Assembly (NCBI GenBank): GCA_965262985.1
Contig: OZ253576.1
Span: 132,480 to 196,479 of the forward strand
Direction: 5' to 3'
Length of the DNA stretch: 64,000 bases
Source: Vicinamibacterales bacterium
Lineage (GTDB): Bacteria > Acidobacteriota > Vicinamibacteria > Vicinamibacterales > UBA8438
In this document: piece by piece, positions 1-64,000 of the stretch
Layout: each line of letters starts with the position of its first letter
How positions within the stretch are numbered: the stretch's first letter is position 1
Program-made: the position numbers and the translations under genes
The notes under the pieces: generated by a model
What the model saw: only the letters and a program-made list of their open reading frames with translations
Told to the model about the DNA's origin: nothing
The model's database searches: none

Positions 1-1
1 C

Positions 2-235
2 TACATCATCGAGCGCGCGACGATGGAAACGGTGACGGCGTTCGGTGACGGCGGCCGTCAGCCCGGCATGTTCTTCGCGGTGCACAGCATCGCGGTCGAC
101 TCCAGCGGGAACATCTACACGACCGAAACCTACGAGGGCTCGCGTCTGCAGAAGTTCACGTTCAAGGGTTACGGCCCGGTGCCCGCCGGTGCGGAAGGTG
201 AGAACAGCCAGGGCGTGCTCTGGCCCACGAACTGA
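2..235 (+). CDS. NHL-repeat / beta-propeller protein, C-terminal fragment (5' end outside the window)
   Basis: The reading frame is open from the window edge and ends at TGA 233-235. The peptide FFAVHSIAVDSSGNIYTTETYEGSRLQKF looks like a terminal NHL blade. Confidence 0.55.
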   Translation, partial: YIIERATMETVTAFGDGGRQPGMFFAVHSIAVDSSGNIYTTETYEGSRLQKFTFKGYGPVPAGAEGENSQGVLWPTN

Positions 236-262
236 CGCCTGCGTTTCGCTGACGTGTCTTGG

Positions 263-305
263 CGGCCGGCCCACCGTTCAACCGGTGGGCCGGCCGTTCG
301 TTCGT
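263..305 (+). terminator. Rho-independent terminator candidate
   Basis: A 14-bp GC stem pairs cggccggcccaccg (263-276) with cggtgggccggccg (283-296) around a 6-nt loop. It is followed by ttcgttcgt and lies 28 nt after the stop at 235. Confidence 0.6.
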
Positions 306-330
306 ACGGCGGCCCGCATGTGGACCGCGT

Positions 331-496
331 CTAGGAGCCCGTGGTGAAACCGCGCGTAGCACCGAGCGTGGCGAGGCGCCCGCGTGGCAAGGCGTGACGA
401 GGGAGCATATTGGGCATATGTGACCGAGGAACAACGCGGTCCAGGCGGGATGCATCGCCGCGCGAATGCCGCGGGGCTTTCACCACGGGCTCCTAG
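331..496 (+). mobile_element. Palindromic ~160-bp MITE-like element, full copy, L->R on the plus strand
   Basis: The ends are cTAggagcccgtggtgaaa ... tttcaccacgggctccTAg. The core is gggcatatgtgaccgaggaacaacgc. The copy is TA-flanked and homologous to the copies at 36978, 56664, 59829 and 62573. Confidence 0.85.
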
Positions 497-542
497 CCGC
501 GTGGTATCATCCGCGCGGTTTCATGCTGGGTTGGGAGGTGTC

Positions 543-989
543 ATGCGCCGCATTGGTTCACGGTATACAAGTCTGTTCGCCGTCTCTGTTGGTGTGCTGC
601 TCGCGGTGGGGGTCGGCCCGGCGACCGCCCAGGATCCACTGACCGAAGAGGACTACGGGCCCCTGATGACCGAGGTGCGGTTCGTCGTGGGTGACGCCGA
701 GCTGCACATCGATGCGAGCTACTGGCCTGACCTGGGTGAGGATCTGGACAAGCTGTTCCCGATTTTCAGGCAGATTGAGGCGTTCTGGTCGGCGCGCGGA
801 AATGACGGGGCCGTGGGATTGGCTCAGGATGCCATTGCCGCGATCAGGGAGATCGGGGAAGCGGGTATCGCGATGGAACAGGGCCCGGCGCGGGCCGGAA
901 TCAGGAACCTGCGGGCCGTCTGCAGCTCATGCCACGAGGCGCACCGTGAAGCGGATGGCGACGGCTATCGGATCAAGCCGGGCTCGTAA
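543..989 (+). CDS. Secreted class II (cytochrome c'-like) c-type cytochrome
   Basis: ATG 543 follows gggaggtg. It has a signal peptide (LFAVSVGVLLAVGVGPATAQ) and a single C-terminal CSSCH heme motif in a ~150-aa protein. The track ORF 384..989 extends upstream only through the MITE. Confidence 0.6.
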   Translation: MRRIGSRYTSLFAVSVGVLLAVGVGPATAQDPLTEEDYGPLMTEVRFVVGDAELHIDASYWPDLGEDLDKLFPIFRQIEAFWSARGNDGAVGLAQDAIAAIREIGEAGIAMEQGPARAGIRNLRAVCSSCHEAHREADGDGYRIKPGS

Positions 990-1181
990 CGGCAGGACAT
1001 GAGCGCTGCCGTTCGTGTGGCCGGAGCCGCGCGCGTGCATCGCACAGGTGACGTTGGATTGGGGACGGCGGCTCCGCGAGCCGACCGTCCCCTTTTTTTC
1101 GTCGGAGCGAACGGTGTAGGCTACGCCGATACACGTAACCGGGCATGGTGCCCGAACAGACACACAGGAAAGGGGTCTGCC

Positions 1182-1796
1182 ATGCGGAACGTCCACTGCA
1201 GACGGCGGTCGTCGGTAGTCGCCATCGTGCTGTTGAGCCTCGCCGCAAGCGCGGGTGCGCAGAGCCGCGCCCAGGGCGAGGTCACGGACGATTGGGGCAA
1301 CGCGCTTGCGGGCGCCACCGTTCTGGCCGAGCCGGACGGCGCGTCGGGCGGACCGCAGGAGACGACGACCGACGACAGCGGCGAGTTCCTGTTCGTCGGG
1401 CTGGCCACCGGCCGCTGGTCGTTCACGGCGACGATGAACGGATACCAGGGGATCCGGCAGATGAGCCAGGTCAGACAGCTCGCCAGCGGCCGTCCCATCG
1501 AGTTCGAACTGCCGGTGCTGGCGTCCGGCGGGCGGTTCCGCGAACGGACCGAATTCGAGGCCGAAGGGGGAACCCCCAGGTTCCGGTTCGAGGAGGATGG
1601 GAAGTTCGAGTTCGAAGATGCGAACGGCGAAGGCGAGGGCACCTACGGCATGGTGGAGGAGAGCGCCATCTTGATCGTCCGCGACTACGATGGACCGGAC
1701 GACAAGTTCAACATCGCCACCCCCCTGGTCCTGCAATTCGACAGCAGCCTGTTCAACAGTCTGACCCACGACGGCGTCCAGCTCTCGAAGAAGTAG
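1182..1796 (+). CDS. Carboxypeptidase-regulatory-like domain protein, secreted
   Basis: It has the signal peptide VVAIVLLSLAASAGAQS. The segment GEVTDDWGNALAGATVLAEP...TTDDSGEFLFVGLATGRWSFTATMNGYQ is typical of the CarboxypepD_reg fold. Confidence 0.6.
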   Translation: MRNVHCRRRSSVVAIVLLSLAASAGAQSRAQGEVTDDWGNALAGATVLAEPDGASGGPQETTTDDSGEFLFVGLATGRWSFTATMNGYQGIRQMSQVRQLASGRPIEFELPVLASGGRFRERTEFEAEGGTPRFRFEEDGKFEFEDANGEGEGTYGMVEESAILIVRDYDGPDDKFNIATPLVLQFDSSLFNSLTHDGVQLSKK

Positions 1797-1802
1797 ATCC
1801 TG

Positions 1803-3815
1803 ATGATGACACGCGCGGTCGTGTGCCGGTGGCGGCGAGTTCCGGTCTGGTTGCTGGCGGCTGCCTTGGCGGTGTCGACGCCGTCGGCCGCCGAGGTCGT
1901 ACGTATAGAGATCACCTCGCGTGAACCGTTCGGCGAGAGCGTCGATGCGAGGATCGGTCCCTACGAGCGGCTCCGCGGGCGGGTCGTGTACGCGCTCGAT
2001 CCCTCGCATGAGGCGAATGCCCGCATCGTCGATCTCGACCTGGCGGTGACCGATGGCGAGGGGCGCGTCCAGTTCTACGGCGACATCGAAATCATCGCAC
2101 CGGTGGACCGCGCGCAGGCCCAACCGACGCTGCTCTACGTCGTCAACAACCGCGGCCGCCGTACCTGGGGTGCCGAACCGTTCTTTCTCAGCCGCGGCTA
2201 CGTCACCGTCTCGAGCGGCTGGATTGCGCAGGTCCCCGTCTCCGGGGACGTGCTGCGGCTGGAGGCGCCGGTGGCGCTTGACCCGAAGGACCAGATACCG
2301 GTCGTCGGGCGTGTCCGCGCCGAGTTGACGACCGATGCCGCGACGGACCATCTTCCGGTGTCCAACCAGCTCGCCTACGAGCCCCTGCGCGGCAGTCTGG
2401 CGGAGGCGACATTGACTCGGCGCCTGCGCGAAGCGGATACCCGCGAGCCGATCGCCAGAGAGCATTGGCGGCTAAGCCTGCGCTACGACGGGCTGGACGA
2501 GGGGAGCGGTCTGGTCGAGCTCGATATGACGCTCGACGGGGGCTTCGAACCAGGTGTGCTGTACGAGTTGATCTACGAGGCGCGCGGATCGGTGGTGCAG
2601 GGGACCGGATTTGCCGCCATGCGCGACCTGGTGTCGTTCCTCAAGCATGACCGGTCCGACATGAATCCGTTGCGCGGCTCCGCTGGCGGCCCGCTGGCGG
2701 CCCGCGCCATCGGCCAGGGGTTGTCGCAGAGCGGCCGGGCGCTGCGGATGTTTCTCCATGAAGGGTTCAACGCGGACGAGCAGGGGCGGCAGGTGTTCGA
2801 CGGTCTGATGCCGACCATCGCAGGCGCCGGGCAAGGGTTCTTCAATCATCGGTTCGCCTCGCCGACCCGGGCGGCCACGCAGCACGGCGGCCACCTGTTC
2901 CCGGCCGACCTGTTTCCGTTCACCTATGGCGACGAGACCGACCCATTTACCGGGCGCACCGACGGGCTGCTGCGCCGCGCCCGCGCCAGCGGGACGACGC
3001 CGAAGGTGATGCATCTCGATACCTCGTCAGAGTACTGGCATCGTAGCGGTTCCCTTGTCGTCACCGACCCGCTGGGAACACGGGACACGGTCCTGCCACC
3101 AGAGGTGCGGGTCTACGTTGTCGGCGGCGCGCAGCACAGTCCCGCGGCGCGCCCGTCGGCACGCGGTCAACAACCGCTGAATCCGAACGACTACCGGCCG
3201 TTGCAGGAGGCGCTGTTCCTGGCGCTGGATCGCTGGCTGACCGACGGCGAGGCGCCGCCGCCCAGTGTGTACCCTCGCATCGCCGGCGGCACGCTGTCGC
3301 CATGGACCGGACAGGAGGCGGGTTGGCGGCCGCTGCCCGGCGTGACCTATCCGACCGTCATCCAGCAGCCGGAACATCTGGACTACGGACCGGCGTTCGA
3401 GACCGCGCGGCGCATTGACCGGCATCCGCCAGGGCGGACCGGCGATCGGTATGGCGTCAAGGTGCCGGCGCTCGACACCGACAACAACGAGCGCGGCGTG
3501 CTGCGGCTGCCCAGGGTGGCGGCGCCGGTGGCGACCTACACCGGCTGGAATCTGCGCAACCCGGCGATCGGCGCGCCCACCGAGTTGCTCGACCTGAACG
3601 GCAGCCGCCTTCCGTTTCCCGTGACCCGCGCGGACCGGGAGGCGACCGGCGATCCCCGGCCGGCGGTCAGAGAGCGCTACACCGGGTTCGCCAACTACCG
3701 GGCCAGCTATCTCGCCGCGGCGCAGCGCCTGATCGAGGGGCGGTATCTGCTGCCTGAGCATCTGCCCGGGCTCGTGGCGGTCGCCGACGGCTATCGGCCG
3801 CTGTTCGAGGAGTGA
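1803..3815 (+). CDS. Secreted uncharacterised protein, alpha/beta-hydrolase-domain-like
   Basis: This is a 670-aa ORF with a signal peptide. The N-terminal pattern VVRIEITSREPFG...GPYERLRGRVVYALDP...IVDLDL matches, from memory, a family annotated as alpha/beta hydrolase domain-containing. Confidence 0.55.
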   Translation: MMTRAVVCRWRRVPVWLLAAALAVSTPSAAEVVRIEITSREPFGESVDARIGPYERLRGRVVYALDPSHEANARIVDLDLAVTDGEGRVQFYGDIEIIAPVDRAQAQPTLLYVVNNRGRRTWGAEPFFLSRGYVTVSSGWIAQVPVSGDVLRLEAPVALDPKDQIPVVGRVRAELTTDAATDHLPVSNQLAYEPLRGSLAEATLTRRLREADTREPIAREHWRLSLRYDGLDEGSGLVELDMTLDGGFEPGVLYELIYEARGSVVQGTGFAAMRDLVSFLKHDRSDMNPLRGSAGGPLAARAIGQGLSQSGRALRMFLHEGFNADEQGRQVFDGLMPTIAGAGQGFFNHRFASPTRAATQHGGHLFPADLFPFTYGDETDPFTGRTDGLLRRARASGTTPKVMHLDTSSEYWHRSGSLVVTDPLGTRDTVLPPEVRVYVVGGAQHSPAARPSARGQQPLNPNDYRPLQEALFLALDRWLTDGEAPPPSVYPRIAGGTLSPWTGQEAGWRPLPGVTYPTVIQQPEHLDYGPAFETARRIDRHPPGRTGDRYGVKVPALDTDNNERGVLRLPRVAAPVATYTGWNLRNPAIGAPTELLDLNGSRLPFPVTRADREATGDPRPAVRERYTGFANYRASYLAAAQRLIEGRYLLPEHLPGLVAVADGYRPLFEE

Positions 3816-3817
3816 AC

Positions 3818-5146
3818 ATGATGACGGCACGCCCCCTCCGTTGCTCGCCGGCGCTCCCGGCCGCTCTGGTTCTGTGCATCCTGTTCGTCGGCTCTGCGGT
3901 CCGATCTCAGGAACTGCCGACCGCCCCGCCCCGGCAACTCGGGCTGGCGCCCGACCGGCTCGATCAGATCGGTCTGCTGGTGCAGGATGCCGTGGACCGG
4001 AAAGAGGTGTCCGGCGCGGTCACGCTTGTGGCGCGACTCGGTCGGGTGGGGCATCTCGACGCCGTGGGGTGGCGCGATCTCGAGCGCCGCGCGCCGATGG
4101 AGACGGACACGCTGTTCCGGATCGCGTCGATGACGAAGGCGGTCACCAGTGTCGCGGCGATGCAGCTCTACGAGTCTGGCGCGTTGATGCTGAGCGATCC
4201 GGTGTCCCGCTACCTGCCGGCGTTCGCCGACATGCAGGTGCTGACCCCGGCGGGCGGCGGCGGCGACGCGGGGTATGTGCTGGAGCCGCTGCGCCGGCCG
4301 ATCACCATTCGCCACCTGCTCACGCACACCTCGGGGCTCAGTTACCGGTTTCTCGCCCCGTCGCATCTGGCGCCCTTGTACATCGAGGCCGACATTACCG
4401 ACGGGCTGAGTCAGGCGGGCGGCACGATCGGCGAGATGGTCGACCGGTTGGCCCGGCTGCCGCTGCTGCACCAGCCGGGCGAGCAGTTCACCTACAGCCT
4501 GGGCGTGGACGTGCTTGGGCGCATCATCGAGGTGGTCAGCGGGCAGACGCTGGCCGAGTACATGACGGCCGAGATCTTCGATCCGCTCGGCATGGTCGAC
4601 ACGGCGTTTCACCGCGACCCCGCGGACGCCGGACGCTACGCCGCGATCTACACCCCGGGCGCCGGCGGGATCGAGAAGGTGCCTGACAGTCCGGTCACCA
4701 CCGCCGACGAGCGGCTGATCTACTCGGCCGGGTATCCCTACAGCGGGGAGCAGACCTACTATTCCGGAGGCGCCGGTCTGACGTCGACCATTTCAGACTA
4801 CGCCCGCTTCCTGCTGGCGCTGTTGAACGGGGGAGAACTCGACAGGGTGCGGGTGCTCGCGCGCCGCACCGTGCAACTGATGACGCGCGACCATCTCGCC
4901 GGCCTCGGTGTGCCGCCGGGCGTCCAGAAGTTCGGCCTGGGCTTCGCGATCTCGGATGATCCGGGCGTATCCGGCGGCCCCAGGTCGGAAGGGGCGTTCG
5001 GTTGGCTCGGGTTCTTCAACACCGTCTACTGGGTCGACCCCCAAGAGCAACTCGTGGCGATCATCATGACCCAACTGTACCCGAGACAGACATCGCAACT
5101 GACCGACAAGTTCGAGGTCGCGGTCTACAGCGCGATTCTGGACTGA
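3818..5146 (+). CDS. Serine hydrolase (beta-lactamase / transpeptidase fold)
   Basis: It carries the SxxK motif (IASMTKAVTS), a signal peptide, and GAGGAG 6 nt before ATG 3818. Confidence 0.85.
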   Translation: MMTARPLRCSPALPAALVLCILFVGSAVRSQELPTAPPRQLGLAPDRLDQIGLLVQDAVDRKEVSGAVTLVARLGRVGHLDAVGWRDLERRAPMETDTLFRIASMTKAVTSVAAMQLYESGALMLSDPVSRYLPAFADMQVLTPAGGGGDAGYVLEPLRRPITIRHLLTHTSGLSYRFLAPSHLAPLYIEADITDGLSQAGGTIGEMVDRLARLPLLHQPGEQFTYSLGVDVLGRIIEVVSGQTLAEYMTAEIFDPLGMVDTAFHRDPADAGRYAAIYTPGAGGIEKVPDSPVTTADERLIYSAGYPYSGEQTYYSGGAGLTSTISDYARFLLALLNGGELDRVRVLARRTVQLMTRDHLAGLGVPPGVQKFGLGFAISDDPGVSGGPRSEGAFGWLGFFNTVYWVDPQEQLVAIIMTQLYPRQTSQLTDKFEVAVYSAILD

Positions 5147-5179
5147 CCGCCCGTCGTGGACGTCCCGCTATCGCAGCCT

Positions 5180-5641
5180 CTACTGGATTGCGCGCAGCTC
5201 CACGTCGAACACGAGCGTCGAGTTGGGCGGGATCCCGGGGCGGCCGCCGCTGCCGTACCCCAGGTTGGCCGGAATCCAGAATCGGCGCTTCTCACCGACC
5301 ACCATCAACTGCACGCCCTCGGTCCAGCCGGCGATGACGCGGTCCAGCGGAAACGCGCTCGGTTGGCCGCGGGCGACCGAACTGTCGAACATGCTGCCGT
5401 CGGTGAGCCAGCCGGTGTAGTGCACCACGACATTGGACCGGGGACCGGGATGTTCCGTGCCGTCGCCTGCCTCCAACATCTTGTGCGCCAGCCCCGAAGC
5501 GGTCGTTTCGGCGTCAGCCGGCGGTGCAGCCACGTCCTCGGGGGCAGGGATGTTCTGGGCGGCGGCGGCCGTGGCGAAGCCCACCGCGGCCAGCGTCAGC
5601 GCCGCCACCCGGGTCGAGAATGATCGCGTCTGTGTCATCAT
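5180..5641 (-). CDS. FKBP-type peptidyl-prolyl cis-trans isomerase, secreted
   Basis: The start is ATGATG at 5641. The segments VVHYTGWLTDGSMFDSS, FPLDRVIAGWTEG and IPANLGYG are FKBP hallmarks. The rest of track ORF 5180..5923 is upstream read-through. Confidence 0.9.
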   Translation of the reverse strand: MMTQTRSFSTRVAALTLAAVGFATAAAAQNIPAPEDVAAPPADAETTASGLAHKMLEAGDGTEHPGPRSNVVVHYTGWLTDGSMFDSSVARGQPSAFPLDRVIAGWTEGVQLMVVGEKRRFWIPANLGYGSGGRPGIPPNSTLVFDVELRAIQ

Positions 5642-5679
5642 GCGCGGTATCTTATCCCAAGAGGCAATCCGGGGAGCGT

Positions 5680-7047
5680 GTGACTGTGTACGGACAAAAG
5701 GCAACGGCGGCGGTTCGGGTTGCGGTGGCGGCTGTATCTTTGGCGCTGGCGTGCGGGAGCGCCGCGCTGGCGCAATCGCCATCCGGTGCGGCCGGTTTCT
5801 GGCCCGAGTGGCGGGGGCCGCTCGGGACCGGCGTCGCGCCGCACGGCGACCCGCCGGTGTCATGGGACGAGTCGACCAACGTGCGCTGGAAAGTGGAGAC
5901 TCCGGGGCTCGGGTCGGCGACACCGGTCATCTGGGGCGACCGGCTGTTCCTGCTCAGCGCCGTACCGGTGGGGCAGCAGGTGGGGTCGTCCGGCGGTCTC
6001 TTCACCCGTTTTCGCCGGCGGATCACGGGAAGCACCGGCGCCTCGCAGGTGCAGCGGTTCGTGGTCATGGCGCTCGACCGCCGGGACGGCCGGGTGATCT
6101 GGGAACGCGTCGCGCGAGAGGAGTTGCCGCACGAAGGGATGCATCAGACCGGAACCTGGGCTTCGCCGTCGGCGGTGACCGACGGCGAGGTCGTGTGCGC
6201 GTTCTTCGGGTCGCGCGGGCTGTACTGCTACGACCTCGACGGCCGCCCCCTGTGGGAGACCGACCTGGGCGACATGCGTATCCGCCTGGGATTCGGAGAG
6301 GGTGCATCCCCGACGCTCTACCGCGACCTGCTCGTCGTGCTCTGGGACCACGAGGGCGAGTCGTTCATCGTGGCGTTCGACAAGCGTACTGGGCGTGAGC
6401 GCTGGCGGACGCCGCGGGACGAGATGACCTCCTGGAGCACGCCGCTGGTGGTTGAGGTGGAGGACGGCGCGCAGGTGGTGACCAGCGCCACCGGCGCCGT
6501 CCGGGCGTATGACGTCGAGACGGGGCGACAGGTGTGGCAGGACGAAGGGGTCACCATGAACGCCATCCCGTCGCCGGTCGCGGCGGACGGGGTCGTGTTC
6601 GTGACCAGCGGGTATCGCGGCAACCGGCTGGCCGCCATCGATCTCACCACCGCCAGGGGCGACATCAGCGGGTCTGCCGCCGTGCTCTGGTCGGTCGATC
6701 GCGATACCCCGTATGTGCCGTCCCCCGTGTTGCACGACGGTCGGCTGTATCTGATCAAGAGCAACAGCGGTATCTTGACGAGCCTGGAGGCCGGGACCGG
6801 ACGAATCGTCTACGGACCCGAACGGTTGCCGGGTGTCCGCAGCGTATATGCCTCGCCGGTCGTGGCGAACGACCGCGTCTACGTCACGAGCCGTGAGGGG
6901 ACGACACTCGTCCTGCGGGCCGGCCCCGACTTCGAAGTGCTGGCGACGAACGTGCTCGACGACGGGTTCGACGCCTCGCCGGCGATCGTCGATGGCGAGA
7001 TCTACCTGCGCGGGCGGCGGTTCCTCTACTGCATCGCGGCCGACTGA
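5680..7047 (+). CDS. PQQ-like (BamB-type) beta-propeller repeat protein, secreted
   Basis: It shows repeated propeller blades (GDRLFLLSA, DGRVIWE, DGRPLWE, TGRERWR, TGRQVWQ, DGRLYLI, GEIYLRG) and a signal peptide. The GTG start (5680 or 5686) is uncertain. Confidence 0.75.
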   Translation: MTVYGQKATAAVRVAVAAVSLALACGSAALAQSPSGAAGFWPEWRGPLGTGVAPHGDPPVSWDESTNVRWKVETPGLGSATPVIWGDRLFLLSAVPVGQQVGSSGGLFTRFRRRITGSTGASQVQRFVVMALDRRDGRVIWERVAREELPHEGMHQTGTWASPSAVTDGEVVCAFFGSRGLYCYDLDGRPLWETDLGDMRIRLGFGEGASPTLYRDLLVVLWDHEGESFIVAFDKRTGRERWRTPRDEMTSWSTPLVVEVEDGAQVVTSATGAVRAYDVETGRQVWQDEGVTMNAIPSPVAADGVVFVTSGYRGNRLAAIDLTTARGDISGSAAVLWSVDRDTPYVPSPVLHDGRLYLIKSNSGILTSLEAGTGRIVYGPERLPGVRSVYASPVVANDRVYVTSREGTTLVLRAGPDFEVLATNVLDDGFDASPAIVDGEIYLRGRRFLYCIAAD

Positions 7048-7135
7048 TCATTCGGCGCTCGGTCTGTCGTTCACCGTCACCGAACGAGCAGCCACGGCCA
7101 GCCTGCGCCGGCGGGCGAGGCCGGCCGGTGTCCGG

Positions 7136-7150
7136 CGCTATAATCAGCGC
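7136..7150 (+). promoter_or_regulatory. Putative -10 promoter element cgcTATAATcagcgc
   Basis: TATAAT at 7139-7144 lies 30 nt upstream of the GTG at 7174. The identical 15-mer recurs on the minus strand at 15529-15543, upstream of another gene. Confidence 0.45.
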
Positions 7151-7173
7151 TTGCATTTCAAGGTCAGCGACTC

Positions 7174-8460
7174 GTGAAAATCACCTACGTGACGGCCGGC
7201 GCGGGTGGGATGTACTGCGGCAGTTGCCTGCGCGACAACGCGCTCGCGGCGGCGTTGAGCCGGCGAGGGCACGACGTGACCCTGTTGCCGCTCTACACCC
7301 CGACCCGCACCGACGAGCAGAATGTCAGTCAGCGGCGGGTGTTCTTCGGCGGGATCAGCGTCTACCTCGAGCAGTCCTTGTCGCTCTTTCGAAAGACCCC
7401 CTGGCTGCTCGACCGGCTCTGGGAGGCGCCCTGGCTGCTCCGCGCGGTCGCCGGCCACGGCGTCCAGACCAGCCCGACCCGACTCGGGGCGCTGACGGTG
7501 TCGGTGCTCGAGGGGGCGCACGGCCACCAACGCAAGGAACTCGACAAGCTCGTGAACTGGCTGGCGAACCAGCCGCGTCCCGACGTGCTGGACATCTCCA
7601 ACTCGATGCTGATCGCGATCGCGGGTCCGTTGAAACAGGCGCTGGGATGCCCGATCAACTGCACCCTGCAGGGAGAGGACATCTTCATCGAGAGTCTGCT
7701 CGAGCCGTATCGAACGCGCGCCAAGGCGCTGATCCGGTCGCATCTGTCCGCGGTGGATTCGTTCGTGGCGGTGAGCGACTACTACGCGGCCCACATGACG
7801 CGGTATCTCGGCATCCCGGGCGCCAGGATGCATGTCGTACCGCTCGGTGTGAACACCGACAGTTTCGTGCCGCCGCCCAGCGCCCGCACTGCGCCGTTCA
7901 CGTTCGGCTACCTCGGCCGCATTGCGCCGGAAAAAGGGGTGCACCTGCTGGTGGACGCCTATCGCGACCTGCGGGCGCGCGGCGAGCTGGCGGGATGCCG
8001 AATCGAGCTGGCCGGGTACCTGGCGGGTGAGCATCAATCCTACTGGAGCTCGATCGAGCGCGAGGTGCAAGGCTGGGGGCTCGCTGACGAGATCCGGTAT
8101 CGCGGCGAGCTCGATCTGGACGCCAAAATCCGGTTCCTGCAAGCGCTCGACCTGTTCGTCGTGCCGGCGACCTACGACGACCCGAAAGGGATGTCGCTTC
8201 TCGAAGCAATGGCCTGCGGTGTGCCGGTCGTGGCGCCTCGCCGGGGCTCGTACACCGAGGTACTGGAACGTACCGGCGGTGGCGTGCTCGTGCCGCCGGA
8301 GCAGCTCGGGCAGCTCGAACTGACGCTGCAACAGCTCGCCGGCGATCACGTCCGGCTCGCGGAGCTGGGGCGACGAGCCGGTCTCGGTGTTCGCGAGCGG
8401 TACTCCACGGACGAGATGGCGGCCGCCGCGGTCGACGTCTACGAGCGTCTCGTGGCGTGA
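7174..8460 (+). CDS. Glycosyltransferase family 4
   Basis: The start is GTG. It has an MKITYV N-terminus and the C-terminal GT1/GT4 pattern FVVPATYDDPKGMSLLEAMACGVPVVA (E-x7-E region). Confidence 0.85.
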   Translation: MKITYVTAGAGGMYCGSCLRDNALAAALSRRGHDVTLLPLYTPTRTDEQNVSQRRVFFGGISVYLEQSLSLFRKTPWLLDRLWEAPWLLRAVAGHGVQTSPTRLGALTVSVLEGAHGHQRKELDKLVNWLANQPRPDVLDISNSMLIAIAGPLKQALGCPINCTLQGEDIFIESLLEPYRTRAKALIRSHLSAVDSFVAVSDYYAAHMTRYLGIPGARMHVVPLGVNTDSFVPPPSARTAPFTFGYLGRIAPEKGVHLLVDAYRDLRARGELAGCRIELAGYLAGEHQSYWSSIEREVQGWGLADEIRYRGELDLDAKIRFLQALDLFVVPATYDDPKGMSLLEAMACGVPVVAPRRGSYTEVLERTGGGVLVPPEQLGQLELTLQQLAGDHVRLAELGRRAGLGVRERYSTDEMAAAAVDVYERLVA

Positions 8461-9011
8461 GCGGATTCGACCGCCGCGGCGCAATGCTCCGCCCACGTCG
8501 GCATGACCCGATCGCGCCGGGACACGATCGGGTCGCTGATCGGCCAGGCGATGGCCAGCGCCGGGTCGTTCCAGAGGATGCCCTTTTCGCCATCCGGGTT
8601 GTACGGCGCATTGACCTTGTAGAGCATGTCGGCCGGGGTGTCGCCGAGCACGCAGAAGCCATGAGCGAACCCGGGCGGTACCCAGAGCAGCCTGCCGTTC
8701 ATGTCGCTGAGCTCGGTCGCGCAGGTCTGCCCGCAGGTGGTCGATGCGGGGCGAATGTCCACCACCACGTCCCAGATCCGCCCCCGCGTCACGCCCACCA
8801 GCTTGCCCTGGGCCGGCGTGCGCTGGTAGTGCAGACCGCGCACGACCCCTGGACAGGAGCGCGAGTGGTTGTCCTGGACGAAATCGACGGGCAGCCCAAT
8901 CTCCCGGAAGCGGGTGAGGTTGAATCGTTCGATGAAGAAGCCGCGCTCGTCGCCGTGTACGTCGAGTTCGATGAGCAACAGGCCCTCGAGCGGCAATGGG
9001 GTCGCTTTCAT
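8439..9011 (-). CDS. rfbC: dTDP-4-dehydrorhamnose 3,5-epimerase
   Basis: HGDERGFF, VQDNHSRS, VRGLHYQ and GFAHGF are RmlC signatures. The 3' end overlaps the convergent glycosyltransferase gene by 22 nt. Confidence 0.9.
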   Translation of the reverse strand: MKATPLPLEGLLLIELDVHGDERGFFIERFNLTRFREIGLPVDFVQDNHSRSCPGVVRGLHYQRTPAQGKLVGVTRGRIWDVVVDIRPASTTCGQTCATELSDMNGRLLWVPPGFAHGFCVLGDTPADMLYKVNAPYNPDGEKGILWNDPALAIAWPISDPIVSRRDRVMPTWAEHCAAAVESAHATRRS

Positions 9012-9217
9012 CCTGGTCAGGCCGGCGGGACGAGCTTGCCCCCTGCGGCAACTGAACGATCATAACGCACCGGCCTGCCGGGCCCGGGTGCCTTGACACC
9101 GCAGGGCGGTACAGGTCTGATCGGGGCCTGACGTCGGGGCGGAACGCCGGCGCGGAGGGTGATAGGATGGCCCGTCATCTCGAACAGCGTGTTTGCCCGT
9201 CAGGAACCGGAGGTTCC

Positions 9218-10255
9218 ATGCCACAACGTGTGTCATCTCCCCGCTGGTTCGGTGTGCTGGCCGCCGGTGTGGTCGCCGCCGCCACCTGGTCGGTGGGCGC
9301 CAGCGGATTCACGCCGGTCGAGACGCTGCCGGTGTTCGAGCCGGCGGTGGCGCGGGTGGCCGACCTGCCGCGCATGCGGTCACTGCTGGTGTCCGTCGAC
9401 GGCGTCCTGCAGGTCGAACAGTATTTCCATGGCGCGTCCGCGCGGCGCGCGGCGAATCTGAAATCGGCCTCGAAGAGCATCATCTCCGTGCTGGTCGGGA
9501 TTGCGCTTGATAAGGGGCATCTGGAGAGTGTGGACACCACGATCGACCAGTTCTTTCCCGAGTATCTGGACGACCCGGACAAGCGGCGCATTACGGTCGA
9601 GGACCTGTTGACGATGCGCTCGGGGCTCGAGACCACCAGCAACCGGAACTACGGGCGCTGGGTGCAGAGCGGCAACTGGGTGCGGCACGTGCTGACCCGG
9701 CCGCTGGTGGCGCCGCCCGGCACCCGGATGATCTACAGCACGGGAAGCACCCATCTGCTCTCGGCGATCATCACGAAGGCCTCCGGCATGAACACCCACC
9801 GCTTCGCGCGGCGCCATCTCGGCCAGACGATGGGCATCTCAGTGCCGCGCTGGACCGCCGATCCGCAAGGCATCCTGTTCGGGGGCAACGAGATGTCGAT
9901 GACGCCCCGGGACATGCTGGCGATCGGCGAGATGTATCTCAATTGCGGGCGGGTCGGGACGACGCAGATCGTGTCCGAGGAGTGGGTGCACACCTCGATC
10001 CGCGCCCACGCCACGCGAACCCGCAGCCCCGATCGCGCCTACGGCTACGGCTGGTGGGTGCGCGACCTGGAAGGCTACGACGCGTTCTACGCGTGGGGCT
10101 ACGGGGGCCAGTTCATCTACGTGGTGCCTGATCTGCGTCTGGTCACGGTGATGACATCGTCCCCCGATCCCGGCGCCGAGTTGCGGGCGCATCGGCGTTC
10201 GCTGTACGACCTGATGGAAGATGAAATCGTCCCGGCGGTAGCGTCCGGGGTGTGA
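9218..10255 (+). CDS. Serine hydrolase (beta-lactamase fold)
   Basis: ggagg precedes ATG 9218. It has the SxxK motif (LKSASKSIISVL), YSTGSTHLL and a signal peptide. Confidence 0.8.
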   Translation: MPQRVSSPRWFGVLAAGVVAAATWSVGASGFTPVETLPVFEPAVARVADLPRMRSLLVSVDGVLQVEQYFHGASARRAANLKSASKSIISVLVGIALDKGHLESVDTTIDQFFPEYLDDPDKRRITVEDLLTMRSGLETTSNRNYGRWVQSGNWVRHVLTRPLVAPPGTRMIYSTGSTHLLSAIITKASGMNTHRFARRHLGQTMGISVPRWTADPQGILFGGNEMSMTPRDMLAIGEMYLNCGRVGTTQIVSEEWVHTSIRAHATRTRSPDRAYGYGWWVRDLEGYDAFYAWGYGGQFIYVVPDLRLVTVMTSSPDPGAELRAHRRSLYDLMEDEIVPAVASGV

Positions 10256-10347
10256 TGCCCCCGTGGCCCGTACCGGGCGCGGTCCGATGCGCCCGGGCAC
10301 CGCGGGAGCGATGCGGTCACGGGCTGACACCAGGCAGGAGGTCCGGC

Positions 10348-12324
10348 ATGGCTCGATACGTGCGGCAGATTCTTGGACGGACCGGTTTCGCGCTGGTCGT
10401 CACCGCGCTGGCCGCGAACGCCGTGGCGCAGCAGGGTGCGCAGAACGGCGAGTGGCGGCACTACGGCGGTGACGAGGCCAATACCCGCTACTCGCCGCTC
10501 GATCAGATCAACGGGGACAACTTCAATGACCTCGAGCTGGTCTGGCGGATGAAGACCGACAACTTCGGTCCGGCGCCGGAATACAACTTGCAGTCGACGC
10601 CGCTGATGGTCGGCGGGGTCGTGTATACGACCGCCGGCACCCGCCGCGCGGTTGTGGCGGTCGATGCCGGCACCGGCGAGTATCTGTGGATGCATCGGCT
10701 CGACGAAGGAGAGCGCGGGTCAGCGGCGCCGCGCCGGCTCTCTGGTCGAGGGCTGGCATATCGTGACGACGGCGGCGCCGGTCAGATCATCTACGTCACG
10801 CCCGGCTACCGGATGATTGCGCTTCATGCCGACACCGGACAGCGTGTCTCCAGTTTCGGCGACGACGGCATCGTCGACCTGATGCAGAACATGGACCAGG
10901 AGATCGACCCGATCTCGGGCGAGATCGGGTTGCATGCCACCCCGCTCGTGGCCGGCGACACCATCGTCGTCGGGGCCGCCCACGTGCCGGGCGGCGCACC
11001 GGAATCGATGCGCAACACCAAGGGCTACATCCGCGGGTTCGACGCCGACAGCGGCGAACGCAAATGGATCTTCCACACGATTCCCGGCGGCGACGAATTT
11101 GGCAACGACACCTGGTTGAACGACTCCTGGCGTTACACCGGCAATGCCGGAGTCTGGGGGCAGATCAGCGTCGACCTCGAGCTGGGCATGGTCTATCTGC
11201 CGACGGAGATGCCGACCAACGACTACTACGGCGGTCATCGGCACGGGGACAACCTGTTCTCCGACAGCATCATCGCCGTCGACCTCGAGACCGGCCAGCG
11301 GCAGTGGCACTTCCAGGCGATCCATCACGATGTCTGGGACTGGGATTTCCCGTGCGCGCCGGTGCTGGCGGACGTCGAGATCGAAGGACGGCCTGGAATC
11401 ACGAAGATCATCGCGCAGCCGAGCAAGCAAAGCTGGTTGTATGTCCTCGACCGGGAGACCGGCGAGCCGATCTGGCCGATCGAGGAACGCCCGATGTCGC
11501 CGTCCGACGTGCCGGGGGAGTTGCTGGCGTTGACCCAGCCGTTTCCCACCCGGCCGCCCGCCTACGATCGGCAGGGGGTGAGCGAGGACGATCTGATCGA
11601 CTTCACTCCAGCGCTGCGGGCCGAGGCGCTCGAGCGCGTCTCGAACTTCCTGATGGGCCCGATCTTCACACCGCCGGTGGTGGCAGATCCTGACGGTCCC
11701 TACGGCACGCTGATGCTGCCGTCGACCGGCGGCGGCACCAACTGGCCGGGCGGGTCCATTGACCCCGAGACCGGCATCTTCTACCAGTACTCCTTCACCC
11801 AGATGGTGTCGCTGGGGCTCGTCAACGACCCGGTCCGCTCGGACATGGACTTCATCCGCGGCAACCCTCCCGGCGTGGCGCCGGCCGATCGCGCACTCAC
11901 CATCCGGGGGCTGCCGCTGGTCAAGCCGCCGTGGGGCCGCATCAGCGCGATCGATCTCAAGACCGGCGACATCATCTGGCAGATCGCCCACGGCGCCACG
12001 CCGGACAACGTGCGCGAGCATCCCGACCTGCAGGGCATCGACATTCCTCGGACCGGCCGCAGTGGCCGCGTAGGGACGTTGATCACCACGACCCTGGTGA
12101 TCGCCGGCGAGCCCGGCACCGTCACGATGCCCTCGGGAGCGCGCGGCTCGATGTTGAGAGCGTATGACAAGGCGACCGGGGCCGAGGTTGGTGCGGTCGC
12201 GATGCCGCTGGGCGTCACCGGGTCGCCGATGACCTACATGCAGGACGGATCGCAGTTCATCGTCGTCGCTGCCGGCGGCGGCGGCCAGGCCGGCGAATTG
12301 CTCGCTTACCGGCTGGTCGACTAG
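10348..12324 (+). CDS. PQQ-dependent dehydrogenase (soluble, glucose/quinate-like propeller), paralog 1
   Basis: caggagg precedes ATG 10348. The signal peptide ends AVAQQ. GEWRHYGGDEANTRYSPLDQI and HHDVWDWDFP are present. The TAG stop at 12322-12324 lies in the terminal cTAg of a MITE arm. Confidence 0.85.
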   Translation: MARYVRQILGRTGFALVVTALAANAVAQQGAQNGEWRHYGGDEANTRYSPLDQINGDNFNDLELVWRMKTDNFGPAPEYNLQSTPLMVGGVVYTTAGTRRAVVAVDAGTGEYLWMHRLDEGERGSAAPRRLSGRGLAYRDDGGAGQIIYVTPGYRMIALHADTGQRVSSFGDDGIVDLMQNMDQEIDPISGEIGLHATPLVAGDTIVVGAAHVPGGAPESMRNTKGYIRGFDADSGERKWIFHTIPGGDEFGNDTWLNDSWRYTGNAGVWGQISVDLELGMVYLPTEMPTNDYYGGHRHGDNLFSDSIIAVDLETGQRQWHFQAIHHDVWDWDFPCAPVLADVEIEGRPGITKIIAQPSKQSWLYVLDRETGEPIWPIEERPMSPSDVPGELLALTQPFPTRPPAYDRQGVSEDDLIDFTPALRAEALERVSNFLMGPIFTPPVVADPDGPYGTLMLPSTGGGTNWPGGSIDPETGIFYQYSFTQMVSLGLVNDPVRSDMDFIRGNPPGVAPADRALTIRGLPLVKPPWGRISAIDLKTGDIIWQIAHGATPDNVREHPDLQGIDIPRTGRSGRVGTLITTTLVIAGEPGTVTMPSGARGSMLRAYDKATGAEVGAVAMPLGVTGSPMTYMQDGSQFIVVAAGGGGQAGELLAYRLVD

Positions 12325-12388
12325 CAGCCCGTGGTGAAACCCCGCGTGGCACCGAGATTGGCGCTGCGCCCGCGTGGCAAGGCGCGAC
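12321..12388 (+). mobile_element. MITE-like element, truncated L arm
   Basis: The sequence ctagcagcccgtggtgaaaccccgcgtggcaccgagattggcgctgcgcccgcgtggcaaggcgcgacg matches the L arm and start of the core of the full copies. Similarity is then lost. Confidence 0.8.
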
Positions 12389-12412
12389 GGCGATGCAACG
12401 CGCGTGACAGCG

Positions 12413-13993
12413 CTACGACTCGGCGCCCGCGCGGGCGGCGCGCTCGCGGTCACGCAATTCGCGCCGGAGGATCTTGCCCGACGGCACCTTCGGGATGGCG
12501 TCGATGAACTCGACCTGACGGACCTTCTTGTGCGGCGCGACGCGGCCGGCGACGTGTGCCATGATCTCGTCCGCCGAGACCTCCGCGCCCGGTCTCACGA
12601 CGACGAACGCCTTCGGAATCTCACCGGCCTCCTCGTCAGGCACCGGAATCACGGCGGCGTCGGCGACCGCCGGATGCGCCTGGATGACCCCCTCGATCTC
12701 GGCCGGAGCGACTTGCATTCCCTTGTATTTGATGAGCTCCTTGGCCCGGTCGACCACGTACAGGTAGGCGTCCTCGTCGGCGTAGCCGATGTCGCCCGAG
12801 TGCAGCCAGCCATCCTCGTCGATCATGTCCCGGGTGGCGTCGGGATTGTTGAGATACCCCTTCATGACCTGCGGGCCGCGGATCCACACTTCTCCCAACT
12901 GCCCGGTCGCGGCGTCGGCGCCGTCCACGAGGTCGATCACGCGATATTCGGTGTTCGGCAGGACAAACCCGACCGACGTGTGCTTGATCTCCCGGTCCTT
13001 GCCGTTGGCATGAGTCACCGGGCTCGTCTCGGTCAGCCCGTAGCCCTGACGCAGCATCACGCCGTGCCGTTCGATGCACGCTTTCGCGACCGGTTCCGGC
13101 AGCGGCGCGGCGCCCGACAGGATGTTGCGCAGCTTCGACAGGTCGTAGTTGTCCACCAGCGGGTGCCTGGCCAGCGCCAGGACGATCGGGGGCACCAGAT
13201 AGGCCATGGTGACGCCATGCTTCTGCAGCAGCGCGAGGAACTGCTCGAGGTCGAAGCGCGGCATCGTGACGATGGTGGCGCCGGCCCGGAGTGCGCCGCT
13301 CATGATCACCACCATGCCGTAGATGTGGTAGAACGGCAGGATTCCGATCAGCACCTCCTCATCGGACAGGCGCTCGACCGAGTGCGTCTGACACAGGTTT
13401 GCGACCAGGTTGTGGTGCGTCAGCATGACCCCTTTCGGCAGACCGGTGGTGCCGCTCGAGTAGGGCAGCGAGACGAGATCCTCCAGTGGATCGATCTCGA
13501 CCACCGGCGGCGCTTCACCCTCCTGAGCGAGCGCGGCGAACGGGGTGGCGCCCGGCGCCTCGCCGAATACGAAGATCTCCTCCACGCTGGTACCCGCAAC
13601 CGCCTGCTGCGCCTTGTCGAGGAACTGGGGAATCGTGACCAGGAACTTCGCCTTCGAATCGGTGAGCTGACGTTTCAGCTCGTTCGCCGTATAGAGCGGA
13701 TTGACCGTCGTGCAGGCTCCGCCCGCGGTCGCGACCCCGAAGAACGCGATGGCGTACTCGGGGAGATTCGGGCTGTAGATGGCGAAGACGTCGTGCTTGC
13801 CGAAGCCGCGCGCCGCCAGACAGGCGGCCGTGCTCCGCACCGCCTGCACGAGTTGTCCGTAGGTGATCGTGCGTCCGGTCGGGCCGTCGATCAGGGCGGC
13901 CTTGCCGGCGAACCGCTCAGCGTGCTCGAACAGGAAGTCCTGGAGCGGTACGTTCGGGATGGCGACGTCGGGGTAGGGACTGCGATAGATCAT
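12413..13993 (-). CDS. AMP-dependent acyl-CoA ligase (4-coumarate/long-chain-fatty-acid CoA ligase type)
   Basis: It starts at the MIYRSPYPDV ATG at 13993. The AMP-binding motif is LPYSSGTTGLPKGV. Also present are GYGLTE, GWLHSGDIGY and the C-terminal PSGKILRR. Confidence 0.9.
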   Translation of the reverse strand: MIYRSPYPDVAIPNVPLQDFLFEHAERFAGKAALIDGPTGRTITYGQLVQAVRSTAACLAARGFGKHDVFAIYSPNLPEYAIAFFGVATAGGACTTVNPLYTANELKRQLTDSKAKFLVTIPQFLDKAQQAVAGTSVEEIFVFGEAPGATPFAALAQEGEAPPVVEIDPLEDLVSLPYSSGTTGLPKGVMLTHHNLVANLCQTHSVERLSDEEVLIGILPFYHIYGMVVIMSGALRAGATIVTMPRFDLEQFLALLQKHGVTMAYLVPPIVLALARHPLVDNYDLSKLRNILSGAAPLPEPVAKACIERHGVMLRQGYGLTETSPVTHANGKDREIKHTSVGFVLPNTEYRVIDLVDGADAATGQLGEVWIRGPQVMKGYLNNPDATRDMIDEDGWLHSGDIGYADEDAYLYVVDRAKELIKYKGMQVAPAEIEGVIQAHPAVADAAVIPVPDEEAGEIPKAFVVVRPGAEVSADEIMAHVAGRVAPHKKVRQVEFIDAIPKVPSGKILRRELRDRERAARAGAES

Positions 13994-14026
13994 CGTCGTC
14001 TCCGCATGCGCGTGTCCGGGCGCAGC

Positions 14027-14078
14027 GCCAATCTCGGTGCAACGCGGGGTCTTACCACGGGCTGCTAATAGGGTATGC
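14027..14078 (-). mobile_element. MITE-like element, truncated L arm in inverted orientation
   Basis: The reverse complement reads (t)tagcagcccgtggtaagaccccgcgttgcaccgagattggcgctgcgcccgg. This is an L-type arm, 34 nt upstream of the ligase start. Confidence 0.8.
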
Positions 14079-14189
14079 CAGCGCGGCCCATGGTCCAAGA
14101 ACGTGTGCAACGGCGGGAACTCGCGCCAGGTGTCATTTCGAACTGGTGCGGTGCCGCGCACTGCCAGGCGGTCGCCGCAGCGCGCACTG

Positions 14190-14990
14190 TCAGGCCACAC
14201 AGGTGCCGCCGTCGACGGGAATGACCGCGCCGTTGGTGTAGGCGCCGGCTCGGGACGCCAGATAGATCGCGATGCCAGCCATCTCCTCGGGGCGGCCGAT
14301 ACGTCCCAGTGGACAGTTCCGCTCGATGTCCGTCCGGAACCGTTCGAGCGACGCCCTGGTCATCCTGCTCTCGAAGAATCCCGGTGCCACGGCGTTCACG
14401 GTGATGTGGCGCGGTGCGAGCTCGAGGGCGAGCGCCGCCGTCAGGTGGTGGACCGCCGCCTTGCTCGCGGAATAGGGAAAGGTGCCGGTGCGCAGTACGG
14501 TCGGCGCCTTGATGCCATCCATCGATCCGATGTTGATGACCCGCGACGGGTCGTCCGGGCGGGCCGCGGCGGCGAGCAGCGGCGTCAGATCGCGGGTCAG
14601 GAAGAACAGCGCCGTCAGGTTGAGATCGAGCACCTTGCGGAAGCCGTGTTCCGGGAACTCCGCGTAGGGCGCGCCCCAGGCGGCGCCGGCGTTGTTCACG
14701 AGGATGTCGAGTCGGGGGGTCCGTTCTCCGAGCGCTCGGACCAGACGTGTCCGGTCGTTGTCATCCGCGACGTCGGCCGGCAGGGAATGGCAGGGGCCGT
14801 GCGCCGACAGTTCGGCGGCCACCTGCTCGCAGACCGCCGTCTTGCGCGCCGATATGTATACGGTCGCGCCGGCCTGCAGATAGCCCTCGGCGATCATCCT
14901 GCCGATGCCTCGCGAGCCTCCGGTGACCAGCGCGGTCTTGCCGGTGAGATCGAAGAGGGTCGATACGGTGATCGTGGCGGCGGGCGTCAC
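14190..14990 (-). CDS. SDR family oxidoreductase
   Basis: The start is GTG at 14990. TGGSRGIG is the Rossmann motif. NNAG and YSASKAA (YxxxK) are present. Confidence 0.9.
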   Translation of the reverse strand: MTPAATITVSTLFDLTGKTALVTGGSRGIGRMIAEGYLQAGATVYISARKTAVCEQVAAELSAHGPCHSLPADVADDNDRTRLVRALGERTPRLDILVNNAGAAWGAPYAEFPEHGFRKVLDLNLTALFFLTRDLTPLLAAAARPDDPSRVINIGSMDGIKAPTVLRTGTFPYSASKAAVHHLTAALALELAPRHITVNAVAPGFFESRMTRASLERFRTDIERNCPLGRIGRPEEMAGIAIYLASRAGAYTNGAVIPVDGGTCVA

Positions 14991-15012
14991 GGCGTTTCTC
15001 TCTCGCCGGGCG

Positions 15013-15492
15013 TCAGTCCTGGTTCGCGAGCGGGATGAACAGCGAGATACGGTCCTCGCTGCCGACGGCCCGCGAGATGTGTCCCTGTCCGGTCACGTCC
15101 TCGGCCAGCAGGATGTGTCCGGGGTGAAGCTGAATTCTGGTGCCGTCCCCGATTTCCACCTCGCTCGTGCCGCTCAGGGTGATGACGTATTGCTTGCGCG
15201 GCGCCGTGTGCCAGTCGATGAAGTAGTCGGGAGACGTGCGCCGGAACTGCAGGCTGGTGACGTCGACCGGCTCCGACAGCTCGGTGGCGCCGCGCTGCGC
15301 GCCGAGCGGCACCTCGTATTCCTCGGCGTGGGTCTTGTCGTCCGGACCGGTATAGATGCGGGTGACCCGGATCGGGGAGCGCTCCTGGGCGGCGGCGTGG
15401 ATCTCGCCCGTCCAATGCAGGCCGACGAACGCCAGGGTCGGTATCCATCCGAGCGCAACGATTACGGTCGCGATCCTGCGTGCTGGTCTCAT
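15013..15492 (-). CDS. Cupin-like domain protein with an N-terminal membrane anchor or signal
   Basis: ATG 15492 begins MRPARRIATVIVALGW. The C-terminal beta-rich segment YVITLSGTSEVEIGDGTRIQLHPGHILLAED is cupin-like. Confidence 0.55.
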   Translation of the reverse strand: MRPARRIATVIVALGWIPTLAFVGLHWTGEIHAAAQERSPIRVTRIYTGPDDKTHAEEYEVPLGAQRGATELSEPVDVTSLQFRRTSPDYFIDWHTAPRKQYVITLSGTSEVEIGDGTRIQLHPGHILLAEDVTGQGHISRAVGSEDRISLFIPLANQD

Positions 15493-15528
15493 GACGGTCT
15501 CCAGTCTGCCTCTGTCAACGGTGAGCCT

Positions 15529-15543
15529 GCGCTGATTATAGCG
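15529..15543 (-). promoter_or_regulatory. Putative -10 promoter element cgcTATAATcagcgc
   Basis: The reverse complement of gcgctgattatagcg is identical to 7136-7150. TATAAT lies 43 nt upstream of the cupin ATG. Confidence 0.45.
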
Positions 15544-15639
15544 TCCACTCCCGTGGCAAGAGTCCCGCTGCATGTGACCGGCGCTGTATCCCGTCGAGCG
15601 GCCCGCCGGAGCCAACTATGGTAGGGTCCGGGAACGATC

Positions 15640-16965
15640 ATGCGCGACTCCCCGCTCCTCGAGCGCGTCGGACTGCACCGACCGGAGTTGCGCGCCTGGG
15701 CGATGTACGACTGGGCCAACTCCGCGTTCATGGCCACGGTCGTGACGGCAGTGTTCCCAATCTACTTCGCGTCGGTGGCGGCTGCCGATCTCGAACCGGT
15801 CGACGCAAGCGCCCGTTTCGGAGTGATCACGACCATCGCACTCTCTATCGTCGCGGTGCTGGCACCGGTGCTGGGCGCTATCGCCGATGTGGCCGCCATC
15901 AAGAAGAGGATGCTCGGCGTGTTTCTGGCGCTCGGTGTGGTGGCGACCGCCTGCATGTTCTTCATCGGCCGGGGCGACTGGCTGCTGGCGGCCCTGCTCT
16001 TCGTGCTGGCCAACATCGGCGCGACGGCCAGCTTCGTGTTCTACGACTCGTTGTTGCCGCACATCGCGCGCACCGACGAGATGGACCGGGTCTCGACGTC
16101 GGGGTACGCGCTCGGATACCTGGGCGGCGGGGTGCTGCTGCTGGTGAATCTGGCCTGGATCCAGCGGCCCGACCTGTTCGGGTTGAGCGGGGCGGAGATT
16201 GCCAGTCGGCTGTCGTTCGTCAGCGTTGCAGTCTGGTGGCTCGCGTTCTCGATTCCGTTGTTCCGGACCGTCCCGGAGCCGCAGAAGGCGTTGGAATCTG
16301 ACGAGCGTGCCGGACAAAACCAGCTTCGCGCCGCGTTCATACGCCTCGGAGAGACCTTGCGGGAGCTGCGAGGCTACCGGCAGGCGTTTCTGATGATGAT
16401 GGCGTTCCTGGTCTACAACGACGGTATCGGTACGATCATCCGGATGGCGGGGGTGTTCGGCACCGAGATAGGGCTCGATCAGGCCGACATCATCACTGCC
16501 TTCGTCCTGGTGCAGTTCATCGGTGTGCCGTTCGCCTTTCTGTTCGGACAGGTCGCCGGCTGGCTGGGGGCGAAACGCGCGATCTTCCTGGCGCTGGCCG
16601 TGTACACCGTGATCAGTATCCTCGCGTACGGCATGACGACCGCCGCCGAGTTCTATACCCTGGCCGTCATGGTCGGGATGGTGCAGGGCGGGAGTCAGGC
16701 GCTCAGTCGGTCGCTGTTCGCCAGCATGGTCCCCAAGCACAAGTCCTCGGAGTTCTTCGGCTTCTTCGGTGTGTTCGAGAAGTTCGCCGGCATCGTCGGT
16801 CCGGGCGTCTTCACGATGATGATCCTCGTCACGGGGTCGAGTCGCGGCGCCATCCTGTCGATTATCGCGTTCTTCGTCATCGGCGGTCTGCTGCTGGCCC
16901 GGGTCGACGTAGGGGAAGGGCAGCGGGTGGCGCGCGCCGCCGAGGCGGATCTGCGCCGGGGCTGA
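15640..16965 (+). CDS. MFS transporter (UMF1 / Atg22-like family)
   Basis: It has the YDWANSAF signature near the N-terminus and about 12 hydrophobic segments. Confidence 0.85.
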   Translation: MRDSPLLERVGLHRPELRAWAMYDWANSAFMATVVTAVFPIYFASVAAADLEPVDASARFGVITTIALSIVAVLAPVLGAIADVAAIKKRMLGVFLALGVVATACMFFIGRGDWLLAALLFVLANIGATASFVFYDSLLPHIARTDEMDRVSTSGYALGYLGGGVLLLVNLAWIQRPDLFGLSGAEIASRLSFVSVAVWWLAFSIPLFRTVPEPQKALESDERAGQNQLRAAFIRLGETLRELRGYRQAFLMMMAFLVYNDGIGTIIRMAGVFGTEIGLDQADIITAFVLVQFIGVPFAFLFGQVAGWLGAKRAIFLALAVYTVISILAYGMTTAAEFYTLAVMVGMVQGGSQALSRSLFASMVPKHKSSEFFGFFGVFEKFAGIVGPGVFTMMILVTGSSRGAILSIIAFFVIGGLLLARVDVGEGQRVARAAEADLRRG

Positions 16966-17003
16966 CCTGCCGCGCGCCGGCGGTCCGTCCGCCGCGGCGG
17001 AGG

Positions 17004-17411
17004 TCAGTCCGCGGCATTGGAGACGGGCGCCGGGACGACGCCCTCGGCCTCGAAGACCTCGCGCGCCAGGCGAAATGCCTCCACCCCGGCCGGAATGCCG
17101 CAGTACACCGCGACCTGCAGCAGCGTGTCCCGGATCTCCGCCACCGTGCAGCCGTTGCGCACCGCGCCGCGCACGTGGGTCTTGAATTCGACGCCGCGGT
17201 TGAGGGCGGCGATCATGCTCAGGTTGATGAGGCTCCGTTGCCGGTCGCTGAGCGTGGTCCTGGTCCAGACCGTACCCCAGCAGTACTCGCTCACCAGGTG
17301 CTGAAACTCGGCGTTGAAGCTGTCCAATCCGTCGAGTGCGCGGTCGACATACGCGTCGCCCAGCACCTTCCGTCTGGCATGCAGCCCCTTGTCATGCAGC
17401 GTCGTGGACAT
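17004..17411 (-). CDS. Carboxymuconolactone decarboxylase family protein (PcaC-like)
   Basis: This 135-aa protein starts at ATG 17411. EYCWGTVWTR, LSDRQRSLINLSMIAAL and VAVYCGIPAG fit the family. Confidence 0.85.
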   Translation of the reverse strand: MSTTLHDKGLHARRKVLGDAYVDRALDGLDSFNAEFQHLVSEYCWGTVWTRTTLSDRQRSLINLSMIAALNRGVEFKTHVRGAVRNGCTVAEIRDTLLQVAVYCGIPAGVEAFRLAREVFEAEGVVPAPVSNAAD

Positions 17412-17531
17412 CGTCGTGGTCTCCTCTGCGGTTCGTTGCGGGCCGCGAGTGTACCATTCACGGCGGTCACGGCCGGCGACCGCTGCGCCGGCGCCATGGC
17501 GGCTGGCCGGCCAGGGTGTGAGAGGAGACGC

Positions 17532-18692
17532 ATGGATTTCACGTTGAGCGAGGAACAGCGGGCGCTGCAGGCGGCCGCGCGGGCGTTTGCCCGCGGCGAG
17601 ATGACCGCGGTGGCCGAGCGGACCGAGCGCGATGCCGTGCCGTTGTCGCGCGACTGGGTCAAGCGCTACGCCGAGATGGGCTTTCTCGGTGTGAACGTGT
17701 CTGCGAGGCACGGCGGGCTCGGACTCGGGAACGTGGACGCGTTCCTCGTGCTGGAGGAGTTCGCCAAGGTCTCGTCGGCGGTGGCGTTCCCGATCTTCGA
17801 GTCGGTGGCCGGTCCTGTGCGCGCGCTCGAGCACTTTGCGGAGGACGCGCTGAAACAGCGGGTGATTCCCGCCGTCTGCCGGGGCGAGATGATCGTCGCC
17901 GTCGCGATGTCGGAGCCGGACGCCGGTACGGCGCTGACCGATCTGCGAACGCGGGCCGAGCGGCGCGGAGACCGGATCGTGATCAACGGCGCCAAGCGCT
18001 GGTGCTCGGGCGGCGGCCACTCGGATGCCTATCTGGTCTATTGCAGGCTGTCCGAGGCGCCCGGCGCGAAGGGCATCGGCGCGGTCTATGTCGAGAAGGG
18101 GACGCCGGGACTCACGTTCGGCGAGCAGGAACAGCTCATGGGGTTTCGCGGCATCCCGGAGTCGGATCTCTACTTCGACGAGGTGTCGGTGCCGGCCGAC
18201 CAGCTCGTCGTGCCGGCCGGCGGCTTCCCCAAGCTGATGCAGGCGTTCGACCTGGAGCGCTGCGGCAACGCCACCATGGCGCTCGGTCAGGCGTCGGGGG
18301 CGCTGGAGGATGCGCTGGTCTGGGTGCAGGAACGACGCCAGTTCGGCAAACCGATCGTCGAGTTCCAGGCGGTGCAACTCAAGCTGGCCGAGATGGCGAT
18401 GCGGGTCGAATCGTCCCGGCTCCTCATTCAGCGGGCCGCGCAGAGCGCCGAGGGCGGGTTGCCGACGATCCTCGATTCGAGCATCGCGAAATGCGTGGCC
18501 AACGAGGCGGCCCGTGAGGTGACCAGCGCCGCGGTGCAGCTCATGGGTGGCTACGGCTACTCGCGCGACTACCCGATGGAGCGGCGCATGCGTGATGCGT
18601 GGGGCTGGGGTATCGCCGGCGGCACCATCGACATCCAGAAGGTGAACATCGCCTCGGCACTCGTTGGCCGGCGGTTCAACCAGCGTCGATGA
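17532..18692 (+). CDS. Acyl-CoA dehydrogenase
   Basis: agaggag precedes ATG 17532. MDFTLSEEQ opens the protein. AMSEPDAGT, RWCSGGGH and the C-terminal GGYGYSRDYPMERRMRD are present. Confidence 0.9.
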   Translation: MDFTLSEEQRALQAAARAFARGEMTAVAERTERDAVPLSRDWVKRYAEMGFLGVNVSARHGGLGLGNVDAFLVLEEFAKVSSAVAFPIFESVAGPVRALEHFAEDALKQRVIPAVCRGEMIVAVAMSEPDAGTALTDLRTRAERRGDRIVINGAKRWCSGGGHSDAYLVYCRLSEAPGAKGIGAVYVEKGTPGLTFGEQEQLMGFRGIPESDLYFDEVSVPADQLVVPAGGFPKLMQAFDLERCGNATMALGQASGALEDALVWVQERRQFGKPIVEFQAVQLKLAEMAMRVESSRLLIQRAAQSAEGGLPTILDSSIAKCVANEAAREVTSAAVQLMGGYGYSRDYPMERRMRDAWGWGIAGGTIDIQKVNIASALVGRRFNQRR

Positions 18693-18714
18693 CCCCCTCC
18701 GCCGCCGCTCCGGG

Positions 18715-19287
18715 TCAGCCGGGAAACCGCTCCAGCTTCTCCCGCCGTCCTTCGCGAAGCGGCGTCCGCGCAGTGTTCAGCACCATCCCCAGCAACGAGT
18801 AGTATCCCAGCAGTCCGACGGTGTCGATGACGCCCTGCTCGCCGAACAGCTCCACCCCACGCGCGTAGGTCGGGTCGCTGACGCGCCGGTTGTGCAGCAG
18901 CTCCTGGCAGAAGTCGTGGAGGGCCGCCTCGTCCTCGGCCATGTCGGGCGGCCGGCGTCCCTCGGCGACCGCGTCGATGATGGTGCTGGAGAGACCGACC
19001 GCCGTGGCGGCCGGCGCATGCACGTCCCACTCGAACTGCTGGCCCCAGTGGCGGGCGGTGATCAGGATCGCCAGTTCGCTCAATCGCCGCGGCAGCGCGC
19101 TGCGGAAGCGCAGATACTGGCCCACCACGTGCACCCTGCCGAGCAGTTCGGGGCTGCGGAGCAACGGGATGAAGGGGCCGTCGAATTCGGATGTGTTCCG
19201 CGTCAGCTTGAAGTCGGCTACCGCCGCGCGCTGCCGGGCCGTCATCTCGGCGTACGCTATCGGCGGCATTCGATCGGTGGGGGTCAT
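18715..19287 (-). CDS. Carboxymuconolactone decarboxylase family protein
   Basis: aggagg precedes ATG 19287. ELAILITARHWGQQFEWDVH is a CMD-domain pattern. Confidence 0.7.
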   Translation of the reverse strand: MTPTDRMPPIAYAEMTARQRAAVADFKLTRNTSEFDGPFIPLLRSPELLGRVHVVGQYLRFRSALPRRLSELAILITARHWGQQFEWDVHAPAATAVGLSSTIIDAVAEGRRPPDMAEDEAALHDFCQELLHNRRVSDPTYARGVELFGEQGVIDTVGLLGYYSLLGMVLNTARTPLREGRREKLERFPG

Positions 19288-19488
19288 GTCAGCTCCTCCT
19301 GCGCTCTCGGCGCCGTCGTCCGCAACAGGCCAATCGTATAATGCCAGCGGGCCGTCGCCTTCTTCAGCGTACGTCGCGGATGACGGCGGACGAGAGTCTG
19401 CGGCGCAGGCTCCTGGCAGCCCGTGGGAGCATCCCGCGGCGCACCCGCCGCGAACAATTCCGGTCGCGGACAACCGGAGCAGGCGCGC

Positions 19489-20277
19489 ATGTCAACACAG
19501 GAACTGTTCTGCCTCAGCGGCAAGGTGGCGCTGGTCACCGGCTCGTCAAAGGGCATTGGGCGCGTCATCGCCGAAACGTTCGCCGGCGCAGGCGCCAGCG
19601 TCGTTGTCTCGAGCCGTCGTCGCGAGAGTTGCCAGCCTGTTGCGGACGACATCTGCGCCGCCGGCGGCGAGGCGGTCGCGATTCCCTGTCACATGTCACA
19701 CCTGGACCAGGTGCGGGGGTTGGTCGACGCGGCGATGGCGCAGTTGGGGCGGGTCGACGTCCTCGTGTGCAACGCGGCGGTGAACCCGCACTTCGGGCCG
19801 ATGGCCACGGTCACGGAGGCGGCCTACGACAAGATCATGGCCACCAACGTGAAACACAACCTGTGGTTGTGCAATCTGGTGCTGCCACAGATGGCCGGCC
19901 GGAAGGACGGATCCATCATCATCGTCTCGAGCATCGGCGGGCTCAAGGGACACGACACGCTGGGTATCTACGCGATGTCGAAGGCGGCCGATTGTCAGTT
20001 GGCGCGCAATCTGGCGGTCGAGTGGGGGCGCAGCAACATTCGGGCGAACTGTATCGCGCCGGGGCTGGTGCGCACCGACTTCGCCCGCGCGCTGTGGGAC
20101 GACCCCGATCGTCTCCGGGAGGCGACGGCCACCTATCCGCTGGGACGAATCGGAGAACCGGAGGACATGGCCGGGGTGGCGCTGCTGCTGGCGTCGCCGG
20201 CCGGACGGTTCATCACCGGACAGGTGCTGGTCGTCGACGGCGGGGCGACGATCTCTTCCGGCCGATACAGCGAATGA
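19489..20277 (+). CDS. SDR family oxidoreductase
   Basis: TGSSKGIG, NAAV and YAMSKAA (YxxxK) are present. Confidence 0.9.
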   Translation: MSTQELFCLSGKVALVTGSSKGIGRVIAETFAGAGASVVVSSRRRESCQPVADDICAAGGEAVAIPCHMSHLDQVRGLVDAAMAQLGRVDVLVCNAAVNPHFGPMATVTEAAYDKIMATNVKHNLWLCNLVLPQMAGRKDGSIIIVSSIGGLKGHDTLGIYAMSKAADCQLARNLAVEWGRSNIRANCIAPGLVRTDFARALWDDPDRLREATATYPLGRIGEPEDMAGVALLLASPAGRFITGQVLVVDGGATISSGRYSE

Positions 20278-20337
20278 AACTCCGCGTCGCCGGAGACCGG
20301 AGTGATAGCATGCAGCGTAGCCATGAAGGAGGCAGCC

Positions 20338-21105
20338 ATGCGGACAGTGCGGGCATTCATCATCGCGGCGCTCGTCGTGTTGGCCGGTGCACCCGCAGTG
20401 CGAGCCCAGGTCGGTGAGACGTGGTATCGGGTTCAGATCGTGCAGGTGCGGCCTGAGAAGCTGAACGACTTCGTGGAGTTGTATCGGGACGAGATCAATC
20501 CGGCGCTGCAGAAAGGTGGCGTGCCGTGGCGCTCGGCGTGGCGGACGGGACAGTTCGGCAATACCTACGAGCGCCAGTTCATCACTCCGCTGGCGAGCTT
20601 CGCCGACCTGGACGGCGGAGGGCCGCTGGTCCGTGCGCTCGGGGCGAGAGACTACAACCGGGTACTCGACAAGCTGCGCGAATCGAGCATCGGGCGCCAG
20701 ACCTACGCCGTGCAGTACCGGCAGGACCTGAGCGTGGAATCTGACGACGTCAGCGGGTTGTCAATTGCCCGCGTAACCACTGTGCAGGTGGCGACCGGAC
20801 GCGGGGCCGACTTCGAAGCATTCCTGCGCGACAATGTCGAGACGTTTCGTAACGCGGGGGTCGTGTTCGGGGTGTATCAGCGCCAATTCGGTCCGGGGCC
20901 GGTGGTCTGGCAGATCGTCGAGAATCTGCGCACCTACGGAGACCTCGGTCGCGGCGGTATCCTGCGTGCGTTCGGCGCCGGTTCGAATCAGGCCGCGGTG
21001 TCGTTGAGCGAGGTGATCACCAGCGTCGAGCGTTTCGTGCTCGAGTACGACGCCGAACTGAGTTACACCGCCGCGATTGGCCTGACGAACCAGCAGGACA
21101 ACTAG
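20338..21105 (+). CDS. Hypothetical secreted protein
   Basis: gaaggagg precedes ATG 20338. The signal peptide is FIIAALVVLAGAPAVRAQ. Third-position GC looks coding. I recognise no family. Confidence 0.55.
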   Translation: MRTVRAFIIAALVVLAGAPAVRAQVGETWYRVQIVQVRPEKLNDFVELYRDEINPALQKGGVPWRSAWRTGQFGNTYERQFITPLASFADLDGGGPLVRALGARDYNRVLDKLRESSIGRQTYAVQYRQDLSVESDDVSGLSIARVTTVQVATGRGADFEAFLRDNVETFRNAGVVFGVYQRQFGPGPVVWQIVENLRTYGDLGRGGILRAFGAGSNQAAVSLSEVITSVERFVLEYDAELSYTAAIGLTNQQDN

Positions 21106-21116
21106 GTATACAGCGC

Positions 21117-21458
21117 ATGAACCTACAACTTTTTCTATTGCTGCACCTCACCTCCGTCATTCTGCTTGCCGGTGTCACGTTCGCGGCCTTCGCGGCGCCG
21201 GCCGCCGAGCACCGGCGCACGTTCCTCATGCGGTCGGGCGTGCTGAGCCTGCTGGTCTTCATGAGCGGCTTCGGGGTCATGGGGATGATGGGGCTCGGGT
21301 TCCCCGGCTGGGCGATGGTGAAGGTCGTCTGCTGGCTCGTGCTCTCCGGTCTCACCGGCATGGCGTTCCGGATGCGAGGGCAGATCCCGATGCTGGCGAC
21401 GATCGCCACCGTCGCCATCGTGCTTGCGGTGGCGATGGCGATCTACCGACCGTTCTGA
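21117..21458 (+). CDS. Small integral membrane protein (about 4 TM segments)
   Basis: The 113-aa sequence is strongly hydrophobic (LFLLLHLTSVILLAGVTF..., VVCWLVLSGLTGMAF, IATVAIVLAVAMAIY). The whole gene is overlapped antisense by the tail of ORF 21135..22787. Confidence 0.55.
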   Translation: MNLQLFLLLHLTSVILLAGVTFAAFAAPAAEHRRTFLMRSGVLSLLVFMSGFGVMGMMGLGFPGWAMVKVVCWLVLSGLTGMAFRMRGQIPMLATIATVAIVLAVAMAIYRPF

Positions 21459-22538
21459 TCCGGCCGCCGCGACCGCCGTGGCGCTCATCAACTCGACACC
21501 CTTTCTCGCCAGATCGCGCACCCGTTCGTCGTAGCCGGCGAAGCGCTGGTCCTGTGTCTGTCCCCGCAGATACCGGATGTAGATCTGCTGGACGATGACG
21601 GCAAGCTTGAAGACGCCGAAGACGTGGTACCAGGTGACGGCGTCGAGTTGCAGACCCGTCCTGCGCGCATAGCGCTCGACCACCTCGTCCCGCGTCGGGA
21701 ACCCGGCGTGGTCGGTCGGCATCCGCGACACGTAATGCCAGCGCGGGTCGTCCCCCGCCTCGTTCCAGAAGTTCAAGAGATAGCCGAGGTCCATCAGCGG
21801 ATCGCCGCGGGTGGTCATGTCCCAGTCGAGCACGGCGACCGGTGTGGCCGGGTCGCTGGCGCCGACCAGCAGGTTGTCCAGCTTGTAGTCGTTGTGCAGG
21901 AGCGCGGTGACCTGCGCCGCGGGCGCCGACGCCTGGAGCCATCCCAGTACACGGTCGATGTCCGCGACATCCGTGTGTTTTGCCGCGTGCCAGCGCCGCC
22001 CCCAGCCGTCGAGCTGTCGCTGTACGAAGCCGGCCGGCCGGCCCAGATCGTCCAGTCCGACCGCGGCCGGGTTCACCTGGTGAAGGTCGGCCAGCACGTC
22101 GACGATCATCTCTCCGATGCGGCGATTGCGTTCAGGATCGTCTTCCAACTCCGGCGGCAGTTCGCGGCGGATGACGATGCCCCGCCGTCGCTCCATGACG
22201 TGGAAATCGACGCCGAGCACGCCGGAGTCGGTACAGAGCGCGTAGCTCGCGGGCGCCAGCGGGAATGCCGCGCCCAGCCGCGCCAGCACGCGGTGTTCCC
22301 GCCGCATGTCGTGCGCGGACGGTGCGACCGGGCCCAGCGGCGGACGCCGCAGCACGTACTCGGTGTCGTCGAACTGCAGGAGGTAGGTCAGGTTGGCGTG
22401 ACCGCCGCCGAACTGCCGGATCGCCAGCGGGCCCGCCGCGTCAGGCAGATGCGCCCGCAGCCACGGTTCGAGCCGGGTCAGGTCGAGCTGCTCGTCAGCC
22501 CGGACGGCGATCACCTCGGAGTCGGCGGCGCGGGTCAC
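21135..22538 (-). CDS. Phosphotransferase (APH / ACAD10-11 kinase-like) family protein with an anomalous ~115-aa C-terminal extension
   Basis: GTG 22538 lies 6 nt after the thiolase stop. Present are GGGHANLTY, the Brenner-type HNDYKLDNLL and LDWDMTTRGDP. The recognisable domain ends near 21480, but no in-frame stop occurs until 21135. Confidence 0.75.
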   Translation of the reverse strand: MTRAADSEVIAVRADEQLDLTRLEPWLRAHLPDAAGPLAIRQFGGGHANLTYLLQFDDTEYVLRRPPLGPVAPSAHDMRREHRVLARLGAAFPLAPASYALCTDSGVLGVDFHVMERRRGIVIRRELPPELEDDPERNRRIGEMIVDVLADLHQVNPAAVGLDDLGRPAGFVQRQLDGWGRRWHAAKHTDVADIDRVLGWLQASAPAAQVTALLHNDYKLDNLLVGASDPATPVAVLDWDMTTRGDPLMDLGYLLNFWNEAGDDPRWHYVSRMPTDHAGFPTRDEVVERYARRTGLQLDAVTWYHVFGVFKLAVIVQQIYIRYLRGQTQDQRFAGYDERVRDLARKGVELMSATAVAAAGSERSVDRHRHRKHDGDGGDRRQHRDLPSHPERHAGETGEHEPADDLHHRPAGEPEPHHPHDPEAAHEDQQAQHARPHEERAPVLGGRRREGRERDTGKQNDGGEVQQ

Positions 22539-22543
22539 GGTGC

Positions 22544-23725
22544 TCAGGCGATCTCGAACAGACCGGCGGCCCCCATGCCGCCGCCGATGCACATCGTCAC
22601 GACGACATACCGGGCCCCCCGGCGTTTCCCTTCGATGAGCGCGTGGCCCACCAACCGTGCGCCGCTCATGCCGTAGGGGTGGCCGACCGAGATCGATCCT
22701 CCGTCGACGTTGAGTTGCTCCATCGGGAGGCCGAGACGATCGCGGCAGTACACCGTCTGGACGGCGAACGCCTCGTTGAGCTCCCACAGATCGATGTCGT
22801 CCACCGTCAGCCCATGCCGCGCGAGCAATTTGGGCACGGCGAATACCGGACCGATGCCCATCTCGTCAGGCTCGCACCCGGTGACCACCAATCCGCGGTA
22901 GACGCCGAGGGGGTCGAGCCCGCGCCGGGACGCCTGCGCGCCGTCCATGACGACGCACGCCGACGCGCCGTCCGACAACTGGCTCGCGTTACCGGCGGTG
23001 ATGCACTTGTCCTCGCCCATCACCGGTGTCAATCCGGACAGCCCCTCGAGTGTGGTGCCCGGACGGTTGCCTTCATCGCGGGTGAGGGTCACCTCTTCTT
23101 CCAGGGTCTCGCCGGTCTCCTTGTTCATGACCAGTTTGGTGGTGGTCAGCGGCACGATCTCGGCATCGAGCCGGCCCGCCTCCTGCGCGGCGGCGGTGCG
23201 TTGCTGGCTTGTGACGGCGTACTCGTCCTGCGCCTCCCGGGAGACGCCGTAGCGGGCGGCGACGATCTCGGCGGTGTCGATCATGCTCATCCACAAATCC
23301 GGTTTATGGCGCATGAGCCACTCTTCCGTGAAATGCTGCCGGTTGAGGGTGTTCTGGACGAGGCTGATCGACTCGACGCCGCCGGCGACCATGACCGGCA
23401 CGCGGTCGGTGAGCACCCGTTGCGCCGCGACGCTGATCGCCTGCAGCCCCGAGCTGCAGAACCGGTTGATCGTTGTCCCGGCGGTCGTGACCGGAAGCCC
23501 GGCCCGGATGGCGGACAGGCGCGCCACATTGTGCCCGGTGGCGCCTTCCGGCAACCCGCAACCGATCACCACGTCCTCGACCTCCGCCGGTTCGACACCG
23601 GCCCGTTCGACGGCGTGGGTGATCGCGTGCGCCGTCAGGACGGCGCCGTGGGTGTTGTTGAACGCGCCTCGAAACGCCTTGCCGATCGGGGTTCTGGCGG
23701 TAGAGACGATGACTGCGTCTGGCAT
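22544..23725 (-). CDS. Acetyl-CoA C-acyltransferase (thiolase)
   Basis: It starts [27 protein letters not shown] holds the active Cys. NEAFA and the C-terminal [11 protein letters not shown] are present. Confidence 0.92.
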
Positions 23726-23762
23726 GGCTGAGGTTTCTCCCTGAAACACGTGGACGCCTATA

Positions 23763-23835
23763 CTAGCAGCCCGTGGTGAAACCCCGTCGCACCGGGAACT
23801 GGTCGTCACCCTGCCGCGCCCGGTCAGCGCAGGGC
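23763..23835 (+). mobile_element. MITE-like element, truncated L arm (subfamily of the 36978 copy)
   Basis: ctagcagcccgtggtgaaaccccgtcgcaccgggaactggtcgtcaccctgccgcgcccgg parallels 36978-37045. It lies in the divergent thiolase/MaoC intergenic region. Confidence 0.7.
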
Positions 23836-23904
23836 GGGAAGAGGGAAAATACCGGCAGCCGCGGCCGGCGTCTGTCGCCTGTTGTCAAGGGGGATACGAG
23901 ATAC

Positions 23905-24363
23905 ATGCGCGTGATCGATGGTCTGGACATGCTCGCCTCGCTGGCCGGCACGGAATTGGGAGCCAGCGAGTGGCTTGCCGTGACCCAGGAGATGATTGAC
24001 CGTTTCGCCGATGTGACCCTGGACCCGCAGTGGATTCACATCGACACCGAGCGGGCCGCCCGCGAGTCGCCCTACGGGACGACGATCGCCCACGGCTTTC
24101 TCACGTTGTCGCTGATTCCTCACTTCCGCCGGCAGATTGCCGAGCTGCGCGGCGTGTCCCGGGCAATCAACTACGGGGTGAACAAGGTGCGCTTCCCGAA
24201 CGCCGTGCGCGCCGGGGCGCGGGTCCGGGGTGTGCAGACCCTTCTCGCCGTGACCCGCGTGGCGCCCGGATCCATCCGGTTCAACAGCCGCTTCGTCGTC
24301 GAGATCGAGCGTGAGGCGAAGCCGGCCTGTGTCGCGGAGACCGTGACGATGGTGTTCGCATAG
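23905..24363 (+). CDS. MaoC-like (R)-specific enoyl-CoA hydratase / dehydratase
   Basis: The hot-dog fold motif DPQWIHIDTERA...TIAHGFLTLSL is present. Confidence 0.85.
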   Translation: MRVIDGLDMLASLAGTELGASEWLAVTQEMIDRFADVTLDPQWIHIDTERAARESPYGTTIAHGFLTLSLIPHFRRQIAELRGVSRAINYGVNKVRFPNAVRAGARVRGVQTLLAVTRVAPGSIRFNSRFVVEIEREAKPACVAETVTMVFA

Positions 24364-24375
24364 GCGGCCCTGGCG

Positions 24376-25584
24376 TCAGTCTTCGTACTTCTTCAGCTCG
24401 ACCCGCGCGACGGTGCGGCTGTGCACTTCGTCGGGGCCGTCCGCCAGCCGCAGGGTGCGGGCATGGGCCCAGGCGGCCGACAACCCGAAATCCTCGCAGA
24501 TGCCGGCGCCGCCATGGAGCTGAATGGCGCGGTCGATGACCCGTAGCGCCATGTTCGGCGCCACGACCTTGATCATGGCGATCTCGGCCCGCGCGACCTT
24601 GTTCCCCACGGTGTCCATCATGTGCGCCGCCTTCAGGGTCAGCAGCCGCGCCTGCTCGATCTCCATCCGCGAGTCGGCGATCTGCTGCATCACCACGCCC
24701 TGCTCGGCCAGCGTGCGGCCGAACGCCACGCGGGTTCTGGCGCGTGCGCACAGCGCCTCGAGCGCACGCTCGGCCAGCCCGATCAGACGCATGCAGTGGT
24801 GGATACGTCCGGGCCCCAGCCGCCCCTGGGCGATCTCGAACCCGCGTCCCTCACCGAGCAGCAGGTTGGCCGCCGGCACGCGGACGTCGTCGAACGTGAC
24901 CTCGAAATGCCCGTGCGGCGCGTGGTCGTAGCCGAACACCGTCAACGGACGCACCAGGGTGACACCCGGCGCGTCGGCCGGCACGAGAATCATCGACTGT
25001 TGCCGGTGCCTGGCCGCCGTGGGGTCCGTCTTGCCCATGAGGATGAAGATCTTGCAGCGGGTGTCACCGGCGCCTGACGCCCACCATTTGTGCGCGTTGA
25101 CCACGTAGTGGTCGCCGTCGCGTTCGATTCGCGCCTTGATGTTGGTGGCGTCCGACGAAGCGACCGCCGGCTCGGTCATCGCGTAGGCCGATCGGATACG
25201 ACCCTCGAGCAGCGGGATGAGCCATTTCTCCCGTTGGGCGTCGGACCCGTACCGCACCAGCGTCTCCATGTTGCCGGTGTCCGGCGCCGAGCAGTTGCAG
25301 GCTTCCGGTGCGATCGGCGACCGCCCCAGGATCTCGCACAGCGGCGCGTATTCGAGGTTGGTCAACCCGGCGCCGAGCTCGCTCTCCGGTAGAAACAGGT
25401 TCCACAGGCCGGCCGCCCGCGCGTGCGTCTTCAGCTCCTCCATGACCGGCGGCGATTCCCAGCGGTTCGATGCGGATGCGACCTGACTGGCGTATACCGC
25501 TTCGTTGGGGTAGATCACCGCGTCCATGAAGGACAGCAGGCGCTGTTCGAGGTCCGTGGTGCGTGCGGAATAGGCGAAATCCAT
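24376..25584 (-). CDS. Acyl-CoA dehydrogenase, ACAD10/ACAD11 C-terminal-domain type
   Basis: It starts [16 protein letters not shown] at ATG 25584. [45 protein letters not shown] and ADGPDEVH match the ACAD10/11-like subgroup as I remember it. Confidence 0.88.
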
Positions 25585-25658
25585 GTCTCGGTCCGGGTGG
25601 CTGGCGATCGCGCCGGTCGTCGGTGCGGCCGCCACAGTATAGTCCGACCGATCGCGCG

Positions 25659-25871
25659 TCACCGGGTCTGGTGAGGTTCGTGCCGTCGGCGGTCGGCGAC
25701 CGGCTCATCTTGGAAACGCCACCGCTTCGTCACGTGGAAAAGAGAATAGACAATGAAGAACAGCGCCAGTGCGATGACATCGAGAATGGGGACAATAGAC
25801 CGCGAATCTACGGACTTGTCGATGGCAGGGTCGAGCGCTGGTGCGCAAGGGTGACGCGACACTGTCGCCAT
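25659..25871 (-). CDS. Possible small single-TM membrane protein
   Basis: A 70-aa ORF lies in a locally lower-GC intergenic pocket, with the hydrophobic stretch [20 protein letters not shown]. There is no clear RBS. Confidence 0.3.
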
Positions 25872-25997
25872 GTGCGCAAGCTGCACGGCTCGACCCGCTG
25901 AAAAATGTTGCTGGACTTTTCATTCTGATCGGCGATACTTGAGAAGCAGCGGGTTGTACACAGGGCGCGGTCCAGCCGCGCGAAAGGGGAGAGTGTG

Positions 25998-27260
<1,263 letters not shown>

Positions 27261-27293
27261 TAGCCGCGTGCCGCAGGATTTGCGATAACAAGA

Positions 27294-27326
27294 ACGGCCG
27301 GGTCCCCAAGGGGCCCGGCCGTTTTT
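27294..27326. terminator. Bidirectional rho-independent terminator
   Basis: acggccgggtcccc-aa-ggggcccggccgt is followed by ttttt. It lies between the convergent stops at 27260 and 27360, and the reverse strand is followed by ttcttgtt. Confidence 0.75.
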
Positions 27327-27359
27327 CGTGGCGCGCCACCGCCCGGTCCCGAGCGATCG

Positions 27360-28916
27360 TTACCGGCGTGCGTCGATACGCCCCAGCAGTGCCTCTGCGC
27401 GGCTGGAGTAGTCGGGGTGCTCGGCAGCCTGCCGGGCGTACGCGGTCGCCTCGTCCAGCATCTGCGCATTGGAAAAGCCGAGCGCGGCGTTGTAGGCCGA
27501 GGTGGCGGCCTGCCGCCGGGTGTTCGCCAGTTGCGCCTCGCGACGCGGAATCAAGCGGGCGCGCCGGTCTTCCGCGATCGCGGGGTCTTCACGCAGACCC
27601 TCGAGTTCCGCCGCGCGCAGCCGCGCGAACGCGGCATAGCAGCCGTTCGCCCGGTCGAACGCCCGCCCGGTTTCCGGCCAGTCAGTCTGCAGGATGTACA
27701 TGCGCCCCAGGTGGAAGGCGGCGTCACACGCGTTGGCGTTCAGTTGCAGCGCGGTTTCGAGATCTTGCCGGGCGTCCTCCAGACGGTCCTCCTCGATCGC
27801 GATCTGACCCGACAGCGTCAAGACCGCCGCGTCCCTGTTGTAGCTCTTCGCCCGGTCGATGTCTTCACGGGCGAGCGCAATCGAATCCAGGCTGAATCGG
27901 TTCCAGGCGCGCCAGAAGTAGGCGTCCCCCATGTACCACGTGCCCAGTTCGATCATCCGGTCCAGCAGGGGAATTGCATCGGTAAACCGATCAAGATAGC
28001 TCAACGCCTTCGCCTTGCCCAGCAGCGTTTCGCGCTGGTCCGTCACCAGCCCCAGCGTGTGGTCGTAGAAGGGAACACTGGCTTCGTAGTCTTCGGCCTC
28101 GAGGGCGAGGTCCCCCAGCGACAGCGCGGGCGCGGGCCAGTCGGGCCACTCATTGTATGTTTCCTGAAAGTGGAACTCGGCCAGACCGGGGTCGCCGTCG
28201 CGCTGGGCCAGGCGGGCCAGGAAGAACTTCATCTCGGTGAAGCGCGGCTCGAAGGTCAGGACGGCCGACAGCTCCACCATCCCGCCGGTACAGAGCGCGT
28301 AGCGGTAGCGCACGAACAGGTCGCCGTCATGCGCGGACAGCAACTCGTCGAGTTCCGGATGTTCAGAGAGCCAGCGTTCGTTGCAGTTGAGCGTGAGATA
28401 CAGGTAGGCGGCCAGCGGGTTGGCGCCCACTTGCGGCTGCAGTATCGCGTTCCACGTGTCCCGCCACCTAAAGGCGACGGTGCGCTCGGCGGTGTTCGCA
28501 TCGAGGAGCAATTTCGGGACACCGACGCGCTGCCAGGCCGTCGTCCGGGCGATTTCGACATAGGTCGACCACTCGTCCGGCGCGGTGACGCGGCTTGCCA
28601 ACTCGGCGGCGCGGTCGAACGACCCGCCTGCGGGCAGCCCGAGTTCGCGTTCCCGCATGCCGATCAGCAGCGTCGTGCGAAACAGGCCTGCCGTGACGGC
28701 GGTCTGGTCCGCCGTCGTCTCGACGAGGTCTTCATGGAATGCGCGCGCCTCGAGCAGACAGCGGTAACAGCCCCGGGACTCCAGCGCGGCGGCGGCGGCG
28801 ATTTCGGCATCGCCAAGTGGCGGCAGCGTGGGCACTACCGGCGGCGGTGCGGCGGCGCAGGAGGACAGGACAAGCAGGGTCGCCAGCGCGAGGAGTGGCC
28901 GTTGGGCTGGGGTCAT
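27360..28916 (-). CDS. TPR-repeat lipoprotein
   Basis: ATG 28916 begins MTPAQRPLLALATLLVLSSC, a lipobox-like sequence. Multiple TPR-like helical repeats follow (AxxYxxRA, ALELNPN-type segments). Confidence 0.75.
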   Translation of the reverse strand: MTPAQRPLLALATLLVLSSCAAAPPPVVPTLPPLGDAEIAAAAALESRGCYRCLLEARAFHEDLVETTADQTAVTAGLFRTTLLIGMRERELGLPAGGSFDRAAELASRVTAPDEWSTYVEIARTTAWQRVGVPKLLLDANTAERTVAFRWRDTWNAILQPQVGANPLAAYLYLTLNCNERWLSEHPELDELLSAHDGDLFVRYRYALCTGGMVELSAVLTFEPRFTEMKFFLARLAQRDGDPGLAEFHFQETYNEWPDWPAPALSLGDLALEAEDYEASVPFYDHTLGLVTDQRETLLGKAKALSYLDRFTDAIPLLDRMIELGTWYMGDAYFWRAWNRFSLDSIALAREDIDRAKSYNRDAAVLTLSGQIAIEEDRLEDARQDLETALQLNANACDAAFHLGRMYILQTDWPETGRAFDRANGCYAAFARLRAAELEGLREDPAIAEDRRARLIPRREAQLANTRRQAATSAYNAALGFSNAQMLDEATAYARQAAEHPDYSSRAEALLGRIDARR

Positions 28917-29121
28917 CGGAGCAGTCCGTTCTGTTGTCAGACACGCTGTTAGACACCGCGAAGGTCCGAATGGCCGCGTCCGCGTTGGTCCCGCCAATCG
29001 GGCGGTGTCCGGCCGAACGGTATAATGAGCCGGACTTTCCCAAGGTTACGCCATTTCCAAGACAGACTGGCCCATCTTCGCGACCGCGCTCGCCACGCTG
29101 GCGCTGATCGCCGGACCGCTC

Positions 29122-30549
29122 ATGGTCTGGCCCGAGGCCGGCGGCCGGATGGTCGATGTGTGGTACGAATTCCTGACCCGGCAGCTCGGGGTCGTCTATA
29201 TCTGGGCGGGTACCGCCGTGCTGGGGTTCGTGCTCTGGCTGGCCTTTGGCCGATACGGCGCCGTCGTGCTCGGCACGCCTGGCCAGCTGCCCCGGTTCTC
29301 GACCGCAAGCTGGGTGTCGATGTTGTTCTGCGCCGGGGTGGCGACAGGCATTCTCTACTGGGGCACCGTCGAGTGGGCGCACTACTACGTGGGGCCGCCG
29401 TTCGGCGTCGAGCCCCGATCGGCCGAGGCGGCCGAGTGGGCCGCGACCTACGGCATGTTCCACTGGGGTCCGACCGGGTGGGCGTTCTACTGTCTGCCGA
29501 CCCTGGCGATCGGTCATGCCTGCTACGTGGGCCGGCAACCGCACATGCGCGTGAGCAGCGCGTGCCACATGGTGTTGCGGCACGGGACGACCGGTGTCGT
29601 GGGACGGATCATCGACACCCTGTTCATCGTCGGGGTGCTCGGCGCCGCCGGCACCTCGCTGGGCTTCGGTACGCCGATGATCGCAGCCGGGCTCGGACGC
29701 CTGTTCGGGATCGACACCTCGTTCGGGCTGCAGGCGGCCGTCGTTGGCGTGTGTGCGCTGCTGTTCTCGGCAAGTGTGTATGTGGGGCTCGATCGGGGCA
29801 TCCGGCGGCTCAGCAATGTGAACGTCGCCATCACGAAGGTGTTCCTGGTCTTCGTCCTCCTGGCCGGGCCGACGTTGTTCATCCTCAAGATGGCGAGCAA
29901 CAGTGCTGGTCTGCTGGTGTATCAGTTCCTGCGCATGAACACCTGGACCGACCCGCTGGCCGATTCCCGGTTCATCGAGGACTGGACCGTCTTCTACTGG
30001 GCCTGGTGGATTGCCGTCGGTCCGTTCATGGGCATCTTCGTTGCGCGCATTTCTGAGGGCCGCACCATCCGGCAGGTCGTACTGGGGATGCTGGGGTGGG
30101 GCAGTCTGGGGTGCGCGGTGTACTACGGCATCCTGGGCAACTACGCGCTGCACCTGGAGTTGAACGGGCTGCTCGACGTGACCGGGCTGGTGTTCGAGCA
30201 GGGGGAACCGGCGGCGATTGCGGCCGTGATCGCCTCGCTTCCGGCCGGCGGGCTGGTGCTGGGCGTCTTCTGCGTCGCGAGTCTCGTGTTTCTCGCGACG
30301 ACCTACGACTCGGCGGCGTACGCGCTGGCGTCGAGTGCGTCCACCGGACTGACCCATGACGAGGAACCAGAGCGCTGGCATCGCATGTTCTGGGCCTTCG
30401 CGCTGGCCCTGCTGCCGCTGGCATTGATGCGGATAGGCGGGCTCGACCCGATGCGCACCGCCTCGCTGCTGGCGTCAGTGCCGCTGCTGGTCGTGTTCGT
30501 GATGATGGCGGTATCGCTGGTGCGCGCCCTGCGCGCGAGCGCAACGTAA
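29122..30549 (+). CDS. BCCT family (betaine/carnitine/choline) transporter; the N-terminus is problematic
   Basis: WVSMLFCAGVATGILYWG, EWAHYY and TVFYWAWWIA are BCCT signatures. The first in-frame ATG (29122) lies after a TM1-like segment encoded in the same frame at 29029-29121, and that stretch has no ATG, GTG or TTG. Confidence 0.8.
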   Translation: MVWPEAGGRMVDVWYEFLTRQLGVVYIWAGTAVLGFVLWLAFGRYGAVVLGTPGQLPRFSTASWVSMLFCAGVATGILYWGTVEWAHYYVGPPFGVEPRSAEAAEWAATYGMFHWGPTGWAFYCLPTLAIGHACYVGRQPHMRVSSACHMVLRHGTTGVVGRIIDTLFIVGVLGAAGTSLGFGTPMIAAGLGRLFGIDTSFGLQAAVVGVCALLFSASVYVGLDRGIRRLSNVNVAITKVFLVFVLLAGPTLFILKMASNSAGLLVYQFLRMNTWTDPLADSRFIEDWTVFYWAWWIAVGPFMGIFVARISEGRTIRQVVLGMLGWGSLGCAVYYGILGNYALHLELNGLLDVTGLVFEQGEPAAIAAVIASLPAGGLVLGVFCVASLVFLATTYDSAAYALASSASTGLTHDEEPERWHRMFWAFALALLPLALMRIGGLDPMRTASLLASVPLLVVFVMMAVSLVRALRASAT

Positions 30550-30558
30550 CCGAGCCGC

Positions 30559-31532
30559 GTAGGGGCAACCCTTGTGGTTGCCCTGACCGGTCGGGTATGC
30601 CGTAGGGGCAACCCTTGTGGTTGCCCTGTCCGGTCCGCGGTTGCCCTGTCCGGTCCGCGGCACGTGGTGCCCCCGGCGCGATGCGCGCCCCCCCGGCCGG
30701 CTCTGTCGCCGGCGGCCAGCGTAGGGGCAACCCTTGTGGTTGCCCTGTTCGGTCCGCGGTTGCCCTGTTCGGTCCGCGGTTGCCCTGTTCGGTCCGCGGT
30801 TGCCGTGTCGGGTCCGCGGCACGTGGTGCCCCCGGCGCGATGCGCGCCCCCCCCGGCCGGCTCTGTCGCTGGCGGCCAGCGTAGGGGCAACCCTTGTGGT
30901 TGCCCTGTCCGGTCCGCGGTTGCCTGTCCGGTCCGCGGTTGCCTGTCCGGTCCGCGGTTGCCTGTCCGGTCCGCGGTTGCCTGTCCGGTCTGCGGTTGCC
31001 TGTCCGGTCTGCGGTTGCCTTGTTCGGTCTGCGGTTGCCCTGTCCGGTCTGCGGTACGTGGTACCCCCGGCGCGATGCGCGCCCCCCGGCCGGCTCTGTC
31101 GCCGGCGGCCAGCGTAGGGGCAACCCTTGTGGTTGCCCTGTTCGGTCCGCGGATGCCCTGTCCGGTCCGCGGCGACCGTTGCGCTCGGCCCGTCCCGTGG
31201 GGTATCGCCAGCAGCGGGCACCCACAAGGGGTGCCCCTACAACGGATTCGGTACGCCGGGGCGGGCACCCACGAGGGGTGCCCCTACAACGGATTCGGTA
31301 CGCCGGGACGGGCGCCCACAAGGGGTGCCCCGACAACGGTGTCGTCACGCCGGGGCGGGCACCCACAAGGGGTGCCCCTACAACGGTGTCGTCACGCCGG
31401 GACGGGCGCCCACAAGGGGTGCCCCTACAACGGTGTCGTCACGCCGGGACGGGCGCCCGCGAGGTGCGCCCCTACCGATGATCGGGGACAAGGCGCCGCC
31501 GTGCAGCGTAGGGGCAACCCTTGTGGTTGCCC
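30559..31532. repeat. REP (repetitive extragenic palindrome) array upstream of the RAYT gene
   Basis: Six forward GTAGGGGCAACC-CTTGT-GGTTGCCC hairpins start at 30559, 30602, 30721, 30881, 31114 and 31508. Six inverted GGGCACCC-ACAAG-GGGTGCCCCTAC-type hairpins lie at 31215-31475. Tandem 19-20 bp sub-repeats are interspersed. Confidence 0.9.
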
Positions 31533-31546
31533 TGTCCGGTCTTGGT

Positions 31547-32173
31547 ATGAAAGTTGCGACCTTGGGAATGGCAATGGACTTGTTGGATCGCGACCATAAC
31601 CCAGACCACCTCCGCCAACGCCGCCGTCCGCTTCGCCTGAAGCGATACGACTACGCCCTGGCGGGCGCGTACTTCGTTACGATCGTTGTGCAGAACCGGT
31701 CGTGTCTTTTGGGTGAAGTTGTTGGCGAAGAGATTCGTTTGAACGACGCGGGGAAGCTGGCCCGCAGGGAGTGGGAGGCATTGCCGTACCGGTTCCCAAG
31801 CATCGATATTGACGCCTTTGTGATCATGCCGAATCATCTTCACGGTATCGCCATCATTGATCAATCCGTAAAGGCACCCACAGCGAGCGCCCCTACCCGG
31901 GACGGCATGACGGAAACGGTGGCAACTCCATCCAACAAGACAACCACAAGGGTATTCCCGACGTTGGGAGATGTGGTTGGCGCCTACAAATCCTTGACCA
32001 CGGTCGAATATGTGCGGGGCGTCAAAATGCTGGCATGGCCCCGGTTTTCAGACCGTCTGTGGCAACGCAATTACTACGAACACGTCATACGGCACGACGA
32101 GTCGCTGCGGGAAATCCGACAGTACATCCTCGACAACCCGGCGCGGTGGGCCCTTGACCCGGAGAACCGGTAA
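31547..32173 (+). CDS. REP-associated tyrosine transposase (RAYT; IS200/IS605 TnpA-like Y1 HUH enzyme)
   Basis: LRLKRYDYALAGAYFVTIVVQNR, the HUH motif VIMPNHLHGI and the Tyr motif RNYYEHVIR...IRQYILDNP are present. The start could be 31547, 31568 or 31574. The upstream part of track ORF 31127..32173 is REP translation. Confidence 0.85.
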   Translation: MKVATLGMAMDLLDRDHNPDHLRQRRRPLRLKRYDYALAGAYFVTIVVQNRSCLLGEVVGEEIRLNDAGKLARREWEALPYRFPSIDIDAFVIMPNHLHGIAIIDQSVKAPTASAPTRDGMTETVATPSNKTTTRVFPTLGDVVGAYKSLTTVEYVRGVKMLAWPRFSDRLWQRNYYEHVIRHDESLREIRQYILDNPARWALDPENR

Positions 32174-32206
32174 ACGCCCCACGCCCGGCTCTGTCGTCGG
32201 CGGCCA

Positions 32207-32621
32207 GTAGGGGCAACCCTTGTGGTTGCCCTGTCCGGTCCGTGGTTGCCCTGTCCGGTCCGTGGTTGCCCTGTCCGGTCCGTGGTTGCCCTGTTCGGTC
32301 CGTGGTTGCCCTGTCCGGTCCGTGGTTGCCCTGTTCGGTCCGTGGTTGCCCCTGTCCGTTCTGCGGTGCCCGTTGCCCACGGTCCGTCCTCCGGGGAGTC
32401 GCCAGCAGCGGGCACCCACAAGGGGTGCCCCTACAACGGTGTCGATCCGCCGGGGGCGGGCACCCACACGGGGTGGGCACCCACACGGGGCGGGCACCCA
32501 CACGGGGCGGGCACCCACACGGGGCGGGCACCCACACGGGGCGCCCCTACAACGGTGTCGATCCGCCCAAGAGGCACCGTTGTCGCGCCGTGCCATGTAG
32601 GGGCAACCCTTGTGGTTGCCC
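32207..32621. repeat. REP array downstream of the RAYT gene
   Basis: Forward GTAG hairpins start at 32207 and 32597. Between them are 6 x 20-bp tgtccggtccgtggttgccc repeats, inverted hairpins at 32409 and ~32525, and 5 x 17-bp gggcacccacacggggc repeats. Confidence 0.9.
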
Positions 32622-32645
32622 TGTTCCGTGCGCCGGCGCCAGGCG

Positions 32646-34109
32646 CTACGGCGTCCGGTCGGGGAGCCGGACGAACTCGATATCGCGCGCCTGGCCGGCC
32701 GACAGCGTGAAACCGACGACCGCGCCGCGCGCACTTCGTCTGAATTCCAGTGCCACCCGGCGCGGGCCGGTCCAGGCAGGGAAGTCGATGCCGGCGAAAC
32801 TGTCGCCACCAGTCCGGATCAGGACCAGCGGCGGCCAGCGTTCGATGCGGACGCTGAGCGCACCGTCGTCGAGACCGATGTGATGGCGCGCGTCCAGTTC
32901 CTCACTGTAGAAGCTGCCCTCGTAGTCTCCCGGGACGATCCGGGACGAGACAGCCGCCACCTCGCTGCGCTGGCCACGTCGGCGCGGCCGGGCACCGCCC
33001 GGCTCCTGAGCGGGCTCGAGATGATCTGCGAGGTAGAGATCGACGATGCCGTTCGCCAGCCGGCCCGGGTTCACGTCTTCACGATTGCAGAGCACCGCGA
33101 CGGAGAGTCCGTGGTCCGGAAACCGCACGAGCTGCGCGCGAAAGCCCCAGGTGCTGCCGCCGTGGCCGTTCGTGGCCAGGCTGCGGTACTCGCCGAGGGC
33201 GAGACCGGCGCCGTAGCGCGTCGCCTGGCCAGTGGCCAGTGTGCCGGGGGTCAGCATCACGGCGGTGAAGTCAGGACCGGCCACCTGATCCGTGGTGAAC
33301 GCGTGGCTCCAGCGCAGCAGGTCACCGACCGTGGTGTAGAGCTGGCCGTCACCCGCGGTGGCGAAGCTGTAGTTGTGAACCATCCGGAAGCCGTCGCCGG
33401 CCTCCGGGGCGTAGCCGGTCGCGCGGTGGGGCACGACCTGTTCGGCGTCCTCGTACAGGAAGGTGGCGGTCATGCCCAGCGGGTCGAAGATCCGCTCGCG
33501 GGCGAACGTGCCGAAGGTCTGGCCCGAGACGCGTTCCACGATGGTGGCCAGCAGCATGTAGCCGGTGTTGCTGTAGCTGTAGCGGTCGCCCGGTGGGCTG
33601 TTGAGGCCGCGCTGTCTGGCCAGCAGTTCGACGATGTCCAGGTGGCTGATCGGCGCGTAGAACTCCCGTCCGCCCAGCGCCATCAGGTTCAGGTAGTCAC
33701 GCACCCCGCTGGTGTGGTGCAGCAGGTGGTCGATCGTGATCGTCTGGCCGTAGTCCGGCAGTTCCGGCAGATAGGTCCGCACGTCGTCCCCGAGCGACAG
33801 TGCGCCGTCCAGCGACAACAGCACGATGCTCGCGGCGGTGAACTGCTTGGTGACCGATCCGACATCGAAGACGGTGTCCGGGGTGATCGCGACCCCGTGG
33901 TCGAGATTCGCGAGGCCGTAGCCCTGCCCGTAAAGGACGTCGTCGCCCCGCGCGACCCCGACGGCACAGCCCGGCGCCGTGGCCGCCACCTGCTCGCTGA
34001 CCAGCGCATCGACCTGTTCCCCGGTCGTGGGAGTCGCGGGGCCCGCGCACGCCGCCAAAGCCGCGGTCAGCAGGGCCGGAGCCGCGGCAGCGCATCTCTT
34101 CATGTTCAT
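32646..34109 (-). CDS. Serine hydrolase (beta-lactamase fold) lipoprotein with an extra C-terminal domain
   Basis: ATG 34109 overlaps the upstream stop as ATGA. The signal and lipobox are LLTAALAAC. The SxxK motif is GSVTKQFTA. YSNTGY is present. Confidence 0.85.
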   Translation of the reverse strand: MNMKRCAAAAPALLTAALAACAGPATPTTGEQVDALVSEQVAATAPGCAVGVARGDDVLYGQGYGLANLDHGVAITPDTVFDVGSVTKQFTAASIVLLSLDGALSLGDDVRTYLPELPDYGQTITIDHLLHHTSGVRDYLNLMALGGREFYAPISHLDIVELLARQRGLNSPPGDRYSYSNTGYMLLATIVERVSGQTFGTFARERIFDPLGMTATFLYEDAEQVVPHRATGYAPEAGDGFRMVHNYSFATAGDGQLYTTVGDLLRWSHAFTTDQVAGPDFTAVMLTPGTLATGQATRYGAGLALGEYRSLATNGHGGSTWGFRAQLVRFPDHGLSVAVLCNREDVNPGRLANGIVDLYLADHLEPAQEPGGARPRRRGQRSEVAAVSSRIVPGDYEGSFYSEELDARHHIGLDDGALSVRIERWPPLVLIRTGGDSFAGIDFPAWTGPRRVALEFRRSARGAVVGFTLSAGQARDIEFVRLPDRTP

Positions 34110-35383
34110 GGGGCGTCCTCGGCCAGATACGGAATCGTTTGCGGCCCTTCCGGCAATACACAGACCCGGGCGTTTGGTCCGCTGCGGTCGAGCGCGTCGA
34201 GGGTGGCGGCGCCGACATCGTCGATGGGTGTCAGATGCGCCGAGCGCACCTGCTCGTCCGAGAGGCCGCCGGCGTGCAACAACACCTGGGCCCGCTGCTG
34301 GATCTGGGCCTGGACCTGCACCTCCCACTGGTCGTGGCGATTGTGGCCCGGCGCGTTGATCATGTCCAGCAGCTCCTCCGCCGTGTCGCGCTGCGTCAGG
34401 ATGTCCAGATACTCGCCGTGGTCCGGGTAGCCATCCGCGCACTCGGCGGCGCACACGATGACCCCCCACGGTTTGACCACCTGGGCCGCCGCCGACATGC
34501 CCTTCACCGCCTGATAAAGGTTCTGGTCGAGCGGATAGCCGCTGTTCGTGGTGACCACGACGTCGAAGGGGGCCGAAAACGCCTGCATCGCGTTTCGCCT
34601 GACCACGGAGCGCACGGCGCGGTGCACATCGAACAACTCGCCGGCGGCAACATGGGTGATCTGCCGATCTCGATTGATGGCGACGTCGACGCTGAAATCC
34701 ACGCGGGACAGCGCCGCGATGCGGCGGATGCCGTCATGGATCGGATTGCCCTCGGTGATCCCCCAGCGGGCCCGCGGGCTGCGGATCATTTCGGCGTCGT
34801 GCAGACGCATGATCGTCTCGAACCCCGCCAGCCCGGGCGCCACCATCTTCGGGCCGCCGCTGAACCCGGCGAAGAAGTGCGGTTCGACGAACCCGGTCGT
34901 AATCCGGATGTCCGCGTCGGTCCAGGTCCGGTTCAGCCAGACCGGAATGCCCCCCTCCACCTCGCCGAGCGAGACGAGCTGGTCGTCGTCGAACGCGTCG
35001 TGCACGACGATGCGGTTGCGGTCGACGATCTCTTCGCCGAACATCTCGATGAGCTCGCCGCGGGTGGTCGCACGGTGGGTGCCGCTGGCGATCAGGATGG
35101 CGATCTGCTCGACCGGCACGTGCGACAGTTCATCCAGCAGAACCGGCAACAGGGTCGCGCTCGGCATCGGCCTGGTGATGTCGCAGACCGACACGGCGAC
35201 CGTCTGGCCGGCGCCGACCAGCTCGCGCAGCGGCGCGGTGCCGGTGGGACGGTTCAGCGCCCTGCGGATTGCTTCCTGCTGGTCCGGCAGCCCGGCGACG
35301 TAGGTCGGCTCGATGACCGTCGTTCGGTCGTCCGGAAACTCGACCGGCAGCCCGCATCGGCCGTAGGCGAGATTGACGAGCAT
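34106..35383 (-). CDS. LarA-like (nickel-pincer lactate racemase family, DUF2088) protein
   Basis: ggaggg precedes ATG 35383. VSVCDITRPMP, ASGTHR and FFAGFSGGPK are LarA-family patterns. Confidence 0.85.
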   Translation of the reverse strand: MLVNLAYGRCGLPVEFPDDRTTVIEPTYVAGLPDQQEAIRRALNRPTGTAPLRELVGAGQTVAVSVCDITRPMPSATLLPVLLDELSHVPVEQIAILIASGTHRATTRGELIEMFGEEIVDRNRIVVHDAFDDDQLVSLGEVEGGIPVWLNRTWTDADIRITTGFVEPHFFAGFSGGPKMVAPGLAGFETIMRLHDAEMIRSPRARWGITEGNPIHDGIRRIAALSRVDFSVDVAINRDRQITHVAAGELFDVHRAVRSVVRRNAMQAFSAPFDVVVTTNSGYPLDQNLYQAVKGMSAAAQVVKPWGVIVCAAECADGYPDHGEYLDILTQRDTAEELLDMINAPGHNRHDQWEVQVQAQIQQRAQVLLHAGGLSDEQVRSAHLTPIDDVGAATLDALDRSGPNARVCVLPEGPQTIPYLAEDAP

Positions 35384-35469
35384 GACGATTCTTCCCTCCG
35401 TGTCCCTGATCCTACCGTGTGGCACGGTCGACGCGTCCCGACCGCCCTTGGCGGGAGACCCGTCCGCCG

Positions 35470-36021
35470 TCACCGGTCGAGCAGAACTTTTCGGATCTGC
35501 GGCGCCGCCTCCCTCGCCCGCGCGTCGATGTCTTCGTCCGACAGCGTGCTCAAGGGATGGGTGATCACCACCGGGTCGAGACGCGCGGCGCCGAGCGCCG
35601 CACGCTGGACGTCCGCTTCATGCGCGAAGGCCCTGGTGATGATGACCGCGGCCGGGATGCCGCGTGTCTCCAATCCGACCGCGTCGTGCAGACTGCACGA
35701 CGTGCAGGACCCTCAATCGCCTATCGCGGTGATGACCGCGTCGTTCTCGGCGGCGATGCGGTCGAGCAGCGCATCCGGCGCCGCACGGGAAAAGCTGTCC
35801 TTCGCGTAGCGGTTGACGGCGGCCGGAGCGGCGTTCGCCTCGACGTGCGCCACGACCCGCCGCAACAGCGCCGACGCATTCCATTTCGCGTTGTCGAGCA
35901 CCCCGAGACGGATGCCATCGAGGCTGTCCAGACGCTGAGCCAGTGCGACGGTCGTCGCCGTGACGGCGCCGCGAGGATCGAACACCGTCTGGCCGGAGGG
36001 GAGAATGGAGTGGTTGCTCAT
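35470..36021 (-). CDS. UGSC-motif selenoprotein (in-frame UGA at 35713-35715 read as Sec), 183 aa
   Basis: Track ORFs 35713..36063 and 35470..35673 are in the same frame, separated by one TGA. Read-through gives ...AVITAIGD-U-GSCTSCSLHDAVGLETRGIPAAVII.... A hairpin lies 10 nt after the UGA. A full-length paralog is at 49004..49555. The start may instead be GTG 36063. Confidence 0.75.
35682..35715 (-). promoter_or_regulatory. Candidate bacterial SECIS element (UGA plus hairpin)
   Basis: On the minus strand the sequence reads UGA GGGUCCUGCA [CGUCGUGCA GUC UGCACGACG]. This is a 9-bp perfect stem with a GUC loop centred about 20 nt after the UGA. Confidence 0.6.
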
Positions 36022-36059
36022 GTGGCGCTCGGTTCCCACGCGGTCGCCGGTCGTGCGGG

Positions 36060-36797
36060 TCACCGCTTCGACGCGCTGAACGCCGTGATCGGCGCGTGGG
36101 TCAGAAAGTCGTCCCAGTAGCGGTCGTCCCGCTCTGACGGGTCCAGCGCGGCGTCGATCCAGCGGAAGTCGTGGAATCCGGCGTCGCGCGCCGCCGCCTC
36201 GTACGTGGCCGGAGCAAGGTAGTAGTTGTCGAACTCGAACGCCTGGTCGTCGTGGTTGGTCATGCGGTAGCGGATGGCCTCGCCTTCACGCGGAGGATGC
36301 GCGCAGGTCCGATCGAATCCGTACTTCGCCAGCGACACGCCCGGCCTGGGCGGGTTGCGGACGTTGTCGTTGAAGCCGACGAGCCGGCCGCCCGGCCGCA
36401 GTGCGCGGAAGCAGGCCTGGCAGAAGCGGTCCAGCTCCTCCCGGGTGCGGGCGTAGTTCAGCAGGTAGACGGCGGTTACGATGTCGACCGGCTCGGCCGG
36501 CGTGAATGCCCCCGCGTCCGCCTGGACGTACCGGCAGCCCAGCGGATCAGATCGCTCCTCGGCCTCGGCCAGCGCGATCATGCCTTGCGAGACGTCCACG
36601 CCGGTCACCTCCGCCGCGCCGGACCGCTTGAACTGGCGAGCGTAGACCCCTTCGCCGCAGGCCAGGTCCAGCACCGTCAGGCCCTGTAGATCGCCGAGCG
36701 CCTCGAACAGGGTGTATCGCTCGATGAAGTGGCGGAACAAGAGCCACTTCGAATCGCGGTAGCGTTCGGCGATGGCGTCGTATTCATGCCCGGTCAT
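36060..36797 (-). CDS. Class I SAM-dependent methyltransferase
   Basis: It starts MTGHEYDAIAERY at ATG 36797. VLDLACGEGVY is motif I. LRPGGRLV is present. Confidence 0.85.
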   Translation of the reverse strand: MTGHEYDAIAERYRDSKWLLFRHFIERYTLFEALGDLQGLTVLDLACGEGVYARQFKRSGAAEVTGVDVSQGMIALAEAEERSDPLGCRYVQADAGAFTPAEPVDIVTAVYLLNYARTREELDRFCQACFRALRPGGRLVGFNDNVRNPPRPGVSLAKYGFDRTCAHPPREGEAIRYRMTNHDDQAFEFDNYYLAPATYEAAARDAGFHDFRWIDAALDPSERDDRYWDDFLTHAPITAFSASKR

Positions 36798-36977
36798 GAC
36801 AACGATTCCCGGCGCGGCGCCCGGATACCGGGCCGGCCGCGCGCGCATGCAGGCTGCGTCCTGACCCCTGACCGCCGACGGTCTCTCCGGTGGGCGATGG
36901 AACAGGACGGCGATGTCCGTGACATCCTGCTACATCATACCTTCCTGCGAAACCCGCAAGATGGCTGCCGTCAACAT

Positions 36978-37156
36978 CCAGGAGCCTGCGGTGAAACCCC
37001 GCGTCGCACCGAGAACTGGTCGTAATAATGCCGTGCCCGGCCAGTATCAGGCGCGACGGGGGAGCACATTGGGGCATGTGTGACCGAGAAGCAACGCCGG
37101 CAGCCGGGATGCAGCGCCGTTCGAATGCAGCGGGGCGTTTGCCACGGGCTGCCAGG
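36978..37156 (+). mobile_element. MITE-like element, full copy (longer subfamily)
   Basis: The sequence runs ccaggagcctgcggtgaaaccccgcgtcgcacc...ggggcatgtgtgaccgagaagcaacgcc...gcggggcgtttgccacgggctgccagg. It lies between the stop of 37167..38279 and the methyltransferase gene. Confidence 0.85.
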
Positions 37157-37166
37157 CCACCACCCG

Positions 37167-38279
37167 CTACAGCTCGCACGTGCCATCCACGCAGGCGTGG
37201 GTGCCCACTGGCGCCGAGCCGTCGATGGCTCTCAGCACCGGTGACGTCATGTGGCCCCAGCCGGGCAGGAACGCGGAGAATCGGCCCGCGTCGCCGCCGG
37301 CGACGAACAGGTGGATGTCAGCGGGTGACGGCACGATCGGGATACGTGCGCCCGGCTCGCGGCGATACCATTTCGGCAGGTTGCGGTTGTAGATCTTGCC
37401 GTAGCGTCCGCCGAAACTGACGTCGTCCCACGTGTTGGTCGTGTGCGACCAGAGATAGCTGCGGACGTCGGTTCTGGTCCAGCCGCGCCCGGCAACGGTG
37501 GCGGCGTGTTCGGGGCCGATGATCACGACGCACGAGCCGCTGCTGACCGCGTTGTTGTGGGCGATGGTGCTCATCGCCGACACGAGGCTGTCGAGCACCC
37601 CCTGGGGGTCGTCCGCGACATGGTTGGTGACGCTGTGCGGCCCTTCCGCGGCGATACAGAACACCGTGCTGTCCTGCGGCCGGTAGCCCTGCTCGACGTG
37701 ATACGGCGCCCAGGGACTGGCTTCTTCATGCTCGGCGATACAGAATGTGTACTTGCCCGGATGGCCAAGCGTGCTCTTGTCGAGATCGCCGGGCCACGCG
37801 CCGCCGACGTTGAGCAGCATCAGCCGGACCGCGCGGCCGATCGTCGCGTTGGCCCGGACGCCGGGGCCGAACAGGTTCCCGCCCGCGTTGAGTCCGATCT
37901 CCTGCCGGATCGGCCCGTTCACCACCACCAGCGGCGCCGCCATGTGGGTGGTGGCCTGGATACCGTTCAGATTGAAATGCGGGCTGCACATCGCCAGCAT
38001 CGCGGCGCGGACCACCGGCGCGAACACCGGCCGGCAACCCGCCATGACCATGTTGATCGCCAGCACCTCGCGGGTCAGGTTGCCCCAGCGCGGCGGCACG
38101 CGGGCTTCCAGCCGGTCCGGTGCGCCACCCAGCGCATCGACCGTCGCCGCGACGGCGGCGGGTGTCGGCGGCGTCACCGGCAACCCGTCGGTCCATCCCT
38201 GCTCGAAATACCACTCGATCAGATCGATCTGGTCCCCGTCCGCCGGCATCGTTTCCCGAGTTCGTTTCCTTACAGTCAT
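37167..38279 (-). CDS. Uncharacterised conserved protein, partner of the UGSC selenoprotein (paralog of the C-terminal domain of 49629..51260)
   Basis: This 370-aa ORF shares long blocks with the other locus: DGLPVxPPT, NxVMAGCRP, FNLxGxxATT, VVVNGPIRxEIGLNxGxNLFGxGxRANATIGRA, STLGxPGK and GKFSAFLxGW. The start is ATG 38279 or 38249. Confidence 0.8.
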   Translation of the reverse strand: MTVRKRTRETMPADGDQIDLIEWYFEQGWTDGLPVTPPTPAAVAATVDALGGAPDRLEARVPPRWGNLTREVLAINMVMAGCRPVFAPVVRAAMLAMCSPHFNLNGIQATTHMAAPLVVVNGPIRQEIGLNAGGNLFGPGVRANATIGRAVRLMLLNVGGAWPGDLDKSTLGHPGKYTFCIAEHEEASPWAPYHVEQGYRPQDSTVFCIAAEGPHSVTNHVADDPQGVLDSLVSAMSTIAHNNAVSSGSCVVIIGPEHAATVAGRGWTRTDVRSYLWSHTTNTWDDVSFGGRYGKIYNRNLPKWYRREPGARIPIVPSPADIHLFVAGGDAGRFSAFLPGWGHMTSPVLRAIDGSAPVGTHACVDGTCEL

Positions 38280-38296
38280 TGACCCAGCCGTGACAC

Positions 38297-38448
38297 TATA
38301 GTGCAGACGGCAGCATGGCGGATCATGCCGTCAGCATAGTGCAGACGGCAGCGCGGCGGGTCACGCCGTCAGCATAGTGCAGACGTCAGCGCGGCGGGTC
38401 ACGCCGTCAGCATAGTGCAGACGTCAGCGCGGCGGGTCACGCCGTCGA
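38297..38448. repeat. Four tandem 38-bp repeats in a divergent intergenic region
   Basis: The unit is (c/t)atagtgcagacg(g/t)cagcgcggcgggtcacgccgtcag. Units start at 38297, 38335, 38373 and 38411. Each contains a TAnnnT-like ATAGT box and short inverted repeats (GACGGC...GCCGTC). Confidence 0.9.
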
Positions 38449-38500
38449 GCGCGTCGACCCCCGCGGTTCGCACAGTTCGGCGCAGGACAGGGAGAAGAGG

Positions 38501-40411
38501 ATGACCGCATTCAGACGTGTCGCGATGCTGGGAACCCTGCTGGCGGCGGCGAGCGCCGTGCCGCCCGCCCTCGCCCAGCAGGGCGCCGCCGACGGGCAAT
38601 GGCGCAGCTACGGGGGCGACGACGGCAGCACCAAATACGCCGCGCTCGACCAGATCTCCGCCGGCAACGTCGACCGTCTCGAGGTGGCGTGGCAGTGGGA
38701 GTCGCCTGACGGCGCCATCGCCGGCGAGAACCGGCGTCTGACGCCGGGCGTCTTCAAGGCGACACCGCTCATGGTCGACGGGGTGCTCTACATCCGCACC
38801 TCGCTCAGCATCGTGGCGGCGATCGATGCGGCGACCGGCGAGCAGCTCTGGGTGCGGGACGTCGGCAGCCATGAAGCAGGGCGGCCGACCAACCTGGGGT
38901 GGAACTCGCGCGGGGTCGGCTACTGGTCGGACGGCGCCGAGTCCAGGATCTACCTGGCGACCGGCGACTCGCATCTCTGGTCGTTCGACGCCGCCAGCGG
39001 CCGTCCGATCGGCCGTTTCGGGTCAGACGGCAAGATCGATCTGACGCAGGGCCTGCGCCGTCCGATCGACCGCAGCGCCTACCAGGTCATCTCGCCGCCG
39101 ATGATCGTCGGCGACGTCGTGGTCGTCAACTCCTCGATTGCCGACGGCCCGCGCTACAAGACGGCCCCGCCGGGAGACATCCGTGGATTCGACGCGCGTA
39201 CCGGCGAGCTGCGCTGGACGTTCCACACGGTGGCGCAGGCCGGCGAGGTCGGCAACGACACCTGGGAAGATGACTCCTGGACGTATACGGGCAATGCCAA
39301 CGCCTGGAGCATCATGAGCGCCGACCAGGAGCTGGGCTACGTCTATCTGCCGATCGGCACCCCCACGAACGACTGGTATGGCGGGCATCGGTTGGGCGAC
39401 AACCTGTTCGCCGAGAGCCTGGTGTGTCTGGATGCGGCGACCGGCGAGCGGGTCTGGCACTTCCAGATGGTGCACCACGGGTTGTGGGACTACGATCTGC
39501 CGGCCGCGCCGACGCTGGCCGACATCATGGTCGACGGCCGCGAGATCAAGGCGGTGGCGCAGGTCAGCAAGCAGGGGTTCACGTACGTATTCGATCGGGT
39601 GACCGGCGAGCCGGTCTGGCCGATCGAGGAGCGGCCGGTGGCGCAGTCGTCGGTGCCGGGTGAGCGGGCCTCGCCGACCCAGCCATTCCCGACCAGGCCC
39701 CCGGCGTTCGAGCGGCAGGGGATCGCGGTCGACGACCTCATCGACTTCACGCCCGAGCTGCGCGCCGAGGCCGAGGAGATTCTGTCGCAGCACGAGTACG
39801 GCGGTCTGTTCCACCCGCCCTCCCTCACCGGCACGATCCAGATGCCCGGGTGGGGCGGTGGCGCCAACTGGTACGGCGCCGGCTTCGATCCAGACACCGA
39901 CTACCTCTTCGTGCCGTCAAGCACCCGGCCGATCTCGGTCAAACTGGACGAGGCAGACCCCGAACAGTCGGACTTCAGGTACATGCGGGGCCGCAGCGGA
40001 CTGCGCGGGCCGCAGGGACTGCCGCTGGTCAAGCCGCCCTACTCGCGACTGACCGCCATCGACCTGACGACGGGGGAATTCGCCTGGCAGGTGCCGCTCG
40101 GCGACGGGCCGCGGCAACGCCTGATCGAAATGGGGGTGCCTGACCCCGGTCCGCTCGGCGGCGGGAACTACACCGGGCCGGTCGTGACGAAGACGCTGCT
40201 GTTCCTGGGTCTGGGCGGCGGGCCGCGCAGCGGGCAGGCGCCGGTCCTCAACGCCTTCGACAAGGCGACCGGCCAGATCGTGCACGCCATCGAGGTGCCC
40301 GCCAACCTGACCGGGACACCGATGACCTACATGGCCGGCGGCAAACAGTACATCGTGGCCGCCTACGGCGCCGGCCCCAGCGCCGGTCTCGTCGCCCTGG
40401 CGCTGCCCTGA
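38501..40411 (+). CDS. PQQ-dependent dehydrogenase, paralog 2
   Basis: gggagaagagg precedes ATG 38501. The signal peptide ends PPALAQQ. GQWRSYGGDDGSTKYAALDQI and HHGLWDYDLPAAP are present. Confidence 0.88.
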   Translation: MTAFRRVAMLGTLLAAASAVPPALAQQGAADGQWRSYGGDDGSTKYAALDQISAGNVDRLEVAWQWESPDGAIAGENRRLTPGVFKATPLMVDGVLYIRTSLSIVAAIDAATGEQLWVRDVGSHEAGRPTNLGWNSRGVGYWSDGAESRIYLATGDSHLWSFDAASGRPIGRFGSDGKIDLTQGLRRPIDRSAYQVISPPMIVGDVVVVNSSIADGPRYKTAPPGDIRGFDARTGELRWTFHTVAQAGEVGNDTWEDDSWTYTGNANAWSIMSADQELGYVYLPIGTPTNDWYGGHRLGDNLFAESLVCLDAATGERVWHFQMVHHGLWDYDLPAAPTLADIMVDGREIKAVAQVSKQGFTYVFDRVTGEPVWPIEERPVAQSSVPGERASPTQPFPTRPPAFERQGIAVDDLIDFTPELRAEAEEILSQHEYGGLFHPPSLTGTIQMPGWGGGANWYGAGFDPDTDYLFVPSSTRPISVKLDEADPEQSDFRYMRGRSGLRGPQGLPLVKPPYSRLTAIDLTTGEFAWQVPLGDGPRQRLIEMGVPDPGPLGGGNYTGPVVTKTLLFLGLGGGPRSGQAPVLNAFDKATGQIVHAIEVPANLTGTPMTYMAGGKQYIVAAYGAGPSAGLVALALP

Positions 40412-40457
40412 ACGTAGTCCTCGCCCGGCCGCCCGCCCCCGACGTAACGAAACCGCT

Positions 40458-40856
40458 GTAGGGGCGCCCCTTGTGGGCGCCCGTCCGCCGTAGGGGCGCC
40501 CCTTGTGGGCGCCCGTCCGTTGTAGGGGCGTCCCTTGTGGGCGCCCGTCCGTTGTAGGGGCGCCCCTTGTGGGCGCCCGTCCGTTGTAGGGGCGCCCCTT
40601 GTGGGCGCCCGTCCGTTGTAGGGGCGCCCCTTGTGGGCGCCCGTCCGCCGCGCTCGCACGCGCCCGCCCGCCCCCGACGTCACGACACCGCCGTAGGGGC
40701 GCCCCTTGTGGGCGCCCGTCCGCCGCGCTCGCACGGGGCCGCCCGCCCCCGACGTCACGACACCGCCGTAGGGGCGCCCCTTGTGGGCGCCCGTCCGTGG
40801 CGCTCGCACGGCCGCCCGCCCCATTTGTAGGGGCGCCCCTTGTGGGCGCCCGTCCG
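40458..40856 (+). repeat. REP array of nine same-orientation GC-stem hairpins
   Basis: The unit is GTAGGGGCGCCC-CTTGT-GGGCGCCCGTCCG. Six copies are contiguous at an exact 32-bp period (40458-40649). Three more start at 40693, 40768 and 40827. Confidence 0.9.
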
Positions 40857-40957
40857 CTGCGCTCGCACGCCCGCCCGCCCCCGGCGCGACCGCTGTTTTC
40901 TTTTGACAATCTGAAGAAATCATGACAGGGTATCTGTAGATCAGCAAAAGGAGAGGG

Positions 40958-41302
40958 ATGACCGCGGACCGTTCCGACGTCCTGCAGGGCACGCTCGAGC
41001 TGTTGGTGTTGCGGACGCTCACGGTGGAGCCGATGCACGGGTGGGGACTTGCCCAGCGGATCGAGACCATGTCGGGGGACGTGTTCGCGATCCAGCAGGG
41101 GACGTTGTATCCGGCGCTCCAACGGATGAAGCGCAAGGGCTGGGTCCGGTCCGAGTGGCGCATCACGAAGAACAACCGCCGGGCGCGCTACTACTTCCTC
41201 ACGCCAGACGGACGGCAGCAGCTCGCGATTGAACGCGCCCAATGGGAGCGCACGTCGAACGCGGTGAACGGCGTGTTGAGCTGGGCGGGAGGGACCGAGT
41301 GA
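40958..41302 (+). CDS. PadR family transcriptional regulator
   Basis: LQGTLELLVLRTL...PMHGWGLAQRI...QGTLYPALQRMKRKGWV is a PadR winged-helix pattern. aaaggagaggg precedes the ATG. Confidence 0.9.
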   Translation: MTADRSDVLQGTLELLVLRTLTVEPMHGWGLAQRIETMSGDVFAIQQGTLYPALQRMKRKGWVRSEWRITKNNRRARYYFLTPDGRQQLAIERAQWERTSNAVNGVLSWAGGTE

Positions 41303-43947
41303 GACTGTGCGCCGACCTGCTCAGACGGCTCCGGAGTCTCTTCCGCGCAGGCCGCGAGGACGCCGAGACCAGGCAGGAGCTGCACCTCCATCTCGAGATG
41401 GAGACAGAGAAGAACGTGAGCGCGGGCATGGACCCGCGCGAGGCTCGCCGGCAAGCGTGTCTTCGCCTGGGGGGCGCCGACGGTATCCGGGAAGCGGTGC
41501 GGGACGCGCGTGGACTGCGCCCGCTGCAAGACCTGCTCAGCGACCTTGGCAGAGGTGTGCGCCGCGGGATGCGGGGGCTGCGGCGGAGCCCCGGGTTCAC
41601 GCTCACGGTGGTGATCGTGCTGGCGCTCGGCACCGGCGCGAATACGGCGCTTTTCAGCGTGCTCGATGCCGTGTGGTTGCGCGCGGTCCCGTATCCCCAG
41701 GCCGAGCGAGTCGTGCTTGTGTATCGCAGTGCCGATTTCTCTCAGAGGATTGCCCCCGACTGGCCGGTATTCGAGGATTTGCGGATCGGGACAGACATGT
41801 TCGAGCACTTGGTGGCGATCCAGCGTCGCCCCGGACTGCTGGGCGGCGCCGGAGAGCCGGAGCGCGTCACGGTCGCCGGTCTCTACGGGGATCTGTTTGC
41901 CGTGTTCGGCGAGTCGGCCGCCGCGGGCCGGCTCTTCAGGGAACCAGTCGGTGCACCCGCGAGCGATGACGTGGTCGTGCTGTCCCACGAAACCTGGTTG
42001 CGCCGCTTCAACGGCGACCCGTCGATTGCCGGTGGAACGATCTTGCTCGACGGCCGGCCCGTGACGGTGCTGGGTGTCCTGCCCGCACGCTTTACGACGG
42101 TCATTCGTGGTGACGTCTTCCGCCCGATCCGCCCCCCCGCCGGGATGGAGACGATGCGTGGCCTTAGCGGTTGGCTGAGCGTGGTCGGCCGTCTGCGCTC
42201 GGGTGTCTCGCTTGGGCAGGCGCAGGCATCGATGGACACCGTGGCACAGCAGTTGGCAGTAGAGCGACCGTGGGCAAACGGGCAATCGGGCATTGTCCTG
42301 ACACCGCTTCGAGACGTGCTCATCGGCGCGGAGGTCGGCAGGATGTTATGGCTTCTCGCCGCCGCGGCGGGGTTGGTGCTGCTCATCGCCTGCGTGAACG
42401 TCGCGAACCTGCTGCTGGCCGGGATGGCCCCGCGGGCCCGGGAGTTGGCGGTCTGTGCGGCGCTGGGGGCCAGTCGCGGCCGCCTGATTCGGCAGTTGCT
42501 GACCGAGAGCGTCCTGCTCTCGGCCGTGGGCACGATGGCCGGCGTGGCGCTCGTGTGGCTGACCCGTGACGCGCTGGTCGCGCTGATACCGCCGCGGATT
42601 CCACGCCTCGCGGAGATCGGTGTCGACGGGCGCGTACTGACCTTCGCGGTCGCCGTCTCGGTGCTGACGATGAGTATCGTCGGGGTCATCCCGGCGCTGC
42701 GCCTGTCGAACGTCCGACCCATGGGAGTCGTTGCGTCGCCGGGATTGCCGCGCCGCAGGTTTGGCGCGAGTGCGACGCTGCTGTTCACCGAGGTCGGTCT
42801 GGCCGTGGTCGTGATCGTGGCCGCCGGCCTGCTGCTGAGCAGCTTCATGCGTCTGGTGTCGGTCGACCTGGGCTTCGAGCCGCGGAACGTCGTTACCTTC
42901 GATACTTCGATTCCCGGCGGCGGCGGCGACGATCTCCGCGCCCGCTTCTTTGGTTCACCGGAGCAGACGACCGCCCTGCAAAACGTCCGCGACGAACTCC
43001 TGCGGCTCCCTGGGGTCGAGGCCGTGGGGGCGGTCGATTCGCTGCCGCTTGCCGGAGGAGGAGTCTGGTACTCCATCGAGTTCGAAGGACGGCCCGCGGC
43101 GCCGCCGGGCGGAGAGCCGATGGTCAACTTGCGGCGAGCGGCGCCCGGGTACTTCGAGGCGATGCGGATCCCCCTCATACGGGGTCGCACGCTGACGGAC
43201 GGGGATCACGCGGACGCACCCGGCGCGGGCGTCGTGAACGAGGCGGCGGCCCGCCGGTTCTGGCCGGGCGAGGACCCGATCGGACAGCGGATTCGGCTTG
43301 GCGGCCACGAGCCGCTCACGATCGTCGGGATCGTCGGCGATATCCGGCACGTCGGTTTTCACAGCGACCCCGAACCGGAGGTGTACTGGTCCTGGTATCA
43401 GCACCCGGACGACCCCACTGTCGTGGTCAGAACGGCCGGCAGCCCGACGTCGCTCGTGCGGGAGCTGGAAGCACCGGGGCGCGGCATCCTGTCCGGTCTG
43501 TCCGTGTCGTCGGTACGCACACTGGACGACCTGGCATTCCGGTCGGTGGCGGAGCCGCGCTTCCGCACGTTGCTCCTGGCGCTGATGGCGGTCCTGGTGC
43601 TGGTGCTGACGATCGTCGGGGTGGCGAGTCTCACCGCGCGCGCCGTGGCGTTGCGGATGAAAGAGATCGGAATCCGAGTGACGATCGGCGCGCGCCCGGG
43701 ACAGATCGTGGCGCTGATGCTCGCCAGCGCGCTTGCCCCGGTGGTCGCGGGCGCCGTCATCGGTCTGCTCGCCGCGACCTGGACGTCCCGGTTCCTCGGT
43801 CATTTTCTCTTCGAAGTGGGTCCAATCGATCCGGTGGTCTACGCGGCCGCCGTCGCATTGCTCCTCGTCTCCACCCTGGTCGCCGCGTGGCTTCCGGCCC
43901 GCCGCGCCGCGTACCTGGATCCCATGATCACGCTCAGGGCGGAGTGA
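41299..43947 (+). CDS. ADOP-type duplicated FtsX/MacB-like ABC transporter permease
   Basis: GTG 41299 overlaps the PadR stop as GTGA. The N-terminus reads LRRLRSLFR...ELHLHLEME...GMDPREARRQA. There are two FtsX-like TM bundles, and the C-terminus is ARRAAYLDPMITLRAE. Confidence 0.85.
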   Translation: MRLCADLLRRLRSLFRAGREDAETRQELHLHLEMETEKNVSAGMDPREARRQACLRLGGADGIREAVRDARGLRPLQDLLSDLGRGVRRGMRGLRRSPGFTLTVVIVLALGTGANTALFSVLDAVWLRAVPYPQAERVVLVYRSADFSQRIAPDWPVFEDLRIGTDMFEHLVAIQRRPGLLGGAGEPERVTVAGLYGDLFAVFGESAAAGRLFREPVGAPASDDVVVLSHETWLRRFNGDPSIAGGTILLDGRPVTVLGVLPARFTTVIRGDVFRPIRPPAGMETMRGLSGWLSVVGRLRSGVSLGQAQASMDTVAQQLAVERPWANGQSGIVLTPLRDVLIGAEVGRMLWLLAAAAGLVLLIACVNVANLLLAGMAPRARELAVCAALGASRGRLIRQLLTESVLLSAVGTMAGVALVWLTRDALVALIPPRIPRLAEIGVDGRVLTFAVAVSVLTMSIVGVIPALRLSNVRPMGVVASPGLPRRRFGASATLLFTEVGLAVVVIVAAGLLLSSFMRLVSVDLGFEPRNVVTFDTSIPGGGGDDLRARFFGSPEQTTALQNVRDELLRLPGVEAVGAVDSLPLAGGGVWYSIEFEGRPAAPPGGEPMVNLRRAAPGYFEAMRIPLIRGRTLTDGDHADAPGAGVVNEAAARRFWPGEDPIGQRIRLGGHEPLTIVGIVGDIRHVGFHSDPEPEVYWSWYQHPDDPTVVVRTAGSPTSLVRELEAPGRGILSGLSVSSVRTLDDLAFRSVAEPRFRTLLLALMAVLVLVLTIVGVASLTARAVALRMKEIGIRVTIGARPGQIVALMLASALAPVVAGAVIGLLAATWTSRFLGHFLFEVGPIDPVVYAAAVALLLVSTLVAAWLPARRAAYLDPMITLRAE

Positions 43948-44116
43948 CGGCGGAGAGCACCCCTGGTCCGACCGGGTTTCGCGGGCCATGACGACGGGCT
44001 GTCCTGAGAATGCTACGGTGTCATTCCCTTGGGTGCCGGTCCACGGGCATGTGGGGCTGACAGGATGCCCACGATGCTGGTGACTGGCCCGCCGGTGCAG
44101 GTGTGAGGAGGTGCAG

Positions 44117-45232
44117 ATGACCGCTGTACCGCGCTTCCGGACGGCGGTGCTGCTGATGGTCGTCACGGCCGCGGTCGCGAGTCCGTCTGTCGCCACCGCG
44201 CAGCCCGGGAGTCTGCCCGTCGATCTGCCCGACGGACCTGCCAAGGACGGGTTCGACCTCACGCGCTTCAGCACCGTCGGGAACGGCGTGTTCGAGACGT
44301 TCCACGTCGAGCGAACCGAACCGCTGGCGATCGCCCTGCAGGACGGGTGGGTGACCGGCGACACCCGCGTCCTCGTCATCCAGACGGCGGCCGGCCCGCT
44401 CGCGTTCCTGCGCGACCAGATGGTCTTCCATCACATCGCGCAGGGGCGCGCCGCGGACAGGGATTGGATGGCCACGTTCTGAGTCGTCTGCAACAGCGGC
44501 ACCAGTCTGGTGCCCACGATCGACGGTTCGATGCCTCGCTTCGAGAACGTCGGACTCTACGACGGGCTGTTCGTGATGCAGGACGACGAGACCAGGACCC
44601 TGTGGAACCACATCACGGGCGAGGCGCTCTACGGTCCGCACGTCGGCCGTACGCTGGGCCCGATGGGCAACATGCTGCAGATGAGCGCCGCGCAGGCCCT
44701 GGCCGGGGACCAGGCGATCCAGGTGGCGATTTCGAATTGGCCGTACATCGCCGGCGGACGGCGGCGTGGCGCGGCGGACGGGCGCGCGGCGGTCAGCACG
44801 TTGGGAGACAGGTTCGGTCCCGAGAACCCGAATGCTCGGCTGACGCCCGCGTTCGTCGACACGCTCGGAACCGAGGACGCACGGTTGCCGCGCATGACCA
44901 TGGGGCTGGGGATCGTGACAGACGCCACGACGCGGTTCTACGCGACCGAATCGATCCACGAGCGTGGAGCGCTGATCGATGATCTGGACGGCCGCCAGAT
45001 TCTGGTGTTTGTGGATCGGACCACGTTCACACCGGCCGCGGTGTTCGTGAATGCCTCGAGTGCGACGCTCGACCGCCGCGACGTCCGGCTCGATACCGGC
45101 GGTGTCGTGCGGGACGGGCTGCTCTACGATGCTGACGGGACCCGAGCCGACGTCGACCGCCCTCAGCAGTTCTTCACCCGCTGGTATGGTTTTGCCCTGA
45201 CCTTCCCGGATCCGGAGATCTTCGGACGGTAG
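44117..45232 (+). CDS. DUF3179-like secreted protein with in-frame UGA (44480-44482) read as Sec; UxxC replaces CxxC
   Basis: Track ORFs 44111..44482 and 44510..45232 are in frame, 9 codons apart. Read-through gives ...DWMATF-U-VVCNSGTSLVPTIDG...LYDGLFVMQDDETRTLWNHITGEALYG, which parallels the TYCPLC...LVMYDRETxSLW core of DUF3179 as I recall it. A hairpin lies 15 nt after the UGA. Confidence 0.7.
44480..44514 (+). promoter_or_regulatory. Candidate SECIS element (UGA plus hairpin)
   Basis: The sequence reads UGA GUCGUCUGCAACAGC [GGCACCA GUC UGGUGCC]. This is a 7-bp perfect stem with the same GUC apical loop as the 35682 hairpin. Confidence 0.5.
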
Positions 45233-45238
45233 AACGCG

Positions 45239-45319
45239 GAGGTGAGCCCGATCGACCCGGCGGTGTACGTGGCCACTGCCGCGTTGCTCCTCGTCTCCAC
45301 CCTGGTTGCCACGTGGCTG
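45239..45319 (+). pseudogene. Remnant of the 3' end of an ADOP permease paralog
   Basis: This 81-nt stretch is about 80% identical by eye to 43813-43893, including a 26-nt perfect run. It encodes EVSPIDPAVYVATAALLLVSTLVATWL versus EVGPIDPVVYAAAVALLLVSTLVAAWL. It is truncated where the convergent gene ends at 45320. Confidence 0.6.
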
Positions 45320-47425
45320 CTAGGCCAGCGACGCGAACCCGTTGCCCTGCGCGGCGAGCCGCTGCAGCAGCGGCGCCGGTTCGAGCCAGTCGCCGTGCTG
45401 GTCGTAGAGGCGGCTCATCACGTCGTAGATGGTCTGCAGCCCGACGAGGTCGGCCCAGAACATCGGGCCGCCGCGGTAGCGCGGGAAGCCGTAGCCGTAC
45501 ATCCAGATGACGTCGATATCGCCGGCGCGCAGTGCGAGACCTTCCTCGAGAATCTTGGCCCCCTCGTTCACGAGCGGGTAAAGGCAGCGCTCCAGGATCT
45601 CCTGGTCGGTCACTTCGCGGCGTGTGAATCCGTTCTCCTTCGAGATCTCCAGGATCAGGTTGTCGACGATCGGGTCCGGCAGCGGGGTGCGGCTGCCCGC
45701 CTCGTAGCGGAACCAGCCGGCGCCGGTCTTCTGACCGAAGCGGCCCAGCTCGCAGACCCGATCGGCCACCGTGGAATAGCGCAGATGCCGGGGGCGGGTC
45801 GCCGCCTGCCGCTGGCGGATCAGCCGGCCGACGTCGAGCCCGGCCAGGTCGCCCATGGCATAGGGGCCCATCGGCATCCCGAAGTCGTAGATCACCTTGT
45901 CGATCTGCGCGGGCAGGGCGCCCTCTTCGAGCAGGAAGTCCGACTGCCGGCGGTAGGCGTAGAGCATCCGGTTGCCGACGAAGCCGTCGCAGACCCCGAC
46001 CAGGACGCCCACCTTGCCGATCGTCTTCGACAGCTTCATGATGGTCGCGATGGTCTCCGGCGACGACTGGTCGCCCCGGACGTTTTCCATGAGCTTCATG
46101 ACGTTCGCCGGGCTGAAGAAGTGGGTGCCGATGACCTTGTCCGGCCGACTGGTGGCGGCGGCGATTTCGTTGACGTCCAACGTGGAGGTGTTGCTGGCCA
46201 GGATCGCCTCGGGCTTGCAGGCGGCGTCGAGCTTGGCGAACACCTCTTTTTTCAAGGCCATGTCCTCGAATACCGCCTCGATCACGACGTCGGCCGTTCC
46301 CAGGTCGGCGTAATCCACCGTGGGCGAGATCAGACCGAGCCGCCGGTCCATCTCGGCCTGCGAGAGCCGGCCTTTTGAGACGGTGGCGGCATAGTTCTTG
46401 CGAATGATGGCCAGCCCCTTGTCCAGCGCGTCCGCGGAGACCTCGAAGACCGAGACCGGGATGCCGGCATTCGCGAAGTTCATCGCGATGCCGCCACCCA
46501 TCGTGCCGCAGCCGATGACCGCCGCCGACGCCACGGGCCGGGCCGGTGTGCCCTTCGGCACATCCGGAATCTTGCCCGCGGCGCGCTCGGCGAAGAACGC
46601 GTGCCGTTGCGCTTTCGACTGATCGGACGGCAGCAGCCGCCGGAAGGTCGCGCGTTCGTTGCGCAGCCCCTCCCGGAACGGCAGATTCACGGCCGCCTCC
46701 ACGCAGTCCACGCAGGCGTACGGCGCCTCGAAGCCGCGCGCCCGCCGCGCCATCTTCTTTCGGAAGTCGTCGAACACCGCGGTCCGGCCGCGGGTCTCGC
46801 TCACCTTGTCGTCGAGCGCGGAGGCCCGTCGAATCGGCCGGCCTTCGGCAACCGCCCGCCGCGCGTGCGCGACGGCGGCGTCGACGACGTCACCCTCGAC
46901 GATCTTGTCGATGAGCCCGAGCCGTGCGGCCGTCGCGGCCGGAAGAATCCGGCCGCCGGTGATGGCGTCGAGCGCCGCCGGTACGCCGATCAGCCGCGGC
47001 AGCCGCTGGGTGCCGCCCGCCCCCGGCACGATGCCCAGCGTCACCTCGGGCAAGCCGATGCGCGTGCCGGCGGCGGCCAGCCGGACATGGCATCCGAGCG
47101 CCACCTCGCAGCCGCCGCCGAGCGCCACCCCGTGGATCGCGGCGACGATCGGTTTCTCCAGCGCCTCCATCTCGTCGATCAGATCCGGCAGGTTCGGCGT
47201 ACCGGGAGGAGGTGTCTGGTCGAACTCCCTGATGTCGGCGCCGCCGCTGAACATCCTGCCGTCGCCGGTGATGACCAGCGCCCGCACGCCGTCGTCGGCG
47301 GCGGCGGCGCGAAGCGCGGCCTGCAATCCGGAGCGCACCGCAATGCCGAGGCCGTTCACGGGCGGGTTCCTGAGCGTGATGACGGCCACGCCGTCGCGGT
47401 TCGAGACGGTTACTGCATCGGACAC
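45320..47425 (-). CDS. Fused enoyl-CoA hydratase / 3-hydroxyacyl-CoA dehydrogenase (FadB/FadJ-like)
   Basis: The start is GTG 47425. The N-terminal crotonase part shows NPPVNGL and FSGGADIREF. The central part has IGCGTMGGGIA (NAD Rossmann) and HFFSPANVMKL. Confidence 0.9.
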   Translation of the reverse strand: MSDAVTVSNRDGVAVITLRNPPVNGLGIAVRSGLQAALRAAAADDGVRALVITGDGRMFSGGADIREFDQTPPPGTPNLPDLIDEMEALEKPIVAAIHGVALGGGCEVALGCHVRLAAAGTRIGLPEVTLGIVPGAGGTQRLPRLIGVPAALDAITGGRILPAATAARLGLIDKIVEGDVVDAAVAHARRAVAEGRPIRRASALDDKVSETRGRTAVFDDFRKKMARRARGFEAPYACVDCVEAAVNLPFREGLRNERATFRRLLPSDQSKAQRHAFFAERAAGKIPDVPKGTPARPVASAAVIGCGTMGGGIAMNFANAGIPVSVFEVSADALDKGLAIIRKNYAATVSKGRLSQAEMDRRLGLISPTVDYADLGTADVVIEAVFEDMALKKEVFAKLDAACKPEAILASNTSTLDVNEIAAATSRPDKVIGTHFFSPANVMKLMENVRGDQSSPETIATIMKLSKTIGKVGVLVGVCDGFVGNRMLYAYRRQSDFLLEEGALPAQIDKVIYDFGMPMGPYAMGDLAGLDVGRLIRQRQAATRPRHLRYSTVADRVCELGRFGQKTGAGWFRYEAGSRTPLPDPIVDNLILEISKENGFTRREVTDQEILERCLYPLVNEGAKILEEGLALRAGDIDVIWMYGYGFPRYRGGPMFWADLVGLQTIYDVMSRLYDQHGDWLEPAPLLQRLAAQGNGFASLA

Positions 47426-48982
47426 CTAGATCAACTCCTCTTCTACCGGTTTGTCACCCGAGAGCATTGCGTAGAAGTCCTCGCGGACGCCGTCCTGGCC
47501 GGTCAACGACGACACGAGGGGCACGACGAACAGCGGGACGAAGAACGTCAGATACGAAGGGTCGATACCCTCTCCGCCGACGGTGAAACAGTACACGAGA
47601 ATCTCTCGCAGGACACCGGATCCCTCGGGCGCGGCGAACCCGGCGGCCAGCGCGATCTTGATCAGCGCGAACCAGATCAATCCGGATGCATACCCGCTCG
47701 CCATGCCCCAGTAGGCGCCCTGCTCGGTGGTCCGCGGCCAGTACACGAGATAGCCGAGCGCCACGGCGGGCGGTACCACCATGGCGAACCCGAAGAGCAG
47801 CAGATCGAGTATCGAGATGGTGGTGTAGGTGGCGACCAGCCAGGCGGCGACGGCGGCGGCGAAGGCGTAGATTGTCGTCGTGATGCGATATGCCTTGAGC
47901 CGCTGTTCGGATGAATAATTTCTTGTGAATGGCAACCAGTCGCGGACGAACATCGTCGCGCTCGACAACAGTATTGGGCCGCCGGAGGAGATGACCGCCG
48001 CCAGGACGGCGGCGAGGGCGATACCGCCGACGACTGGACTGATCTCCGACGCCAGCGTCGTCAGATTACGGTATCCGCCGAGTCCGGTGTCGAGGCCGTA
48101 GCGGGCGGCGGTCAGAATGCCAATCAGACCCGCCAGGATCGGCATCGCCGCGGCGATCAGTCCCGCCAGCAGAAACGCCGGTGCGATCTGACGCTCGGAT
48201 CGGGCCGCGGTCGAGTAGTTGGTGTATACCGAGGCGGCCGGCGTGTGCACCGCGGCCGAAAAGAACATGCCGAAGACCGGCAGCCAGCCGGCGCCGGCGA
48301 AGCCCCACCAGGCGACCTCGTCTTGCGACGCTGCCGCGAGGTGGCCGCCGATGGTATCCGTGACCTGGTCCCACCCGCCCAGTTGGCCGATGCCCATCAG
48401 CCCGACCGTCGCCAGCCCGACGAGCACCACGGTGCAGTGGATGAGGTTGGTGACCGCCGTGCCCCACAGCCCGCCGAGCGAGACGTAGGTCGCGAAGATG
48501 ATCGCCGCCACCAGGACTCCGCCCAGCATCGGCAGCGGTGTCAGGGTGCTGAGGATGACGCCGATGACGTAAGCCTCGATCAGATTGACGATGGCGTACT
48601 CCGTCTGCACGCACAGGCTCGTCAGCCATTGGCAGCGGCGATGCCGGAAGCGGATCGTGAACAGCTCACCGACCGTGTGCAGCTTGAAACGGCGGAAGTA
48701 GACGCCGAAGAACAGGCCGACGATCGCCAGGGCCAGGAACGCATTGATGCCGTACCACCACAGGTTCCAGACGCCGCCGCTGATGACGTCGCCCGCGACG
48801 CCGTAGGTGCCGGCGCCGCCGATCCGTGTGCCCGCGATGCCGACGGCGATCAGCGTGGTGGACATGCCTCCGCTGGCGACCGCCCAGCCGGCGGAGTTGC
48901 GCGCCCGGCGCGCCATGAGGCTGCCGGCGGCGGTCGCCCCCACGAGATAGACGACGATCGTCGTCAACGCGATGGCATCCAT
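47426..48982 (-). CDS. Sodium:solute symporter family transporter
   Basis: The 518-aa protein has about 13 hydrophobic segments and an SSF-like N-terminus (IVVYLVGATAAGSLMARR...). Its stop abuts the downstream GTG with 0 nt gap. Confidence 0.85.
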   Translation of the reverse strand: MDAIALTTIVVYLVGATAAGSLMARRARNSAGWAVASGGMSTTLIAVGIAGTRIGGAGTYGVAGDVISGGVWNLWWYGINAFLALAIVGLFFGVYFRRFKLHTVGELFTIRFRHRRCQWLTSLCVQTEYAIVNLIEAYVIGVILSTLTPLPMLGGVLVAAIIFATYVSLGGLWGTAVTNLIHCTVVLVGLATVGLMGIGQLGGWDQVTDTIGGHLAAASQDEVAWWGFAGAGWLPVFGMFFSAAVHTPAASVYTNYSTAARSERQIAPAFLLAGLIAAAMPILAGLIGILTAARYGLDTGLGGYRNLTTLASEISPVVGGIALAAVLAAVISSGGPILLSSATMFVRDWLPFTRNYSSEQRLKAYRITTTIYAFAAAVAAWLVATYTTISILDLLLFGFAMVVPPAVALGYLVYWPRTTEQGAYWGMASGYASGLIWFALIKIALAAGFAAPEGSGVLREILVYCFTVGGEGIDPSYLTFFVPLFVVPLVSSLTGQDGVREDFYAMLSGDKPVEEELI

Positions 48983-49003
48983 CAGCCGGGGTGCGCCCGG
49001 GCG

Positions 49004-49555
49004 TCAATCCCGAGCGGTCAGCGCCGCCAGAATGGCGTCGAGTGCGTCGCGGGCCTTGCCCCGCATCTCGTCATCGGTAGCGTCTTGAATCGGGTGGGGC
49101 ACGAACACCGACTGCGCGGCCAGGTCCGGCATGCCTAACGCGTCTGCCTGGGTCTCGGCGGCATCGACGAATTCGGACGAGGCGATCATCACCGACGGGA
49201 TGCCGCGCGCCTCGTAGTCGACCAGGTCGTGCACACTGCACGACGTGCAGGACCCTCAATCGGCCAGCGCCTGGATCACCGCCTGACAGCGCGCACCGAC
49301 CTCCTCTCGCAGGTCCGCCGGCGCCGGCTTCGTATAGGTTGGCTTGCGCAACCGGATGATGTCGAGGTCGGGGAACCGGCCGGACAGCAGGCGGGCGACT
49401 TCGTCGAGGAACACGTCGCCGCGCGGCTTCGCAATGTCGATTAGGCCCAGCTTCCCGGCCAGCGCTGCGGGCCGCGCAGCGAGCCGGCGTCCGATGGGCG
49501 CCTGTTCGTGGGTGGGGTCCAGTATGACGATGGACTCGGTCATTCGATCTGTCAT
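49004..49555 (-). CDS. UGSC-motif selenoprotein, paralog 2 (in-frame UGA at 49256-49258), 183 aa
   Basis: Track ORFs 49256..49555 and 49004..49234 are in frame. Read-through gives ...AVIQALAD-U-GSCTSCSVHDLVDYEARGIPSVMIA.... It is the same length as the 35470..36021 protein. Confidence 0.75.
49226..49258 (-). promoter_or_regulatory. Candidate SECIS element (UGA plus hairpin)
   Basis: On the minus strand the sequence reads UGA GGGUCCUGCAC [GUCGUGCA GUG UGCACGAC]. This is an 8-bp perfect stem. The block is 36/37 nt identical to locus 1, and the only change is in the loop. Confidence 0.6.
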
Positions 49556-49628
49556 GGATCCTGACCGTGGGACTGTATCACCAAGTCGGTGCTCGACCGT
49601 AGCGCCGCCGGCCGGGCGCCGGCCCCAG

Positions 49629-51260
49629 TCACGAGCAGATTGCCCGTGTCACCGCCATCGAGCCGGCGGTCCCGCTGGCCCAGCCGCCAAGAAACGCCGA
49701 GAACTTGCCGGCCGTGCCGCCGCCGACCATGATGAGAATGTCTTCGTTCCGCTGGAACTTCGGCAGCGCGGTCTCGAGTCCCGCGGCAGTCGGCCGGCCA
49801 TCCGCGCCGAGCAGCTCCCTGGGCACGGCGCCCAGCGCCATGCCTTTCCGGCACTCGTCGTTGGGCAGCAGCTCGCGCAGCGGGCGCGCAGTCACTTCCT
49901 GAATCCGGGCCCGCAGATCCGCCTTGGAGTAGCCGTCCCGTTCGAAGGTCCTGGCGTGCTCGGGGCTGACCACCAGCAGCACCTCGCCCATCCCGTGCAG
50001 TTTCGGATGCGCCATGGCGTCCAGGCACAGGCCCATGCTCGCACCGAGCGACCGCGCGGTGCGGGAAAGCTGGTCGCGGATGGCCCTGGGCGCCTCGCCG
50101 GCGAACAGGGTCACCGTGCTGGTGCCGGCCGGGAAGCCCCGCTCGACATGCAACGGCTCCCAGCAGCTCGTTTCCTCGCGCTCGCCGACGCAGCAGGTGA
50201 ACTTGCCCGGTTGCCCGAGCGTGGACATGTCGACGCCGCCCGGTCTGCCCCCGCCGACGTTCCGCACGACCAGTTGCAGGGCGCGGCCGATTGTCGCGTT
50301 GGCCCGGAACCCCTGCCCGAACAGGTTGCGGCCGCAGTTGAGACCGATCTCGTGCCGGATCGGACCGTTGACGACAATGACCGGTGTGGCGAAATAGGTG
50401 GTCGCCAGGACGCCGTGCAGATTGAACTCGTCGGTGCAGGCCGCCTCGGCCGCGGCGATGACCACCGGCAGATACTCGGGCCGGCAGCCGGCCATCACGG
50501 TGTTCACGGCGATCTTCTCCACCGTCGCCGGCGCCAGGTTCGGCGGCACGTGCGCGACGATGTCTGACGCGGCCCGGGTCGTGCCCTCGAGCATCGCCAG
50601 GACGCGCGCCTCGGTCGGCGGCACCACGGGCAGACCGTCATCGAGCCCCTGTGACGCCATGAACTCGAAGGAGTCGTCGCTGACTGGAATGCGCACCCGC
50701 CTCGAACTCAATTTGGCCGCCCCGCGACGGACCGCGCGCCGGCGCGCGACATCCGGGTCATGGACCTTCGACGCGCAGCCGGGGCGATGGTCCGGCAACT
50801 CGTCGATGCCCTCGATGACCGGTGCGGCGGCGCCGCAGCACTCGGCCGCCCGTTCGATCAGCGCCTGAAGGTCCGCCTTGGCGAAACCCTCGAAGCTGCA
50901 CAGCACCTCGCGGCCTGCGCCAACCAGGACGACCGCCGGCACCGCGTCGAATCCGTAGTCGGACGACACATCGAGGTCACGGTCCAGCGCGACCGTGAAG
51001 CTCAGACCGTGCCGCTCGACGACGAGGCTCGTCTCTGCCGCGTCGTCCTGCGAGACCCCGACGGTCCGCAGTCCGTGGGAGGCGAGCGCCTGGTGAATCT
51101 GTTCGATCAGCGGCGCCGTGAGATGGCAGGTCGCGCAGTCGCGCTTGAAGAAGAAGAGCAGGGTGCGCGCCGCGTCGTCATCCAAGTCGACGGCGGCGCC
51201 ACGAGGGTCCGCGAGAGAGAAGGCCGGCGCCAAAGCGCCAGTGGTCGCCAATTCGGACAT
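49629..51260 (-). CDS. Thioredoxin-fold (redoxin/AhpC-TSA-like, CxxC) domain fused to the UGSC-partner domain
   Basis: The N-terminal ~150 aa read APAFSLADPRG...LLFFFKRDCATCHL...GVSQDD...FDAVPAVVLV. The remaining ~390 aa are homologous to 37167..38279. Confidence 0.8.
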   Translation of the reverse strand: MSELATTGALAPAFSLADPRGAAVDLDDDAARTLLFFFKRDCATCHLTAPLIEQIHQALASHGLRTVGVSQDDAAETSLVVERHGLSFTVALDRDLDVSSDYGFDAVPAVVLVGAGREVLCSFEGFAKADLQALIERAAECCGAAAPVIEGIDELPDHRPGCASKVHDPDVARRRAVRRGAAKLSSRRVRIPVSDDSFEFMASQGLDDGLPVVPPTEARVLAMLEGTTRAASDIVAHVPPNLAPATVEKIAVNTVMAGCRPEYLPVVIAAAEAACTDEFNLHGVLATTYFATPVIVVNGPIRHEIGLNCGRNLFGQGFRANATIGRALQLVVRNVGGGRPGGVDMSTLGQPGKFTCCVGEREETSCWEPLHVERGFPAGTSTVTLFAGEAPRAIRDQLSRTARSLGASMGLCLDAMAHPKLHGMGEVLLVVSPEHARTFERDGYSKADLRARIQEVTARPLRELLPNDECRKGMALGAVPRELLGADGRPTAAGLETALPKFQRNEDILIMVGGGTAGKFSAFLGGWASGTAGSMAVTRAICS

Positions 51261-51270
51261 GGAGTGACGG

Positions 51271-52194
51271 CTATTGCGCTGGCGGCGGCTGCATCCGTCG
51301 ATCTCCGAACAGGGCTACGTTGTAGTCGCCCGCGACGCCGGCGCCAATCCGGTCGCCCGGCGTGTCGGTCGGGCGTTCATAGATGACCCGGTAGCGGGGG
51401 GCCATGGCGTCGAAGTGTTCACCCATCTTGGTGGCGAACTCGGCCAGAGTATCCACCAGCGCCGTCGCCGAGTTCATGGTCCTGAACAGACCGCCCGTAT
51501 TCCGGGTGAGGAACGGCGACACCGTGGTCTGTATACCGCCCGCCTGACTCGAGAGCTGGCTCTGCAGCACGATCGCGTGCACCGTGACGCCGTGCACCAT
51601 CAGGTCGAAGGTGAACTGGTTGAACTGGTCTTCGTTCATGTTGCCGCTCGTCTCCGGGCCGTCGGTGAGCACCATGACGAATACCGGCCACGCCTCGGTC
51701 TTGTCGAAGTCGCGGTCCCACGTTTCCGTCAATCCGGCGATCATCTTGGAGCCGCCCGAGCCGACGAACAGCCCATCGGCGGCGTTCCGCAACGCGTCGC
51801 GATCGGTCGTGAAGTCCTGGAGCAGCCGCCGATTACCGGCGATGGCGTACATCGCCACCTCGTGCTGCGGGGGCAGCAGGTTCATGAACCCGATCAACCC
51901 GTTGCGTAGCGAGCTGATGCCGTTGGCAGTCGAGATCATTTCGCTGTTGTCCACCAGCATGACGATCTTCATTGGGGTGGTGCCGGGCGTGGCGGAGAGG
52001 ATGGTCATGTCGATCTCATCCTCCTGGACCTGGAAGCTGCCGGGCTCGAGATCGGGCACCGGCGCTCCTGCCTGGTCGGTGACCGAGATGAAGATCTGGC
52101 CTTGGCGATTCTCAGGCGTCTGCGCGGCGGCGGCACTCGCGACGACGACGAGCAAAAGGATGCACAGAGACTGTAACGCTCGATGAGTATGCAT
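51271..52194 (-). CDS. Secreted VWA-domain protein, tandem paralog 1
   Basis: It has a signal peptide. KIVMLVDNSEM resembles the DxSxS MIDAS region. VFVMVLTDGPE is present. It is similar along its whole length to 52545..53687. Confidence 0.8.
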   Translation of the reverse strand: MHTHRALQSLCILLLVVVASAAAAQTPENRQGQIFISVTDQAGAPVPDLEPGSFQVQEDEIDMTILSATPGTTPMKIVMLVDNSEMISTANGISSLRNGLIGFMNLLPPQHEVAMYAIAGNRRLLQDFTTDRDALRNAADGLFVGSGGSKMIAGLTETWDRDFDKTEAWPVFVMVLTDGPETSGNMNEDQFNQFTFDLMVHGVTVHAIVLQSQLSSQAGGIQTTVSPFLTRNTGGLFRTMNSATALVDTLAEFATKMGEHFDAMAPRYRVIYERPTDTPGDRIGAGVAGDYNVALFGDRRMQPPPAQ

Positions 52195-52225
52195 GTGTCA
52201 ATTCTACCTTACAGGGGGAGCGGGT

Positions 52226-52529
52226 CTAGCAGCCCGTGGCAAAAGCCCCGCTGCATGCGATCCCCGCAGAATTCAGCCTTCCCCCGCAGAATTCAGCCTT
52301 CCCCGCGGAATTCTGCTGAGCGTCATTGTTCCGGCTGACGAACAGGGCAACCACAAGGGTTGCCCCTACAGGTATTTTCCCGCAGAATTCTGCTGTGCGT
52401 CGTTGTTCCGGCTGACGAACAGGGCAACCACAAGGGTTGCCCCTACAGGTATGCTCCCGCTTCTCGCCTTGCTCAGCGGGCGCATCGCTGATCTCGGTGC
52501 AACGCGGGGTTCTGCCACGGGCTGCTGGT
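52226..52529 (-). mobile_element. MITE-like element whose core is replaced or interrupted by ~230 bp carrying two REP hairpins
   Basis: The left end is ctagcagcccgtggcaaaagccccgctgcat (R-type arm). The right end is gatctcggtgcaacgcggggttctgccacgggctgctgg (L-type arm). Inside are two ~77-bp direct repeats, each with GGGCAACC-ACAAG-GGTTGCCCCTAC (52345-52369 and 52422-52446) and GCAGAATTCTGC palindromes. Confidence 0.8.
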
Positions 52530-52544
52530 GAGCAGATCTTCGTA

Positions 52545-53687
52545 CTACAGTCCGGACTGGGTCTTGCCGATCAACGCGTCGTTCTGGAACATCGCACTCA
52601 TGTTCGAGGAGTCAGGGTTGGCCCACTGATACAACACGGTCGTGGTTCCCGCCAGCGTCCACTGACCCATTTCCGTACCCTCCGCGCCGACGATTTCGAC
52701 GACTTGGGCATAGGTCATGCCCTCCTCGACGCGGACGAACGCTTCACCCTCCACGATCCGGGGCATCGCGGCGCGATCCAGCAGCTTTCGATCTGCGAAC
52801 GGCCGTACCTGGAAGCCGCCGATGACCCCCACGCGGACCTGCGCGCCCGGGGTATCGCTCGGGCGTTCGTAGGTGATCCGGTAGCGGGTCGCCATCTCGT
52901 CGAAATGGTCACCGATGAGGGTGCCGAACTCGGCCACCGCCTCGGACATCAACGGCGCCGTGTTGACCATCCTGACCAGACCGCCCGTGGTCTCGGCGAG
53001 GAACGGCGCTGCCTGGGTCTGGAAGCCGCCCGCCTGGCCCCCGAGCTGGTTCTGCAAGAGCACCGCATGCACCGTGGCGCCGTTCATGATCAGGTCGACG
53101 ACCAAGGCGTTGACCTGGTCTTCGTTGATGTTGCTGCTCGTCTCCGGACCGTCCGTGAGCACCAGGAACACCACGGGCCACGCTTCCGTGCGGTCGAAGC
53201 GGCGCTCCCAGGTATCGAACAGGCCTTCCATCATCCTGACGCCGCCCGTAGTGGGAAACACCCCGTCGGCGGCGTTCCGCAACGCGTCGCGATCGGTCGT
53301 GAAGCCCAGGAGCTCCAGAGGACTGCCGCCGACGGAATACAGCGCCACCTCGTGCTGCGGGGGCAGCCGGTTCAGGAACTCGGTCAACCCGGTGCGCAGC
53401 GAGGGGATGGCGTTGAGCGACGTGATCATTTCGCTGTTGTCCACCAGAATGGCGATCTTCATCGGGGTCGTGCCGGCATGGGCGGAGAGGATCTTCATGA
53501 CCGCTCCGTCCTCCTCGATGCGGAAGCTCTCGGGGACCAGGTTGGCAACCGGCTGTCCGGCCCCATCAGTGACCGCTGCGTAGAGCTGGCCCAGGCGCTG
53601 CGCATGCGTTTGTGGCGCCGCCGCCATCATGACGCCACACACCAGAACGACGACACAAAGAGACGGGAACGCTCGATGGGTAGTCAT
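52545..53687 (-). CDS. Secreted VWA-domain protein, tandem paralog 2 (with a ~75-aa C-terminal extension)
   Basis: It has a signal peptide. KIAILVDNSEM and VVFLVLTDGPE are present. It is paralogous to 51271..52194. Confidence 0.8.
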   Translation of the reverse strand: MTTHRAFPSLCVVVLVCGVMMAAAPQTHAQRLGQLYAAVTDGAGQPVANLVPESFRIEEDGAVMKILSAHAGTTPMKIAILVDNSEMITSLNAIPSLRTGLTEFLNRLPPQHEVALYSVGGSPLELLGFTTDRDALRNAADGVFPTTGGVRMMEGLFDTWERRFDRTEAWPVVFLVLTDGPETSSNINEDQVNALVVDLIMNGATVHAVLLQNQLGGQAGGFQTQAAPFLAETTGGLVRMVNTAPLMSEAVAEFGTLIGDHFDEMATRYRITYERPSDTPGAQVRVGVIGGFQVRPFADRKLLDRAAMPRIVEGEAFVRVEEGMTYAQVVEIVGAEGTEMGQWTLAGTTTVLYQWANPDSSNMSAMFQNDALIGKTQSGL

Positions 53688-53696
53688 GTGTCAAGT

Positions 53697-54689
53697 TTAC
53701 CCTAGAGGGGGGGCCGATCTGGTAAGCAGATCCTCGTATATGGCAAAGAATCTCTCGACATCAAGGTCCAGCATCACCTCGATCGGCCGGATGCCCTCTG
53801 CGGAGACGCCGGCGACGCGGGTGCCGCCGTACGACGGCCCGAACCTGGTGTCCACCTCGATCGGCAGCCGCTCGGATGCCGTCACGATCTTCGGGTCGAT
53901 CAGCCAGGCGGCGGTGATGCAGTCCCACACATGCCAGGTGGCGGCCGGGTCGCGTTCGAAGCGGCCGCCCATGTGGTGGCGCATGAGCCGGGTGACCGGT
54001 GTATCGACGGAGACGATGCGGTCGAATGTCGTGCGGTGCAGCGGCGCGTGATTGGTAATGTCCAGGCCGAACATCACCACCTCCGGAATCGGCGCCGCAA
54101 GCGTCTCGCGAGCCGCCTCCGGGTCGAACCAGATATTGAACTCGGCCGCGGGCGTCACATTCCCCGGGACCCTGGCGTTGCCGCCCATGAAGACCAGCCG
54201 CCGCAGCCGCGGCGCCAGATCGAGCCGCGCCCGGAAGGCCAGCGCAATGTTGGTCATGGGTCCCACCGCCACCAGCGTGACCGCATCCGGATGACGCTCG
54301 ATCGTGTCGATGATGAACTCGACCGCGCCGGTCGCCCGCGGGCGGGTGGTGGCGTATCTGCCGCCATGAGGCGGAACCACGACCTCGCCGGCGTCGAACG
54401 CGCCCTTGAACGAGATCGGGCCCCATTGCGCTTCCTGCCGCGCCGCCCGCGCCGGCGTGTTGACCAGCGGCTCCCGCGCCCCGAGATGGAGCGGGATGTC
54501 GGCGCCGCCGGTGAGCTCGAGCAGGTGCAGCATGTGCTCGGCGCCCTGCGGCACCGGGTGGTTGCCGGCCACGACGGTGACGCCGAGGATGTCGATCAGG
54601 TCACGCCGGCGCACCAACATGGCCAGGGCGGCCGCGTCGTCGTTGAAGACGGCGGAATCGGTGTCGAAGATGATGCGACGCGTGGGCAC
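53697..54689 (-). CDS. Nucleoside hydrolase (inosine/uridine-preferring family)
   Basis: The N-terminal RRIIFDTDSAVFNDDAAAL contains the DxDxxxDD motif. VTLVAVGPMTNIA is present. GTG 54689 lies 1 nt after the upstream stop. Confidence 0.85.
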   Translation of the reverse strand: MPTRRIIFDTDSAVFNDDAAALAMLVRRRDLIDILGVTVVAGNHPVPQGAEHMLHLLELTGGADIPLHLGAREPLVNTPARAARQEAQWGPISFKGAFDAGEVVVPPHGGRYATTRPRATGAVEFIIDTIERHPDAVTLVAVGPMTNIALAFRARLDLAPRLRRLVFMGGNARVPGNVTPAAEFNIWFDPEAARETLAAPIPEVVMFGLDITNHAPLHRTTFDRIVSVDTPVTRLMRHHMGGRFERDPAATWHVWDCITAAWLIDPKIVTASERLPIEVDTRFGPSYGGTRVAGVSAEGIRPIEVMLDLDVERFFAIYEDLLTRSAPPLG

Positions 54690-54690
54690 G

Positions 54691-56895
54691 TCAGTCTGGC
54701 AGCGCCAGCGCAATCAGTTCCGGGACCGGCGAGCCGCCGACGGTCAGCGCGATGTACTGCTTGCCACCGAGCAGATAGCTCATGGGGGTGCCGATCGCTC
54801 CGCGAGGGAGATTGACCGAGGCGAGCTCGGCGCCGCTCGACTTGTCGACGGCGACCAGACGGGGTCCACCGCCCGCGCCGCCGGTCGTCAGCGCATAGAT
54901 GAGCAGGGTCCTGGTCACCAGCGGTCCGCTTCGGCTTCCGTCTCCGCCGAGCGGCGGCAGGTCGAGGTTCCGCAGCAGCGGGTGATTCCTTACCCGGTCG
55001 CCAGCACCCAGCGGGTTCATCCAGACATGGTCGCCGGTGTTCAGATCGATGGCGGTCATCCGCGAATAGGGCGGTTTGAAGAGCGGGAGTCCCTGCGGCA
55101 TGGTCGGCTGCCGCGTGCCCTGGCCGCGCAGTTCGATGATGTTCAGCGTCGCCGCTTCTCCAGTTTCCGGTTCGCGGTAGTTGCGCACCGAGAAGGCGTT
55201 GACGGACGGCACATAGAGCATCCCCGTGTCCGGGTCGACGCCGGCGCCTGACCAGTTGGCGCCGCCGCCCGTGCTCGGACGCTGAATCGTGCCCTGCAGG
55301 CTCTGCGGCGTGAAGAGCGGACCCAGCCGGAACCCGTCCACCGCATCGATCGCCATTTGGCGGATCTCCGGGGTGAAGTCGGCCAGGTCGTCAATGGTGG
55401 CCCCCTGATACTCGAACGGCGCCGGGCGGGTGGGGAACGGCTGTGTCGGCCACACCTGTTCGCCCGGAATATCCGTATCGGTCGGGACCGGTCGTTCTTC
55501 GATCGGCCACACCGGTTCGCCGGTGACACGATCGAAGACATAGAGGAAGCCCTGCTTGCTCACCTGGGCCAGCGCCTTGATCGGGCGTCCGTCCACTTCG
55601 ATGTCGATCAGGTTCGGGGCGGCGGGGAAGTCGTAGTCCCACAGCCCGTGGTGCACCGCCTGGAAGTGCCACTCGCGCTCGCCGGTCTCGAGGTTCAGCG
55701 CCACCACGCTCTCGGCGAACAGATTGGCGCCGGGACGATGGCCGCCGTAGTAGTCGGGCGCCGGGGTGTTGGTGGGCAGATAGAGCAACCCCAGTTCCGG
55801 ATCGGCGCTCATCATCGACCACACGCCGACCTTGCCCGTCACCCGCCACGAGTCGCCGCCCCAGGTGTCGTTTCCGAATTCGTCTCCCTGCGGAATCGTG
55901 TGAAACGTCCACTTGGTGCGTCCGGTTCGCACGTCGAACCCGCGCATCCATCCAGGCGGCGCTTCCCGCGTGATGTTGTAGGACGAGATCGACGCGGGGG
56001 TGATGATTGTGTCGCCGACCACGAGGGGCGGCGACTGCACCGAATAGAGCAGCGCGTTCAGCCAGTCCCGATCGCCGCGGGTGGCGCGCGGGATGTCGCG
56101 GGTCAGGTCGACCCGCCCGTCTTCGCCGAAGTCGGCGCAGGGGCGCCCGCTGTCGGCGGCGACGCAGATCAGGTAGCCGTTGCTCGTGCCCCAGAAGACC
56201 CGGCCCCCCTCGCCGTCGTCCCAGTAGGCCACGCCGCGCTGGTTCCAGCGCGCCGTCATCGTGGTGGTGCCTTCTTCGTAGGTCTTCGGGTTGAAGAGCC
56301 ACAAGGTCTCGCCGGTGGCGGCGTCGATGGCGGCGCCCGCCGAGGTCGGCATGTTGATGAACACGCGCCCGTCCACCATCAACGGGGTCGCCTTCAGATT
56401 GTTCGTGTAGGGTGGCTGCCCGTCCCGCCAGCGGTCCGGATTCTCCTCGTTCAGTGCGTCGAAGATGACGTCGGAACGCGTCAGCCACTCGCCGCCGCCA
56501 AGTGTCGTCTTGCTCATGCGGGCGTCGGACGATTGCCAGCGCCAGGCGATCTCGAGATCGCCGAAGTTCGACGCGTCGATCTGATCCAGCGGCGAGTACT
56601 TGCTGCCGGCGAGGTCTCCGCCGTAGGTGGGCCACTCGCCGTTCGCCGGGGCCCCCTGCTGAGCCAGGAGCCCGTGGCAAAAGCCCCGCGGCATTCGACC
56701 GGCGATGCATCCCGCGTGGACCGCGTTGCTCCTCGGTTGCATATGCCCAATATGCGCCCTCGTCGCGCCTTGCCACGCGGGCGCCTCGCCGGTCTCGGTG
56801 CCACGCGCGGTTTCACCACGGGCTCCTGGAGCCGGGACGGCGGTCAGGATGGCCACGGCCACAATCCTCGGAATCAGGTGAGTTTGAAAAGTCAT
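54691..56895 (-). CDS. PQQ-dependent dehydrogenase, paralog 3, carrying a MITE-derived 54-codon insert in its signal peptide
   Basis: gagggat precedes ATG 56895 (MTFQTHLIPRIVAVAILTAV). After the insert the protein continues AQQGAPANGEWPTYGGDLAGSKYSPLDQI. HHGLWDYDFPAAP is present. Confidence 0.8.
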   Translation of the reverse strand: MTFQTHLIPRIVAVAILTAVPAPGARGETARGTETGEAPAWQGATRAHIGHMQPRSNAVHAGCIAGRMPRGFCHGLLAQQGAPANGEWPTYGGDLAGSKYSPLDQIDASNFGDLEIAWRWQSSDARMSKTTLGGGEWLTRSDVIFDALNEENPDRWRDGQPPYTNNLKATPLMVDGRVFINMPTSAGAAIDAATGETLWLFNPKTYEEGTTTMTARWNQRGVAYWDDGEGGRVFWGTSNGYLICVAADSGRPCADFGEDGRVDLTRDIPRATRGDRDWLNALLYSVQSPPLVVGDTIITPASISSYNITREAPPGWMRGFDVRTGRTKWTFHTIPQGDEFGNDTWGGDSWRVTGKVGVWSMMSADPELGLLYLPTNTPAPDYYGGHRPGANLFAESVVALNLETGEREWHFQAVHHGLWDYDFPAAPNLIDIEVDGRPIKALAQVSKQGFLYVFDRVTGEPVWPIEERPVPTDTDIPGEQVWPTQPFPTRPAPFEYQGATIDDLADFTPEIRQMAIDAVDGFRLGPLFTPQSLQGTIQRPSTGGGANWSGAGVDPDTGMLYVPSVNAFSVRNYREPETGEAATLNIIELRGQGTRQPTMPQGLPLFKPPYSRMTAIDLNTGDHVWMNPLGAGDRVRNHPLLRNLDLPPLGGDGSRSGPLVTRTLLIYALTTGGAGGGPRLVAVDKSSGAELASVNLPRGAIGTPMSYLLGGKQYIALTVGGSPVPELIALALPD
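56667..56828 (-). mobile_element. MITE-like element, full copy inside a coding sequence (palindrome spans 56664-56829)
   Basis: The sequence is ccaggagcccgtggcaaaagcc...catatgcccaatatgc...tttcaccacgggctcctgg. Removing 56667-56828 (162 nt) keeps the frame and gives ...TAVPALAQQGAP.... Confidence 0.85.
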
Positions 56896-57113
56896 GCAAC
56901 GATCCCTCGCGCCAGCGTGTTCCGTGTTCACGAGATTCATGATACCCGCCGGCGGGGTTGCGATGCTACGTTGCCCGCCGTCGGGCCGCGTTGCCGGGTT
57001 GGCCGCTGGCGGGGTCGCGATCTTTGAGGAGCCCGCCGGCGGGTGAGGCTTGGGTCGCGGACACCGTCGCGATAGAATGGCGGCACCGTGACTGTCTGGA
57101 CCAGGAGCCTGCG

Positions 57114-57857
57114 GTGAACCGGGAGGTGTGTGGACTCGGCGTGCTCGCAGTGGTTCTCCTGGCGGGGCCGGCGCTCGAAGGACGGCCGGCAACGTCGGCC
57201 CAGCACGCGAGCCGCCCAGACCCCGATACCTTTCACTGGGTGCTGCCGGCGCAGCGCAGCGGGGTCGAGGTCGTGGACCTGCATCCCGGCGATTGCTACG
57301 TCATTCAGCAGGTCGACGGTACGGTGTACTTCGGCGATCCCTTGCCTGGGGCGCTCGAACTGCAGCGTCAACTGGGGGAACCGGTGTCGCATCTGGTGGA
57401 GTCGACCGGCGAGCATGCCGAGTGCACGTTGACGGGGTGCGTCGAGGCCGGGCGGCTGACCGGCGCGCTCGCGGCGCTCTTTCTCGAGCTGGGCACTCCG
57501 CAGGGTCGGCGGCCGGCCAACCATCGACCCACGCCGCTCGACGGGATGCGGGGCGGCGCGTATTCGGACGTCGGGTCCGAGGAGCGCGCGCGGTATCGGC
57601 AGGCGCCCGAGCAGCGCATGGTCTACCGGCACCTCAGGACCGCCGGTCGCGACAACTGCTATGAAGCCGAGGTGCCGCGCACACTGACCATCCATGTCCG
57701 CGATGGGCAGCGGCGCCCGGACCGCACCGGCGTGTATAGCGGGTATCTCTATCTCGAACATCATCATCCGGCGCCGACACGCCGTGTGGCGACGTTGTTC
57801 AAGTTCGGTCCAGTGCGTCATGACGCACTGCCGCATCAAGAAACGAGGCATCCATGA
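57114..57857 (+). CDS. Hypothetical protein (signal or anchor at the N-terminus)
   Basis: Third-position GC looks coding. The stop overlaps the next ATG as ATGA at 57854-57857. Possible GTG starts are 57114, 57126 and 57141. The competing antisense ORF 56937..57881 looks non-coding. Confidence 0.5.
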   Translation: MNREVCGLGVLAVVLLAGPALEGRPATSAQHASRPDPDTFHWVLPAQRSGVEVVDLHPGDCYVIQQVDGTVYFGDPLPGALELQRQLGEPVSHLVESTGEHAECTLTGCVEAGRLTGALAALFLELGTPQGRRPANHRPTPLDGMRGGAYSDVGSEERARYRQAPEQRMVYRHLRTAGRDNCYEAEVPRTLTIHVRDGQRRPDRTGVYSGYLYLEHHHPAPTRRVATLFKFGPVRHDALPHQETRHP

Positions 57858-58918
57858 ATCGAATCCTTCTGACCGCCGCAACTTGTCTGGCGGTTGTCCT
57901 GACGGCGCAGTGGCAGACCGGGGGCGCCGGCGCGCAGAGCCCGGACGGCAGCCCGAGCCACCGGTTCGAAGAACTGGCCGACGGCGTCTATTTCGCGATC
58001 GGGACGGGGTCGATGACCGTCATGAGCAACAACCTGGTCATCGTCAATGACGACCACGTGATGCTGGTCGACTCATCGGTCACGCCGGCCGCGGCGCGCG
58101 GTCTGGTCGAAGGGGTCAAGACTCTGACCGACAAGCCGATCAAGTACGTGTTCAACACGCACTATCACTTCGACCACGCGCATGGTAACCAGATCTTCGG
58201 CGACGACGTCGAGATCGTCGCGCACGACTTCGTCCGGACGATGCTGTCGTCGGACGTGCTCGAACAGCGCACCAACCGGTCGTTCACCCAGGGCATCCCG
58301 ACTCAGATCGAGCAGATGAAGGCCCGCCTGGGCCGCACGACGGATAGTGCGGAGCGGCAGCGGATGGAGACGCAGGTGCGCATCCAGGAGGCGCACTGGA
58401 CCGCCTTGCAGGAGACGGTGCCGACGCCGCCCAACGTCACGTACAGCGATTCGCTCACACTGGTGAAGGGTGGCCGCGAGGTGCAGCTTCACTTTCCCGG
58501 ACGCGGTCACACCGGGGGTGACACGCTGGTGTTCCTGCCGGAGGAGCGGATCGTGTTCACCGGGGATTTCTTCGTCGGGCGGCCGGGTGGTCACAGTCTG
58601 CCCTACATGGGCGACGGCTACGTTGAAGAGTGGCCGGCCTCGCTCGATCGCTTGAAGGCGATCGAATTCGACGTCCTGGTGCCCGGGCACGGGCTGCCCT
58701 TTCGGGAACGCGAGCAGATCGATCACCTCCAGGCGTATCTGCGTGACCTGAACCGCCAGGTCACGGCGTTGCACGCGCAGGGGGTCCCCGCGGATCAGGC
58801 CGCCGGCCGGGTCGATCTCAGCGCGCACGTCCAGTACTACGGCGACCGGGTCGCGAACGCCGATCCGCGAGCCGTGCTCAGGATGTACGAGTTGCTGCAG
58901 ATCAAGATGCCGAGGTAA
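57854..58918 (+). CDS. MBL-fold metallo-hydrolase, secreted
   Basis: THYHFDHAHGN is the HxHxDH motif. A signal peptide and HTGGDTLVF are present. Confidence 0.88.
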   Translation: MNRILLTAATCLAVVLTAQWQTGGAGAQSPDGSPSHRFEELADGVYFAIGTGSMTVMSNNLVIVNDDHVMLVDSSVTPAAARGLVEGVKTLTDKPIKYVFNTHYHFDHAHGNQIFGDDVEIVAHDFVRTMLSSDVLEQRTNRSFTQGIPTQIEQMKARLGRTTDSAERQRMETQVRIQEAHWTALQETVPTPPNVTYSDSLTLVKGGREVQLHFPGRGHTGGDTLVFLPEERIVFTGDFFVGRPGGHSLPYMGDGYVEEWPASLDRLKAIEFDVLVPGHGLPFREREQIDHLQAYLRDLNRQVTALHAQGVPADQAAGRVDLSAHVQYYGDRVANADPRAVLRMYELLQIKMPR

Positions 58919-58952
58919 CCGCAGGCGCGAGAGCGGCTGCAAGGAGAACCGC

Positions 58953-59804
58953 ATGTCGAGACTACGAGCCGTCGTTGCCATCCTCGCCGTGTTCACGGCG
59001 GGCGCCGCGTTCGCTCAGGAGGTCACCGTCACGCCGGACGTGGTGTATGGCCACAAGTACGGCATGGCGTTGACGTTCGACGTCTTCACCCCGGCCGACG
59101 CCAACGGGGCTGCCGTGCTGAACATGGTCAGCGGCGGCTGGCGTTCGGCGTGGCGGCCGCACGCAAGGTCGCAACGGCAGTATCAGGCGCTGCTCGACGC
59201 CGGCTTCACGGTGTTCGCGGTGCGGCACGGCAGCAGCCCGAAGTTCGTCCTACCCGAGATCGTGCCCGACGTGCGCCGCGCGGTGCGGTACATCAAGATC
59301 AACGCGCGCCGGTTGGACGTCGACCCGAACCGGCTCGGCGTCTGGGGCGGGAGCGCCGGGGGGCACCTGTCGCTGATGCTCGGGATGGCCTCCGACGAGG
59401 GGGATTCGTCCGCCGAAGATGCGGTGCTGCGGGCCGGCAACCGGGTGGCGGCGGTGGTGGCCTACTATCCGCCGGTCGATCTGCGCCCGCTGGCGCGTGG
59501 AATCGACCCGGAGGTCGGGAACACCCGGTTCCCCGCGCTGAACTTCGATCCCTCCGATGGCGCGTCGGTGTCCCCGATTGTCCACGTGTCGGCTGACGAC
59601 CCGCCCACGTTGCTGATCCATGGTGACGCCGACGGCCTGGTGCCGGTGAGCAACAGCCACGAGATGTACGCCGCGCTGCAGGAGCATGGGGTCGAGTCGA
59701 AGGTGATCATCATCCCCGACGCCGATCACGGATTCCGTGGCGCGGATGCCGAACTCGCGATGACCGCGCTGGTTGACTGGTTCGTGCAACATCTCGCGCC
59801 CTGA
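58953..59804 (+). CDS. Alpha/beta hydrolase (esterase/lipase), secreted
   Basis: aaggag precedes ATG 58953. GGSAGGH is the nucleophile elbow. The C-terminal HGDADGLVP and DADHGF are present. Confidence 0.85.
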   Translation: MSRLRAVVAILAVFTAGAAFAQEVTVTPDVVYGHKYGMALTFDVFTPADANGAAVLNMVSGGWRSAWRPHARSQRQYQALLDAGFTVFAVRHGSSPKFVLPEIVPDVRRAVRYIKINARRLDVDPNRLGVWGGSAGGHLSLMLGMASDEGDSSAEDAVLRAGNRVAAVVAYYPPVDLRPLARGIDPEVGNTRFPALNFDPSDGASVSPIVHVSADDPPTLLIHGDADGLVPVSNSHEMYAALQEHGVESKVIIIPDADHGFRGADAELAMTALVDWFVQHLAP

Positions 59805-59828
59805 CCTACCGCCCGCGCGGCTCGCCCG

Positions 59829-59994
59829 CTGGCAGCCCGTGGTGAAACCCCGCGTTGCACCGAGATTGGCGTTGCGCCCGCGTGGCAAGGCGCGACGAGG
59901 GAGCAAATTGGGGCATTTGTGACCGAGGAGCAACGCCGCCACGCGGGATGCAGCGCCAATTGAATGCAGTGGGGCTTTCACCACGGGCTGCCAG
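59829..59994 (+). mobile_element. MITE-like element, full copy
   Basis: The sequence runs ctggcagcccgtggtgaaaccccgcgttgcaccgagattgg...ggggcatttgtgaccgaggagcaacgcc...ggggctttcaccacgggctgccag. It lies 26 nt upstream of the nfi ATG. Confidence 0.85.
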
Positions 59995-60019
59995 GGCGCG
60001 GGCGTCGTGGAGCGCCCGC

Positions 60020-60748
60020 ATGGAGTACGTACGTCTTCACCCGTGGCGTGTGTCGCACCGCCAGGCCATCGAGATTCAGGAGGCGTTGCGCGCGCAACTC
60101 GTGACCGTGCCGTTGCCGGACGAACCGCGCTGGGTGGCCGGCGCGGACGTCGGCTATTCCCGCCGCACGCACCGTGTGTACGCGGCGGTGGTAGTGGTCG
60201 AGCTGCCCTCGTTCGAGACGGTCGAGACGGTCGGCATGACCCGCCGCGCCACGTTTCCGTACATTCCGGGGCTCCTGTCGTTTCGTGAGATGCCGCCGTT
60301 GCTGAAGGCGTTCGAGCGGCTGTCCCGCGCCCCGGACCTGGTGGTCTTCGATGGGCAGGGGTTGGCCCATCCGCGGCGGTTCGGGCTGGCTTGCCACGGC
60401 GGCCTGCTGCTCGACCTGCCGTCAATCGGCTGCGGCAAGACGCGGCTGGTCGGCCGGCATCGTCCGGTCGGCGCACGCCGCGGGTCGACGACGCCGCTGA
60501 TGGACGACGGCGAGCCGATCGGGGCGGTCGTGCGCACCCGCGAAGGTGTCTCCCCGGTCTTCGTTTCGCCCGGGCACCGCGCGGACATCGACTCGGCCGT
60601 GCGCCTGGTCCGGCGGCTGGCGTCGCGGTATCGACTGCCCGAGCCGCAACGGCGAGCGCACCAAGCCACTGCCGCGCTCTATCGGCGCGACCGCGACCGT
60701 CCAGCGCCTCGTGTCAGGTCGTACTCCGGCTTCATTCCCGCCCGCTGA
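60020..60748 (+). CDS. nfi: Endonuclease V
   Basis: VAGADVGY, PYIPGLLSFRE, VFDGQGLAHPRRFGLACHGG and GCGKTRL are Nfi motifs. The upstream part of the track ORF is MITE translation. Confidence 0.9.
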   Translation: MEYVRLHPWRVSHRQAIEIQEALRAQLVTVPLPDEPRWVAGADVGYSRRTHRVYAAVVVVELPSFETVETVGMTRRATFPYIPGLLSFREMPPLLKAFERLSRAPDLVVFDGQGLAHPRRFGLACHGGLLLDLPSIGCGKTRLVGRHRPVGARRGSTTPLMDDGEPIGAVVRTREGVSPVFVSPGHRADIDSAVRLVRRLASRYRLPEPQRRAHQATAALYRRDRDRPAPRVRSYSGFIPAR

Positions 60749-60834
60749 TCGTGCCCGGTCTGACAGCCCGTGCGTTCCGGAACGGTCCCGGGCGCCTGCG
60801 CCGCAGACTCCCGGGTCCCTGATGACCCGGTGCG

Positions 60835-62448
60835 TCAATTGCTGTTCATGCGCCGGCTGTCCTGGAACGCATCGAACAGCTCGCTCGCGCCGGCGTGCAG
60901 TCCGGTGTGGGTTCCGATGGTCGCGCCGATCTCGAGATACTCGTCGGCGGCCGGGTCGTAGGCCGGCCAGGACGGGAGCCCGGCAGAGTTCGGGTCGCCG
61001 GTCGCGGCGAACTGCACCCAGTAGCCCATCATCGTCTCGGAGATCCGATGGTCGACATCGGTGTAGTCGCCGTTGTTCAGGTTGCCGAACACGTAGCCCA
61101 GTTCGGCCGCGTGATGGGACCCCATCCGTTCGCCGCCCGGGGTGGGCGGCACGTGGGTGAAGTGGTAGAGCCACGCCGGCGACGACTTGTGCGCGTGCGT
61201 GCGGGCATGCAGCCGCACCGGGCCGGCGAAATACATGTCGTGGATGAGGTGGTCGACCGCCGCCGCCACATCCTCCTCCGTATCGTAGTGCTCCAGCGCG
61301 GCATCCGCCTGCTGCGGGTAGATCGTTCGCACATGGGTCTCGAACCCACTCTGGTCGTCGATCTGCAGCCCGCGGGAGAACATCGAACCCTCGTTGCCGT
61401 TCATGCCGACGATCAGCGGCACGTCGTGCTGGCGACCGGCTTCGTACATCGCCAGCGGGTCGTCCGGAATAACCCAGCCGTCGACGTTCGGCGCCCAGGC
61501 ATTGGCTGTGCGGGTGAACGGGCTGTTGCCGGCGGCCTGGTAGGCGGCGAACAGATCTTCGGCGCTGGCCGAGCGGAGTTCGTCCAGCGCGGCGCCGGGG
61601 TCGGAGACCCCAAGTTCCTCGGCGACCCGCACACCGCCCGCCTCGGCCGAGTCCGGACCGCTGAGCGGGCGGTCCCAGCCGTAGACCCAGTTGCTCTCGG
61701 CGATCGCCCGGTCATACAGCCCCTCGGCCTGGGGTACCACCATGAGCGACATCACGGCGCCCGCCCCGGCCGACTCGCCGAAAATCGTGACCCGGTCCGG
61801 GTCGCCCCCGAACGACGCGATGTTGTCGCGCACCCACTCGAGTGACGCTACCATGTCGAGCATGCCGTAATTACCCGAGGCGCCGTGCGGCGATTCGGCC
61901 GAGAGCGCCGGATGCGCGTAGAACCCGAAGACGTTCAAGCGGTAGTTGATCGACACGAGCACGACACCGCGGGCCGCCAGACTGGTGCCCTCGTAGAGAC
62001 CGTTCGATCCGGCGCCGCCGGTATAGCCGCCGCCGTGAATCCAGACCATGACCGGCAGCGGATCGGTGGTTTCGCGCGGTGCATAGACGTTGAGGAAGAG
62101 ACAGTCTTCGCTCTGATCCGTGGCGTTGCGCCCGCCGCCCTGCACACAGCGGTTGCCGAACGCAGAGGCGTCACGGACGCCGTCCCAGGCCGCGACCGGC
62201 GCCGGCGGCGTCCAACGCCCGTCACCTGCCGGGGGCGCCGCATACGGAATGCCCTTGAACGTCATGATCTCCGCATTGGTCTCGGACAGCGCTCCCTGCA
62301 CGAGACCGCCGGTGACCGCCACCGGGGTGTCGGGCGCCAACACCGTTGCGGCAGGCGCGGCCTCTTCGACTGGGGCCACGCCGCCACCGCAGGCGGCGCA
62401 GACGAGTGACACGAACACGACGAGCGATGGGCACCGATTCTCACTCAT
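60835..62448 (-). CDS. Type B carboxylesterase/lipase family protein (lipoprotein-like N-terminus)
   Basis: EDCLFLNVY, VWIHGGGY and FGESAGA (the GxSxG nucleophile) are present. The start is ATG 62448 or GTG 62460. Confidence 0.9.
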   Translation of the reverse strand: MSENRCPSLVVFVSLVCAACGGGVAPVEEAAPAATVLAPDTPVAVTGGLVQGALSETNAEIMTFKGIPYAAPPAGDGRWTPPAPVAAWDGVRDASAFGNRCVQGGGRNATDQSEDCLFLNVYAPRETTDPLPVMVWIHGGGYTGGAGSNGLYEGTSLAARGVVLVSINYRLNVFGFYAHPALSAESPHGASGNYGMLDMVASLEWVRDNIASFGGDPDRVTIFGESAGAGAVMSLMVVPQAEGLYDRAIAESNWVYGWDRPLSGPDSAEAGGVRVAEELGVSDPGAALDELRSASAEDLFAAYQAAGNSPFTRTANAWAPNVDGWVIPDDPLAMYEAGRQHDVPLIVGMNGNEGSMFSRGLQIDDQSGFETHVRTIYPQQADAALEHYDTEEDVAAAVDHLIHDMYFAGPVRLHARTHAHKSSPAWLYHFTHVPPTPGGERMGSHHAAELGYVFGNLNNGDYTDVDHRISETMMGYWVQFAATGDPNSAGLPSWPAYDPAADEYLEIGATIGTHTGLHAGASELFDAFQDSRRMNSN

Positions 62449-62572
62449 TGCTTTCACCACGCCTTTTCGTCACATAGTGCCGCCATGCTCCTCAAATGCG
62501 TGAAGAAATCCATGGCGATATCGAATTTTCGCTTTCGCAATCTTCTACGGCGCAGACTCCTGGCTGCTGATG

Positions 62573-62738
62573 ATAGCAGCCCGTGGTAAAAGCCCCGCTG
62601 CATTCGATTGGCGCTGCATCCCGTCTGGCGGCGTTGCTCCTCGGTCACAAATGCCCCAATTTGCTCCCTCGTCGCGCCTTGCCAGCCGGGCGCCGCGCCA
62701 ATCTCGGTGCAACGCGGGATTCTACCACGGGCTGCTAG
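62573..62738 (-). mobile_element. MITE-like element, full copy, TA-flanked
   Basis: The sequence runs a-TA-gcagcccgtggtaaaagcc...cacaaatgccccaatttgc...attctaccacgggctgc-TA-g. In L->R orientation it points toward the esterase start, 125 nt away. Confidence 0.85.
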
Positions 62739-62815
62739 ACCCGTCATTGTAAACACAGATGGCGACACGCGGTAATCGCCCAACGCTATAATCGCCCTGC
62801 GTTTGTGGGGGAGAC

Positions 62816-63565
62816 ATGCAGAAACACGGGTGGCTGGTGGGAGCGATGCTTGTGGCGTCGGTGGCCGGAGGTGCGCTGTCGAACCTGTTCCTGACAGTGG
62901 GCCTTGGCGCCCAGGGCGCCGAAGTCGTCAGCGCGTCGCAGGTCAACATCGTCGACCGCGGCGGACGGTTGCGCGCGGTCCTTTCCGGCGAAGACGAACG
63001 GGGGCAGACGTCGCTGGCGTTTTACGGGCCCGGCGGCGTCGTGCGCACGGTCGTCGGCACCGAACCGGACGGCGCCCCGCTGGTATGGCTGAATGACGGC
63101 GAAGGCCGGACCCAGGTGTCGGTCGGTGTCCGCGGTACGAATGCGGTCCTCACCGTTGGTGACGGGGGGTCACCCAATGTGATGATCGGGTCCCTTGGCG
63201 GCACGCCGGTCGTCGGCCTGTCCGACGGCGCGCAGACCCGCTTGCAGATGGATCTCGGTCCCGAGGGACAGCCCAGCCTGAATCTGCAGGGCCAACCGGC
63301 CCTGAATCTGTTCGGGGCGCCGGGACGGCGCGCGGTCGGCGTGTCGGTGGACGCCGCCGGCGCACCGTTACTGTCGCTGTACGACGCCAGCGGGGCGCCA
63401 CGGGTGGCGATGGGGGCGTTCCAGGGGACCACGGTCATCAATCTGGGAGACGGCACGCGTCCCCGACTCGTGCTGGGGGTCACGGAGGAGGGCGAGGGGA
63501 GTGTCGGTTTCTATGACGCCGAGGGCGCCCTCGTGCGCCTCGAAGACGCCGCGTCGTCGCGGTGA
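62816..63565 (+). CDS. Hypothetical membrane-anchored repeat protein
   Basis: TATAAT at 62788 and gggggagac precede ATG 62816. It has an N-terminal TM segment. Gly-rich beta-strand-like repeats follow (GxxPxxxLxDxxGxxR). Confidence 0.55.
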   Translation: MQKHGWLVGAMLVASVAGGALSNLFLTVGLGAQGAEVVSASQVNIVDRGGRLRAVLSGEDERGQTSLAFYGPGGVVRTVVGTEPDGAPLVWLNDGEGRTQVSVGVRGTNAVLTVGDGGSPNVMIGSLGGTPVVGLSDGAQTRLQMDLGPEGQPSLNLQGQPALNLFGAPGRRAVGVSVDAAGAPLLSLYDASGAPRVAMGAFQGTTVINLGDGTRPRLVLGVTEEGEGSVGFYDAEGALVRLEDAASSR

Positions 63566-63637
63566 TCGCAGCGACGTTGGATGTGGTTCCGGTGTCCGCA
63601 GCCAGGGCCGTGAGGGCCGCAAAAGGAGAGACGAAGC

Positions 63638-64000
63638 GTGTCTACAACGATGTCCGGTTCGATGGTCGAGTTCCCCGTGAACGGCAAAACGGGCAGCGGG
63701 TATCTTTCGGTCCCGGCGTCCGGCGGCGGCCCGGGGGTCATCGTGTTGCAGGAATGGTGGGGACTGGTCGACCACATCAAGACGGTGGCCGATCGCTTCG
63801 CCGCCGAGGGGTTCGTGGCGCTGGCGCCCGACATGTACCACGGCGAGAGCACGTCAAGCCCGGATGACGCGGGCAAGCTGATGATGGCGCTCGACATCGC
63901 ACGGGTCGAGCAGGACCTGCGCGGCGCCATCGGCTATCTGCTGTCGCGGGACGAGGTGACCAGCGACCGCGTCGGGACGGTCGGCTTCTGCATGGGCGGC
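63638..64000 (+). CDS. Dienelactone hydrolase family protein (3' end outside the window)
   Basis: aaaggagag lies 9 nt before GTG 63638. GPGVIVLQEWWGL, FVALAPDMYHG and GTVGFCMGG are DLH patterns. The frame is open to the window end and is absent from the ORF track for that reason. Confidence 0.85.
   Translation, partial: MSTTMSGSMVEFPVNGKTGSGYLSVPASGGGPGVIVLQEWWGLVDHIKTVADRFAAEGFVALAPDMYHGESTSSPDDAGKLMMALDIARVEQDLRGAIGYLLSRDEVTSDRVGTVGFCMGG

Follow-up and report, generated by a model that had tools for sequence, protein, structure and literature searches.

A gene-less 160-bp palindromic repeat of soil Acidobacteria is a previously uncatalogued miniature transposon that has recently jumped into TA sites

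INTRODUCTION

RUP elements, which are mobilized by IS630-Spn1, are small, non-coding and palindromic, insert at TA and are attributed to the IS630 family (PMC2229807). Correia elements (NEMIS) of Neisseria measure ∼100–155 bp, carry terminal inverted repeats and TA termini and reach high copy numbers; their transcripts fold into long hairpins, they have a functional central motif (an IHF site), and their cognate transposase has not been identified (PMC2229807). ERIC (IRU) sequences are TA-flanked imperfect palindromes of 127 bp with no known transposase, conserved across genera far above neutral DNA and carrying insertions at fixed internal sites (PMC2229807). In these respects all three resemble the repeat family described here. 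So do Stowaway MITEs, which duplicate TA, form hairpins, are non-autonomous and occur in high copy number. These are plant elements mobilized by Tc1/mariner transposases, and their families are defined by the terminal repeats, the interior being free to vary. REP/REPIN sequences with RAYT are likewise abundant extragenic palindromes, and such a system sits in the same stretch of DNA as the repeat studied here. Compensatory changes in ERIC were reportedly taken by Wilson and Sharp in 2006 as a sign of RNA-level constraint.

The stretch that we analysed, hereafter the window, comprises 64,000 nt from a Vicinamibacterales bacterium. Vicinamibacteria rank among the most common bacteria of soil, and most of what is known of them comes from MAGs. 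We conclude that a 160-bp repeat in this window is a previously uncatalogued gene-less miniature transposon of soil Acidobacteria that has been jumping recently into TA sites. It is highly likely that the family consists of non-autonomous DNA transposons (MITEs) of Acidobacteriota, mainly of Vicinamibacterales, with probable mobilization of the IS630/Tc1-mariner type.

RESULTS

Copies and fragments of the repeat in the window

The core pattern of the repeat occurs five times in the 64-kb window and not once in 100 shuffles, which bears out the existence of a repeat family. The first-pass annotation had counted at least six full and four partial copies; the tally now stands at five full copies, one disrupted copy and five fragments. 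An nhmmer profile built from the five core-pattern copies recovers these at E-values of 1e-46 to 1e-55.

Full copy 1 (334–493, plus strand; nhmmer 329–497, E = 1.6e-51) is 160 nt long, has GGAG-type termini and lies between TA duplications at 332–333 and 494–495, in the context C-TA/G...C/TA-G. Its conserved core (376–453, plus strand; columns 46–127 of alignment A2) comprises three tandem G·A loops, an AAC bulge, an apical stem CAnAT/ATn'TG and the loop TGGGC. Copy 2 (36981–37152, plus strand; nhmmer 36976–37156) has CA/CA flanks and measures 172 nt, with a 13-nt insertion in its left arm (AACTGGTCGT...) and mixed GGAG/GCAG termini. Copies 3 to 5 are each 160 nt long. Copy 3 (56667–56826, minus strand; nhmmer 56662–56831), flanked by CA/TG, overlaps with its right arm the predicted start (56694) of a PQQ-dehydrogenase gene. 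Copies 4 (59832–59991, plus strand; nhmmer 59828–59995) and 5 (62576–62735, minus strand; nhmmer 62571–62740) are of the GCAG type, with flanks TG/CA and TA/TA (C-TA...TA-T), respectively. A disrupted copy (52229–52525, minus strand; nhmmer 52224–52528) keeps the left arm with the adjoining half of the core and, of the right arm, the terminal ∼32 nt. In place of its centre stand two units, which carry a GTAG-headed REP palindrome, different from the 160-nt repeat, and short CTGAATTC repeats.

Three of the fragments are left arms. In the first (12324–12397, plus strand; model positions 4–81; nhmmer 12320–12397), the preceding TA (12322–12323) and the first G of the element form the TAG stop of a PQQ dehydrogenase gene ending at 12324. 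The second is inverted (14015–14065, minus strand; nhmmer 14015–14068) with its TA at 14066–14067, and these two fragments bracket an AMP-binding ligase gene (12413–13993, minus strand). The third (23766–23851, plus strand; nhmmer 23762–23851), with a TA at 23764–23765 preceded by C, carries the same AACTGGTCGT insertion as copy 2. A right-arm fragment (15550–15600, minus strand; model positions 113–163; nhmmer E = 2e-6) had been missed in the earlier list. Finally, an 18-nt piece of a left terminus (57101–57118, plus strand) is not significant with the profile (E = 5), but its first 17 nt (CCAGGAGCCTGCGGTGA) match the unusual left terminus and flank of copy 2 exactly, so that it is probably a remnant.

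Host range and relation to catalogued families

When one genome per species was scanned with 19 specified core bases, for which ∼4 chance matches are expected, at least 93 stretches matched the core, at unrelated loci and in many species. Among the matches listed, the hosts were acidobacterial genomes only; nearly all were Vicinamibacterales/Vicinamibacteria MAGs, again of many species, and a few were MAGs labelled Thermoanaerobaculia, Terriglobia or Bryobacterales.

Rfam, which the first-pass annotation had proposed to consult, gave no match anywhere in the 64 kb at gathering score, Acido-1 and Acido-Lenti-1 included, and region 300–530 searched at E ≤ 10 gave chance-level matches only (E 4.6–9.9). 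No match to the element was obtained by blastn against PLSDB plasmids and GenBank phages or in a pattern scan of IMG/VR, and no earlier description was found in the searchable literature under the organism, the family or the core sequence itself.

The repeat has no coding capacity, as a 1-nt variation in loop length shifts the reading frame from copy to copy. The ORF overlapping copy 1 has no Pfam match. A small ORF starting from an SD-like GGGAG was considered and rejected, since its frame is not kept when the loop varies in length. Small size (below ∼300 bp) and absence of coding capacity, together with the terminal inverted repeats, target duplication and filled and empty sites described below, are the structural features by which bacterial MITEs are recognized, and the repeat shows all of them.

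The repeat folds into one hairpin with variable arms and a conserved core

Each full window copy folds into a single long hairpin; the copy at 59832–59991, for instance, does so with −111.7 kcal/mol, which corresponds to z = −11.6 relative to shuffled sequences. The element had originally been drawn as two arms of ∼57 nt around a conserved core. The palindrome is indeed there, but the core is not an unpaired centre, as pairing runs through it up to an apical loop of 5–6 nt, TGGG(G)C.

In an alignment of 61 elements, 53 pairs are predicted, of which 40 show changes on both sides. Paired cells amount to 95.7%, compared with 78.5% after shuffling and 32–42% when the partners are slid, and the terminal helix 1 (16 pairs) is 98.2% paired over the 61 elements. 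The claim that the two versions of the termini, GGAGCCC...GGGCTCC and GCAGCCC...GGGCTGC, change together on both arms was confirmed in 60/61 aligned elements (pair 2:167); the window does contain an exception, the copy at 36978, which lies outside this alignment and reads GGAGCC...GGCTGC. Core pairs covary as well: 80:92 occurs as all four Watson–Crick types, and 66:105, 57:115, 51:121, 46:127 and 78:94 vary on both sides. Covariation thus strongly supports the view that the hairpin itself is preserved, and we regard the pairing constraint as demonstrated.

The conserved core spans ∼80 nt, and the invariant or near-invariant columns of alignment A2 are concentrated in it. The invariant positions are those that are unpaired or non-canonical, namely the AAC bulge, two fixed G·U pairs and three symmetric 5'-GA/GA-3' loops spaced by one and two G-C pairs. 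Profile matches in other species are confined to the central ∼95 nt, and the ∼45 nt that flank it at either end are wholly different. At least seven arm subfamilies can be told apart (for example GTGTCCCGT..., GTGTAGTGCGTCC..., GTGGAGTGTCC..., GTGGACTGTAAC..., GTGGCCTGTAC..., GTGCAGTGGTTC... and the G(G/C)AGCCCGTGG... of the window), and several may occur in one genome (e.g. loci L037, L068 and L080). All of them form a near-perfect stem with G...C ends adjoining TA and a total length of 159–160 nt, and all have in common the first ∼9 nt, G-N-R-N-N-N-Y-G-T. The related MAG OZ244838.1 also harbours longer variants (187, 200 and 227 nt) that have spread there. In these, the right half of the core contains one or two additional hairpins that fold on their own, and one such hairpin nearly duplicates the apical module; the 187-nt variants repeat the apical stem–loop as a side branch.

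Strand asymmetry of the hairpin

The two strands of the element are not equivalent. On the forward strand, the 61-element alignment contains 273 G·U cells and 41 A·C cells, and the consensus sequences of clusters contain 117 G·U and 28 A·C. Mismatches at high frequency, i.e. those of lineages that spread, are all G·U, whereas rare and presumably recent ones are symmetric. With RNA parameters, the forward strand has the more stable fold of the two in 59/61 elements, and with DNA parameters in 60/61; folding of the arms alone favours it in 53 cases against 8. One strand thus folds better because the spreading lineages tolerate G·U and not A·C. A binding site in double-stranded DNA, or a cruciform, is symmetric and cannot yield such a bias. 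Moreover, since the orientation of copies is random with respect to both transcription and replication (see below), the asymmetry stems from the biology of the element itself. We consider the strand asymmetry demonstrated; the folded molecule concerned may be RNA or single-stranded DNA.

A tentative extension of these data, which we judge rather unlikely, is that the conserved ∼80-nt core is a single-stranded functional module, either a new structured RNA or a recognition element of folded DNA, and that spread depends on the fold and not on the sequence of the terminal repeats. If so, this would be a mode of mobilization or self-regulation not described for TA-targeting MITEs.

A related explanation holds that the element is defined by its structure: an enzyme would recognize the conserved core together with the forward strand in its folded state, be it RNA or single-stranded DNA, and would cut beside TA at the base of the hairpin. 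The arms would then need only to pair, leaving their sequence free to vary. This would account for a conserved core within subfamily arms that are wholly different yet always pair, for the nearly constant length of 159–160 nt, for the acceptance of G·U and not of A·C in spreading lineages, and for the self-folding nature of the extra modules in longer variants. Against it, the variants of 187–227 nt have also spread, so that length is no strict ruler, and the ∼9 nt common to all subfamilies could be a shared transposase contact. We know of no candidate enzyme for such a process and, together with the target-site and orientation data given below, consider it quite improbable.

Insertion occurs at TA, preferentially within CTAG

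Element boundaries were set by matching of termini, because walking along MFE structures and palindrome-extension alignment over- or under-extended them. The element proper begins with G and ends with C and measures 159–160 nt in 54/61 precisely bounded copies. Comparison of the window with OZ244838.1 revealed a syntenic block of 7.6 kb with 90–94% identity in which one insertion is private to each genome, so that presence and absence run both ways. The first is a clean empty site at window positions 5165–5172 (CGC-TA-TCG), which reads CGC-TA-TCGCAGCC in the window and CGC-TA-[GCAGTCC...GGGCTGC]-TA-ACGCAGCC in OZ244838.1, where a 160-nt element with TA on both sides fills it (locus L041, 2490–2649). 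The empty site that the first-pass annotation had suggested looking for therefore exists. In the reverse case, the copy at 334–493 is missing from the orthologous site of OZ244838.1, which is itself locally diverged. Window copies are 97.5–99.4% identical to copies at non-orthologous sites of OZ244838.1; as syntenic DNA is ∼90% identical, the source copies must be strongly constrained or have been exchanged between species.

The flanks of the 61 bounded elements show a preference that is confined to three positions on each side, with C at −3 in 54, T at −2 in 53, A at −1 in 54, T at +1 in 54, A at +2 in 49 and G at +3 in 49. Flanks are TA/TA in 38/61, in agreement with the TA flanks described originally, and CTA...TAG in 28/61; the frequency of CTAG in these genomes is 0.44 per kb. 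Among 59 window-type copies examined as a second set, TA/TA flanks occurred in 28, CA/CA in 5, AA/AA in 1, TG/CA in 2 and CA/TG in 1. The flanking bases had also been thought to covary as complements, but direct repeats other than TA (CA/CA and AA/AA) outnumber the three complementary cases in this set. The argument does not hold, as the flanks are directly duplicated target bases, and the complementary flanks were an impression from a small sample.

IS630 favours TA inside CTAG, and ISY100 duplicates TA and occasionally AA (PMC2170065); the duplication of TA at a CTAG target found here is what is expected of the IS630/Tc1-mariner group, whose target is NTAN/CTAG. Such a direct dinucleotide duplication with a CTAG preference is textbook IS630 behaviour, and it speaks against recognition by structure. 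A CTAG on both sides could also mean that a transposase of the IS5 or IS701 type moves the MITE and duplicates all 4 bp, in which case the element proper would be 158 nt long. There is precedent in MITEPsy1, an IS5-like element that duplicates CTAG or YTAA (PMC3189936), and this reading fits the 28/61 copies with CTAG at both ends. However, the four positions decay unequally: the inner G1 and C160 deviate in 3/61 on each side, the outer C (−3) in 7/61 and the outer G (+3) in 12/61. In addition, a rare A1 is paired with T160, and both positions therefore belong to the inverted repeat. The empty site requires one substitution under the 2-bp model and two under the 4-bp model, and perfect duplications number 38 at 2 bp against 28 at 4 bp. 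The steadiness of the terminal G and C, the A1–T160 pairing and the empty site favour a duplication of 2 bp, and we regard a 4-bp duplication as very doubtful. Mobility, TA duplication and target preference can be considered demonstrated.

Search for the mobilizing enzyme

A search for an IS630/Tc1-like transposase with terminal repeats matching those of the element had been suggested. No autonomous element with such ends was found in ∼800 kb of sampled acidobacterial DNA and 183 kb of metagenome loci. Pairs of matching termini 260–4000 bp apart enclosed no transposase; those 1.1–1.8 kb apart enclose host genes, encoding an AMP ligase, an MBL-fold protein and a proline-dehydrogenase-like protein. 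The result in the sampled loci is also what recognition by structure would lead one to expect.

Just as RUP is often located beside or inside insertion sequences (PMC2229807), copies of the repeat abut elements of the IS630 and IS701 families, both of which were detected in a search for multicopy segments in the sampled loci. The IS630-family element is 1.02 kb long, shows a TA duplication and has two ORFs linked through an A7 slippery run; it abuts copies in loci L012, L068 and L046, in both relative orientations. It was rejected as a parent, as its ends (AAGCGCTTTTCA, AAGCG(C/G)TTTTCA) are unrelated to G(C/G/T)(A/G)G..., and 80 metagenome relatives of its transposase have AAGCG-type ends with no copy alongside. 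Hence, no terminal-repeat match was found to the IS630-family elements of these three loci or of the 80 metagenome loci. The IS701-family element (1.42 kb, CTAG-flanked) abuts two copies of different subfamilies in locus L037. Its position would favour the 4-bp reading, but its ends (GTACTACTTTG...) do not match and it, too, was rejected. Such neighbours indicate that IS630-type machinery is present in the hosts, and that the C-TA-G junctions made by each insertion are themselves favoured targets.

The window also contains a RAYT gene (31574–32173), which brings up movement of the repeat by RAYT, as a REP/REPIN sequence, or descent from an IS200/IS605 palindrome. The repeat is a long palindrome and very abundant, as either origin would have it. 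The RAYT gene is, however, ringed by its own GTAG-headed 25-nt palindromes (30.5–32.6 kb), whereas the 160-nt element lacks a GTAG head, has a target duplication and terminal inverted repeats, and is dispersed singly rather than in arrays. The duplication and the unbiased replication-strand orientation reported below also tell against IS200/IS605, and both origins are effectively refuted.

Copies often lie at stop codons, in random orientation

The codon-usage model with which genes were called had the data themselves as its training set, and it reproduces the gene ends used in the first-pass annotation. Among 111 copies, 35 are in sense and 25 in antisense orientation to co-directional genes, 17 lie between divergent and 16 between convergent genes, none lies inside a gene and 18 are too near a locus edge to be classified. 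Copies are found 7–20 nt from the nearest stop codon and, in 21/61 bounded elements, the duplicated TA and the first G of the element constitute the TAG stop of a gene. Either end of the element can contribute to a stop in this way. The orientation is sense in 12 and antisense in 9 of these 21 cases.

In the window, about 8 of 10 copies do point with their left-to-right direction at the 5' end of a gene, from which a 5'-UTR or promoter role had been suggested. The census of 111 copies shows orientation to be random (sense versus antisense, p = 0.25), and sense and antisense copies are equally conserved (p = 0.8), so that this role fails. The fallback given with it, a mere insertion preference, was right, the preferred sites being the rare TA or CTAG, with stop codons very frequently supplying the TA. 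The only internal promoter candidate, a weak CTGACA-16-CATATT present in 21/61 copies, would transcribe the right half only and was rejected. No consensus for an IHF or CRP site was recognized by eye in the core.

These results bear on the explanation that the repeat is primarily a structured ncRNA, or an RNA that regulates host genes in cis (as 5' UTR, terminator, stabilizer or RNase III site), kept by host selection locus by locus. The strong covariation, the invariant non-canonical motifs and the better folding of the forward strand are in its favour, as is the fact that co-transcribed copies of the TA-flanked MITEs Correia and ERIC exert effects at the RNA level (PMC2229807). Host selection on an RNA is difficult to reconcile with random orientation relative to genes, both overall and at stop codons, with equal conservation of sense and antisense copies, with copies being present or absent between close relatives, with the lack of an Rfam family even at E ≤ 10, or with a promoter-like motif that is weak and limited to a third of the copies. 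We regard it as highly improbable.

Orientation is equally unbiased with respect to replication, with a ratio of 54:52 relative to GC skew and 16+:17− along the OZ244838.1 chromosome, where no two-part pattern is seen. Single-strand movers differ in this respect, which weakens the case for a structure-defined element.

DISCUSSION

The original proposal of an unclassified, Correia-like MITE that targets TA in the manner of IS630/Tc1 is supported by the TA duplication within C-TA-G, the empty site, the occurrence at unrelated loci and the absence of an Rfam match. The unit is a gene-less 160-bp element with G...C ends whose two halves pair over their full length. A DDE transposase of the IS630/Tc1-mariner type, acting in trans, is the most likely cut-and-paste mover; it would insert the element into the TA of 5'-CTAG-3' and duplicate the TA. 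As TA, and above all CTAG, is rare in genomes of 68% GC, many insertions hit the TA of TAA or TAG stop codons, where the terminal G rebuilds a TAG and renders the insertion harmless. Presumably, only lineages with the whole hairpin and the central core intact have spread. Acceptance of G·U but not of A·C suggests that the constraint acts on one strand folded on itself, and source copies may need the single-stranded fold of the forward strand (RNA or single-stranded DNA), or a factor that reads this fold.

We infer the transposase family, and several points do not sit easily with an IS630 MITE. A cut-and-paste DDE transposase needs neither pairing arms of 55 nt nor a conserved centre nor a strand-specific fold. 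Just 38/61 flank pairs are perfect TA/TA, and a CTAG at both ends leaves the length of the duplication, 2 or 4 bp, ambiguous. Finally, no transposase with matching ends was found in the sampled loci, and the ends of the IS630 neighbours (AAGCGCTTTTCA) are unrelated.

Occurring about every 6 kb in the window, the repeat has consequences for assembly and annotation, as it gives rise to spurious ORFs and start codons (e.g. at 56694) and occupies stop codons. The family also provides a ready marker for strain typing, comparable to the use of ERIC in ERIC-PCR, and shows how a TA-targeting transposon copes with a genome of 68% GC, where stop codons are used and rebuilt. Its peculiarity is a conserved, strand-specific folded core within arms that are free to change while pairing. 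Unrelated arms that always pair, an invariant non-canonical core and the acceptance of G·U but not of A·C in spreading lineages only make a possible requirement for a single-stranded fold in propagation directly testable.

The described systems differ from the family in several ways. REP sequences have a GTAG head and a palindrome of ∼25 nt, make no duplication and cluster at RAYT, none of which is true of the 160-nt element. Stowaway MITEs are eukaryotic, and their pattern of conservation is the opposite of that seen in the acidobacterial family. RUP is 107 bp long and has terminal repeats in common with a known insertion sequence, whereas the family in Acidobacteriota measures 160 bp, comprises subfamilies with unrelated arms around a conserved core, and has no such partner in the sampled loci. 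Correia elements, which appear unrelated in sequence, conserve their 24-bp termini, whereas the acidobacterial family varies the termini and keeps the core, in which no IHF consensus was recognized. ERIC differs in host phylum and apparently in sequence, and its effect on mRNA depends on orientation, unlike the acidobacterial family, which has neither an orientation bias nor orientation-dependent conservation. Like ERIC, the element is conserved far above its surroundings, and the data are cleaner here. By their descriptions, the RUP, Correia and ERIC families are set apart from the element, which is probably not a member of any of them; by analogy, it appears to work as they do, being TA-flanked, palindromic and abundant.

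Longer variants and half-elements

Besides the 160-nt form, insertion variants of 187, 200 and 227 nt were found in multiple copies, at the sampled loci L005 (on both strands), L031, L059, L074, L077, L093 and L030 (OZ244838.1). These variants carry one or two additional self-folding hairpins within the right half of the core, and one of these hairpins (GGGAGCAAATTGGGAAATTTGCGACC) nearly duplicates the apical module.

Half-elements are also common, both at many of the sampled loci and as fragments in the window, and their breakpoints cluster close to the hairpin apex: along the profile of the 160-nt element, left pieces stop at positions 75–91 and right pieces begin at positions 100–121. Breakage of long palindromes in the middle would be expected to give this pattern. 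At three places, inverted element termini lying 1.1–1.8 kb apart bracket a single host gene (window 12324–12397 and 14015–14065; L079, 4234/5386; L077, 4810/6640), the products being an AMP-binding ligase, an MBL-fold protein and a proline-dehydrogenase-like protein. The window bracket consists of two left-arm fragments, each broken near the hairpin apex. These arrangements could be due to chance at such an element density, or they could be composite or rearranged structures.

Other repeats in the window

A gene for a REP-associated tyrosine transposase (RAYT) lies at 31574–32173 on the forward strand. HLH...YYEH motifs are present in its product, which scores 55 bits against NCBIfam NF047646 (E = 7e-15, under the curated cut-off); a Pfam search gave no match. 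Arrays of GTAG-headed palindromes (GTAGGGGCAACCCTTGTGGTTGCCC) are located on either side of the gene (approximately 30559–31551 and 32207–32640), and a related array (GTAGGGGCGCCCCTTGTGGGCGCCC) is found at approximately 40421–40896. The RAYT gene and the GTAG palindromes are a second repeat system of the window, independent of the 160-nt element. In the disrupted copy of the element (52229–52525), two ~62-nt units, each containing one of these GTAG REP palindromes, together with short repeats that include CTGAATTC, occupy 52283–52440 in place of the core's centre and right half.

The longest window repeats other than the 160-nt element derive from three paralogous PQQ-dependent dehydrogenase genes (10360–12324, 38525–40411 and 54691–56694), which share 70–77% DNA identity over 250–425 bp. 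Just upstream of the second gene, three tandem 38-nt repeats (ATAGTGCAGACGGCAGC..GGCGG.TCA.GCCGTCAGC; 38298–38446) each hold a short hairpin. For the third, encoded on the reverse strand, the top-scoring start codon (56694) falls inside a copy of the element (56667–56826), in its right arm, as the ATG of GAATGC, and represents either an annotation hazard or a genuinely recruited start.

Insertion sequences abutting the element

A 1.02-kb IS630-family insertion sequence directly abuts an end of a 160-nt element at each of the three sites where it was detected (L012, 1886–2909; L068, 5525–6496; L046, 6291–7318), and both relative orientations occur. Its two ORFs meet at an A7 run; it is flanked by a TA duplication and has ends of AAGCGCTTTTCA, which do not match those of the 160-nt element. 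None of 80 metagenome relatives of its transposase had an adjoining 160-nt element.

At L037, two copies of a 1.42-kb IS701-family element (2885–4303 and 5115–6534; NF033540, 269 bits), 97% identical to each other and each flanked by CTAG, abut one end apiece of two 160-nt elements belonging to different arm subfamilies. From this arrangement, CTAG junctions created by the 160-nt element seem to be reused as insertion targets.

Follow-up and report, generated by a model that had tools for sequence, protein, structure and literature searches.

A MITE has been inserted in frame within the signal-peptide coding region of a PQQ-dehydrogenase gene, here called DH3, in a 64,000-nucleotide stretch of Vicinamibacterales DNA (the window, to which all positions below refer). 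The gene occupies 54691..56895 on the minus strand and is read through the element as 734 codons and a stop, compared with 680 codons when the insert is taken out. Our preferred reading is that a single recent insertion was spread among diverged alleles by recombination and that the product is likely still exported; taken as a whole, we give it a probability of roughly 0.6. The structural and evolutionary part of this reading (the insertion, its site, the single origin and the spread) we regard as nearly certain.

The interrupted gene and its signal peptide

DH3 begins at the ATG at 56895-56893 and ends with the stop at 54691, both on the minus strand. A Shine-Dalgarno-like GAGGGA (56903..56908, minus strand) lies 7 nt upstream of the ATG, and on the other upstream haplotype found for this gene an equivalent AAGGAG is in the same position. 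The translation, MTFQTHLIPRIVAVAILTAVPA-PGARGET...FCHGL-LAQQGAPANGEW, is identical to database protein P0129 and matches Pfam family PF01011 over the complete profile (E=2.1e-184; residues 88-715, profile positions 1-595 of 595). The domain starts at residue 88 in DH3 and at residue 34 in paralog 2, a gap of exactly 54. The orthologues are named 'pyrroloquinoline quinone-dependent dehydrogenase' by NCBI. Based on the full-length PF01011 match, DH3 is a putative PQQ-dependent dehydrogenase with an 8-bladed quinoprotein propeller. It was not placed in any curated NCBIfam subfamily, as the best matches are all under the cut-off (TIGR03074, 374 bits against 833; TIGR04528, 'acido-empty-quinoprotein group A', 234 bits against 650). 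The setting is a periplasmic dehydrogenase of soil Acidobacteriota of the Vicinamibacterales lineage, and the window encodes three paralogous PQQ dehydrogenases. Among DH3 alleles dN/dS is 0.06-0.12 and the gene family is under strong purifying selection. As a test of selection after the insertion this ratio is uninformative, since the insertion is younger than the divergence of the alleles.

The element proper is 160 nt long (GGAGCCCGTGG...CCACGGGCTCC; 56667..56826, minus strand) and supplies codons 24-76 and the first base of codon 77. Its ends, GGAGCCCGTGGTGAAACC... and ...GGCTTTTGCCACGGGCTCC, are terminal inverted repeats (TIRs) of approximately 22 nt, GGAGCCCGTGGTGAAACCGCGC on the 5' side (56805..56826, minus strand) and ...GCGGGGCTTTTGCCACGGGCTCC on the 3' side (56667..56688, minus strand), which pair with each other in the predicted fold. 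These termini are conserved throughout the family. The 5' copy of the target-site duplication (56827..56828, minus strand) is CA, decayed from TA, and it is CA in every filled allele. The 3' copy (56665..56666, minus strand) is TG in the window and TA, within C-TA-G, in the filled alleles L002, L003 and L005. Together, the element and the 2-bp duplication add 162 nt, or 54 codons, between codons 22 and 23. The MITE leaves intact the signal-peptide codons 1-22 and the first base of codon 23 (56829..56895, minus strand). Native sequence resumes at 56641..56664 (minus strand) with GCT CAG CAG GGG GCC, which encodes the former cleavage site and mature N-terminus, A|QQGAP; its GGG GCC is a marker in linkage with the insertion.

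The insertion falls in the c-region of a Sec signal peptide that consists of the n-region MTFQTHLIPR and the hydrophobic core IVAVAILTAV followed by PA. The first-pass annotation had proposed from the window alone that a MITE lies in frame inside this signal peptide, and the sequence, the other copies of the family and the empty alleles of relatives all confirm it. Excising 56667-56828 (162 nt, a multiple of three) does yield ...ILTAVPALAQQGAPANGEW and a 680-aa protein, and the N-termini quoted for paralogs 1 and 2 were correct. The junction predicted in this way, ...AVPALA|QQG, occurs in real empty alleles (P0003/L001 and L007), which read ...LTAVPALAQQGAPANGEW. The excised or empty form conforms to the Sec (SPase I) rules (R10, IVAVAILTAV, P-A-L-A|Q), and the same architecture is found in the orthologues and in both paralogs.

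The MITE thus transposed into the stretch that encodes the signal peptide of a periplasmic PQQ dehydrogenase. Its point of entry, at a Leu-Ala codon pair that we reconstruct as GCT CTA GCY, separates positions -3 and -2 of A-L-A|Q. The reading frame runs on through 54 codons because 160 plus 2 makes 162 nt and because this copy is free of stops in the frame set by CTA|G. An exact search found no empty allele with an intact CTAG at the DH3 site (the empty sites read CTG, GCG and CTC), and a degenerate-pattern search for the unoccupied CTAG target returned three orthologues, with CTC or CTG.

A TA-duplicating element family

The insert is a MITE in its small size, which leaves no space for a transposase, its TIRs, its target duplication and its dispersed polymorphic copies. 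Its predicted fold is a single long hairpin (-111.9 kcal/mol, z=-6.9), and a 41-mer taken from it matches a second site where 0 matches are expected by chance. The closest full copy in the window (334..493, plus strand) is 91% identical, is flanked by CTAG on both sides and carries a TGA in frame at the position of CAA in the DH3 copy. Further full copies lie between the esterase and endonuclease V genes (59832..59991, plus strand) and at 62576..62735 (minus strand), the latter with a clean TA duplication. A diverged copy of 172 nt is found at 36981..37152 (plus strand), and the window also holds partial or expanded copies. Three window copies, including the one in DH3, have empty counterparts in syntenic loci. 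The copy at 59832-59991 is absent from L001 and L003 and the one at 62576-62735 is absent from L003 (empty GGGTC-TA-TTC, filled GGGTC-TA-[160 nt]-TA-TCA), and the family has therefore been mobile recently.

The family is abundant in Vicinamibacterales MAGs, with at least 102 exact 31-mer matches in GTDB genomes among the matches listed. We delimited 71 copies, 46 of which have the canonical length of 160 nt and 44 of which are flanked by TA on both sides, in agreement with the size of 160 plus 2 nt given in the first pass. The flanking tetramer is CTAG at 94 of the 142 ends (45 left and 49 right), and the variants CTAT, CTAA, TTAG and GTAG all retain the TA. The window contains only 10 CTAG sites where 57 are expected, and six of the ten are at element ends. 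A 4-bp duplication of CTAG, as for IS5-like elements, explains these data less well than a 2-bp duplication of TA, considering the empty site CTAT at 62576 and the flanks TTAG and CTAA. The TA duplication and the CTAG preference are the signature of IS630/Tc1-type transposition, and the IS630 assignment is based on target and duplication only.

We found no autonomous insertion sequence with matching ends enclosing a transposase in the window or in approximately 100 loci of 8 kb. The inverted ends at 12322-14067 flank a gene for an AMP-binding acyl-CoA synthetase and not a transposase, and between the paired ends of L109 and L074 lie mnmE and a cytochrome-c PQQ dehydrogenase. No Rfam family reaches the gathering threshold anywhere in the window, and a scan around the DH3 element found neither promoter nor terminator. 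The TA/CTAG-targeting family in Vicinamibacterales is apparently undescribed and recently active.

Most copies are intergenic, and a check of those inside ORFs, as suggested in the first pass, found approximately 3 of 71 that are intragenic and read through. The frame used in DH3 is open in 18% of copies in the DH3 orientation, compared with 72% in the other orientation and 30% of shuffled sequences; copies with both CTA|G frames open make up 12%, compared with 13% of shuffles. These values rule out a family built for translation in the manner of the Rickettsia palindromic elements (RPE). Stops in the DH3 frame occur at nt 52, 88 and 136 in 25, 7 and 11 of 39 unique copies, respectively. The open variants at these three stop-prone codons are already polymorphic in the family, so that repair of stops after the insertion need not be invoked. 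The first-pass annotation had remarked that the orientation and frame in DH3 happen to lack stops. This is true but not special: five of the six frames of the DH3 copy are open and, together with the family rates of 18% and 72%, this means that an open frame here is not improbable.

There is a precedent inside the family. At L039 a genuine signal peptide (MGKAFRLG|LVLALGAVIPALA-QTNQ) is split, again in the CTA|G frame, by a copy of 178 plus 2, or 180, nt, while homologues have collinear N-termini without interruption. This is a second case of in-frame read-through. At L058 the ATG equivalent to one in the DH3 copy (MQRGFHHGLL) runs into LSTLLVAG|C and would give a complete lipoprotein signal. 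A copy 98% identical to the DH3 element is found elsewhere, at L032.

Filled and empty alleles and their products

The site is empty in close relatives at 96-99% protein identity. Orthologues no more than 88% identical all have 680-685 aa and lack the insert, as would be expected from the first-pass reading. Filled and empty alleles are about equally common and co-exist in the population of these uncultured soil Acidobacteriota. We recovered seven distinct full-length filled alleles of 734 aa from independent short-read and long-read assemblies, and one filled allele was found on 14 contigs. A further candidate, P0131/L006, had appeared to be a frameshift allele with the element in another frame; it has three single-base indels on a 5x contig, which are probable assembly errors. 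The DH3 gene of L007, a circular 28x MAG, carries an unrelated frameshifting insertion of 128 nt.

Every filled allele has the CA at the 5' end of the element, GCT immediately upstream and, 17 nt downstream, GGGGCC, and all empty alleles carry GCC and GGGGCG at the flanking marker sites. The element in L002, L003 and L005 is 100% identical to that in the window, and there are 0 differences in 162 nt among filled alleles; dS in the gene body is 0.10-0.20, and at that divergence roughly 17-32 differences would be expected under neutrality. The insertion is nevertheless present on two very different N-terminal and upstream haplotypes, with 13 differences in 67 positions just upstream. The near-identical alleles L005 (filled) and L004 (empty) differ by the element, by five SNPs no more than 45 nt from it and by one SNP in the remaining 1,900 or so nt of the gene. 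Given the shared decayed duplication, the linked flanking SNPs and the complete identity of the element despite a dS of 0.10-0.20, the filled alleles go back to one young insertion. It is much younger than the alleles that carry it and has moved between backgrounds by short-patch homologous recombination.

Translation presumably still starts at the native ATG. As the filled allele has kept its n-region and hydrophobic core, the protein is probably still targeted to Sec, although the native A-L-A|Q site is destroyed. Under the -3/-1 rule, cleavage at A|P after residue 22 is blocked by the Pro at +1, and the candidate sites are A-P-G|A after residue 24 and A-R-G|E after residue 27; the terminal repeat encodes P-G-A-R-G-E, with small residues at -3/-1. 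AlphaFold modelled the propeller normally (pTM 0.80) and the insert with a pLDDT of 22-35 and no secondary structure, and the insert is thus predicted to be a disordered N-terminal tail outside the propeller. Most probably the enzyme would be exported with roughly 50 disordered residues at its N-terminus or, should cleavage fail, stay anchored in the membrane through its own signal peptide. In either form the filled allele would be tolerated, its effect being neutral or mildly deleterious. From the signal-peptide rules and the structural model, we lean slightly towards a filled DH3 that is still exported and active.

A less probable but serious alternative is that the MITE inactivates the gene, either because export or processing fails or because the hairpin lowers expression, and that the resulting null allele has spread neutrally, the gene being dispensable because of its paralogs. 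The open frame would then simply be too young for decay: with zero substitutions in the element there has been no time for it and, for the same reason, the intact ORFs are no sign of selective upkeep. The three paralogs in the window and the frameshifting insertion in L007 make DH3 plausibly dispensable. Loss of the native cleavage site also points in this direction, as does the hairpin, which starts 68 nt into the coding sequence and, at -112 kcal/mol, could lower translation or attract RNase III in the manner reported for the Correia elements. Additionally, Sec translocation might suffer from the Arg residues at +2 and +7 past the putative new site of cleavage, and the stops that most copies have in the DH3 frame indicate a family not adapted for translation. 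However, the n- and h-regions are untouched, alternative -3/-1 sites exist and the insert, according to the model, is disordered and lies clear of the propeller. The filled allele is as frequent as described above and has recombined onto several backgrounds, none of the seven high-quality filled alleles has a secondary disabling mutation, and an RPE insertion in gmk was reported to be compatible with an active enzyme (PMC2229807).

It is unlikely that the filled allele is instead favoured, by virtue of a flexible tail or an uncleaved signal anchor, and that the MITE family prefers the Leu-Ala (CTA-GCN) pairs of signal peptides. If a favoured allele were the case, it would explain how a young insertion came to be on several diverged backgrounds and about as common as the empty site. 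A preference for signal peptides (DH3, L039 and L058) would make the family a recurrent generator of N-terminal proteoforms for exported proteins in soil Acidobacteriota.

Slightly less likely again is recurrent insertion, in which an active master copy entered a CTAG hotspot independently on different haplotypes. The identity is almost exactly limited to the element, with the window and L002 diverging from the first base past it, the family has a strong preference for CTAG, a rare tetramer in this DNA, and the copy at L032 is nearly identical. However, the filled alleles share their orientation, the decayed CA and the linked GCT and GGGGCC, which are found in no empty allele, and the cluster of flanking SNPs between L005 and L004 could not be created by de novo transposition. 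We therefore retain a single insertion spread by recombination.

The empty alleles also bear on where translation starts. The first-pass annotation had offered three outcomes, namely export with the insert, inactivation and an internal start, and the last of these appears the least likely, as MPRGFCHGLLAQQ lacks an adequate hydrophobic core. The product would begin within the element at M52 (ATG-CAA) or M67 (ATG-CCG, 'MPRGFCHGLLAQQG...') and lose the original signal. There are indeed in-frame ATGs at codons 52 and 67, and the equivalent ATG at L058 would make a complete signal. However, M67 (PRGFCHGLLAQQG) is followed by only about seven weakly hydrophobic residues and no signal peptide, and without export a PQQ quinoprotein would be in the wrong compartment. 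A suitably spaced Shine-Dalgarno sequence was not found, nor was a promoter-like site. Upstream, the ATG, the Shine-Dalgarno and the signal peptide are all conserved and are contiguous in the empty alleles L001 and L007, which indicates that the upstream start is authentic and not fortuitous. An internal restart is thus very improbable. We give a negligible probability to the idea that the 54 codons represent a linker native to this lineage or an error of assembly, for which only the open reading frame speaks: many genomes carry the 160-nt family, at more than 100 sites and with its TIRs and TA duplications, empty alleles exist at 96-99% protein identity and the insertion is present in independent short-read (NODE_486, ERZ6108624) and long-read assemblies.

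Comparison with known translated elements

In-frame translated MITEs are already known, from the Rickettsia RPE work onwards, among the RPE, ERIC, Correia and YPAL elements (PMC2229807, PMC10969869). DH3 is a clean but not unprecedented case of a gene that is still readable after a transposon hit, and it overturns nothing. The insertion hit the single section of an exported protein that is either removed or under loose constraint, and the filled and empty pair is ready-made material on the tolerance of distortion in the Sec c-region. In the preferred reading, DH3 is also an example of a transposon insertion spread by short-patch homologous recombination and not by transposition.

The RPE, of approximately 105-150 bp, lie in frame in conserved genes (Ogata et al. 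2000, summarised in PMC2229807 and PMC10969869). Their inserts were judged to be compatible with the fold, and in one tested case, gmk, the enzyme is reported to be still active (PMC2229807). With DH3 they share a palindromic mobile element that is in frame in a conserved gene and read as extra peptide. However, RPE families are reported to be ORF-bearing and very frequently intragenic, whereas the present family is mostly intergenic with the DH3 frame mostly closed; among 71 copies (39 unique for stops) we found neither a family-wide conserved ORF nor a frequent intragenic position. The insertions lie in surface loops for the RPE and in the signal peptide for DH3, and TA/CTAG targeting, which is clear in the present family, is only partial for the RPE. 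The two occur in different phyla and sequence relatedness is not expected.

Correia elements of Neisseria (the 107-bp form) and intragenic ERIC are likewise fused in frame to ORFs (PMC2229807, PMC10969869). They resemble the present family as TA-flanked MITEs with long mRNA hairpins and in-frame ORF fusion. However, the taxa and sequences differ.

For RUP of Streptococcus pneumoniae, which is reported to be intergenic, the partner IS630-Spn1 was identified through similarity of the TIRs (PMC2229807). RUP and other MITEs mobilised by IS630/Tc1-mariner elements (ISY100, PMC2170065) are, as here, small TIR elements with a TA duplication. The present family is presumably also mobilised in trans by an IS630-family transposase, and its highly similar copies suggest recent mobility. 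RUP differs in having a named partner, whereas the window and the 8-kb loci gave none for the present family.

Similar in position is the YPAL/RU-2 element of Yersinia, which forms part of a predicted signal peptide at locus YPO1552 (Delihas, PMC2229807). As in DH3, a MITE-like repeat is translated within an N-terminal export signal. However, YPAL/RU-2 adds a hydrophobic signal to a putative new exported protein, whereas the MITE in DH3 interrupts the c-region of a pre-existing conserved signal, and filled and empty alleles of DH3 still segregate, unlike in the Yersinia case. The copy at L058 is a closer analogue of YPAL/RU-2 than the one in DH3.

The DH3 insert and its element family

The PQQ-dehydrogenase gene DH3 (minus strand, ATG at 56895, stop at 54691) is preceded by a Shine-Dalgarno-like GAGGGA with a 7-nt spacer, and its translation gives a 734-residue product starting MTFQTHLIPRIVAVAILTAVPA-PGARGETARGTETGEAPAWQGATRAHIGHMQPRSNAVHAGCIAGRMPRGFCHGL-LAQQGAPANGEW. 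Deleting 56667-56828 (162 nt) in silico yields a 680-residue protein reading ...ILTAVPALAQQGAPANGEW. The Pfam PF01011 (PQQ propeller) match begins at residue 88 in DH3 and at residue 34 in paralog 2, another PQQ dehydrogenase in the window, an offset of exactly the 54 inserted residues. These results confirm the observation of the first-pass annotation that a MITE lies in frame within the DH3 signal peptide and that its excision restores the cleavage region. The N-termini it quoted for paralogs 1 and 2 are correct, and its interpretation is supported overall. All NCBIfam matches to the DH3 protein are sub-threshold, including TIGR04528 ('acido-empty-quinoprotein group A', 234 bits compared with a cut-off of 650), so PQQ use by the propeller is putative rather than established.

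The DH3 copy (56667-56826, minus strand) belongs to a family of elements that are canonically 160 nt with a 2-bp TA duplication. A repeat search of the window identified full copies at 334-493, 36981-37152, 59832-59991 and 62576-62735, one expanded copy (about 52228-52528) and four partial ones (12321-12398, 14016-14068, about 15550-15593, about 23765-23797). The terminal inverted repeats are ~22 nt, and the RNA folds into one hairpin (-111.9 kcal/mol compared with a shuffle mean of -78.2, z=-6.9); Rfam returned zero family matches across the whole window. Exact matches to a left-arm 31-mer number >102 among GTDB species genomes, and those listed are nearly all from Vicinamibacterales MAGs, with a few from Bryobacterales and Terriglobia. 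Among 71 copies with both ends delimitable, 46 are exactly 160 nt long and seven are 178 nt. TA...TA flanks are found in 44 of the 71. As flanking tetramer, CTAG occurs at 45 left ends and 49 right ends, with CCAG and CTGG as its most frequent variants. The copy at 62576-62735 is absent from the syntenic locus L003 of a related genome, and the junctions (empty GGGTC-TA-TTC, filled GGGTC-TA-[160 nt]-TA-TCA) indicate a clean 2-bp duplication. The copy at 59832-59991 is absent from both L003 and a second syntenic locus, L001. The TA duplication and CTAG preference point to IS630/Tc1-type transposition, and RUP/IS630-Spn1 provides a bacterial precedent for IS630-type MITE mobilisation (PMC2229807). 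No autonomous IS partner was found in the window or the fetched loci, so the IS630/Tc1 assignment is based only on the signature.

CTAG is ~6-fold under-represented in the window, with 10 sites observed (331, 493, 12321, 21102, 23763, 45320, 47426, 52226, 53702 and 62735) and ~57 expected; six of the ten are at MITE ends. CCAG and CTGG show a slight excess in the window, and TA to CA or TG is the most frequent change at the ends of the 71 copies. CTAG loss of very-short-patch type has been described for enterobacteria (PMC5337935), and by analogy the decay at MITE ends would fit such a process. The CTAG depletion and flank decay suggest a very-short-patch-like T:G to C:G bias.

Other arrangements of these repeats were also observed. 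The stop codon of paralog 1 (…AYRLVD then TAG at 12322-12324; feature 12304-12398) is the TAG of the CTAG that ends the partial copy at 12321-12398; the MITE entered exactly at this codon, and the duplication kept the stop. Between 12322 and 14067, two left-arm-type ends that are 94% complementary face each other with TA outside each, enclosing exactly one gene, for an AMP-binding acyl-CoA synthetase (about 12413-13993, minus strand). The pair may represent either two truncated copies or a cargo unit that can be mobilised. At L010 5846-6200 (OZ244900.1), three left-arm matches at exact 162-nt spacing form a tandem array, which is what insertion of copies into the terminal TA/CTAG of an element already in place would produce. 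A second repeat family, consisting of short GC-rich palindromes (GTAGGGGCAACCCTTGTGGTTGCCC / GTAGGGGCGCCCCTTGTGGGCGCCC), occurs in large arrays at 30559-32640, 40421-40896 and 52228-52528 with periods of 17, 19, 20, 32, 47 and 75 nt, and is also nested within the MITE copy at the last of these positions.

Filled and empty alleles

A protein-database search identified DH3 orthologues in Vicinamibacterales/Acidobacteria MAGs. Those with ≤88% identity are all 680-685 aa with an unbroken signal peptide (...AAPAAAQQGAPANGEW, ...STGALAQQGAPANGEW, etc.). Within a group at 96-99% identity, alleles with the insert (filled) and without it (empty) are both present. The filled proteins, all 734 aa, are the window's own (identical to P0129), P0001, P0002, P0124, P0128, P0135 (found on 14 contigs) and P0137; the empty state is found in P0003, P0139, P0121, P0122, P0125, P0127, P0132, P0134 and the allele at locus L007. 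Empty-site DNA of the window's N-terminal haplotype (L001, L007) reads CCG GCC CTG GCC CAG (VPALAQ), bearing out the prediction of empty-site alleles, and the other haplotype (L004) reads CCG GCC GCG GCC CAA (VPAAAQ). The filled loci L002, L003 and L005 read CCG GCT C-CA-[160 nt]-TA-G CCC AA, with TG replacing the 3' TA in the window. From these junctions the target is reconstructed as GCT CTA GCY, its CTAG derived from a Leu(CTA)-Ala codon pair. Exact and degenerate sequence searches found no extant allele with an intact CTAG at the DH3 site.

All filled alleles share the orientation of the MITE, a decayed 5' CA, GCT directly upstream and GGG GCC 17 nt downstream; every empty allele carries GCC and GGG GCG at the two marker positions. 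The MITE is identical in the window, L002, L003 and L005 (0/162 differences), compared with ~17-32 differences expected per 162 nt at the neutral rate; the gene bodies that carry it are separated by dS of 0.10-0.20, and the window and L002/L003 differ at 13 of the 67 nt directly upstream. The DH3 alleles are clearly mosaic, because the upstream and gene-body groupings disagree: the window's upstream haplotype groups with the empty L001, while in the gene body the filled L003 groups with L001, and the window with L002, L004 and L005. The most informative pair is filled L005 and empty L004: they differ across the 2.2-kb gene by the MITE and five SNPs ≤45 nt from its 3' end, with one SNP in the other ~1,900 nt, which is a short imported patch. 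The five flanking SNPs rule out de novo transposition or excision for this pair, because both would keep the flanking bases unchanged. These comparisons indicate that one young insertion, spread by recombination, accounts for the filled alleles.

The region upstream of the gene also varies. The intergenic region at 56900-57060 and its counterparts in L001 and L007 contain a variable number of ~45-90 nt repeat units (…GCAACCCGCCGGCGGGCTCCTCGAAGATCGCGACCCCGCCAGCGG…) that differs between DH3 alleles, and the upstream sequence of the other haplotype (L002-L005) is unrelated to this type. A further filled allele, at L006 2400-2650 (ERZ25071132, a 5x coverage contig), has three single-base indels in and beside the MITE, so the gene caller began inside the element in another frame (P0131, MTKARRGRILGICNRG…). 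The indels are probably a low-coverage assembly error, a genuinely frameshifted filled allele being less probable.

Open frame and predicted product

The 160+2 nt of every canonical copy is divisible by three, as is the 180 nt added by the 178-nt subfamily. The DH3 copy is open in five of six frames. The DH3 orientation and frame is open in 18% of 50 unique copies compared with 30% of dinucleotide shuffles, and the opposite orientation in 72% compared with 48%; stops are thus not depleted in the family. At three polymorphic, stop-prone codons the DH3 copy has TGG at nt 52 (TGA in 25/39 copies), CAA at nt 88 (TGA in 7/39) and CCG at nt 136 (TAG in 11/39), and a 98%-identical copy exists elsewhere, at L032. 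These codons and this second copy indicate that DH3 was hit by a naturally open subfamily member. The open frame is unremarkable, and closed insertions are plausibly filtered out by selection. Copies are mostly intergenic; same-frame coding signatures occur on both sides in only 3/71, all with stops in that frame.

The MITE is inserted downstream of the hydrophobic core, splitting -3/-2 of A-L-A|Q, and leaves the n-region (R10) and h-region (IVAVAILTAV) intact. Proline at +1 blocks signal peptidase I, and cleavage at A22|P23 is excluded on this basis. The -3/-1 rule permits A-P-G24|A25 and A-R-G27|E28, with c-region lengths of 4 and 7, and the charges after these candidate sites are balanced (R26, E28, R31, E34, E37). 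AlphaFold, using a 34-sequence alignment, models residues ~15-78 at pLDDT 22-35 without secondary structure and the propeller normally (pTM 0.80). The likeliest product would be an exported enzyme with a ~50-residue disordered N-terminal tail, or a signal-anchored form.

The main rival is that the MITE inactivates DH3, the filled state being a null allele that is tolerated. In so young an insertion an intact ORF carries no meaning, three paralogs occur within 64 kb, and the MITE hairpin may depress expression. In addition, the DH3 gene of L007 (OZ244838.1, a circular 5.8-Mb Vicinamibacterales MAG) lacks the MITE but has an unrelated frameshifting insertion (2297-2437, net 128 nt near codon 50) that leads to a stop at codon 119. 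The gene model starts at an internal Met (P0138, 608 aa), and the insert sequence is unique among the fetched loci. Translation from M52 or M67, inside the insert, is the least likely outcome: its product would lack a signal peptide, and a scan found no promoter-like site around the DH3 MITE.

Other signal peptides and known in-frame fusions

At L039 3144-4631 (OZ252008.1), a 178+2-nt copy lies in the opposite orientation and in frame inside the signal peptide of an ankyrin-repeat protein, which it splits at GGC CTA G (MGKAFRLG|LVLALGAVIPALA-QTNQ). Homologues with 50-72% identity have unbroken collinear N-termini, e.g. MGQLFRLPILLALSMASSVATGQPSS.... At L058 2052-2300, MQRGFHHGLL is encoded by the 3' end of a 160-nt copy and continues in frame into LSTLLVAG|C (lipobox). 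If translation begins inside it, the MITE may contribute both the start codon and the n-region of what would be a complete lipoprotein signal. DH3, L039 and L058 share the CTA|G frame, which makes the terminal repeat encode (L/P)GARGE...HHGLL whichever way the copy is oriented. Rare CTA-GCN codon pairs are naturally to be expected in Leu-Ala-rich signal peptides; that these peptides are hit in excess is conjectural.

A literature search found no paper linking MITEs with Acidobacteria or Vicinamibacter. In-frame MITE fusions that work in the same way as the DH3 case have been described for Rickettsia RPEs, ERIC, the 107-bp Correia elements and Yersinia YPAL/RU-2; the RPE-bearing Rickettsia guanylate kinase is reported to be active, and the YPAL/RU-2 element makes up a portion of a predicted signal peptide (PMC2229807, PMC10969869). 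The family described here is not RPE-like, because its copies are intergenic and stop-rich. The DH3 insertion is of an already known kind, to which it adds segregating filled and empty alleles, recombinational spread, and repeated hits on signal peptides.
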